A stretch of 31,633 nt of DNA, counting the filler, from an uncultured virus (IMG/VR IMGVR_UViG_2061766007_004010) (lineage: Duplodnaviria; Heunggongvirae; Uroviricota; Caudoviricetes). It is 4 parts of one record of this genome, joined end to end, with 100 filler letters (N's around TTAATTAATTAA, not from the genome) between each part and the next. Parts side by side here need not be neighbours in the genome. Positions count along the whole stretch, not along the records: positions 22,256 to 31,633 come from IMGVR_UViG_2061766007_004010; 3 more parts are not named here. One strand, given 5' to 3'. How positions within the stretch are numbered: position 1 is the first letter of the stretch; each line of letters starts with the position of its first letter. This document shows positions 1 through 31,633 of the stretch, in pieces. The notes under the pieces were generated by a model that had not been told where the DNA came from, made no database searches, and saw only the letters and a list, made by a program, of their open reading frames with translations. The position numbers and the translations under genes are program-made.

Positions 1-395
1 TCTTGCCGAGGCGTTCCATTTCGGCCAGGTCGTCCCCGGCCCTTACCATCTTGCGGGCGAAGTCGCACGCCGTGGCTATCAGCCGCGGGCAGTCGTCGCC
101 GAACATCCTGTATGCGCGGTCGTAGATTTCCCTGCCCTTGATGTCGACGTTCCGTAGCTTGCAGTGCAGGCCGAAGCCCAAAATCTCGTAATACTTGAGG
201 GAGTACCGCTTCTCGTAAGTGTCCATGAAGTCGGTGAGCTCAGTGAACTCTTCCGGGACCATCTTCCTGGAATCCTCCGGGAACATCATGATGTCGGGGT
301 CGAAGGTGCCGAGCAGGCTCTTCTCGGAAAGTCCGTGGAACAGACGCTGGACGGCGAGGAATTCCGGCCCCTTGAGCTTCAGCTTGAACCCGTTC
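1..395 (-). CDS. T4 Rnl1-type RNA ligase, C-terminal fragment (allele)
   Basis: Reverse strand reads NGFKLKLKGPEFLAVQRLFHGLSEKSLLGTFDPD..., overlapping the end of the ligase fragments at 2680-3070. It stays open to the window edge and is not in the supplied ORF track. Confidence 0.75.
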
Positions 396-588
396 NNNNN
401 NNNNNNNNNNNNNNNNNNNNNNNNNNNNNNNNNNNNNNNNNNNNNNNNNNNNNNNNNNNNNNNNNNNNNNNNNNNNNNNNNNNNNNNNNNNNNNNNNNNN
501 NNNNNNNNNNNNNNNNNNNNNNNNNNNNNNNNNNNNNNNNNNNNNNNNNNNNNNNNNNNNNNNNNNNNNNNNNNNNNNNNNNNNNNNN

Positions 589-738
589 TTCGTCAGCGAT
601 AATCTCGAACAGGTAGGTCAGTCCGGGCACCATGTGCGTCTGCACCTTGTTCTCTATCAGCCATCCGTTCGCCCAGGCCCCCTGCCACGCGGTGAACGAG
701 CCGGAAGTGGTGACCATGAGCTCCCCGTCGACTATGCC
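589..738 (-). CDS. T4 Rnl1-type RNA ligase, internal fragment (allele)
   Basis: GIVDGELMVTTSGSFTAWQGAWANGWLIENKVQTHMVPGLTYLFEIIADE bridges the + strand fragments ending at 2325/2656 and starting at 2680. Confidence 0.8.
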
Positions 739-748
739 NNNNNNNNNN

Positions 749-1066
749 AATGGCGTCCGGCTTCGGCCTGGTGACGTCGACCGTTACAGTTATGTCGTTC
801 CCGGCAATATCACGGAAAATCACCGCCTTTCCGGCCGTGGTGGTGGCGACCTGCACCACCGACAGCGAGTCCTTTCCCTGCACCGAGTGCTGCCCGGCGG
901 TAGCGCCCGGATGGTAAATCATCTTGTGGTGGGTGGGGCACAGCGGGATGGTCACGTCCTTGTTCAGTGTGACGCCGAGTTCCTTCGGATGGATGTGGTG
1001 GAACTCTATGAGCGACCTGTCGTCGGTCTCGTAATTGCAGTTGGGGAAAACACAGCGGTACTTCAT
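749..1066 (-). CDS. HNH endonuclease-like Zn-finger protein, N-terminal part
   Basis: CVFPNC...EFHHIHP...IPLCPTHHKMIY matches the CxxC...HH...LCxxHH pattern. Truncated by a gap; the second allele start is at 1613-1643 (+). Confidence 0.7.
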
Positions 1067-1093
1067 GACACGAAACTATGCCCAACCCGTCCA

Positions 1094-1109
1094 TTTTTTG
1101 CTATATTTG
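1094..1109 (+). promoter_or_regulatory. TTTTTTGCTATATTTG promoter motif (TAnnTTTG-type), 5 nt before ATG
   Basis: The same motif recurs at five independent loci, always upstream of a gene start. The allele copy is at 1570-1585 (-). Confidence 0.7.
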
Positions 1110-1114
1110 ACACG

Positions 1115-1329
1115 ATGAAATACATTATTTCCATTTTGCTCCTTTCAGTGTACTGCCTCGCACAGCAGCAGTACGGCGTCATGTCCGTATGCACCAAGGT
1201 CGACGGAACGGAGCACTGCTTCCTGACCCCCGGGGAATACCGGGCGGTGGAGATGGACGGCACTACGGTGGTCGCCGCCGGGTTCAACATACAGAAGTAC
1301 ACGTCGATAGGGAAGGAGACCGTGTTCAC
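1115..1329 (+). CDS. Small secreted protein with signal peptide (partial)
   Basis: MKYIISILLLSVYCLA|QQQ has a Sec signal pattern and follows the promoter motif. An inverted allele at 1340-1564 (-) has mostly synonymous differences. Confidence 0.7.
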
Positions 1330-1339
1330 NNNNNNNNNN

Positions 1340-1564
1340 GTTCCTGTTCGTGAACACGGTCTCCTTCCCTATCGACGTGTACTTCTGTATGTTGAACCCT
1401 GCGGCGACCACCGTGGTGCCGTCCATTTCCACCGCCCGGTATTCCCCGGGGGTCAGGAAGCAGTGCTCCGTTCCGTCTACCTTGGTGCATACGGACATTA
1501 CGCCGTACTGCTGCTGTGCGAAGCAGTACACTGAAAGGAGCAAAATGGAAATAATGTATCTCAT
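1340..1564 (-). CDS. Second allele of the small secreted protein
   Basis: Near-identical to 1115-1329 (MRYIISILLLSVYCFAQQQ...). Confidence 0.7.
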
Positions 1565-1653
1565 CATGCCAAATATAGCAAAAAATGGACGGTTTGGGCA
1601 TAGTTTCGTGTCATGAAGTACCGCTGTGTTTTCCCCAACTGCANNNNNNNNNN

Positions 1654-1916
1654 ATTACCGGCGGTCCGGAGATGCTCAGGAAACTGTACAGGTTCGAGGA
1701 GACCGACAGTATCGACACACAGATGGAATTTATCGCGAAATGCCGCGAAAGCAGGGCAAAAGGAAAGAAATAATGAACAAGCTACCNNNNNNNNNNGTCA
1801 CAGGCGGGCCGGAGATGCTCAGGAAGCTGTACAGGTTCGAGGAGACCGACAGTATCGACTCGCAGATGGAATTTATCGTGAAATGCCGCGAAAGCAGGGC
1901 AAAAGGAAAGAAATAA
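1654..1916 (+). CDS. C-terminus of a hypothetical protein upstream of the RNA ligase (two alleles: 1654-1773 and 1797-1916)
   Basis: ...TGGPEMLRKLYRFEETDSID(T/S)QMEFI(A/V)KCRESRAKGKK*. Its stop overlaps the ligase ATG (TAATG) in both alleles. Confidence 0.65.
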
Positions 1917-3070
1917 TGAACAAGCTACCACTTTTGGCGGACTACCTGGCTCGTGCCGAGGGTCCGGACCTCATCAAGGCGGTGTCGCCTGACGGGAAAT
2001 ACGTCAAGTTCAAGTACACCGATACGACAATCTTCAACGGACGCTGGGACGAGATTACGCTGAATGCCCGCGGGCACGTGTTCCGCCTGTCCGACGGGGA
2101 ATGTGTCCTCCGCCCGTGGTCCAAGTTCTTCAACTTTTCCGAGCTGTATTCCGAGACCGGGCAGCCGACCAACGTACACAAGATTCTCTCCGGGATTCCC
2201 GGGCTCGAGCCGAAGTTCGGCCTGGACGACCCGCACGTCGCAACCGACAAGCTAGACGGCTCCCTCTGCATCGCCGGCATAGTCGACGGGGAGCTCATGG
2301 TCACCACTTCCGGCTCGTTCACCGCNNNNNNNNNNAAAGTTCAAGTACACCGATACGGCAATCTTCAACGGGCACTGGGACGTGATTACACTGAATGCCC
2401 GCGGGCACGTGTTCCGACTGTCCGACGGGGAATGCGTTCTCCGCCCCTGGTCCAAGTTCTTCAACTTTTCCGAGCTGTATTCCGAGACAGGGCAGCCGAC
2501 CAACGTACACCAGATTCTCTCCGGGATTCCCGGGCTCGAGCCGAAGTTCGGCCTGGACGACCCGCATGTAGCAACCGACAAGCTCGACGGCTCCCTCTGC
2601 ATAGCAGGCATAGTCGACGGGGAGCTCATGGTCACCACTTCCGGCTCGTTCACCGCNNNNNNNNNNNNNNNNNNNNNNTATGGTACCCGGACTGACTTAC
2701 CTGTTCGAGATTATAGCTGACGAGGACCTGCACCCGATACGCTACGACTATGAAGGATGCGTGCTCACCGGTATAATCGACAATGCTACCGGCGTCGAGC
2801 AGCCCTATGCCGAGCTTCAGCGGTTCGCCGCCGAGGCCGGCATCCGAGTTACCCAGCAGGTAATCCTCAACTCCTTCGAGGAGACCCTGGAATACGTCAA
2901 GTCCCTCCCGGCAAACAAGGAAGGGCTCGTCGTAACCTATCTCGAGAACGGGTTCAAGCTGAAGCTCAAGGGCCCGGAATTCCTGGCCGTCCAGCNNNNN
3001 NNNNNGGTAACCTATCTCGGGAACGGGTTCAAGCTGAAGCTCAAGGGGCCGGAATTCCTCGCCGTCCAGC
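1916..3070 (+). CDS. T4 Rnl1 (RnlA)-family RNA ligase, fragmented (1916-2325, 2336-2656, 2680-2995, 3006-3070)
   Basis: FKYT...W...NARGHVF...RPWSKFFN, motif I TDKLDGSL, TSGSF, TYLFEII, motif IV EGLVV and motif V KLKLKG. This is the Rnl1 motif set in order. Confidence 0.9.
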
Positions 3071-3080
3071 NNNNNNNNNN

Positions 3081-3445
3081 TGAGGTCGACGAGTGCGACA
3101 GCTACGCGGAAATGCAGGTGGATTCCAAGGGTTACTGCCAGGCCGGCAACGCGGTATACTTCTCGCCGGGACACCGGCACATAGCGGCCGACCTGCTGAA
3201 GAAGCACATAGAGCACTACATGGTGCAGGCCAAGTCNNNNNNNNNNCGAGTGCGACAGCTACGCGGAAATGCAGGTGGATTCCAAGGGCTACTGCCAGGC
3301 CGGTAACGCGGTATACTTCTCGCCGGGACACCGGCACATAGCTGCCGACCTGCTGAAGAAGCACATAGAGCACTACATGGTGCAGGCCAAGTCGGAATAC
3401 GAAAATGCCCTGGCGAGGGCCAGGGCTGACTGGAAGAGTCTCTAG
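3081..3445 (+). CDS. C-terminal fragment of a hypothetical protein (two alleles), possibly the tail of the HNH protein
   Basis: EVDECDSYAEMQ...QAKSEYENALARARADWKSL*. Its stop overlaps the convergent gene's stop. It is not the ligase tail, which is at 1-395. The link to the HNH protein is inferred only. Confidence 0.55.
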
Positions 3446-4104
3446 TCTATTTTCTTCTCGATATTTCCCGAATCGGTATCGAGGAGGTAGTACGGCTCGC
3501 CCTTGGCGCTGCTGTTGAATATATACCAGGTACCGTCACCGTTGTCGTCGATATACCTGTACGGGTCCGGAAGTACCTTGTTCCCCCCGCTCATCAGGTA
3601 AGTCCCGGGCTTGCCCTCGTCCGCTGCCGTCCTTGGCAACCGTTTAATGCTGTAGAACTTGCCGTTGCGGCTTATTTCGTCCAAGGTAAACCCGGTAGGT
3701 ATTTCAGTACACGGGCAATCGGCCAGGTCCTGTCCCTTCTTCGTGACGACATAGAATTTCTGCGCGCCGCCCTTGCCGTCCCTCGGTTCATAGGAGAGTA
3801 TCCAGTAGCTTGCCTGGCTGAACCCTGTGGAGGCGAACCTGTCCTCCCCGCAGAACTTCGCGTCCGTGAACGGGACGTCGCTCGATTCGGCAAGTAAAAG
3901 TTCGCCGGTATCGGCGTCAAGCAGGTTGACCGCCCGGCCATCCCGGGTAACGAATACGATGGGCGCATTGTCGATGGCGAAGGAATCCCCTATAGTCAGT
4001 CCCTCCGAGACGCTCCCGCACAACTCCCCGTAAGGTTCCTGCAGCGAATACAGGGAATGCCCGTCGGTCACGTACAGCGGGGTCTTCCCGTCATACAGCA
4101 CCTT
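3442..4104 (-). CDS. C-terminal allele of the large protein at 6821-8285
   Basis: Near-identical to 6821-7376. It also supplies the segment missing at the 6886-6895 gap. Confidence 0.7.
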   Translation of the reverse strand, partial: KVLYDGKTPLYVTDGHSLYSLQEPYGELCGSVSEGLTIGDSFAIDNAPIVFVTRDGRAVNLLDADTGELLLAESSDVPFTDAKFCGEDRFASTGFSQASYWILSYEPRDGKGGAQKFYVVTKKGQDLADCPCTEIPTGFTLDEISRNGKFYSIKRLPRTAADEGKPGTYLMSGGNKVLPDPYRYIDDNGDGTWYIFNSSAKGEPYYLLDTDSGNIEKKID

Positions 4105-4114
4105 NNNNNNNNNN

Positions 4115-4642
4115 CGGCGCCGTTCAAGAACTTCTGGGCTCTCCCCGGAGGTTTCGCGGAACCCCGCGAGGACATCGAGCAGGTCGCAGTGCGCAAGCTC
4201 AAGGAAAAGGCCAGTATCGAAATCTTCCCCTCCCAGGTGAAGCACATCGGCGTATACACCCCGGACGACCCCAGGGCCACCGCGAAGGAAGGACACTGGG
4301 CGTATGANNNNNNNNNNCGTTCGCAAACTCAAGAAAGAGGTCAGTATCGAAATCTTCCCGGCCCAGGTGAAGCACGTCGGCGTATATACCCCGGACGACC
4401 CCAGGGCCACCGCGAAGGAAGGACACTGGGCGTATGACGTTGGCCTTGCCGTAGGCATAGATGCAATCGCTATCCCTGCCGTCAAGGCCGGCGACGATGC
4501 AGTCGAGGCCGAATGGGTTCCGATGGATGACGCGCTGGAAGCGAACCTCGCGTTCCACCACAGCAAGATTCTCAAGGATTTCCACAGCCGTTACCCCAAT
4601 GGCCTTCCCGGGCCGTACGGCATCACCACGATAGCGCTCTAG
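4115..4642 (+). CDS. Nudix domain with degenerate Nudix box (alleles 4115-4307 and 4318-4642); C-terminal domain of the NadD-like fusion
   Basis: APFKNFWALPGGF, DPR, AGDDAVEAEW and LAFHHSKIL are ADP-ribose pyrophosphatase/NrtR-like motifs. The box reads RKLKEKASI or RKLKKEVSI instead of REUxEExGU. Confidence 0.85.
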
Positions 4643-4650
4643 GAGGAAGG

Positions 4651-5628
4651 ATGCAGAAGTTTCTAGTATGCCCCGCGGTAGGCGGCGCCTCGATATCGTT
4701 CGCCGCAGTCAAGTACCTCATCAGGGAATGCGGCGACGGCATCGACCCGCTGTACCGCTANNNNNNNNNNCAGGATGCAGAAGTTTCTAGTATGCCCCGC
4801 GGTAGGCGGCGCCGCGATATCGTTCGCCGCAGTAAAGTATCTCATCAGGGAATGCGGCGACGGCCTCGACCCGCTGTACCGCTACATGAACGACCATCCC
4901 GGGGAACACGTTTCCGAATCAGGGGGCAAGGTCGGCTTTCCCGGCGAAGGCCTGTACAGCCCGCTCCTTACCGAGTGGTGGAGGCTCTTCTCCAGCCGGA
5001 GGATAACGCACGGGCAGAAACTGACATTCGACGACCTGGTCAGCGATACGGCAACGCTCTCCTTCCTGTGGGGAGAGTTTGCAGGAATCCGCGGCATGCT
5101 CGTACCGTTCATCGAGCGCCTTGACGGGCACTACNNNNNNNNNNATGGTCAGCGATACGACAACGCTCGCCTTCCTGTGGGGCGAGTTTGCAAGAATCCG
5201 CGGCATGCTCGTACCGTTCATCGAGCGCCTTGACGGGCACTACGCGATGTTCGACGTCATGAACGACAAGACCCCGCTGAGGATAGTCGAGGTTCCGGAC
5301 GGGTACTACTGCGGGGTGACCGAGGATTCAGAGACCGGCTGCGAGTTCGTGGAGGAATACCCCAGGATTTGGCACGCCAGGTCCGACGACGAGTACATGG
5401 CCATCGCCGCCGTGNNNNNNNNNNACCGGACGGGTACTACTGCGGGGTGACCGAGGATTCCGAGACCGGCTGCGAGTTCGTGGAGGAATATCCCCGGATT
5501 TGGCACGCCAGGTCCGACGACGAGTACATGGCCATCGCCGCCGTGAAGCGGTTCGTCGCCCACGACGCGTCGAAGGGGGACTGGTACCAGGAACTGAATG
5601 TGTACGACCTCAGTACCGGAGGCTGCGG
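4651..5628 (+). CDS. Phage hypothetical protein, fragmented into four overlapping allele pieces
   Basis: AGGAGG SD then MQKFLVCPAVGG.... The LRIVEVPDG...GCEFVEEYPRIW segment resembles a common phage hypothetical family (from memory). Confidence 0.65.
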
Positions 5629-5638
5629 NNNNNNNNNN

Positions 5639-5796
5639 GGCCAACGGGATGTACAACCAGACGACCCCATTGACGATGGAAATGGAAACCGGTGCCGTAG
5701 TCCAGAACTATGACCCGGACAAGTATCCGAAATGCTCAGTGACAGCAACCGTCGTAGTCTACAGCAATAACATGGTGCTCCTTGTAAAGCGCAAGG
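5639..5796 (+). CDS. Junction fragment linking the NadD-like and Nudix domains
   Basis: ANGMYNQ...YDPDKYPKCSVTATVVVYSNNMVLLVKRK has a NadD-type GxY ending followed, with no stop, by the first Nudix strands. Confidence 0.75.
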
Positions 5797-5821
5797 NNNN
5801 NNNNNNGAATCTACCTCATGG

Positions 5822-5846
5822 AATCCCGCCTCCGGGCGGGATTTTT
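5822..5846 (+). terminator. Intrinsic terminator overlapping the promoter motif
   Basis: AATCCCGCC/GGCGGGATT stem followed by a T run. Confidence 0.7.
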
Positions 5847-5856
5847 GCTATATTTG
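5842..5856 (+). promoter_or_regulatory. TTTTTGCTATATTTG promoter motif, 4 nt before ATG
   Basis: Recurrent motif. Confidence 0.7.
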
Positions 5857-5860
5857 GGAT

Positions 5861-6600
5861 ATGAACAATGCAGATAATTTTAACCAAGCGAATGCAGACA
5901 ATTTTAACCTGGCGATTGAGTTAACGAAGCAGAAGCTTAAATTGATGTCGAATCTCCACGAGGCCGACAAGGTATATGTCATGTACGGGGAATTCGACCC
6001 GTTCACTGCCCGCCACGAGGCTATCCTTCGTGAACTGCTTCTGCAGGCAACCATGGCCGAAGTGAAGTCCGATGGCCGGCGCAAGGAAGCCATCGTCATG
6101 GTCGTGGAGGACAAGCCGAGCTATTCCGGCGCAACCGCCTTGAGCCAGCGTCTTCGCATGGCTGAACTGGCCGCATACCACCAGACATGCATCAAGGTAT
6201 TCGAAACGATGGCGGACTACGTCTTTGTCGTGCCGAAGAAAGGTTCCCTGGAGGAAACCATAACGGAATCTCTCGGTCTTGTCCTTGGCAAGACATTCAT
6301 CGTAATGGACGCCGCACAGTGGAACAACCAGCTCAACCATATCGCCATCAACGGAAAGACAACCGTGACCTACATGCATGAAATGAGCGATACTCTGATA
6401 AATGAATCACGCTTCATCGTATTCAGAAGCGGTTCGGAAGAGGTCAAGCCCGGACCCTCCAACGTAAAACGGTCAGTCATGACGGTTTCCAGTGCAGTGG
6501 TGCCCCTGGTGTACGAAGGCGACGTGAGACGGCACATGAAGTACAATCCACTGTATAACGGCACGGAAGTCCCGGCATATACCAGGGATTTCATCGCTAC
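5861..6600 (+). CDS. NadD/NMNAT-like (HIGH-superfamily) domain, degenerate; N-terminal part of the NadD-Nudix fusion
   Basis: VYVMYGEFDPFTARHEAIL (cf. GGtFDPxHxGH), RLRMAELA, FIVMDAAQW, FIVFR and VPAYTRDFI. The second allele is at 13530-14263. Confidence 0.75.
5867..5914 (+). repeat. 24-bp tandem duplication at the gene start
   Basis: AATGCAGATAATTTTAACCAAGCG / AATGCAGACAATTTTAACCTGGCG. Also present in the other allele (13533-13580). Confidence 0.85.
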
Positions 6601-6820
6601 NNNNNNNNNNNNNNNNNNNNNNNNNNNNNNNNNNNNNNNNNNNNNNNNNNNNNNNNNNNNNNNNNNNNNNNNNNNNNNNNNNNNNNNNNNNNNNNNNNNN
6701 NNNNNNNNNNNNNNNNNNNNNNNNNNNNNNNNNNNAGGCGCCGTTCAAGAACTTCTGGGCTCTCCCCGGAGGTTTCGCGGAACCCCNNNNNNNNNNAGCC
6801 AGGGCTGACTGGAAAAGCCT

Positions 6821-8285
6821 CTAGTCTTTTTTCAACTCGATATTTCCCGAATCGGTATCGAGGAGGTAGTACGGCTCGCCCTTGGNNNNNNNNNNGGCCG
6901 TCCTGGGCAACCGTTTGATGCTGTAGAACTTGCCGTTGCGGCTTATGTCTTCCAAGGCAAACCCGGTAGGTATTTCAGTACATGGGCAATCGGCCAGGTC
7001 CTGTCCCTTCTTCGTGACGACATAGAATTTCTGCGCGCCGCCCTTGCCGTCCCTCGGTTCATAGGAGAGTATCCAGTAACTTGCCTGGCTGAACCCGGTG
7101 GAGGCGAACCTGTCCTCCCCGCAGAACTGAGCGTCAGTGAACGGGACGTCGCTCGATTCGGCCAGTAAGAGTTCGCCGGTATCGGCGTCAAGCAGGTTGA
7201 CCGCCCGTCCATCCCGGGTAACGAATACGATGGGCGCATTGTCGATGGCGAAGGAATCCCCTATCGTCAGCCCCTCCGGGACTCTCCCGCACAACTCCCC
7301 GTAAGGTTCCTGCAGCGAATACAGTGAATGCCCGTCGGTCACGTACAGCGGGGTCTTCCCGTCATACAGCACCTTGCATTCGTCGGCGTCGACCCATTCC
7401 GGCAAGACCAGCCGGTACCTGCCGTCGGCATATACGACGATGTTCGTGCCACCGTGTGCGCGGTCGTTCACCAGGAACACATCGTGGGACAGTTCCTTGC
7501 ATTCGTCCACGAGGTCGGCCAGGTCATATAGCTGCCCTTCCAGGGCGGACTCCAGGCTGCCCATGTCAGCCACTTCCACGCCGGCAGCCGCCAGCAGTCG
7601 TCCCGCCTCGATGAACTTGACCGCAGTATTGGAGCGGTCGAACGCGTTGGCCACCCGCTTGGACGGGGTAACGAACGTCCCGACCATGGACATGCGGTCG
7701 TATCTCGGTCTCGACCGGTCGTACAGTATGTAGAACTGGTTCTCGTCGTCGTCCGAATATTTGGCCCATGCGGTCTCGGACTGGATGCACCATTCGACGT
7801 CGGTNNNNNNNNNNTGCCACGTAGTTTCCGCCGGTGCCTGGTTTCGCGGCTGCCGGTTTCAGTGACCGGTCCAGCTTCCCGATGGTTTCTTCGTCCAGGG
7901 ATGCCCCGCGGTGCATGGAAAGGTAGTCCCTTATGTTCTCGCCCAGGTGCGAGACCCTCTGGTGCAGGGTGTCGTCGGCTATGTCGAACTCCGGTATGAT
8001 AACGCGTGCAACATACTCCACGATAGGCAGGATGAGCCCGATGTGCTGCTTGAAGCTCGGGTCTGTCTCCGGCTTCGTTCCAGGAGCCGCCATCGGGTCG
8101 AACACGGTGTTCTTAACCAGGTGGACGACCTGCATGGCATCCTCCGGGGTGTACCCGTACTCGTCGACAAGGAGGTGCCTTGCCCTGCTCATCGTCTTGG
8201 AAACGCCCGAACCCTCGAACAGGGCGCTGAACGCCCGGTTTGCGGCCTCGAATACCGGCCCGCTGCCTGTGAATATCTTCTGCAT
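6821..8285 (-). CDS. Large hypothetical protein, candidate virion-internal (head-packaged) protein; gapped
   Basis: The frame stays open from 7804 down (TDVEWCIQSETAW...) and probably joins 7815-8285. The N-terminus is MQKIFTGSGPVFEAANRAFSALFEG, and it is preceded by TATAAACTCC. Confidence 0.6.
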
Positions 8286-8290
8286 AACAG

Positions 8291-8300
8291 GGAGTTTATA
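8291..8300 (-). promoter_or_regulatory. TATAAACTCC candidate late promoter
   Basis: Lies between a terminator and the ATG. The same 9-mer ATAAACTCC occurs at 10233-10241 (-), and it resembles the T4 late promoter TATAAATA. Confidence 0.45.
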
Positions 8301-8305
8301 CGAGA

Positions 8306-8328
8306 AATCCCCGGGATTCCCGGGGATT
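8306..8328 (-). terminator. Hairpin terminator after the 8336-9705 genes
   Basis: Perfect 10-bp stem AATCCCCGGG-att-CCCGGGGATT, 7 nt after the stop. The U tract is weak. Confidence 0.6.
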
Positions 8329-8335
8329 CATTGCG

Positions 8336-8662
8336 TCAGTTTACCTTGGAGCAGGTCCCGCCGCTCAATTCCATCGCCTTGGCCTCGACTATGTCGAACG
8401 CCACGTTCATACCGGCCGAATATCCCAGATGGAACGACGCGATGTTCGCCTCGCTAATCTTCGTGACCAGCATTTCCTGGACGGTCCTGGAAATCTCCTC
8501 GTCGGGAACCTTCCCGCGGTTGTCGAGCACGTACTTGTTGGCCTCGGCCTGGTAGGACATGAACGCATTCGCGGTGATTTCGGAGAATTTCGCCTGGTTC
8601 GCCTCGAGCGAGGCGGATATGAGCTTCGTCTGCTCGGTAAGTGCCATGTCCTCGACTACCAT
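8336..8662 (-). CDS. Hypothetical helical protein
   Basis: 108-aa ORF with GAGG SD, coupled to the upstream stop (TGATG). Confidence 0.7.
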   Translation of the reverse strand: MVVEDMALTEQTKLISASLEANQAKFSEITANAFMSYQAEANKYVLDNRGKVPDEEISRTVQEMLVTKISEANIASFHLGYSAGMNVAFDIVEAKAMELSGGTCSKVN

Positions 8663-9111
8663 CAGTCCCTCGCCTCGTCAAGAAGTGCCTTGTGGTTCTT
8701 GTGGATGTACTCGCTGAGCTTGACATAGGCGTTGCTCAGGCTTTCCCCGCTGAACCCGCGGTAGCGCGTACGTGCCGGATACACTGCGATGACCTGGTCA
8801 GCCGCGTCAGTGACAACGCAGATTGCCCACCCGAAGATGTGCAGGAACGTATTGACGAACAGGAGTAGACCCGTGTTCTTGAACTCGTACCAGGTCTTCT
8901 GCGTGTAGTTCTCGATTGGGAGGGCGTCCGGCTCCGTAGTCTTGCTGCGAGCCATTTTCGTTACGGCCTTCTTGGCGGTATCGCCGTCGATGCCGACAAC
9001 CTTCGTAAGCACGAACTCGTCCTTGAGGATGCCGGCACTGGCCGGTTCCACGGATTTTGGAGTGACCGGTTTCTTGGACTTTGTCTTGGATTTCAGAATT
9101 TTTGCTTTCAT
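8662..9111 (-). CDS. Conserved-type phage hypothetical protein with Lys-rich N-terminus
   Basis: AAAGGAG SD. The C-terminal W.EF..TGLLLFVN.FLHIFGWAI...YPART.YRGF resembles a widespread phage hypothetical family (from memory). Confidence 0.75.
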   Translation of the reverse strand: MKAKILKSKTKSKKPVTPKSVEPASAGILKDEFVLTKVVGIDGDTAKKAVTKMARSKTTEPDALPIENYTQKTWYEFKNTGLLLFVNTFLHIFGWAICVVTDAADQVIAVYPARTRYRGFSGESLSNAYVKLSEYIHKNHKALLDEARD

Positions 9112-9134
9112 GGCAGACTCCTTTGTCTGCCATG
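9109..9134 (-). promoter_or_regulatory. Perfect hairpin sequestering the start codon, with the SD in the loop
   Basis: mRNA reads CAUGGCAGAC-AAAGGA-GUCUGCCAUG; the last AUG is the start codon at 9111. Confidence 0.7.
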
Positions 9135-9163
9135 AAACTAGTGCATTTCAGGCAATGCCGCCA

Positions 9164-9705
9164 TTATTTTCGGTTGAGCAGGCGCAGGATTCTTCCAAGG
9201 AGTCCGCGCTTGGCCACGGCGGGTTCGGCCTCATGTTCCGCATCGTCGAAATCCGGGATGTACAGGTTGGTGATGCCGTCAGCTTTCACGAAGGAATCCC
9301 CGTTGGTATCCGTGCCGAATACGTCGGAGAACTCCTTTATGTTGAACGAGCGGGTAATCAGGTGCAGCCCGGACTTGGACGGGATGCGGCACAGTTCCTT
9401 CTCGACATCGTACGGGTGGCACTTCTCCTTGATGAACGCGGACCATGTGTCTGCCACATGCTCTATCGTGTCCATACCCGGGATTTCCGGGTTTACCCTT
9501 TCGGGGTCGATGTCGATAATCCACTTGACCGTCTCGCGGGGTTCGGAAGAATATGAACCGAGAACACTGCCGTAAATCTTGGTGGCCGAGCGAATCTTGT
9601 TCATCTTCGCCTTCAGGATGGTATTGGTATTCCCGGTCTTGATGGCCTTACGGACAGTCTGGTTCCTGGTGAGCTGCTCCTTGAGCATCTCTATCTGGGC
9701 ATAGA
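9164..9705 (-). CDS. AEP/Prim-Pol-like protein, C-terminal part
   Basis: KWIIDID (hhhDxD) and IPSKSGLHLI (SxxGxH) motifs. The N-terminus is probably 14690-14932. Fusion to the cadherin N-terminus in the ORF track is a gap artefact. Confidence 0.6.
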
Positions 9706-9715
9706 NNNNNNNNNN

Positions 9716-10195
9716 GTTCGCCGGGGCTCCCGGGAGTTCCGGGCATTCCATTGCGAGATGGCCACCTGCGCGCTGCAGGCCGGCCCGGACGGAACTGGAC
9801 ACGCTGGTATCTGCCAGGCAGACCGTGCCGCCGAACATGGAGCCGCCGTTGTCGTTCCCCGCCGTAAGCGATGCCGCACGGATTGGACCGGTAGTGAACT
9901 GGCACGCGTCACCGACAGAGATATATCCGCCGGCGAGGGTAGTGCCGCCAAGCGAAATCTGCTCGGCAGAAGTAATGTTGCCCGCCGTACCGTTCCAGCC
10001 GGACTTGTCCGGGATAATCACGCGGCGGCCCATCTTCAGGTAGTCGCGGCCGAATAGCTTGTACTTGAGGAGGTAGTCGAATTCCTCCTGCTGGGAGGCG
10101 GAGTCGGACGCCACCCTGTCGAACACGAAGGGCCTGACGTCAGCCGCGAAGGCGGACATCGCGAAGGCCAGTACGAAGGTCAGGAAGTATCTCAT
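9716..10195 (-). CDS. Large secreted cadherin-repeat protein, N-terminus with signal peptide
   Basis: MRYFLTFVLAFAMSAFA|AD signal and GAAGGA SD. Its end (ELPGAPAN) overlaps the start of fragment 22256. Confidence 0.8.
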
Positions 10196-10327
10196 TGTGC
10201 GGGTTCCTTCTGTTGATTTTTATTTACATTTCGGAGTTTATCCATATTGTTGATATTCGTTTACATGAATATACATTAAATGTGCGGGAAAAGCTACTTT
10301 TTTCTTAAAATTCCCCTTGACATCTTG

Positions 10328-10356
10328 TTGACAGTGTGTGAATAAATTTGTAATTT
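10328..10356 (+). promoter_or_regulatory. Sigma70-like promoter
   Basis: TTGACA-17 nt-TAATTT in an AT-rich divergent intergenic region. A second TTGACA is at 10317-10322. Confidence 0.55.
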
Positions 10357-10403
10357 ACTGTGCAAACACATGGCAATGCCTTGCCGAACTAACAAGGAAT
10401 ACA

Positions 10404-11771
10404 ATGAGCAGGAAAGAAACCGCAGATTCCCGTAAGCTCCTGAAGCTCTTGGGAAAACCGACCCCAGACACCCGCTACAACGCAACCAACAACCCGGCCG
10501 TAATCAAGCTTCTCGACACGTACGACATGGACACCGACAGGGTGTGCCGCTGGTACGACGTACTGGTCTCCCTCGGGTGGGTGACCGAAGACTACGACGA
10601 ATTCGAGAAGAGCGTGAAGAAGACCGCCAAGAAACGGCTCGACTCCACCCGCACGGCCGCCAGAATCGTCAAGCAGAAGACCGCGAAGCTCCCGAAGCGC
10701 CCGGAATACGACGACGACCTGGTCAGCAAGGCAAACTCCGCCATGGACGACGGCATGCTCATCTCCATGCAGAAGGACCTGAACGCCGCCAAGAAGACAA
10801 TCAAGGAGATGCAGGCATCCGATTACGAGAAGCGCCGCATGATTGGTGAGCTCCGCGAGGCACTCGCGGACTGCACCCCGGACAGGTTCACCATCAAGTT
10901 CGAGAAAATCACCCCGAAGCACGGCAAGGGCAAGTTCTACAACATCCTCCCGCTTTCCGACATCCACTGGGGCGAGGTTGTGCGCTCCCACGACGTCAAC
11001 GGGCTGAACGAGTACAACTTCGAAATCTCCAAGCAGCGCCACATCGAGCTCTTCAAGAAGAACTACGAGTACGCACAGGCCTTCGGATGCGAGGAACTCG
11101 ACATCTTCATGCTCGGCGACATGTTCTCCGGCAACATCCACGACGAGCTCCGCGAGAACAACGAGGCACCGATTACCAAGTGCATCGCCCAATATTACAA
11201 ATTTATTACGGGCCTCATCGATGCCTACAAGGGGTGCTACAAGAAGGTACGCATCCACTGCGTGGTGGGCAACCACGCCCGCACCACCCAGAAGTACCAG
11301 TTCAAGGCCAAGGGTATCGAGAACTACGAATACATCCTGTACTCGTTCATCGAGAACAAGTACAATGATTCCAACGACAACGTGAACGTCATCTTCGGCG
11401 ATTCCACCGTACTGTTCACCAAGGTCGGCAACCAGACCTGGAAACTGGAACACGGCGACCGCTACAAGGGCGGCTCCGCCTTCGTCTCCCCGCTGTCGAC
11501 CACCGTCCGCGACAACTTCAAGGACCAGGCGATATTCGCGGCCATCGGCCAGAAGTTCGACGCGGTCATGATGGGACACTGGCACATCGGCGGCATCTGG
11601 TACCTCCCGGGGACCACCACGCCGGTCTACCTGAACCCGAGCCTCATCGGCCCCGGCGAGTACTCCGTGCACAACCTGCACAGCGCGTTCCCGGCTTCCA
11701 GCTTCAGCTTCATCACCGATGGCAACAAGGTCGTCGACCAGCGCCTAATCGACCTGTCCGGCATCAGATGA
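10404..11771 (+). CDS. Calcineurin-like metallophosphoesterase with N-terminal helical/coiled-coil extension
   Basis: SDIHWG, LGDMFSG, VGNHAR, EHGD and MGHWH motifs. The AAGGA SD supports a start at 10404, and there is strong C-ending codon bias. Confidence 0.85.
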   Translation: MSRKETADSRKLLKLLGKPTPDTRYNATNNPAVIKLLDTYDMDTDRVCRWYDVLVSLGWVTEDYDEFEKSVKKTAKKRLDSTRTAARIVKQKTAKLPKRPEYDDDLVSKANSAMDDGMLISMQKDLNAAKKTIKEMQASDYEKRRMIGELREALADCTPDRFTIKFEKITPKHGKGKFYNILPLSDIHWGEVVRSHDVNGLNEYNFEISKQRHIELFKKNYEYAQAFGCEELDIFMLGDMFSGNIHDELRENNEAPITKCIAQYYKFITGLIDAYKGCYKKVRIHCVVGNHARTTQKYQFKAKGIENYEYILYSFIENKYNDSNDNVNVIFGDSTVLFTKVGNQTWKLEHGDRYKGGSAFVSPLSTTVRDNFKDQAIFAAIGQKFDAVMMGHWHIGGIWYLPGTTTPVYLNPSLIGPGEYSVHNLHSAFPASSFSFITDGNKVVDQRLIDLSGIR

Positions 11772-12338
11772 TTACCATCTCGGAAAACAAGGTAGTCTTC
11801 TCGGAAGTGGAACGCATGCTCCATGCGCTCCACGACGGGGACAAGGCCTATGACGACACTGTGGTCGTTCTCGGCTACAACGTGGCGACCTATCTACCGA
11901 GCAAGCTCCGCCGGGAATATCCGGGGAAGAAGCTGGTGGTATACCAGCTCGAGCAGCTCTTCGACCGTTCCAAGTGGGCCAACGAGCACACCTACAAGTG
12001 GCTCAGGAACGTCGACGAAATCTGGGAGTACGACCTCTCCAACATGGAATGGCTGAAGCGGAACGGGTTCAGCCCCAAGTACCGCCCCATGGAGTACTGC
12101 GACGCACTCAAGGAAATCGACACCACGGAAAAGGACATCGACATCCTGTTCTACGGNNNNNNNNNNACCCAAAGTACCGCCCCATGGAATACTGCGACGC
12201 CCTCAAGGAAATCGACACCACTGAAAAGGACATCGACATCCTGTTCTACGGGTATCCCACCAAGCGGCGCCTCATCCTGATGGACGAGCTCATGGAGAAG
12301 ACCTGGACGTCGTATTCCATGATATGGGCCACCGGGGT
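11768..12338 (+). CDS. GT-B (CgeB/GT1-like) glycosyltransferase-like protein, N-terminal part (two overlapping alleles)
   Basis: YQLEQL...IWEYD..N, KDIDILFYG...RR. Overlaps 21808-22155 through MEKTWTSYSMIWATG. Confidence 0.65.
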
Positions 12339-12348
12339 NNNNNNNNNN

Positions 12349-12438
12349 GGAATACGCGTTCTTGTTGAAGAACAGGATGCCCACCTGAGGGATGCCCTTC
12401 GGGATGCTGCTGAGCTGGATGTCGTTGGCCTTGTCCTC
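12349..12438 (-). CDS. Internal fragment of the RlaP-type nucleotidyltransferase
   Basis: EDKANDIQLSSIPKGIPQVGILFFNKNAYS overlaps the fragment starting at 17823. Confidence 0.7.
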
Positions 12439-12448
12439 NNNNNNNNNN

Positions 12449-13519
12449 AGCGAAGAAGGACGGGGAAAGCGACATCGACTGCATTGACCGTATCGCCAAG
12501 AAGATAGCCGACTCATACAAAGAGAAGTCGGCTTATGTCGCCGGCCTCATAGCCGAACAGGACGGAAAGGCCGAGAAGTACAGCAACCTGATAAAGACCT
12601 ATGCCGAACTCTGCTTGAAGGCAATCGCGTCCCGACTGTCAATAGCGCAGTATTCCATCCTGCTCCATGACATCTGCGTGGCATACCGCAAGCTCGTCCC
12701 GGGCGACCCGATAGACGGCCTGAAGGATTTGCACCTGTACAGGTCAATTGTAAACACCTTTACCGAGTCGACTGCCAAGGGTACCCTGGATGGCAACAAG
12801 TTGACGTTCAAGGTCGACCCGAGCCACATGAGCTGCGCGTTCAAGGATATGATGCTTCTGCATGGTTTTCCACCCGAGTGCCAGTCGGTTCTTGACTGCT
12901 TCGACAAGGACACCCGGGAAATCTCCCTGGTGCTGACCTGGGGAAAGGAGGACGCCGTTTTCAGGATAGAAGGTGTCGACGACCCCAAGAAATCACCGTA
13001 CGTCGAATANNNNNNNNNNCTGGCAGTCAATTTCAAGGATATGATGCTTCTGCATGGCTTTCCGCCCGAGTGCCAGTCGGTTCTTGACTGCATCGACAAG
13101 GACACCGGTGAAATCTCCCTGGTGCTGACCTGGGGAAAGGAGGACACCGTCTTCAGGATAGAAGGTGTCGACGACCCCAAGAAATCACCGTACGTCGAAN
13201 NNNNNNNNNACCCGGAGACCCGATAGACGGCCTGAAGGAACTGCACCTGTACAGGTCAATGGTGAATACCTTTGTATTGCCGGCCGAGAAAGGAACGATG
13301 GACGGTAACAAGGTGACGTTCAAGGTCGACCTGAGCAACATGGCAGTCAATTTCAAGGATGTGATGATGATGCATGGCTTTCCATCCGAGTGCCAGTCGG
13401 TTCTTGACTGCATCGACAAGGACACCAGTGAAATCTCCCTGGTGCTGACCTGGGGAAAGGAGGACACCATCTTCAGGATAGAAGGTGTCGACGACCCCAA
13501 GAAATCACCGTACGTCGAA
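12449..13519 (+). CDS. Hypothetical protein, C-terminal part, three alleles (12449-13009, 13020-13199, 13210-13519)
   Basis: The frame is open from the gap (AKKDGESDIDCIDRIAKK...) to ...DDPKKSPYVE. The frame is preserved among alleles. Confidence 0.65.
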
Positions 13520-13529
13520 NNNNNNNNNN

Positions 13530-14263
13530 CACAATGAAGATAATTTTAACCAAGCGATTGCAGACAATTTTAACCTAGCGATTGAGTTAACGAAACAGGA
13601 ACATGAAAAGATGCCGAAGCTCCACGAGGCAGACAAGGTATATGTCATGTACGGGGAATTCGACCCGTTCACTGCCCGTCACGAGGCTATCCTTCGTGAA
13701 CTGATTCTGCAGGCAACTATGGCTGAAGTCAAGTCAGATGGCAGGCGCAAGGTAGCCATAGTCATGGTCGTGGAGGACAAGCCGAGCTATTCCGGCGCGA
13801 CCGCATTGACCCACCGTCTTCGCATGGTTGAACTGGCCGCATACCACCAGACATGCCTCAAGGTATACGAAACGATGGCGGACTACGTCTTTGTCGTGCC
13901 GAAGAAGGGCTCCCTGGAGGAAACCATAACGGAATCTCTCGGTCTTAACCTTGGCAAGACATTCATCGTAATGGACGCTGCGCAGTGGAACAGCCAGCTC
14001 AGCCATATCGCCATCAACGGAAAGACAACCGTGACCTACATGCGTGAAATGAGCGATATGCTGATAAATGAATCGCGCTTCATTGTATTCAGAAGCGGTT
14101 CGGAAGAGGTCAAGCCCGGGCCCACAAACGTAAAACGGTCAATCATGACTGTGTCCAGTGCAGTAGTGCCCCTGGTGCACGAAGGCGACGTGAGACGGCA
14201 CATGAAGTACAATCCACTGTATAACGGAACGGAAGTCCCGGCATATACCAGGGATTTCATCGC
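13530..14263 (+). CDS. Second allele of the NadD-like domain
   Basis: Collinear with 5861-6600 and carries the same GEFDPFTARH motif. Confidence 0.75.
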
Positions 14264-14307
14264 NNNNNNNNNNNNNNNNNNNNNNNNNNNNNNNNNNNNN
14301 NNNNNNN

Positions 14308-14319
14308 TTAATTAATTAA
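14308..14319. other. Artificial six-frame-stop scaffold linker TTAATTAATTAA (also at 16146-16157 and 22200-22211)
   Basis: Identical palindromic 12-mer embedded in N runs three times. Confidence 0.95.
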
Positions 14320-14689
14320 NNNNNNNNNNNNNNNNNNNNNNNNNNNNNNNNNNNNNNNNNNNNATGCATAGCTTTCTGCCTCGGAGAATTCTGATGTACG
14401 AATACGTAAAGTCGTTCATATCGAAGGACCTTCTCGANNNNNNNNNNNNNNNNNNNNNNNNNNNNNNNNNNNNNNNNNNNNNNNNNNNNNNNNNNNNNNN
14501 NNNNNNNNNNNNNNNNNNNNNNNNNNNNNNNNNNNNNNNNNNNNNNGTTTACTCCGTCCATGTCTCGCAAGGAACACATGATTGCTGCAATAGTGACTTT
14601 TCTGGTGACGGTGTTGTGTATAGCGTTCTGTATTGGAGGAATCTAATGTACGAATATGTAAAGAGCTTCCTGTCAAAGGNNNNNNNNNN

Positions 14690-14932
14690 ATCCTCGACGT
14701 TCCTCTGGTTGAGCCTGATGTAGGCCCTGGCCTTGTACGAGTCGCACAGCGCCGTGATTTCCGGACGGAGCTCGTCGAAGTGCTTCAGGGAATGGATGTG
14801 GTAGTCGCGTACCAGGCGTTCCCCGGTACGTCCGACGTCCTTCCCGCGCTGCAGCACCTCTACAAAGTACATGTCGCCGTCCAGCTCGAAGTGCATGAGC
14901 GAACGGACCTTGTCAAAGTTGTCGACTTTCAT
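14690..14932 (-). CDS. AEP/Prim-Pol-like protein, probable N-terminal part
   Basis: GAGGGG SD. MKVDNFDKVR...YFVEVLQRGKD...EITALCDSYKARAYIRLN is the N-terminus I associate with the WIIDID family (inference; there is no direct overlap). Confidence 0.6.
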
Positions 14933-14945
14933 TCTTGAGTCCCCT

Positions 14946-15383
14946 CTATACGTAATTGCCGTGTCTGAACTGGGCGACGAGCTGAGCCGACTTTCCCGGG
15001 TCGAACCCGAACTGCCTGATGAGCTCGAGGTCACGCTCCGCGTCAATGTAGTCCATGTTCTCCTGTATGCTTTCCAGGTTGCAGGTGTTGGCCCTGTTGC
15101 GGGCGTCTTCCACGCCCTTCCCGGGCGCATGCCCGTCGATGTCCCTGTACCCGGAACCGGTGAATTCGGAAATCGTGATTCCCCACCGGGATTTCCTGGA
15201 GTACTCCTGGCATGTCCGCAGGCTGTCGGAATACCCGAACAGGATTGCCTTGTCGTCGAACATGGCGAGAATCAGGTATTTCGGCATCTTGTCTGCCCGC
15301 ATGGGAACAATCTTGGCATACAGTCCGCGCAGGAACTGCAGGAACAGCAAAAGATATATACCGTTAAATACGCTTTTCAACAT
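14946..15383 (-). CDS. Hypothetical protein with hydrophobic N-terminus
   Basis: 145-aa ORF packed tightly into the operon. Confidence 0.6.
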   Translation of the reverse strand: MLKSVFNGIYLLLFLQFLRGLYAKIVPMRADKMPKYLILAMFDDKAILFGYSDSLRTCQEYSRKSRWGITISEFTGSGYRDIDGHAPGKGVEDARNRANTCNLESIQENMDYIDAERDLELIRQFGFDPGKSAQLVAQFRHGNYV

Positions 15384-15389
15384 AGATAC

Positions 15390-15542
15390 CTACAAAAATG
15401 GTAAAATTACTGTGTCGCCGATAATACCTATAATATAGATAACCAGCTCGCAGATTTGTTGCCAGCCGTACGCGACCAGCGCCGCCATCAGGAGAATTAT
15501 CGCGCCGAACGCCGCAAAAACCGTCGTCAGGCCAGCTAGCAT
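15390..15542 (-). CDS. Small membrane protein
   Basis: About 50 aa, almost fully hydrophobic. Its ATG overlaps the end of the phosphatase gene. Confidence 0.55.
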   Translation of the reverse strand: MLAGLTTVFAAFGAIILLMAALVAYGWQQICELVIYIIGIIGDTVILPFL

Positions 15543-16039
15543 AATCCAAGTCGCTCCCGCGCTTTCCTGAGCGCCGTATAGGTATGCGTGTTGTAGAACC
15601 GGCACGGATTTCCCGGGTTCGTCTGGAACGGCCCCTTGTAGAAGTCCAGTACATACCGGACGACTCCCTGCGACCTCGACTTGCCGGCCCGGCAGTGGAT
15701 AAGGAAATCCATGTCCTTGTGGTCCTCGATGAACCGGACTATCTTCTCGGCCGTCTCCGGGGTTATCCCCCTGGCGGTTAGCTTTCCGGGAAACCCGTAT
15801 TCTTCGCCGTCAAACACCTTTACGTCCACGGTAATGTCGTCGAACTCGACATTGAGCACGTTGGCATGGCCTTCCGAGAAGAAATGCGCGTCGCCGTCGG
15901 AAAGGACGAACTTGGCGACCTCATCGTTGCAGCAAATCGATATGAGCGCCGCATCCGTAGGAGGATTGGTGTCCGACCATCCCTCGTCACGGCAGATTCG
16001 CTCGAAGTCCCGCTTGTTGACGCATATCAGTTGCTGCAT
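15536..16039 (-). CDS. CX5R (protein-tyrosine/dual-specificity) phosphatase-like protein
   Basis: LIHCRAGKSRS, ALISI and EFDDI motifs. The allele is at 19386-19696 (+). Confidence 0.88.
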   Translation of the reverse strand: MQQLICVNKRDFERICRDEGWSDTNPPTDAALISICCNDEVAKFVLSDGDAHFFSEGHANVLNVEFDDITVDVKVFDGEEYGFPGKLTARGITPETAEKIVRFIEDHKDMDFLIHCRAGKSRSQGVVRYVLDFYKGPFQTNPGNPCRFYNTHTYTALRKARERLGLC

Positions 16040-16334
16040 TTCAGCCCCTTCCAACGACCGGGTGGTCGAGGCACTTTCCGTGGTAGATGTGGTCCGCCGT
16101 ANNNNNNNNNNNNNNNNNNNNNNNNNNNNNNNNNNNNNNNNNNNNTTAATTAATTAANNNNNNNNNNNNNNNNNNNNNNNNNNNNNNNNNNNNNNNNNNN
16201 NAGGGGAGGACGGGTTACTCGGGATGGAGTGCTTCTACGGGGGAATCCCTATCAGGACTACCCCGATAATGGACATGGACGGGGTGAGCCACATAGAGCA
16301 CCCGCGCCCGTCGAACAGGTACGANNNNNNNNNN

Positions 16335-16470
16335 GACGGTCCTCGATGGGAAGGACGAACACTCCACGCGTGTCCACGTCGGACGTCTCGGTAGCAAGGC
16401 CGAACGCCTGGCTGCCGACGACGGCGTCCATGATAATCCATCCGGTTCTCTTCAATTCATCTACCGTCAT
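16335..16470 (-). CDS. RlaP/YcgL-type nucleotidyltransferase, N-terminus
   Basis: MTVDELKRTG...VVGSQAFGLATETSDVDTRGVF has the Pol-beta GS...DxD signature. Confidence 0.85.
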
Positions 16471-16955
16471 TTCTTAATCTCCAGTTCTTCAACAGTTGAC
16501 AGCGGAAGATACGATATTGTAAACTTGTATGTTTGCTTATGCGAACTCGGGTCCTGACTGACGAACGAATGGATAAGGAACGGGAATTTTTCATGGTCAT
16601 CGCCAATCGGATGAGGGTTATGGTCTAGGAACGGGCCGTTTCCCTGGTCAATCATGCCTACTTCCCAGTCGCATTCCTTCATTAGCTCGTCCATGAGAAC
16701 TTCGTAGAGCTTGGCGCGTGTAATTTCCTTCCAGTATTCGGAGTCCGGGAAGATGACGCGCTGCGCCTTGATGACCGTCGTGAGGTCGAGCTTGGACAGT
16801 GCCAATGCTGCCGTACGGTATACCTGCTCGTGCTTGACTGGATATTTTGCCTGAGCGGGCGCCAGTTCGGTGACCTTAACGCCTTTCATCGGGTCTACAT
16901 AATTCGGAGCTTCCATGATATCATCCTCTGTGCGCACGTCGGCAAACGGGTCTTC
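16467..16955 (-). CDS. C-terminal part of the hypothetical protein starting at 20562
   Basis: Overlaps 19707-19811 (EDPFADVRTEDD...). Its stop overlaps the nucleotidyltransferase ATG. Confidence 0.7.
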   Translation of the reverse strand, partial: EDPFADVRTEDDIMEAPNYVDPMKGVKVTELAPAQAKYPVKHEQVYRTAALALSKLDLTTVIKAQRVIFPDSEYWKEITRAKLYEVLMDELMKECDWEVGMIDQGNGPFLDHNPHPIGDDHEKFPFLIHSFVSQDPSSHKQTYKFTISYLPLSTVEELEIKK

Positions 16956-16965
16956 NNNNNNNNNN

Positions 16966-18282
16966 CTGAAGAGAACCGGCTGGATTATCATGGACGCCGT
17001 CGTCGGCAGCCAGGCGTTTGGCCTTGCTACCGAGACGTCCGACGTGGACACGCGTGGCGTGTTCGTTCTCCCCATCGAGGACCGTTTGTCCTACAATGCA
17101 ATCGACCAGGTGGCCGACGAGAAGAACAACCATGTCTACTGGGAGCTCAAGAAGTTCCTCCAGCTCCTTCGCGACGGCAACCCGTCCGCTCTCGAGCTGC
17201 TCAACTCGCCGAAGCGCTGCATACTGCAGGGCGAGGAGTTCTTCGANNNNNNNNNNGTCGGATACGACGCCGTAGGCCCAGCGCCATTCGTGCTCGTCGG
17301 CGGCAATCTCGCACCTGTCGAGCGGGACGTTTTCCCAGTAGAGCGCATATGTGTCGGTAACGTGGTCGATTGCTGCAATGGCGTAGTACTTCGGCTCGTC
17401 CTTGCACTCGTAAGGACGCTTCTTCACCCATTCCTTGAACGGGACGGCCAGGTTGCCGTCAACCACGTAGCAGTAGTCGAGCACCTTGGGAGGTTCCTCG
17501 GGCTGCGGGTTGAAAATCTTCTTGTTCAGGCCGTATGCCCTGGAAAGCTGGCTCTTGGCGTACTCCAAGAACGACTTGCAGCAGGCCGGGGTAATCCACA
17601 CGTCCTTCGGAATCATCTCGAAGAACTCCTCGCCCTGCAGTATGCAGCGCTTCGGCGAGTTGAGCAGNNNNNNNNNNATATGCCCTGGAAAGCTGGCTCT
17701 TGGCGTACTCCAGGAACGACTTGCAGCAGGCCGGGGTAATCCACACGTCCTTCGGAATCATTTCGAAGAACTCCTCGCCCTGCAGTATGCAGCGCTTCGG
17801 CGAGTTGAGCAGNNNNNNNNNNGCAGGTGGGCATCCTGTTCTTCAACAAGAACGCCTACTCGCACGACTGTGCCGAGCACACCAAGTACTGGAAATGGGT
17901 AAAGGACAGAAACGAGAGCCGGTACGAGGAAACAATCAAGCACGGCCAGGGATACGACGCAAAGAATACCATGCACTGCATCAGGCTGCTGATGACGGCG
18001 AAGGACATCGCGGAAAGAGGAACTGTTACCGTCGACCGGACGGCAGACCGCGAGTATCTCCTGTCAATCAAGCAGGGAAAGTTCACCTATGACGAGATGA
18101 TGGAACAGAGCGACAAGCTCGTCGCCGAAGTAACCGAGGCATTCAAGAACTCTACCTTCCTCAAGCCCGTCATTTCCCATGAAGAACTTGACCAGCTATT
18201 CACCAGCCTCCTGTTGTCCTTGCATGACAAGTTCAACCGTTTAATCAAGTCGAACATGGAGTTCGACGAAGAGGAAAGCTAG
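16966..18282 (+). CDS. RlaP/YcgL-type (PF10127-like) nucleotidyltransferase, fragmented in mixed orientation (16966-17246 +, 17257-17667 -, 17678-17812 -, 17823-18282 +)
   Basis: GSQAFGL..SDVDTRGVF, WELKKFLQLL..GNPSALELL, F..YA.SQL, YDAKNTMHCIRLL and LLSIKQG motifs. Confidence 0.88.
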
Positions 18283-18320
18283 GTACGCCCAACGTGTTGC
18301 TATTACCGCTGATTTATGAA

Positions 18321-18333
18321 TTTGCTATATTTG
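18321..18333 (+). promoter_or_regulatory. TTTGCTATATTTG promoter motif with an ~80-nt leader
   Basis: Recurrent motif. A GAGG SD precedes the ATG at 18417. Confidence 0.7.
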
Positions 18334-18416
18334 AACTAGGCTAAATCCCGTTCATTTCGTAGCGTAAAATCTCCGAGCAGCAACTTGGGTGGACAAAGCC
18401 AAGAGGAAATTGAATA

Positions 18417-19384
18417 ATGGGCAAACCATTTACAGACAGGGTGAAGCCGTTCGATGAACGGACGAAGTTTGAACTAGAGGTTCCCCGCGATGCGAAACTC
18501 TGGTTCGTCTCCGACACGCACTTCGGTCACAGGAAACTTACTACCGGCGCGCCGGACCATTTCGAGCGTACCCGTCCATACCGGACGACCGAGGAGATGG
18601 ATTCCGCACAGCTTGCCGAATGGATGCGGGTAATCGAGCCGGGGGACATCGTGCTGTTCCTCGGTGACTTCCAGTTCGGCCAGTTCAGCGGGAACGGCGA
18701 GGAAGCCGCCTGGAAGCTCTGGCAGGAACTCCCGGGGCNNNNNNNNNNCTCGTGAAGTACAAGGACCTGACCTACCTGTGCCAGCACTTCCCTTTCACGT
18801 CCGACTTCGACTATGACAAGCCGGACCAGACGAACCTGCTGGCTCTCCGCAATATACTTGACCCNNNNNNNNNNTTTGCCGAATGGATGCGGGTAATCGA
18901 ACCCGGGGACATCGTGCTGTTCCTCGGCGACTTCCAGTTCGGCCAGTTCAACGGGAACGGCGAGGAAGCCGCCTGGAAGCTCTGGCAGGAACTCCCGGGG
19001 CACAAGTTCTTCGTCCGCGGGAACCACGACCAGAAAATCAAGGGCGACCTGCTTGACGTGCGCGACTACGCTATCGTGAAGTACAAGGACCTGACCTACC
19101 TGTGCCAGCACTTCCCGTTCACGTCCGACTTCGACTACGACAAGCCGGACCAGACGAACCTGCTGGCTCTCCGCAATATACTTGACCCGAAGACTACCGT
19201 GCTTGCCCACGGGCATACGCATTCCAGCGACATGTTCTCCAGGGTCAGGATGAAGGATTTCACCATCCAGAACAACGTGTCCTGGGACGTGCTCATGGGG
19301 CCGGTTCCGGCCGAGCGCCTCTATACGGCGGACCACATCTACCACGGAAAGTGCCTCGACCACCCGGTCGTTGAAAGGGGCTGA
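18417..19384 (+). CDS. Calcineurin-like phosphoesterase (phage type), overlapping allele fragments
   Basis: SDTHFGH, LGDF, RGNHD, CQHFP, HGHTH and NVSWD motifs. Confidence 0.9.
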
Positions 19385-19385
19385 C

Positions 19386-19696
19386 ATGCAACAGCTGATA
19401 TGCGTGAACAAGCGCGACTTCGAGCGGATTTGCCGTGACGAAGGCTGGTCGGACAGCAGTCCTCCCATGAATGCGGCGCTCATATCGATTTGCTGCAACG
19501 AGGAGGTCGCCAAGTTCGTCCTTTCCGACGGCGACGCGCATTTCTTCTCGGAAGACCATGCCAACGTCCTCAATGTCGAGTTCGACGACATTACCGGGGA
19601 CGTCAAGGTGTTTGACGGCGAAGAATACGGGTTTCCCGGAAAGCTCACCGCCAGGGGGATAACCCCGGAGACGGCCGAGAAGATAGTCCGGTTCAT
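19386..19696 (+). CDS. Second allele of the CX5R phosphatase (partial)
   Basis: Near-identical to 15536-16039 and directly follows the phosphoesterase. Confidence 0.8.
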
Positions 19697-19706
19697 NNNN
19701 NNNNNN

Positions 19707-20562
19707 TCTGAGCTGGTGCCAGTTCTGTGACCTTAACGCCTTTCATCGGGTCTACATAATTTGGAGCTTCCATGATATCATCCTCTGTGCGCACGTCGGC
19801 AAACGGGTCTTCATCCGTTGCTTCTGTAACCGATACCGGCACGGGTACCGTAGGTTCTGCAGCCTTGCGGGCAACCGGGGGATGGATTACCGGGTCCTCG
19901 TCGTGCCCGTGCAGTAGGTGGTTGGGTATTCCCGTCTGGGTATCGGCGTTTGTGGATGCCTTGCTGGCCTCCGCCTGCGCCGCGTCGTACGGATTGCTGC
20001 AATCGGGATAGAACTTGCTGAACATGGCGGTACCGACAAGCCTGATGAACAGCCTGGTAAGTGCGTCGGAGTGCGACAGCGTGTAGAGGTCGACGGCCGA
20101 CACCGCCTTTTCCGGCGGGTCCTGCGGCTTTTCCCCCCTTGCCTCGGACAGGGAATAGTAAAGCTTGGACTCTGTCGACTTCTCGCCGGTGAAAAGCAAC
20201 GGCTTTCCGTTCATTTCAAGAACGAGCGCCCTGCCCAGGTCGGGCATCGAGGTAATACGGATTTCGGCGTCGACTGTCGAGCAGTTGCCTGACGGGAGGT
20301 AGCAGGCAGTAATGCCGCTCGGCATGCCGTAGGGAATGCGGCCGTACGTCTCGTCCACGATGGTAAGGATTTCCCCGTCGGTGACCAGCGCCTTGACGGA
20401 GGTCATGACATCCTGACCCGAGATGAAATTGGTATATCTACTGTCGTGGAGCCTGGCAAGGAGGTTTCCCATGGGGCTGTCGATAATGCTGCATTCGACA
20501 TTCGGGCGCGGAAGGCTTTCCGGCCATTCAAATCTGAACTTGATATTGTATGTAATCTTCAT
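19707..20562 (-). CDS. Hypothetical protein, N-terminal part (continues at 16467-16955)
   Basis: Long ORF beginning 4 nt after the promoter motif. Confidence 0.7.
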
Positions 20563-20566
20563 GCTG

Positions 20567-20578
20567 CAAATATAGCAA
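20567..20578 (-). promoter_or_regulatory. TTGCTATATTTG promoter motif, 4 nt before ATG
   Basis: Recurrent motif that fills the 17-nt intergenic gap, with no SD. Confidence 0.7.
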
Positions 20579-20579
20579 T

Positions 20580-20936
20580 TTACAGCCTGAGTAGCGATTG
20601 CACCTCGGAATCAAGGGCCTTTTCGCGGTATACCTCGTACATCTGCTCCAGCCGGGCTATCCCGGCGGCGATGTCGGAGCTGCCGAATAGCAGGAACCGG
20701 TCGCCGCACAGGTCGATGGTCATGGTGTGTCGCCCGCCGGCGGTCATGGGGTTGCCCCTCGGTGTGAGCGCGTCTATGTAGCACCAGTCCGTACCCGGAG
20801 TGAACCGGAGCTTAATCTCGTGCATGTCGCAGTGGGTGACGAACTGCATCATCCTGTCGTCGTTGCCTACCCATTCGAGCACGTTCTCCCGGGCGGTCTT
20901 GTTGATGTCGAAGGGGACCTCGTATCTCTTCTTCAC
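20580..20936 (-). CDS. Hypothetical protein
   Basis: 118 aa, GGAGG SD, GTGA overlap with the glycosyltransferase stop. Confidence 0.7.
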   Translation of the reverse strand: MKKRYEVPFDINKTARENVLEWVGNDDRMMQFVTHCDMHEIKLRFTPGTDWCYIDALTPRGNPMTAGGRHTMTIDLCGDRFLLFGSSDIAAGIARLEQMYEVYREKALDSEVQSLLRL

Positions 20937-21811
20937 GGCTTCCTCCCAGCCAGCATGTCGAGCGGGACGAACTCCCTGTCGGATTTCCCGGCGGCGTTCA
21001 GGAGGAATATCAGTTCCCGCCGCTTGATTTCAAGGAAATCCACGAAGGCCTGGTGGTCGTACCTGTTCGACGGGCGCGGGTGCTCTATGTGGCTCACCCC
21101 GTCCATATCCATTATCGGGGTAGTCCTGACAGGGATTCCCCCGTAGAAACACTCCATCCCGAGGAACCCGTCCTCCCCGCCCCACCTGCCGCAGAAGTCC
21201 GGGTGGAACACGGCGCTGACCCCGTACAGCTCCTCGTTGAGCTTCCTGATGGCCTTGACTGCCCCGGCGGTAATGCCGAAGTTGCACGTCCAGACTACCC
21301 CGGAGTCAGCTATGTACCGTTCGGAGGTTACATAGTTCGGCTCCTTGGTGAAGATAGGGATTGGACGCCTTTCCGAGCACTGTCTCTGGTCATCGGAACC
21401 CCACTTGACCTCGGTACGCCTGCCGACGGTGACACAACCCTCCTCGTAGGCCGCCATGTGCGACTCGAGCATCCGGTCCATAGGTATGCAGTCGCCGTCA
21501 ATGAAGACTACCAGGTCCATGTCATACAGCATGTCCAGGGCCAGGTTGCGGCAGTGCCCTGCGCAGAAAGGGGGCAGCCCGTCGCGCATCTGCGGCCTCT
21601 CCACGGTTTCCGGGGCCGAGCTGACTACCAGGAACTCGCACCCCGGGATGTCGGAGTACGCCTTCCGCGTCGCGGTCCTCTCGATGAGGCCCGGGCGGTC
21701 CATCACGACGAGTACCCTGTCCGGCCTTACAGACTGCGAAAGCACGCCACGGGCTATTGTCCCGGCGTACTTCTCCTGGTTCCTGCACAGTATCACTAGG
21801 GCGGTGTTCAT
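20933..21811 (-). CDS. GT-A (family 2/7-like) glycosyltransferase
   Basis: VILCRNQ, RNLAL, VVFIDGDCIP (DxD), WTCNFGI, GRWGGED and HIEH motifs. The start at 21811 overlaps the upstream stop. An allele piece is at 16202-16324 (+). Confidence 0.85.
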   Translation of the reverse strand: MNTALVILCRNQEKYAGTIARGVLSQSVRPDRVLVVMDRPGLIERTATRKAYSDIPGCEFLVVSSAPETVERPQMRDGLPPFCAGHCRNLALDMLYDMDLVVFIDGDCIPMDRMLESHMAAYEEGCVTVGRRTEVKWGSDDQRQCSERRPIPIFTKEPNYVTSERYIADSGVVWTCNFGITAGAVKAIRKLNEELYGVSAVFHPDFCGRWGGEDGFLGMECFYGGIPVRTTPIMDMDGVSHIEHPRPSNRYDHQAFVDFLEIKRRELIFLLNAAGKSDREFVPLDMLAGRKP

Positions 21812-22155
21812 CTGGGCACCCTTTCCTCGCAGTGCTTCCTGTATACTTCCGGGGCGGACTCGCCCACGGTCTTCCACAGGCCGTTGTCGAGCACGTGCTT
21901 CAGCGTCGGCGCAATCTTGTCGGTGTCGCACACGACTATCGACTTGCCGAACTCGTTGTGCGGGGACTTCTCCGAGACCACGCAGCACCCGTTTATGACC
22001 GGGTAGAACATCCTGACCTGCTCCTGGCGGCAGTCCTCCAGGAAGGCGTGCACGTTCAGTACGATTTTCGACCTTCCCAGCAAGTCCATGAGGTTCCTCC
22101 CGGATACCCCGGTGGCCCATATCATGGAATACGACGTCCAGGTCTTCTCCATGAG
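21808..22155 (-). CDS. GT-B (CgeB-like) glycosyltransferase-like protein, C-terminal part
   Basis: RSKIVLNVH...EQVRMFYPVINGCCVVSE; overlaps the 12167-12338 fragment. Confidence 0.65.
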   Translation of the reverse strand, partial: LMEKTWTSYSMIWATGVSGRNLMDLLGRSKIVLNVHAFLEDCRQEQVRMFYPVINGCCVVSEKSPHNEFGKSIVVCDTDKIAPTLKHVLDNGLWKTVGESAPEVYRKHCEERVPR

Positions 22156-22255
22156 NNNNNNNNNNNNNNNNNNNNNNNNNNNNNNNNNNNNNNNNNNNNT
22201 TAATTAATTAANNNNNNNNNNNNNNNNNNNNNNNNNNNNNNNNNNNNNNNNNNNN

Positions 22256-24467
22256 TGAACTTCCGGGAGCCCCGGCGAACCTCTCAATTCCTACGACCAC
22301 GTGGCCTTCCACCGGATACATCGACGACATCATCATTTCCGATAACAACGGTGTCGCCTACATCGACGTCCCGGACGGCGAGGGCACCTACGACATCTAC
22401 GTCCACAACATCCATACGGGCGTGGGCGGTACGAACGGTTCCAAGATTTACGTCCGCATGCAGGACGGGGGCCGTCTCACCCGTATCTTCGTGGAAAGCC
22501 TCGAAATCGGNNNNNNNNNNTATCATCTCTGCGAACGACGGGGTCGCCTACATCGACGTCCCTGACGGCGAGGGCACCTACGACATCTACGTCCACAACA
22601 TCCATACGGGCGTGGGCGGTACCAATGGTTCCAAGATTTACGTCCGCATGCAGGACGGTGGACGCCTTACCAGAATCTTCGTGGAGAGCCTCGAAATCGG
22701 CAACCACACGACGTTCAACGTGATNNNNNNNNNNAGGCGGTACGAACGGTTCCAAGATTTACGTCCGCATGCAAGACGGGGGCCGTCTCACCCGTATCTT
22801 CGTGGAGAGCCTCGAAATCGGTAACCACACGACGTTCAACGTGATATACAGGACCGAGGACGGCGATGAAATCCAGACCCAGAAGCAGTACCGCGGCAAC
22901 GTGATGTTCTATTCCAACAACAACATCACGTTCGACAATACCGACAACGTGCCCATCCAGGGTTCATTCATCACTACCGGCAAGATTTTCCTGAAGTGCA
23001 ACCTGGACTTCGCCGGGCAGCTCCTGGCCAACCAGCTCGAAATCGGCGACGACTTCAAGGGCGAGAACTTCCGCTTCGTCCCGTTCGACCCTGATACGCT
23101 CGACATCGACCCGGAACTCAACAAGGACGGCGGCCTCCGCGAGAACGACTCCACCGTAGTCATCCCAATCAAGCTGAGCGACACCGCCACCGTAGACGTA
23201 TACTTCAACTACTGCTTCGACCTCCGCGACGGCGTGACGGTTGACGACTTCAACCTGGTGACGGACTTCCCCATCTGCGGCACCGAGACCAAGACCGTGG
23301 TAATCCCGACCGGCAAGAAGGTCCCGACCACCCCGATTACGGTCAACGTGAAGAAGGACACCATCACCGAGCCCTCCGACTACCTGGTCATGAAGATTTC
23401 CATCGAGTCCGGCGCGGTCCTCCCGAACAACAAGACCGACGGCGAGCTCAGAATCCGCATCATCGACGCCGACTACACTCCCCGCCCGCTGTTCGACTCC
23501 ACCGCTGTGTACTCCGAGAAGGAAAACTACACCGGCAAGGTGGACAGCATCAGGGTGGTCAACAAGACCGACTCCACCAGGTTCGTCCTGGATTCCGCGT
23601 ACGCGGGCCGCTACTCGCTGGATTCAGTCACCGGCGTGCTTACCCTGCTTACCCCGGTGGACTACGAGACGACCCCGGTGGATACCATCAAGGTCACCCT
23701 CAAGGACACCGCCGGGTATTCAGTAACCGGCCTCATCCCGGTCTCCGTAATCGACCTCAACGAGGCCCCGGAAATCACGACCGCGAAGGTCGAGTTCAGC
23801 GAGAACCTCCCCGTCCCGGCGAAAATCGGCAAGATTGAGTGGACCGACCAGGACATCCCGGCTTCCTTCCGCGACAACGCCCTGGAAGTCCTCGTCCCGG
23901 CCGACGGCATTACCGTCCAGGCAGACGGCTCCGTCTACACTACAAAGGTGTTTGACTACGAAACCGACCCGAAGGAAATCGAGCTTACCGTCCGCGTGTA
24001 CGACAAGGGCAACCCGGCACTTGCCGATACAGCCACCGTGAAATTCGTCCTCTCCGATATCGACGAGAGCCCGAGCGCCCGTGATACCACGTTCCATGTC
24101 GCCGAGAACACCACCGGTCCCGTAGGAACGCTCGTAGCCAATGACCCCGAAGGCAAGGGTCTGACCTACACCATCGTCGGCGATACGCACGGCTTCACCG
24201 TCGACAGCACCGGCNNNNNNNNNNTACCACCGGTCCCGTAGGAACGCTCGTAGCCAAGGACCCGGAAGGCAATGGACTTGCCTACACCATCGTCGGCGAT
24301 ACGCACGGCTTCACCGTCGACAGCACCGGCAAGATTGCCAATACCGTTCCGTTCGACTACGAGACAGAGAAGACCGCCACTATTACGGTCAAGGTTTCCG
24401 ACGGGACCAAGACCTCCACCGCTACGGTCAAGATTGTCGTCGACAACGTGAACGAGCCCGTCCACGC
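22256..24467 (+). CDS. Large secreted cadherin-repeat protein, middle fragments
   Basis: A beta-rich domain and a Calx-beta-like segment are followed by cadherin repeats (DYE, DxNExP, ENxP, AxDPEG). Confidence 0.85.
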
Positions 24468-24478
24468 NNNNNNNNNNC

Positions 24479-24559
24479 CTCAGGGAAGGACTGGTCCTCC
24501 GTCTCAAGGACGACTACTCCGTATCCTTCAAGGCGAAATCTCCGGACTACAGCATATGA
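24479..24559 (+). CDS. C-terminus of a second RNA ligase (Rnl2/DRB0094-like)
   Basis: LREGLVLRLKDDYSVSFKAKSPDYSI* contains motif IV (EGxV) and motif V (SFKAKS). It is not in the ORF track and only 26 aa are visible. Confidence 0.55.
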   Translation, partial: LREGLVLRLKDDYSVSFKAKSPDYSI

Positions 24560-24882
24560 GCGAAGACCTGAAGAACGAGGCCGGGGACGAGGAGCTCAAC
24601 CGGCAGTACCGCACCGCCCTGCACACGCTCGAGGAAATCCACAAGAGGAAACTCATCGAGTCGATAGCGAACGGGATGGACCCTGACCGCTCCCAGAAGC
24701 AGAACTCCGCCGGGTGCGGGTGCGTGCTGTGGACCCTTTTCATGCTGATGATAGGGTTCACCGGGGCGGCCTGCATGTCGTGGATGTTCAACCACTCGAT
24801 GCTGCAGGCGTTCGTGCACGGGCTGATTGGCTGGATATACATCTGCTACAAGGCGTTCTGGTACGTAGTTACCACCTATTAG
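24556..24882 (+). CDS. Membrane protein with two C-terminal hydrophobic segments
   Basis: ATGA overlap with the upstream gene. Two hydrophobic stretches follow GCGC. Confidence 0.7.
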   Translation: MSEDLKNEAGDEELNRQYRTALHTLEEIHKRKLIESIANGMDPDRSQKQNSAGCGCVLWTLFMLMIGFTGAACMSWMFNHSMLQAFVHGLIGWIYICYKAFWYVVTTY

Positions 24883-24908
24883 AAGTACGGGACACGCCGT
24901 CCCGCTAC

Positions 24909-24924
24909 TTTTTTGCTATATTTG
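24909..24924 (+). promoter_or_regulatory. TTTTTTGCTATATTTG promoter motif preceded by a terminator-like hairpin
   Basis: Recurrent motif. A CGGGAC/GTCCCG stem lies just upstream and an AAGGA SD downstream. Confidence 0.7.
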
Positions 24925-24964
24925 GATTACGTACATCATAAAACACTCACAAGGAAACACAACA

Positions 24965-26010
24965 ATGTCCATTAAAGTAAGAACGAAAGTCATCACCCCG
25001 GCAATCGCCGAGGCCATGCTCCGCACCTCCGCCGAACTCGGCGCAATCAACCGCAAGCTCAACAACAGGCACGTCGAGCTCTACGCCAACGAAATCCGCT
25101 CCAACCGCTGGAAGCTCAACGGCGACGCAATCCGCCTAGACGACGACGGCAGAATCCTCGACGGCCAGCACCGCCTCCATGCATGCGTACTCGCCGGAAT
25201 CCCCTTCACGACCATCGTGATGACCGGCGTGGACGCCAACACGTTCGACACCATCGACTGCGGCCGCGTCCGCACTACCTCCCAGGTACTCCAGATGGCC
25301 GACGTCAAGTACAATTCGCTGGTATCCAGTATCATCCGCGGCGCTTCCGAAATCCGTTCAGTCGGCCACACCGACATGAAGGAGAAGCGCCTCTCCAACA
25401 CGGCGGCACTCGCCGAATACAACACCAATGCCGAGCTCTACAACCGCGCAGCCGCAATCAGCTCGTCCGCNNNNNNNNNNTGCCGTCCCGCCGAAGCTCG
25501 TCGGCTCCGTGTACTACTACCTCGTCCACGACCTCAAGCAGGACGAGGAGAAGGTCGAAAAGTTCGTCCGCGACATGGTCTCGTTCGACAGCAGCTCCAG
25601 CGCCATCATCGACAAGCTCCGCAANNNNNNNNNNAGGTACGAACTGGAATGCTACAAGGTTACCGTCTGCAACTTCCGCGCCCTGCCGAAGAACCGCACG
25701 ACCACCATCGCGTTCATCCTGAAGAAGGCCTCCATCGAGAAGTACAACATCCTGCTGACCGAGAAGGCCGCTGAGTGCAANNNNNNNNNNGAAGTTCGTC
25801 CGCGAAATGGTCTCGTTCGACAGCAGCTCCAGCGCCATCATCGACAAGCTCCGCAAGTGGAACCTCGCCAACCGCGCTGTCAAGGTGTCCGACCGCACCC
25901 GTCTCGGTTTCATCATCCTCACCTGGAACGCCTGGATTAGCGGCTCCCGCAAGGCACCGCGCTTCTCCGAGGCCAACATCGAGGAAATGCCAGTATTCAT
26001 CGGAAAATAA
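24965..26010 (+). CDS. ParB/Srx-like (DGQHR) phage protein, fragmented (24965-25470, 25481-25624, 25791-26010)
   Basis: ITP..A..ML, NR.L, W..NGDAI, LDGQHRL.A and ID.G..RT motifs. The fragment at 25635-25780 is an unrelated insert. Confidence 0.8.
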
Positions 26011-26018
26011 GGAAACAG

Positions 26019-26801
26019 ATGCGCAACAATTTCTTCATCCAGTCCCCGTACGTCCAGCTCCTGGACGAAAACCGCAAGTCCCTCGGCACGATGCCCTCGG
26101 GAAAGGCCAAGGACATCGCGAACAACAGGGACATCCTGCTCGTCCTCGTAGACGGCAGGGCAAACCCGCCGGTGTACGCACTCGGCACGGGCCCCAAGGA
26201 CGAAATCATGACCTCCACGGTCCGACTCATGGACAGCAACCGGGAGAACCTCGGCGTCATGAGCGCGGCCGACGCCAGGAAGCTGGCCGNNNNNNNNNNA
26301 ATGACCTCCACTGTCCGACTCATGGACAGCAGCCGGGAGAACCTCGGCGTCATGAGCGCGGCCGACGCCAGGAAACTGGCCGAGGAACGCGGCGAGGACA
26401 TCATCGTCCTCAACCCGAAGGCCGACCCGAACGTCTGCATGCTCGGCGACAGGAAGAAGTACGAATACGAACGCAAGAAGGCAGCCAAGGAAAACGAGAA
26501 GAAGCAGCGCTCCGCCGCCAAGTCGAACGAGCTGAAGGAGCTCAAGCTCCCCGCCGACACCTCCGATTCCTCCAAGGGAGACCGCGTAAGGCTGTTCTCC
26601 CGCGCCGCCGAATTCGTGGCCGAGGGGCATCCGGTGCGCCTCAGCGTCCGTTTCCGCGGTCGAATGATGGCCCATTCGTCCGACGTAATGCAGAGACTCT
26701 ACGAGGAGGCCGTCGCGGCAATCCCCGGCGCGAACATCGCCGAACCGTCCGCAGCAGGCAACATCTTCGCGATGCTCTGCACGCCAAGCAAGAAGAAATA
26801 G
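26019..26801 (+). CDS. infC: Translation initiation factor IF-3 homologue with duplicated N-terminal domain
   Basis: Two IF3-N units, the KKYEYERKKAAKE linker, then IF3-C (KELKL...GHPVRLSVRFRGRMMAH). AAGGA SD. About 229 aa after removing the allele overlap at the gap. Confidence 0.88.
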   Translation: MRNNFFIQSPYVQLLDENRKSLGTMPSGKAKDIANNRDILLVLVDGRANPPVYALGTGPKDEIMTSTVRLMDSNRENLGVMSAADARKLAXXXXMTSTVRLMDSSRENLGVMSAADARKLAEERGEDIIVLNPKADPNVCMLGDRKKYEYERKKAAKENEKKQRSAAKSNELKELKLPADTSDSSKGDRVRLFSRAAEFVAEGHPVRLSVRFRGRMMAHSSDVMQRLYEEAVAAIPGANIAEPSAAGNIFAMLCTPSKKK

Positions 26802-26821
26802 CTATTACCTCTGTTGATAAC

Positions 26822-26853
26822 AAGGGCCCCGGGAGAAATCCCGGGGCCCTTTC
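26822..26853. terminator. Terminator hairpin between the convergent IF3 and cadherin genes
   Basis: Perfect 13-bp stem AAGGGCCCCGGGA-GAAA-TCCCGGGGCCCTT. Confidence 0.85.
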
Positions 26854-26873
26854 TGGTGTTTTCGTGAACCTGG

Positions 26874-29800
26874 CTACTTTTCCTTCGGACGCTTGTACCC
26901 GAAGATTGTCATGTCGTCGTCCTTCTTGACGGTCCTGTCACCCTTGACCTGTTCCTTGTAGTCGCAACGGTGCTTCGCCACCGACTTGCTGAACAGCTTG
27001 GTGATGTAGCTGGAAGTGCCGAGGGACTTCCCGTTCTTCGCCTTGACGTTCCCGTCGCGGTCGGCGAGCCAGTCGACGACCATCTGGACGGTACCGGCGT
27101 CGGTAGCCTTGGCCTGGTCGTTTAGCGTGTATTCGACCGTGAAGTCGTTAACGTAGTTCGCCTGTGTGGTGTATACCCAAAGGTGCATCGTATACTTCAC
27201 GTCGTACAGCGGGATGTTGAGCCCGTTCTTGGCGTAGTCGGCCTTGAACTCGTCGGTGCAGTGCTCCTCGACGTACTTGTCCACCGGGATTCCCTTGGTG
27301 GATGCCCCAACGATGTTCCCGCGGTCGTCCACCGGAATCATGCCGTTCTTGACGATGTCGTCCAACGTGGCCAGGCCTCCCGTGGCGGAAACGCTGGGAA
27401 GCGCGATGTCCACCTTGAAGCCGACGCCGATGGTCTCCGGGAGCTTCCCGTCCTTCGGGTCGGTGAACTTCACCTTGACCGGGTTTTTCGGGTTGTAGTG
27501 GTGGCCGTCGCCGTAGTATTCCTCGACCTTGTCGCGGTCAATCTCGGTTACCGGGTGGATGATGGAAACCTCGATGTCCTTGGCTTCCTTCATGATTACC
27601 AGTACCGTGTCGATGGCGACGTTGCCGGCCTTGTCCACGTAGCGGCGGATGACCATGTTCGGGCCCTTCTCGAGCCTCTGGAGGGTGAGGGTGTCCTGGA
27701 CTTCCCCGTTGACCGTCCACTTTACCGGGATGGCGTTTGTATGGAAGATGGTGCCCTTCACGGGGTCGAGAATCTCGAGCTTGGGCGGGATGTCGTCGAA
27801 GACTATCGCCACCTCGGCGGATGCGCGGTTCCCGAAGTCGTCGGTATAGTCGTAGCGGACCGTATAGCCGATGTTGCCTTCCTCGTTCTTCACTACCTTC
27901 TTCTTGTCGTCCAGTTCGTAGGAAACTGTCGTGCAGGAATCCACATTGTATGAAACGCGGTAGTTGCCGATGCGTTCGCCGGTCATGCCGTCGGTCGTGT
28001 ACGTGATGGTCACGTCCTTGCCGCCTTCCTTGACCGTATAGGTTACGGTCTGCAGGGTATCTACCGGTTCCATCGTCTTGAGGTCGACAATCCTGGACAG
28101 GGTGACCTTGACGCCGTCGACCGTGACGACTTCCTTGACCTCCGCCTTGCCATTGCCAATCGGGGTCACTTCCGCCTTGCTCTCGTCAATGATGTAGCCG
28201 TAGTCCTTGACGGAATAGGGCTTCACGGAAACCGTATCCAGCTTCACGCCGATGTCGAAGCTCTTCTCGGTCTTCTGGACAGTATCCTTGATGGTAACGC
28301 GAAGGTCATTGTCCTTCCTGTTCACGTAGATGCCGTCATCGGCAGTCTCCTCGATGGTGATGTAGTCGATTAGCGCGTCGGTGTTATTGGCGTTGGACAG
28401 GATTACCACGGGAGGCACGTCGTTGAAGATGAACACCACCTGGTCGCAGGAGGTCTTCCTCTCGTTGCACACCTTTACGGTCGTGTCNNNNNNNNNNGTT
28501 GCCAATCGGGGTCACTTCCGCCTTGCTCTCGTCAATGATGTAGCTGTAGTCCTTGACGGAAGAGGGCTTCACGGAAACCGTATCCAGCTTCACGCCGATG
28601 TCGAAGCTCTTCNNNNNNNNNNTCCCCGGTGAGGGCGTCGGTGCGGTAGGAAACCGTGATTTCCTTCCCGCCTTCCTTCACGGTGTAGGTGACGGTCTGG
28701 AGGGTGTCCAGCGGCTCCATGGTCTTCAGGTCGAAGATTCGGGTGATTGCGACGTCGATACCGTCGACCATGACCACTTCCCGGACTTCCGCCATGCCGT
28801 TGCCTATCGGGGTCACATCGGCCTTCGTCTCGTCGATGACGTAATTGTATTCCTTCACGGAGGAAGGCTTTATGGCTACGGTGTCGAGCTTCACAGACAC
28901 GTCGAAGGACTTCTCTGTATTGGAGACGGTGTCGCGCACGGTGACCCGGAGGTCGTTGTCCTTGCGGTTGACGTAGNNNNNNNNNNNNNNNNNNNNNNNN
29001 GATGGTGATGAAGTCGATTGTGCCGGTGGTGCTGCGGGCGTTGGTCAGCGTGACCACCGGGGGAACGTCGTTGAACAGGAACACCACCTGGTCGCAGGAG
29101 GTATTCTTCCCGTTGCACACCTTGACGGTGGTGTCCTTGCGGATTTTCACGTCGAGCGTGTCGAAGTCGCACTTGCCGGATTCGCAGATGCGGTAGTCGA
29201 TTGTATGGTCCGGGACGTTGGTACGGACGGTGTCGCGCTTGGGCTCGCCGTCNNNNNNNNNNAGGCACGTCGTTGAAGATGAACACAACCTGGTCGCAGG
29301 AGGTCTTCATCTCGTTGCANNNNNNNNNNCCGTGACGCGGAGGTCGTTGTCCTTCCTGTTCACGTAGATGCCGTCGTCGGCAGCTTCCTCGATTGTAATG
29401 TAGTCAATCATGGCGTCGGTGTTCTTGGCATTGGAGAGAATCACGACTGGCGGGACATCGTTGAAGATGAACACAACCTGGTCGCAGGAGGTCTTCCTCT
29501 CGTTGCACACCTTTACGGTCGTGTCCTTCCTGATGGTGACGCCCAGGGTGTCGAACACGCACTTGCCGGACTCGCAAATCCTGTAGTCGATAGTATGGTC
29601 CGGGACGTTGGTACGGACGGTGTCGCGCTTAGGCTCGCCGTCGACCTCGGTAATTTCCGTCTTTTCCGGTACGTCGAGAACCTTGATTACGACAGTAGCC
29701 GTATCGCTGAACTCGCCGTCGGTCACGATGACCTGGACTGTATCGCCGGCGGTCTTCTCGTAGTCGAACGGCTCCTTCACCGAGATTTCCCCGGTGGAGT

Positions 29801-29990
29801 CGATGGAATACCTGGCGGTGTCCGAGATGATGTAGGACGGCCTGGTATTGTCCTCGTCCCATGCGTGGACCTTGCAGCCGGTCTTCCCGGTGGCGTTCTC
29901 GGCCACGGTGCAGGTAGTATCCTTGACGTGGACGGGCTCGTTGATGTCACTTACCTTGACCGTGTAGGTCATGATGTCGGAAGCTCCGGC
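26874..29990 (-). CDS. Large secreted cadherin-repeat protein, C-terminal fragments and alleles
   Basis: The last cadherin repeat (29331-29990) overlaps 26874-28487, which ends ...IFGYKRPKEK*. Divergent alleles occupy 28498-29319. Confidence 0.85.
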
Positions 29991-30000
29991 NNNNNNNNNN

Positions 30001-31633
30001 GGACCCCGAAGGCAATGGACTGACCTATACCATCGTCGGCGATACGCACGGCTTCACCGTCGACAGCACCGGGAAGATTACCAATACCGTTCCGTTCGAC
30101 TACGAGACCGAAAAGACCGCCACGATTACGGTCAAGGTTTCCGACGGGACCAAGACCTCAACCGCTACGGTCAAGATTGTCGTCGACAACGTGAACGAGC
30201 CCGTCCACGCCACGGATACGACATTTGCCGTCGAGGAGGGGAAGACCGGGGTAATCGGGACGGTCCCCGCATCCGACGAGGACAGGACCCCGGTGAAGTA
30301 TTCCGTTACCGACACGGCGAAATATTCCATCGACTCCACCGGGAACCTCACCCTGAATACCCCGTACAACTACGACGATACCAAGGCCGACACGGTCAAG
30401 GTCGTCGTCACGGACGGCGAGTTCTACGATACTGCGAAGGTCGTGGTCAATGTCNNNNNNNNNNGCTGAATACCCCGTACAACTACGACGATACCAAGGC
30501 CGACACGGTCGAAGTCATCGTCACGGACGGCGAGTTCTACGATACTGCGAAGGTCGTGGTCAATGTCATCAACCGAAACGAGCCTCCCGTGCTCCAGCCG
30601 AACGACTCGCTCACTGTCCCGGAGAACTGCGGGAACTGCATCGTCGGCATCATCACGGCGGCCGACCCGGACAAGGATACCCTGACGTTCAAGGTCCTGG
30701 AACCGGGTTTCACCATCGACTCCAACGGCGTACTCAAGCTCACCGACCCGCTCGACTACGAGACGACCCCGGAAGTCAAGGTGACCGTTACCGTCAGCGA
30801 CCCTGCCGGAGCTTNNNNNNNNNNTGACCCCGACAAGGATACCCTGACGTTCAAGGTTCTGGAACCGGGTTTCACCATCGACTCCAACGGCGTNNNNNNN
30901 NNNTCAAGGTTCTGGAACCGGGATTCGCCATCGACTCCAACGGCGTCCTCAAGCTCACCGACCCGCTCGACTACGAGNNNNNNNNNNTCGAACACCTTCG
31001 TGGCGTAGACCGTCCCGTCGGGGTTCACGGAGATTCCGTCGGCCGGGACGAGGACTTCCAGGGCGTTGTCGCGGAAGGAAGCCGGGATGTCCTGGTCTGC
31101 CCACTCAATCTTGCCGATTTTCGCCGGGACGGGGAGGTTCTCGCTGAACTNNNNNNNNNNCTCCTTCTCGGAGTAAACGCCGGTGGAGTCGAACAGCGGG
31201 CGGGGGGTGTAGTCGGCGTCGATGATGCGGNNNNNNNNNNTCCACTCAATCTTGCCGATTTTCGCGGGGACGGGGAGGTTCTCGCTGAACTTGACCTTCG
31301 CGGTAGTAATTTCCGGGGCCTCGTTGAGGTCGATTACGGATACCGGGATGTATCCCGTGACGGAATACCCGGCGGTGTCCTTGAGGGTGACCTTGATGGT
31401 ATCCACCGGGGTAGTTTCGTAGTCTACCGGGGTAAGCAGGGTAAGCACGCCGGTGACGGAATCCAGCGAGTAGCGGCCCGCGTATGCGGAATCCAGGACG
31501 AACCTGGTGGAGTCGGAGCCGTTCACAATCTTGATGTTGTCGACGACGCCGGTGTAGTTNNNNNNNNNNCGCCGGGTTGCCCCTGTCGTACACGCGGACG
31601 GTAAGCTCGATTTCCTTCGGGTCCGTCTCGTAG
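30001..31633. CDS. Further cadherin-repeat fragments and alleles in mixed orientation
   Basis: 30001-30977 (+) extends the 24225-24467 fragment by two more repeats. 30988-31633 (-) duplicates parts of 23455-24020. Confidence 0.8.

What the first reader, a model, noticed from the sequence alone, without database searches (positions are those of the whole stretch)
4115..6786. NadD-like/Nudix fusion with both catalytic signatures disabled: candidate NAD/ADP-ribose sensor or sponge
Seen: the fragments join in frame. The allele ending ...TTCATCGC at 14263 abuts GGCCAACGGG at 5639, giving FIAANGMY, then VLLVKRK and APFKNFWALPGG. The Nudix box has Lys in place of metal-binding Glu, and differently in the two alleles (RKLKEKASI versus RKLKKEVSI; consensus REUxEExGU). 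The (H/T)xGH motif is TARH and the ISST motif appears as YEGD. The frame and the ligand-pocket motifs (DPR, AGDDA, LAFxH) are kept in the allele fragments that cover them. Known: NadM-Nudix fusions are NAD-salvage enzymes, NrtR uses an often inactive Nudix domain to bind ADP-ribose, and phages counter NAD-depleting defences (Thoeris, SIR2, TIR) by NAD reconstitution or sponges. Inference: this is a maintained pseudo-enzyme, under its own promoter, that binds NAD-derived molecules. No DNA-binding domain is visible.
Basis: partly seen in the sequence, partly recalled or inferred. Interest (0 to 1): 0.72.

Follow-up and report, generated by a model that had tools for sequence, protein, structure and literature searches.

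The report
Degenerate NadD–Nudix fusion of a jumbo phage
The scattered fragments are one gene of a cattle-gut jumbo phage: a fusion of an NAD-synthesis enzyme and an ADP-ribose-cleaving enzyme that has lost key catalytic residues and its partner genes yet is still conserved, so it has probably been re-purposed, though a role as a sensor or sponge is unproven.

Summary
The sequence facts hold. The fragments tile one ORF of about 430 codons. They map without a gap onto uninterrupted genes in four metagenome loci, and independent contigs bridge both joins. The N-terminal half has a NadD fold. The C-terminal half is an ADP-ribose-type Nudix domain of the NadM-Nudix/NrtR kind.

The family was found only on large viral or metagenome contigs. 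Canonical relatives keep TxGH, ISST and RExxEE, and sit beside pncB, an isochorismatase and sometimes nadE. That cluster is the known gut "NAD-jumbo phage" Preiss-Handler cluster (PMC11662467).

The window's subfamily is monophyletic. It has TARH, DAAQW and VYEGDVR instead, and lacks those neighbours in the held DNA. dN/dS is 0.12-0.55.

The Glu-to-Lys Nudix box is not a family trait. It occurs in the two window alleles and in P0007 only. 24 of 25 close database proteins and 4 of 4 close loci keep RELKEE. TARH still fits the NMNAT motif GxFxPx[H/T]xxH.

Verdict: a real, re-purposed or partly inactivated enzyme fusion, and a new variant of a known kind. The sponge or sensor reading is untested.

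The parts
5822..5843 (+). Terminator-like hairpin (stems 5822-5830 and 5835-5843, loop TCCG) followed by a T run, ending the upstream gene
   Evidence: Read. The equivalent hairpin in L007 was found by the scan. Stems differ between the window, L007/L005/L006 and L010 by compensatory changes.
5846..5857 (+). Promoter-like box TGCTATATTTGG, ending 3 nt before the ATG at 5861
   Evidence: 6 matches in the window (up to 1 mismatch) against 0.02 expected. TTGCTATATTTG is invariant in the 8 aligned upstream regions. It resembles the Bacteroidota -7 element TAnnTTTG; that motif is recalled, not tested.
5861..6600 (+). NadD-like N-terminal domain, allele A (246 codons plus 2 bases; GEFDPFTARH, VMDAAQW, VYEGDVRR)
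   Evidence: AlphaFold model pLDDT 81.5. All listed Foldseek PDB hits (to rank 50) are NadD/NMNAT. PF01467 only E 0.068, below cut-off.
13530..14263 (+). NadD-like N-terminal domain, allele B (VHEGDVRR); runs to the end of a scaffold
   Evidence: dN/dS against allele A is 0.27 over 244 codons.
5639..5796 (+). Linker and first strands of the Nudix domain (ANGMYNQ...VLLVKRK)
   Evidence: Maps to L006 5631-5788, directly after the N-terminal domain.
4115..4307 (+). Nudix box piece, allele 1 (GGFAEPREDIEQVAVRKLKEKASI)
   Evidence: PF00293 32.2 bits against cut-off 21.1. Codons. Maps to L006 5789-5981.
6736..6786 (+). Third short copy of the start of the Nudix box piece (APFKNFWALPGGFAEP)
4318..4642 (+). 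Nudix box allele 2 (RKLKKEVSI) and the C-terminal part of the Nudix domain (DPR, AGDDA, LAFHH), with stop TAG at 4640-4642
   Evidence: A contig of run X1 carries this allele and is continuous from the N-terminal domain into the next gene (record 8).
4651..5628 (+). Downstream gene of unknown function (MQKFLVCPAVGG...), in four overlapping variant fragments (4651-4760, 4775-5134, 5145-5414, 5425-5628). AGGAGG overlaps the fusion's stop codon, so it is probably co-transcribed.
   Evidence: It follows the fusion in L005-L008 and is present near it in L001, L002 and L004. No family hit.
12450..13519 (+). Upstream gene of unknown function (three overlapping variant fragments), the homologue of L007 8750-9886
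   Evidence: No family hit.

Best explanation
The pieces are one gene of a cattle-gut jumbo phage. It is a fusion of a NadD-type (nicotinate-nucleotide adenylyltransferase) domain and an ADP-ribose-type Nudix domain. It descends from the nadD-Nudix gene of the pncB-nadD-nadE NAD-salvage cluster that related jumbo phages still carry.

In the window's subfamily the neighbouring pncB, isochorismatase, nadE and macro genes are gone from the locus. The adenylyltransferase half has exchanged three substrate or ATP motifs (TxGH->TARH, G-x-D-E-W->DAAQW, ISST->YEG) for new residues that are themselves conserved. That half is therefore most likely no longer an NAD-synthesis enzyme. It is probably a retained nucleotide-binding or regulatory module attached to the Nudix domain (inferred).

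In most members the Nudix domain looks like a working ADP-ribose-type pyrophosphatase. In the two alleles of this window, two of the three metal-binding glutamates are lysines. This version therefore most likely binds but hardly cleaves its ligand (inferred from the NrtR/Slr1690 precedent).

It remains open whether that loss is a selected switch to pure binding or a recent loss-of-function variant in one phage population.
For: One gene.

Phage origin:
- Only 5 representatives (4 of them real relatives) among 1.84 billion proteins.
- 4 loci on viral contigs of 116-355 kb.
- 13 metagenome loci.
- None in 185,579 prokaryote genomes.
- The window shares RNA ligase, RlaP and HNH genes at 51-72% identity with L001.
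- Runs holding the stretch are mostly labelled bovine gut metagenomes.

Folds:
- N-terminal model: all listed Foldseek hits (to rank 50) are NadD/NMNAT.
- The family profile hits NadD chains at E 2e-8 to 1e-5.
- The full-length model of P0007 (95% identical to the window pieces) has pLDDT 85.9. Its top hits are NadM-Nudix 2r5w/2qjt/2qjo, then NrtR 3gz8.
- The Nudix profile hits 2fml, 3gz8, 2qjt and 2qjo.

Ancestral module:
- In L001 the order is pncB (TIGR01514 over cut-off), unknown gene, fusion, isochorismatase, nadE, unknown gene, macro (weak DarG-like match), metallophosphoesterase, NADAR.
- pncB lies within the held DNA of 8 of 11 distinct canonical loci and 0 of 4 main-clade loci.

Motifs: 13 of 13 canonical sequences have [SA]ST..R and RE.xEE. 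All main-clade sequences have TARH and V[YH]EGDVR.

Tree: the motif-changed clade (18 rows) is monophyletic at 100/100 on a long branch of 1.09.

Selection: dN/dS is 0.15-0.46 in the N-terminal domain (9 pairs) and 0.12-0.55 in the Nudix part (14 pairs).

Precedent: in the closest Nudix subfamily, perturbed signatures go with loss of ADPRase activity and retained ADPR response. Slr1690 has kcat 1.4e-4 per s, raised 600-fold by restoring the box (PMC2330246, passages read).
Against: - No activity or binding was measured.
- GEFDPFTARH still fits the NMNAT ATP motif GxFxPx[H/T]xxH, and the Arg of ISSTxxR is kept. The N-terminal half could still be an adenylyltransferase with altered substrate handling.
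- Some active Nudix enzymes have non-canonical boxes, e.g. RLx2AE in GDP-sugar hydrolases (PMC5389931, passages read).
- Absence of pncB and nadE is shown only for 2-21 kb of DNA held around four relatives. The rest of those contigs could not be searched, and no whole genome is held for the window. The host could also supply those steps.
- The Lys alleles are rare: 1 of 25 close database proteins. They were confirmed only in one sample's runs.
- dN/dS cannot isolate the branch after the Glu losses. The two window Nudix alleles overlap in only 39 codons.
- The tree has long branches and a midpoint root only.
Confidence: 0.5

Rival explanations
1. Selected pseudo-enzyme. Both halves are catalytically dead here, and the protein works as a sponge or sensor. 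It sequesters ADP-ribose-derived molecules (ADPR, cyclic ADPR isomers, NAD) made by host NADase or TIR defences.
For: - Two diverged alleles (dS 0.18) both carry Lys at the first Glu and a second Lys at different positions.
- Nudix-box degeneration also occurs in P0002 (RELKKE) and P0003/P0019 (RIMKDV), but in 0 of 13 canonical sequences.
- The subgroup motifs DPR, AGDDA and LAFHH are kept.
- Neighbours include NADAR.
- Non-catalytic Nudix domains that bind NAD metabolites are known (PMC2330246; PMC5389931).
Against: - Nothing tests binding.
- 24 of 25 close proteins and 4 of 4 close loci keep the catalytic glutamates, so hydrolysis is the norm in this clade.
- The Lys alleles are not shown in more than one sample.
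- No comparison with known phage sponges was made.
- A 48-kDa two-domain protein differs from the small oligomeric sponges described so far (recalled).
Confidence: 0.2
2. Ordinary enzyme family with a recent loss-of-function variant. The clade's job is ADP-ribose-type hydrolysis, with the NadD-like half as a structural or regulatory appendage. The window's Lys alleles would be neutral or mildly deleterious knock-outs segregating in one rumen phage population.
For: - RELKEE[AS][SG]I is present in nearly all close relatives.
- The Lys changes are single G->A transitions.
- They are found in one sample's contigs plus one database protein of unknown origin.
- Once the first Glu is lost, further changes in the box are expected to be free.
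Against: - Two alleles that differ at dS 0.18 both carry box changes, so the lineage is not very young.
- The rest of the domain shows no stop, frameshift or excess of replacements against relatives (dN/dS 0.18-0.41 for the window pieces).
- P0002 and P0003/P0019 show long-lived proteins with degenerate boxes.
Confidence: 0.25
3. Still a bifunctional enzyme. The changed motifs would reflect a shift of substrate (for example another nucleotide or mononucleotide), not loss of catalysis, in one or both halves.
For: - GxFxPxTxxH, the motif Arg, NP[LM]Y-G-T and Trp of DAAQW are kept.
- The new motifs are highly conserved.
- Variant Nudix boxes can be active by other mechanisms.
Against: - The hydroxyl residues of ISST are replaced by Tyr, Glu and Gly, with acidic residues in the place that contacts ATP phosphates in NMNATs. 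That role is taken from PMC5889475 and from recall.
- NadD models of NCBIfam no longer detect P0007, although they detect P0004 and L001 at about 3e-15.
- Lys for two metal-binding Glu is a charge reversal.
- Pathway partners are lost from the locus.
Confidence: 0.15
4. Assembly artefact. The fusion or the Lys codons would be chimeras or errors of a fragmented, strain-mixed scaffold.
For: - The window is scrambled.
- The pieces are 51-794 bases long with 10-N gaps.
- P0001 is a truncated or chimeric relative.
Against: - More than 25 full-length natural homologues have the same architecture.
- Independent contigs bridge the joins and carry the G>A changes.
- No mutational bias was found.
Confidence: 0.02

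Closest known systems
pncB-nadD-nadE (Preiss-Handler) clusters of gastrointestinal 'NAD-jumbo phages' (Li et al., Microbiome 2024, PMC11662467; abstract and passages read)
   Same: Same habitat and type of phage. The canonical relatives found here (L001/L010 and others) carry exactly such a cluster, with pncB, a NadD-type gene and nadE. The window's gene is a homologue of that nadD.
   Different: The passages read do not mention a Nudix fusion ('Nudix' occurs 0 times in the main text). In the window's clade pncB, isochorismatase and nadE are missing from the locus and the NadD motifs are changed. The supplementary tables were not read.
NadM-Nudix bifunctional NMN adenylyltransferase / ADP-ribose pyrophosphatase (Synechocystis 2QJO, Francisella 2QJT/2R5W; phage KVP40 Nmnat of NARP2)
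   Same: Same domain order, and the best whole-chain structural matches. The Nudix domain belongs to the same subgroup. The phage NARP2 pathway uses such an Nmnat with Nampt to rebuild NAD (bioRxiv 10.1101/2024.02.11.579819, passages read).
   Different: The N-terminal half here is NadD-type, not NadM-type. The partner in relatives is pncB, not Nampt. ISST and two Nudix glutamates are lost in the window.
NrtR, Nudix-related transcriptional regulator (Shewanella 3GZ5/3GZ8; Rodionov et al. 2008, PMC2330246)
   Same: Closest Nudix sequences (E 3e-12, LAF[DH]H tail aligned). A perturbed Nudix box there goes with no ADPRase activity but an ADPR response.
   Different: No winged-helix DNA-binding domain; the protein ends 25 residues after LAFHH. 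It is fused to a NadD-like domain instead.
Phage nucleotide-signal sponges (Tad1, Tad2 and others; named from recall, one review seen only as a search listing)
   Same: Only the proposed mode of action: binding without cleavage of ADPR-derived molecules.
   Different: No sequence or fold relation was tested or seen. Binding is unproven.

Membership tests
NadD / NMNAT (nicotinate-nucleotide adenylyltransferase) | Rossmann-like nucleotidyltransferase fold of NadD | tested here: met
   Model of window 5861-6598 (pLDDT 81.5). All listed Foldseek PDB hits (to rank 50) are NadD/NMNAT, TM 0.49-0.71 on the target.
NadD / NMNAT (nicotinate-nucleotide adenylyltransferase) | N-terminal ATP motif GxFxPx[H/T]xxH | tested here: met
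   GEFDPFTARH in both alleles. Motif as given in PMC5889475. Sister phage proteins have TxGH or TVAH.
NadD / NMNAT (nicotinate-nucleotide adenylyltransferase) | C-terminal ATP motif ISSTxxR | tested here: not met
   VYEGDVR / VHEGDVR; only the Arg is kept. 13 of 13 canonical relatives have [SA]ST..R.
NadD / NMNAT (nicotinate-nucleotide adenylyltransferase) | Curated family model over its cut-off | tested here: not met
   PF01467 scores 13.8 and 15.8 bits against cut-off 21. P0007 gives no NadD NCBIfam hit at E<=0.001. P0004 and L001 hit TIGR00482 at about 3e-15 but below its cut-off.
NadD / NMNAT (nicotinate-nucleotide adenylyltransferase) | Adenylyltransferase activity on NaMN or NMN | not testable with these tools
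   Needs an enzyme assay.
Nudix hydrolase, ADP-ribose pyrophosphatase subgroup (NadM-Nudix / NrtR type) | Nudix fold and family model | tested here: met
   PF00293 scores 32.2 bits against cut-off 21.1 for 4117-4305. Profile hits to 2fml, 3gz8, 2qjt and 2qjo. Fold hits.
Nudix hydrolase, ADP-ribose pyrophosphatase subgroup (NadM-Nudix / NrtR type) | Nudix box GX5EX7REUXEEXGU with the three Glu of REUXEE | tested here: not met
   RKLKEKASI and RKLKKEVSI: one Glu of three is left, and Gly->Ser. G-x5-E-x7-R is kept. Close relatives have RELKEE.
Nudix hydrolase, ADP-ribose pyrophosphatase subgroup (NadM-Nudix / NrtR type) | Subgroup motifs downstream of the box (DPR, AGDDA, LAF[DH]H) | tested here: met
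   Present in 4117-4305 and 4319-4639. They align to the same motifs of 2fml and 3gz8. Their role as ligand contacts was not checked here.
NrtR transcriptional regulator | C-terminal winged helix-turn-helix domain | tested here: not met
   No residues for it. No such Pfam hit.
NadM-Nudix / NARP2 Nmnat | NadM-type (archaeal-type) adenylyltransferase domain, paired with Nampt | tested here: not met
   The N-terminal half is NadD-type. The PF04095 gene of relatives is pncB by TIGR01514. No such gene is in the window, which is only about 31 kb of a larger genome.
Preiss-Handler cluster of NAD-jumbo phages | pncB and nadE encoded next to the nadD gene | tested here: not met
   0 of 4 close loci (L005-L008, 2-21 kb held) and no hit in the window. 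8 of 11 distinct canonical loci have pncB. The whole genomes could not be searched.
Phage signal sponges (Tad1/Tad2 type) | Homology or demonstrated sequestration of ADPR-derived signals | not tested
   No comparison was run. Binding needs experiments.

The most novel reading that the evidence does not exclude
A jumbo phage has turned a bifunctional NAD-salvage enzyme into a two-pocket, non-catalytic binder. The NadD-like pocket would be closed to ATP by a new Arg-Glu pair (TARH with YEGD). The Nudix pocket would be stripped of its metal ligands by Glu->Lys. Together they would soak up or sense ADP-ribose-derived defence products or signals. That would be a new origin for phage counter-defence sponges, caught in the act with enzyme and binder alleles coexisting in nature.
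Probability: 0.15. Interest if true: 0.75.

Novelty: new variant of a known kind. Interest (0 to 1): 0.42.

Why it matters
Phage NAD-rebuilding pathways are a current topic in phage-bacterium conflict. This locus shows what happens to one of their enzymes when the pathway is dismantled. The fusion is kept, its synthetic half is remodelled on a long branch and then conserved, and its hydrolytic half loses catalytic glutamates at least twice. Natural pairs that differ mainly in the Nudix box (RELKEE against RKLKEK or RKLKKE, about 95% identical otherwise) make a ready-made experiment. They can show whether a phage Nudix domain can switch from cleaving to merely binding ADP-ribose-type molecules. 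If it is only a loss-of-function variant, the finding is an ordinary example of gene-cluster erosion in a jumbo phage.

Tried and rejected
- Search for longer relatives with the N-terminal piece: none.
- blastn of 5807-6600 against 50,697 phage records: no match.
- Prokaryote genome scan: 27 pattern matches, none confirmed.
- Whole genome of the window: not held.
- Search of the rest of the L005 and L007 contigs for pncB: not held, so not searched. Absence of pncB and nadE elsewhere in those phages stays open.
The idea that Arg of TARH pairs with Glu of YEGD and fills the triphosphate site could not be tested.
- Earlier notes of this scan: nothing by place or by sequence.
- Protein Atlas for the downstream gene: no usable hit.
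- Damage or hypermutation as the source of the G->A changes: rejected, since the spectrum against relatives is balanced.
- NARP3 (PnuC plus NadR-like, PMC13464706, abstract and outline read): a different architecture, not relevant.
- Run X4 (another sample) has no informative contig over the Nudix box. The one piece there is 37 bases with 6 differences, so it says nothing about the Lys alleles elsewhere.
- My regular expression for the ISST group in the tree script matched nothing. The grouping by ISST was therefore read instead.
- No complex prediction was run.
Full report
WHAT THE WINDOW IS

The 31,633 bases are not one contiguous sequence. They contain 65 sequence fragments separated by N runs. 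Three 12-base TTAATTAATTAA spacers, each flanked by 44 N, mark joins between separate scaffolds. Many fragments are overlapping variants of the same stretch, and they are not in genomic order. Mapping onto contiguous relatives shows this directly. So the finding's 'alleles' are strain variants of one phage population collapsed into one scrambled scaffold set.

On the uninterrupted gene of locus L006 they lie end to end:
- window ..14263 -> ..5630
- 5639-5796 -> 5631-5788
- 4115-4307 -> 5789-5981
- 4318-4748 -> 5862-6293

L005, L007 and L008 give the same picture. Full-length homologues of 401-430 residues align to the pieces. No residue is missing at FIA|ANGMY, and one codon spans the KRK|APFKNFW join.

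An independent assembly confirms this. A 1634-base contig of run X1 runs from inside the N-terminal domain across both join points, the Nudix box and the stop codon into the next gene. A 416-base contig of run X3 also crosses both joins (records 8 and 23). X1-X3 are one sample and may be the window's own source, so this checks the assembly, not independent occurrence.

The Lys codons are single G->A changes relative to four relatives. The general substitution spectrum is balanced.

WHAT THE TWO HALVES ARE

N-terminal half (246 residues, window 5861-6598):
- It gives only a sub-threshold PF01467 hit.
- Its AlphaFold model (pLDDT 81.5) matches only NadD/NMNAT chains in the Foldseek hits listed to rank 50.
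- A profile of the family's N-terminal halves hits solved NadD chains at E 2e-8 to 1e-5.

C-terminal half:
- It is a Nudix domain (PF00293 over cut-off).
- By profile it is closest to 2fml, NrtR 3gz8/3gz5 and the NadM-Nudix enzymes 2qjt/2qjo. The AGDDA and LAF[DH]H stretches are aligned.

Whole protein:
- P0007 is a natural full-length protein 94-97% identical to the window pieces and has the same RKLKEKASI box.
- It folds with pLDDT 85.9.
- Its best whole-chain matches are the bifunctional NadM-Nudix enzymes.
- There is no further domain.

WHERE IT COMES FROM

The family is rare and phage-borne:
- Five representatives among 1.84 billion proteins, one of which is a spurious repeat protein.
- About 30 members at finer clustering.
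- Four loci on IMG/VR contigs of 116-355 kb.
- Thirteen metagenome loci.
- None in 185,579 prokaryote genomes.

One contig (L001) is estimated 31% complete at 116 kb, so these are jumbo phages. The window shares RNA ligase, RlaP, HNH and other genes with L001 at 38-72% identity. It shares long stretches with L007 at about 95% DNA identity. Runs that hold the stretch are mostly labelled bovine gut metagenomes.

THE INFORMATIVE COMPARISON

The distant relatives are L001/L010, L002/L012, L003/L016, L004, L011/L014/L015/L017, P0004 and P0020.
- They have GGAFDPxTxGH (or TVAH), G-[AY]-D-E-W, [SA]ST..R and RE.xEE. The last two hold in 13 of 13 sequences.
- In L001 the gene lies in the order pncB (TIGR01514 over its cut-off), unknown gene, fusion, isochorismatase, nadE, unknown gene, macro domain (weak DarG-like match), metallophosphoesterase, NADAR.
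- pncB is within the held DNA of 8 of 11 distinct canonical loci. The three without it are short or cut loci (L014, L015, L016). L009 and L013 duplicate L001 and L002.

This is the Preiss-Handler cluster reported for gastrointestinal 'NAD-jumbo phages' (PMC11662467, abstract and passages). The passages I read name pncB, nadD and nadE. The word Nudix does not occur in the main text. I did not read its supplements.

THE WINDOW'S SUBFAMILY

P0002, P0003/P0019 and the main clade (window, L005-L008, P0006-P0018, P0055-P0066) form one clade with 100/100 support. It sits on a long branch of 1.09 changes per column, sister to P0004/P0020 (midpoint root, long branches flagged by the tool).

In this clade the NadD motifs read TA[RKQ]H, DAAQW (main clade) and V-x-E-x-x-V-R. 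The main clade has V[YH]EGDVR without exception.

The synteny of L005-L007 is RNA ligase, unknown gene, fusion, unknown gene, metallophosphoesterase, NADAR, unknown gene, UDP-galactopyranose mutase. That is the L001 order minus pncB, isochorismatase, nadE and macro. In L007 an RRXRR-HNH endonuclease gene sits where pncB would be. The window itself has no match to those four genes, but it is only a fraction of a genome.

NCBIfam's NadD models still detect L001 and P0004 (about 3e-15, below cut-off). They no longer detect P0007.

SELECTION

Pairwise Nei-Gojobori dN/dS is 0.15-0.46 for the N-terminal domain (9 pairs; allele A against B 0.27 over 244 codons). It is 0.12-0.55 for the Nudix part (14 pairs, several of them short). 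The gene is not decaying, and the new motifs are among its most conserved stretches.

These estimates cover whole lineages. They cannot say what happened after the glutamates were lost. The two window Nudix alleles overlap in only 39 codons.

THE NUDIX BOX

- RELKEE[AS][SG]I is present in 24 of 25 main-clade database proteins. The exception is P0007. Three of them have the perfect RELKEEAGI.
- It is also present in 4 of 4 main-clade loci. L007 equals P0018.
- All 12 other members of P0007's own 90% cluster have RELKEE.

The Lys forms occur in the two window alleles, in P0007, and in contigs of three runs of one sample. The other sample laid (X4) had no informative contig over the box.

On the other hand, P0002 (RELKKE) and P0003/P0019 (RIMKDV) show that degenerate boxes persist in this clade. 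No canonical sequence has one. There were therefore at least two separate degenerations.

In the closest Nudix subfamily a perturbed box goes with loss of ADPRase activity while ADPR is still sensed. Slr1690 has kcat 1.4e-4 per s, with a 600-fold gain on restoring the box, and syNrtR and soNrtR are inactive (PMC2330246, passages). Some active Nudix enzymes nevertheless have variant boxes (PMC5389931, passages).

THE N-TERMINAL MOTIFS

TARH by itself is not a defect. [quoted passage not shown] From recall, human NMNATs have T-N-M-H at this place.

The case for a changed site rests on three things:
- the loss of the ISST hydroxyls (Tyr-Glu-Gly instead);
- the loss of G-x-D in G-x-D-E-W;
- the failure of NadD models.

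All three are relative to sister phage proteins that keep these features.

A basic residue in TA[RK]H co-occurs with an acidic one in V-x-E. That suggests a salt bridge in the triphosphate site. But it is one evolutionary event, P0019 has Gln there, and I had no coordinates to measure it. It is an idea, not a result.

REGULATION

A hairpin with compensatory stem changes lies upstream, followed by a T run and the box TGCTATATTTGG, which ends 3 nt before the ATG. The arrangement is conserved in the window, L005, L006, L007 and L010. The box occurs 6 times in the window against 0.02 expected. It resembles the Bacteroidota -7 promoter element TAnnTTTG; that motif is recalled, and the host was not tested. 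The next gene starts 9 nt after the stop, with AGGAGG over the stop codon, so the two genes are probably co-transcribed.

CONCLUSION

Shown:
- It is one gene.
- It has a NadD-fold plus ADPR-type Nudix architecture.
- It is of jumbo-phage origin.
- It descends from the nadD-Nudix gene of a pncB-nadD-nadE cluster.
- Motif replacement is clade-wide in the NadD half.
- The partner genes are lost from the locus.
- It is under purifying selection.
- Glu->Lys changes in the Nudix box are allele-specific.

Inferred:
- The NadD half no longer makes NaAD or NAD (my odds about 0.65).
- The Lys alleles hardly hydrolyse (about 0.8).
- The protein acts by binding ADPR-type ligands as a selected function (about 0.2-0.35).

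The sponge or sensor idea remains a hypothesis. It now has good natural controls for a test.

Noticed in passing
window 1-31633 (spacers at 14308-14319, 16146-16157, 22200-22211): The window is a chain of at least four scaffolds joined by TTAATTAATTAA spacers. Inside them, short variant fragments separated by 10 N are out of genomic order and sometimes inverted relative to the contiguous relative L007.
   Followed up: partly
window 1099-1110, 1569-1580(-), 5846-5857, 18323-18334, 20566-20577(-), 24914-24925: The promoter-like box TGCTATATTTGG is repeated six times (0.02 expected). At 5857 and 20566 it ends 3 nt before an ATG, which suggests leaderless or near-leaderless transcripts. It resembles the Bacteroidota -7 element (recalled).
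   Followed up: partly
window 53-738(-), 1799-2994(+), 16336-18279, 767-1066(-): An RNA-repair gene set is present in several variant copies: a T4 Rnl1-like RNA ligase, an RlaP-family nucleotidyltransferase and an HNH protein. The set is syntenic with L001 and L005-L007.
   Followed up: partly
L001 6860-15964 (and L010): A dense NAD/ADP-ribose gene block in a jumbo phage: pncB, an unknown 416-aa gene, NadD-Nudix with a 140-residue N-terminal extension, isochorismatase (a candidate nicotinamidase), nadE, an unknown 281-aa gene, a macro domain (weak DarG-like match), a metallophosphoesterase and NADAR.
   Followed up: partly
L007 7451-8716: An RRXRR-HNH endonuclease gene occupies the slot between the RNA ligase and the unknown upstream gene, where L001 has pncB. 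L005 and L006 have nothing there.
   Followed up: no
window 4651-5628; L007 11219-12085: A conserved gene of unknown function (about 280-290 aa, MQKFL...GGA...) directly follows the fusion in the main clade and lies near it in canonical relatives. It has no Pfam, PHROG, NCBIfam or Atlas hit.
   Followed up: partly
window 22736-24214, 26877-28487(-), 29331-31559: Large proteins with cadherin and bacterial Ig-like repeats, again present as several variant fragments. They may be phage surface or adhesion proteins.
   Followed up: no
window 10338-11771: A 477-aa ORF with only a weak metallophosphoesterase match (E 7.5e-4). It was not found among the L001 genes compared.
   Followed up: no
P0001 (209 aa): This database protein is 93% identical to the window's N-terminal domain over its first 122 residues, then switches to unrelated sequence. 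It is probably a chimeric or frameshifted contig.
   Followed up: no

Follow-up and report, generated by a model that had tools for sequence, protein, structure and literature searches.

Does a phage gene that appears to encode translation initiation factor 3 (IF3) with two N-terminal domains exist as such, and if so, what could the additional domain do? In bacterial initiation, IF3 acts as the fidelity factor, and what its N-domain does is still debated. The bacterial plan is one N- and one C-domain, whereas an ORF in the window (the whole 31,633-nucleotide stretch of uncultured-virus DNA analysed here) has two N-domains in one reading frame, units 1 and 2, followed by a linker and a C-domain (N-N-C; Table 1). 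No paper on a tandem IF3 N-domain was found in the open-access literature searched.

Table 1. Features of the IF3 locus, in coordinates of the window
Feature	Position	Strand	Remarks
Terminator-like hairpin and T-run, closes upstream unit	24888..24904	+	From sequence
Promoter-like box TTTTTGCTATATTTG, TG-n-TATATT, extended -10-like	24910..24924	+	Geometry inferred
ParB-like gene (phrog_5931), upstream, co-oriented	24965..26010	+	Broken in scaffold by gaps
Shine-Dalgarno-like AAGGAA	26009..26014	+	4 nt before IF3 ATG; overlaps upstream stop codon
IF3 ORF as scaffolded	26019..26801	+	260 codons plus stop; 4 X from a 10-N gap
Unit 1, extra IF3-N-fold domain (residues 5-56)	26031..26186	+	Pfam; AF2 pLDDT 90
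Scaffold artefact	26208..26300	.	83-base duplicated contig overlap plus 10 N; absent from independent contigs
Unit 2, canonical IF3-N with invariant Arg69 (residues 64-113)	26301..26450	+	Pfam, model, alignment
Lys-rich linker helix (residues 114-138)	26451..26525	+	AF2 helix H114-138; E. coli IF3 alignment
IF3-C domain (residues 139-229)	26526..26798	+	Diverged; fold match to 1tig
Intrinsic-terminator-like hairpin, 13-bp stem, ends operon	26822..26851	+	From sequence

As scaffolded, the ORF contains three IF3_N stretches, because the 83 bases before the gap at 26290-26299 recur after it with 4 mismatches; the 27-residue third repeat is a scaffold artefact. Contigs from independent runs each skip exactly 93 bases here (X6 and X7 join 26207 to 26301, and X4 joins 26239 to 26333), and the real gene is therefore N-N-C, with a product of 229 residues arranged as N-N-linker-C once the artefact is removed. 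The composite sequence that the initial annotation had given for unit 2, whose residues 62-63 are encoded at 26202-26207, agrees with these contigs and was correct. Its argument that the duplication is not a gap artefact also held: fragment 25791-26289 is uninterrupted and carries the whole of unit 1 with the first 27-28 residues of unit 2, and the gene is continuous on contigs from other studies. The scaffold is a poor one: the window contains 65 gaps, of which 16 show duplicated flanks like those described above, and a fragment at 25635-25780 is misplaced; in addition, AAGGA lies 7 nt upstream of an internal ATG at 26208. These features could favour a mis-assembled tandem, or translation from the internal ATG to yield an ordinary single-N IF3, but the gap-free fragment, the contigs of other studies and the recurrence of the layout in at least 68 protein clusters and 7 viral records all contradict such a reading, which has next to no probability. 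In particular, the internal Met is not the conserved start, as relatives carry I, S, V, T, A or L in place of Met64 and unit 1 has a dN/dS of 0.15-0.19 (linker plus C-domain, 0.11-0.14). The IF3 gene is thus real and continuous, conserved as N-N-linker-C and under purifying selection in all its parts.

Both N-domains are recognized by profile and by fold. The gathering scores of Pfam are 26.9 bits for IF3_N and 34.8 bits for IF3_C; fragment 1 (26019-26288) matches IF3_N with 54.6 bits in two stretches, the best spanning residues 6-53, and fragment 2 (26301-26798) matches IF3_N with 57.7 bits and IF3_C with 30.1 bits, the latter under its cut-off. The two tandem IF3_N domains that the initial annotation had read in this ORF, and expected a profile scan to return, were therefore both found above the gathering score. 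The units are 15/45 identical in BLASTP (E 2e-8), and a profile of unit 1 matches IF3 N-domains of known structure in the PDB with an E of 2.7e-9. Folded alone, unit 1 is predicted by AF2 to match 1tif_A (Z 8.9, rmsd 1.6 Å, 57/59 residues), with the next unrelated fold reaching only Z 4.8, so that it scores, and is predicted to fold, as an IF3-N domain. The model of the whole protein (pLDDT 83.5) consists of two beta-beta-alpha-beta-beta units, a helix and the C fold, and its pTM of 0.44 means that the position of unit 1 relative to the rest is not reliable. In this model, unit 2, the linker and the C-domain superpose on solved full-length IF3 (residues 59-229 against 5lmn_X: Z 14.2 over 162 residues), and the C-domain is predicted to resemble 1tig (Z 14.1, rmsd 1.5 Å, 86/88 residues) and 2m71 (Z 12.1). 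A phmmer comparison with E. coli IF3 gave 1.2e-19; matches in the ESM Atlas scored only 0.80-0.81 and are at most a lead.

Residues 59-229 align throughout with bacterial IF3 (InfC; 1tif, 1tig, 5lmn, 8jsg), with which the N-N-C protein shares the N fold, the Lys-rich linker helix, the C fold, an Arg in unit 2 equivalent to E. coli R25, and the RFRGRxxAH motif of the C-domain. It differs in its extra N-terminal domain, which lacks an R25 equivalent, in the Met found in unit 2 at the position of R66, in a 4-residue linker insertion, and in a C-domain that has a family-specific DTSDSSKGDR loop and stays under the Pfam cut-off (26-34 bits in the window and in P0001, P0069, P0125, P0127 and L010/L011). 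The locus differs as well. Cellular infC starts with AUU and lies in an infC-rpmI-rplT operon, whereas the gene here starts with ATG, has a ParB-like gene upstream and is followed by a terminator and a convergent gene, without rpmI-rplT. From promoter geometry, transcription of a parB-like/IF3 operon is predicted to start near 24929, which would leave a leader of about 36 nt. The stretch at 25559-25790 is misplaced inside the ParB-like gene and is skipped by the independent contigs. In the relative L001, a ParB-like gene again precedes IF3, AAGGAG occupies the position of the Shine-Dalgarno (SD)-like element, and an equivalent hairpin follows the gene. Among the RNA runs, three contain only 6-7% of the sampled words, and the assembled contigs of one run (X18) cover only 24478-24619 and 27724-27908, not the IF3 gene or any promoter box.

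The N-N-C layout, for which a database search had been proposed, turned out to be shared across a clade of phages. Among the 120 matches listed, 68 clusters are of N-N-C length (227-241 residues, 37-88% identical), covered at 98-100% except for two at 76%. All 7 related IMG/VR phage contigs encode the protein with two IF3_N matches above cut-off, as do P0001, P0069, P0125, P0127, L010 and L011; in G001-G005, unit 1 scores 30-46 bits and unit 2 53-78 bits. The library of representatives was queried with unit 1, a search that tandem N-domains unlike unit 1 would escape, and in the scan of viral contigs a single protein query returned nothing where an alignment-based query returned 9 loci. A tblastn search of INPHARED gave 21 matches in named phages, all 21 covering unit 2 and the C-domain only and none reaching 80% of the protein. 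As to whether N-N-C is common in the host lineage, bacterial genomes did not yield it, except for two short contigs of rumen metagenome-assembled genomes (MAGs) that carry the same phage protein; their bins are labelled Fibrobacter and Prevotella, and therefore give no evidence of the host. That the IF3 is phage-borne was borne out by the IMG/VR contigs, which range from 55 to 355 kb, and by Terminase_6N, present in 5/5 of the relatives' contigs searched. The 355 kb contig has a CheckV completeness of 93%, and the window has 15.6 kb in common with G001 at 67-79% identity. The carriers are a clade of huge (about 380 kb) phages of the cattle rumen.

Phage-borne IF3 as such is known. Single-N examples occur in phrog_9787 (for instance in Agrobacterium phage Atu_ph07), which matches residues 96-241 of the 260-residue scaffolded ORF (only unit 2 and the C-domain) with an E of 1.2e-30, and among the huge phages described by Al-Shayeb et al. 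in 2020 (PMC7162821). In the single-N phage proteins L008 and L009, a single IF3_N is combined with a canonical IF3_C of 88-101 bits, in contrast to the 26-34 bits of the N-N-C C-domain. A further relative is P0128, a metagenomic protein of 167 residues with only one N-domain, which shares the linker and the C-domain signature (DTSSSSENDR, GHPV). The beginning of its N-domain resembles unit 1 and the end resembles unit 2, and the tree places it between the group of unit 1 sequences and the remaining N-domains. The viral scan returned only a 23-residue linker match to P0128 and the metagenome scan none; P0128 may represent either the ancestral state or a secondary loss. In the tree of N-domains, unit 1 itself forms one split (support 95/55; 97% of bootstrap trees) and is, by this phylogeny, of single origin.

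The two units differ in the residues that they keep and lose. Positions were mapped by alignment onto the E. coli numbering used in PMC9723500, according to which R25 is an invariant Arg contacting the elbow of the initiator tRNA. The equivalent Arg is present in 70/70 unit 2 sequences and in 53/53 single-N IF3s, and in 0/70 of unit 1; judged by this alignment, unit 1 is not simply a second tRNA-binding N-domain, because the tRNA-elbow Arg is absent. The R66 equivalent is Lys or Arg in 52/53 single-N IF3s, Met in 62/70 copies of unit 2 (Lys or Arg in 7/70), and Lys or Arg in 4/70 of unit 1, while Pro and Glu stand opposite E. coli R99 and R116 in the alignment. With R66 mostly replaced by Met and R99 and R116 by Pro and Glu, the canonical contacts to ribosome and tRNA may therefore be weakened. 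Unit 1 has near-invariant residues of its own, namely Lys29 (62/70), Lys31 (65/70, with Arg in 5 more) and Tyr53 (69/70), and carries a mean net charge of +1.4, compared with -3.5 for unit 2 and -2.3 for canonical N-domains.

The explanation that we favour, with a probability of roughly 0.6, is that this protein is a phage IF3 homologue that gained an extra IF3-N domain in one ancient event, as an added binding module. The core of unit 2, linker and C-domain would bind the host 30S subunit as IF3 does, the C-domain lying close to the P site and unit 2 sitting at the elbow of the initiator tRNA. Unit 1, on a tether of 6-20 residues, would act as an RNA- or ribosome-binding module at a second site, such as the platform site that a lone IF3-N vacates once the tRNA arrives, and its binding could alter affinity, residence time or discrimination between start sites to the benefit of phage messages. 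The SD-led IF3 gene would be co-transcribed with the parB-like gene from a promoter of the extended -10-like class, the same class that precedes, and is inferred to drive, genes of nucleotide metabolism and auxiliary genes; the nature of this promoter class suggests that host RNA polymerase expresses the IF3 gene. Redirection of host translation by phage IF3 has been proposed before (PMC7824862, PMC7162821). Here the IF3-N domain has been duplicated, with both copies under selection across a diverse clade and one of them without the tRNA-contacting Arg. The full protein, a unit 1 deletion and unit 1 alone are three ready-made constructs for probing roles of the IF3 N-fold beyond the tRNA elbow, and the system illustrates one way in which huge phages may re-programme the ribosomes of their hosts.

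The altered residues would also fit host shut-off, with the protein acting as a decoy that rivals host IF3 for the 30S subunit and is dominant-negative through a defect in fidelity or release. The R66 equivalent is missing from unit 2 and both elbow contacts are missing from unit 1, and the diverged C-domain, besides falling under the Pfam cut-off, is less basic than that of single-N IF3 (mean net charge +0.4 vs +2.6). Phage mRNAs, however, share the same ribosomes, half of the phage ORFs look SD-led, and RFRGRxxAH and Arg69 are strictly kept, as would be expected of a working factor; we regard shut-off as improbable.

The initial annotation connected the second N-domain with a genome that seems to use leaderless mRNAs, and the start sites of these phages bear on that claim. 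The commonest 10-mer in G001, G003 and G005 is TGCTA[T/C]ATTT, an extended -10-like box. At 12/37, 17/33 and 11/32 of its sites, respectively, it is followed within 3-8 nt, mostly at exactly 5 nt, by an ATG that begins an ORF of 50 aa or more (32-52%, against 3.5-4.2% of random positions). At such sites the A of the ATG lies 7 nt past the hexamer, the usual position of +1, and would thus be the predicted transcript start. Within the subset of ORFs with TGnTAnnnT at -12 (±1), an SD core is present as well in 0/6, 0/17 and 1/10, so that 32 of 33 lack one, and PHROG homology begins at residues 1-10 in several of the box-abutting ORFs. The window itself has box sites at 5845 and 20578(-), each 4 nt from an ATG, and at a duplicated locus, 1098/1581. 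In the complete 362 kb genome of G007, an unrelated phage of 30% GC with a single-N IF3, an SD core precedes 3% of ORFs and there is no peak at -12; the method therefore does not itself create the peak, and with G007 unrelated to the N-N-C phages this control says nothing of an association between box and N-N-C. A Bacteroidota-type -7 element (TAnnTTTG) was considered as the identity of the box and set aside, since the TG-n-hexamer arrangement and the heavy use of AAGGAG are better accounted for by an extended -10 and a host that relies on SD sequences. Downstream of the box at 18322, a conserved non-coding stretch folds no better than shuffled sequences (z -0.34, -1.22). The leaderless context is therefore only partly supported: a promoter-like box does abut the ATG at a third to half of its sites, at predicted transcript starts, but leaderless-type starts account for just 6/171, 17/262 and 10/339 crude ORFs in the three relatives (3-7%), compared with SD cores at 85/171, 115/262 and 160/339 (about 45-50%), with a sharp peak at -11/-10. 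The IF3 gene is not leaderless-type either, being led by AAGGAA.

On this evidence an N-N-C factor that specifically retunes initiation towards leaderless phage mRNAs is possible but rather unlikely. Unit 1 may, for example, block or replace the action by which IF3 discards AUGs at the 5' terminus or separates 70S ribosomes, and leaderless early messages of the phage could in that case be translated despite the additional IF3. The box geometry described above speaks for such a role, as does the finding that high IF3 inhibits some leaderless mRNAs (PMC9031893), because of which the addition of an ordinary IF3 by a phage with leaderless genes would be paradoxical. Against it count the stimulation of leaderless translation that low IF3 can cause according to the same review, the small share of leaderless-type starts, the SD-led IF3 gene and the fact that the sole single-N control genome is that of an unrelated 30%-GC phage. 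Furthermore, the N-N-C phages examined are all related to one another, and their co-occurrence with the leaderless box therefore counts as a single observation. We put forward a more specific version as a tentative idea that would need some luck to prove right, in which the phage makes N-N-C as a switch of initiation mode. Unit 1 would dock where a free IF3 N-domain or the mRNA 5' end would sit and would stop IF3 from rejecting 5'-terminal AUGs or 70S initiation, with fidelity on SD-led genes maintained by the canonical core. If true, a single added protein would allow leaderless promoter-proximal genes and SD-led internal genes of the phage to be translated side by side by the ribosomes of the host, and would provide a natural handle on the part of the IF3 N-domain in selecting among mRNA classes. 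The ATG-abutting box of these same phages offers a test of IF3 variants on leaderless and SD-led messages.

A role outside initiation, with the phages' own tRNA sets, in ribosome rescue or in another RNA task, appears more improbable still than shut-off. G003 encodes 41 tRNAs and a tmRNA and G005 40 tRNAs, and the window, in which no Rfam family and, with ARAGORN, no tRNA was found, encodes an Rnl1-like ligase and an RlaP nucleotidyltransferase, both RNA-repair genes. The full IF3 core is conserved, however, and no specific link between unit 1 and tRNA was found. Bacterial initiator tRNA is defined by a mismatched 1:72 pair together with an anticodon stem that has three G:C pairs, and none of the five CAT tRNAs of G003 and G005 has both, so that no canonical initiator is among them. 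Iyer et al. suggest that phage IF3 may aid ribosome rescue or phage translation (PMC7824862).

Additions to the basic N-linker-C plan are also found in mitochondrial IF3 (6neq, 6rw4), which acts where mRNAs are leaderless. These additions differ from those of N-N-C, being N- and C-terminal extensions (PMC6352543) instead of another folded N-domain, and at 16-18% identity there is no close sequence kinship; the predicted fold of unit 1 alone nonetheless matches the N-domain of 6rw4 with Z 7.6.

The scaffold of the window is poor, with 65 runs of N, and 16 of these 65 gaps are flanked by a repeat: the bases on their left recur on their right with a few mismatches. The fragment 25791–26289 is gap-free and holds the whole of unit 1 and the first 27–28 residues of unit 2 (the first and second IF3-N-type domains of the protein), so the duplication is, as the initial annotation held, not a gap artefact. 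The two sides of gap 26290–26299 share an 83-base overlap (4 mismatches), and an apparent third, partial N unit is the product of this overlap; the tandem thus stands with two real units, and the third repeat of the scaffolded ORF is corrected. Contigs from public sequencing runs were placed on window 24478–28487. One contig from run X4 joins 26239 to 26333 and one from run X6 joins 26207 to 26301, each skipping exactly 93 bases, which makes the IF3 gene continuous with 229 residues, as long as the nearest relatives in the database (a third run, X7, apparently holds the same data as X6, filed twice). Both contigs also omit 25559–25790, a misplaced fragment within the upstream gene; the window fragment 25635–25780 is accordingly out of place.

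An AAGGA motif lies 7 nt upstream of an in-frame ATG at 26208 (Met64; window 26196–26210), which was considered as the true start and rejected. Relatives have I, S, V, T, A or L at residue 64, which means that an internal start is not conserved, and unit 1 has a dN/dS of 0.15–0.19, compared with 0.11–0.14 for the linker and C domain and 0.51 for unit 2 in the only pair without saturated dS. We consider it extremely improbable that an artefact or an internal start explains the tandem. A short single-N isoform from the Met64 ATG is conceivable in this strain.

Features of the window, with positions along the whole stretch
Feature	Position	Strand	Remarks
Rnl1-type RNA ligase	1613–3303	+	RNA repair; gap-split into two ORFs
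SbcD-like exonuclease (phrog_284)	10338–11768	+	RNA-repair/nuclease set
RlaP-family nucleotidyltransferase	16915–17736	+	RNA-repair/nuclease set
ORF with cadherin-domain match	22769–24238	+	
Hairpin with T-run	24888–24904	+	ahead of promoter-like box
Promoter-like box TTTTTGCTATATTTG	24910–24924	+	followed by leader with AAGGAA
ParB-like gene	24965–26010	+	5' of IF3 gene
Shine-Dalgarno-like AAGGAA	4 nt before IF3 ATG	+	
IF3 ORF as scaffolded	26019–26801	+	260 codons, four X
Terminator-like hairpin, 13 bp	26822–26851	+	3' of IF3 gene
ORF with cadherin-domain match	29310–29972	-	
ORF with cadherin-domain match	29971–31005	+	

Unit 1 was proposed to fit the IF3-N pattern, and both profiles and models bear this out. 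Against a Pfam IF3_N cut-off of 26.9 bits, fragment 1 (26019–26288) scored 54.6 bits, spread over two stretches of which residues 6–53 matched best, and fragment 2 (26301–26798) scored 57.7 bits; aligned to each other, the two units share 33% identity across 45 residues (E 2e-8). The two IF3_N matches expected of the window protein were found there and in all seven related viral records searched whole, where there were exactly two, both over the cut-off and in one open frame; two single-N phage records gave one match each. An AlphaFold model of the whole protein (24 aligned relatives; pLDDT 83.5, pTM 0.44) has two successive beta-beta-alpha-beta-beta units, a helix at 114–138 and a beta-alpha-beta-alpha-beta-beta C domain. 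Its residues 59–229 superpose on full-length IF3 (5lmn_X; Z 14.2, 162 aa), and its C domain on 1tig (Z 14.1, rmsd 1.5 Å). When unit 1 was modelled alone (10 sequences, pLDDT 90) and compared with 48,161 PDB representatives, the best match was the IF3 N-domain 1tif_A (Z 8.9, rmsd 1.6 Å, 57 of 59 residues), followed by other IF3 N-domains, with the first unrelated fold at Z 4.8; a unit 1 profile likewise found IF3 N-domains in the PDB at E 2.7e-9.

The layout recurs widely among relatives. In a search of a 5.8-billion-protein collection, 68 of the 120 best hits were 227–241 aa long, the length of the N-N-C form (two N-domains, linker, C domain), and were 37–88% identical to the query, with coverage of 98–100% in all but two (76%). 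The others among these 120 comprised P0062 (155 aa, 62% of the query covered), probably a fragment, and proteins of 164–221 aa covering only 47–69% of the query. Unit 1 alone matched eight proteins at E<=0.001 in a 1.84-billion representative library, four of them in two stretches, including more distant members of 248 and 255 aa.

Full-length relatives are encoded on seven IMG/VR contigs of 55–355 kb, and Terminase_6N exceeded its cut-off in all five of those searched for it. CheckV rates the 355-kb record as 93% and the 308-kb record as 81% complete, implying genomes of ~380 kb. Over 15.6 kb the window aligns to the related rumen phage genome G001 at 67–79% nucleotide identity, and the gene order of the two differs. 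Phage-type genes in the window include the RNA ligase, exonuclease and nucleotidyltransferase of the table; the three ORFs with cadherin-domain matches may encode virion surface or adhesion proteins. The IF3 stretch is present in bovine gut metagenome runs from 12 studies. IF3 has already been reported in phages (PMC7162821, PMC7824862), and 21 of 50,697 named phage records gave an IF3-like match; none of the 21 covers 80% of the protein, 20 starting at residue 52–76 and one at residue 33. Whether N-N-C is a common host-lineage layout was examined by a pattern-limited scan of 185,579 species genomes, in which only two of 27 loci had it. Both lie on small contigs, of 4.2 and 8.9 kb, from rumen MAGs that bear the labels Fibrobacter and Prevotella; the two proteins are the same as each other and closely similar to that of the viral locus L007. 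These contigs are probably mis-binned phage DNA, and the labels are thus unusable as a host call. A further scan match, L012, aligned as residues 1–229, was rejected as an ordinary single-N IF3. No description of a tandem IF3 N-domain was found in the open-access literature searched and, as far as our searches reach, the N-N-C phage IF3 is conserved, under selection and undescribed.

Residues were mapped onto E. coli IF3 numbering, using contact positions from PMC9723500, which describes three IF3 residues that contact the elbow of the initiator tRNA. The R25 equivalent is Arg in 70/70 copies of unit 2, 53/53 single-N IF3s and 0/70 copies of unit 1 (Q, T, L, E, A, V, M or S). At the R66 equivalent, K/R in 52/53 single-N proteins, unit 2 has Met in 62/70, and unit 1 has Ala (49), Ser (10) or Thr (6 of 70). 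Unit 1 has near-invariant positions of its own (K29, 62/70; K31, 65/70 plus 5 R; Y53, 69/70) and a net charge of +1.4; the corresponding values are -3.5 in unit 2 and -2.3 in canonical N-domains. In the C domain RFRGRxxAH is retained and a DTSDSSKGDR loop is specific to the family; the domain is less basic than is usual and scores 26–34 bits against Pfam IF3_C, under the 34.8 cut-off, whereas two other phage IF3s score 88–101. In our view a complete IF3, albeit a derived one, is made up by unit 2, linker and C domain, and unit 1 is a selected accessory domain predicted to lack the canonical mode of binding to the tRNA elbow. We favour, at a probability of roughly 0.6, a protein in which unit 2, linker and C domain would act as a working IF3 core and unit 1 as an accessory RNA- or ribosome-binding domain, which would shift affinity or selectivity so that phage messages are favoured. 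That the protein is instead a dominant-negative shut-off factor seems quite unlikely, and a role outside initiation more improbable still.

In a tree of 95 N-domains, whose resolution is limited by its 52 columns, the 21 copies of unit 1 form a single split (support 95/55, 97% of bootstrap trees), unit 2 copies group with single-N domains, and three sub-groups repeat in both halves. This fits one old origin of unit 1, whether from unit 2 or from another IF3, followed by co-divergence with unit 2. The N-domain of P0128, a single-N database protein of 167 aa with the C-domain signature of the N-N-C family, sits between the unit 1 group and the other; its genomic context was not found in viral and metagenome scans.

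The IF3 gene is SD-led, since AAGGAA or AAGGAG precedes its ATG in the window and two further viral loci: L001 has the same layout with AAGGAG, and L002 has the box 26 nt upstream of the ATG with AAGGAA in between. The window has six exact copies of the box core TTGCTATATTTG (TG-n-TATATT; 12-mers at 1098, 1570, 5845, 18322, 20567 and 24913), compared with 0.6 matches in the shuffled window even with two mismatches allowed; two of the six are one locus scaffolded twice in opposite orientations (around 1098 (+) and 1581 (-)). In the three relatives analysed in full, TGCTATATTT (G001 and G005) and its variants TGCTACATTT and TTGCTATATT (G003) rank first or near the top among 10-mers. The pattern of the box, TG-n-TA[T/C]ATT, is that of extended -10 elements.

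The ATTT of the box is followed after 3–8 nt by the ATG of an ORF of 50 aa or more at 12/37 sites in G001, 17/33 in G003 (16 at exactly 5 nt) and 11/32 in G005, against 3.5–4.2% of random positions. With a spacing of 5 nt, 7 nt separate the hexamer from the A of the ATG, which then stands where +1 usually lies. Other box sites with an ORF have the ATG 9–69 nt away, often with an SD between, and a few sites have no ORF. Twelve of 38 box-proximal ORFs matched PHROGs; the functions are in every case auxiliary or of nucleotide metabolism, with no virion protein among them. Several of the matches start within ORF residues 1–10, which supports those ATGs as true starts. In crude ORF sets (first ATG, at least 90 aa), the box stands at -12 (±1) in 6/171, 17/262 and 10/339 ORFs of G001, G003 and G005, and an SD core at -18 to -4, peaking sharply at -11/-10, in 85/171, 115/262 and 160/339. 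One unrelated single-N huge phage, G007, has no peak at -12, so the method does not itself generate the peak; this single genome speaks to the method, not to an association. The proposal of a genome using leaderless mRNAs thus holds in part, but the phages seem to combine two start types, with predicted leaderless first genes in many transcription units and SD-led genes elsewhere.

The review PMC9031893 states that IF3 prevents 30S subunits from engaging model leaderless mRNAs, and that some leaderless mRNAs are inhibited by high IF3 and can be stimulated by low IF3. Ordinary added IF3 would work against a phage relying on leaderless first genes, which makes a modified IF3 an attractive idea. 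What speaks for it is that the N-N-C IF3 co-occurs with box-abutting ATGs, within one clade only, and specific tuning towards leaderless mRNAs seems to us unlikely; the initial interpretation, retuned start-site choice in favour of phage messages, leaderless ones included, is partly supported. The promoter layout of these phages makes leaderless retuning directly testable.

Downstream of one box, ~70 nt without an ORF (window 18334–18405; L001 18346–18416, there followed by a second box) are better conserved between the window and L001 than their flanks and may be a small RNA; the stretch has no Rfam match, and shuffled versions fold as well as it does (z -0.34 and -1.22). As for tRNAs, G003 carries 41 and a tmRNA (tag ANNAYACRMAA) at C1:44241–47779 and 135605–139038, G005 carries 40 (C1:48358–71751), and only one was seen in G001 (41% complete). 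A CAT-anticodon tRNA of G005 (C1:56058–56131 (-)) has a C1xU72 mismatch atop the acceptor stem, but its anticodon stem does not have three G:C pairs, so that it resembles an initiator in a single feature; the incomplete G003 showed no counterpart. Another word in excess, GCAGTTTATAT, has 19 copies in G005, as has AAGGAGTTAA, and AAAGGAGACAA-type words have 20–22 copies in G003; these words are candidates for a further class of promoter and for strong ribosome-binding sites.
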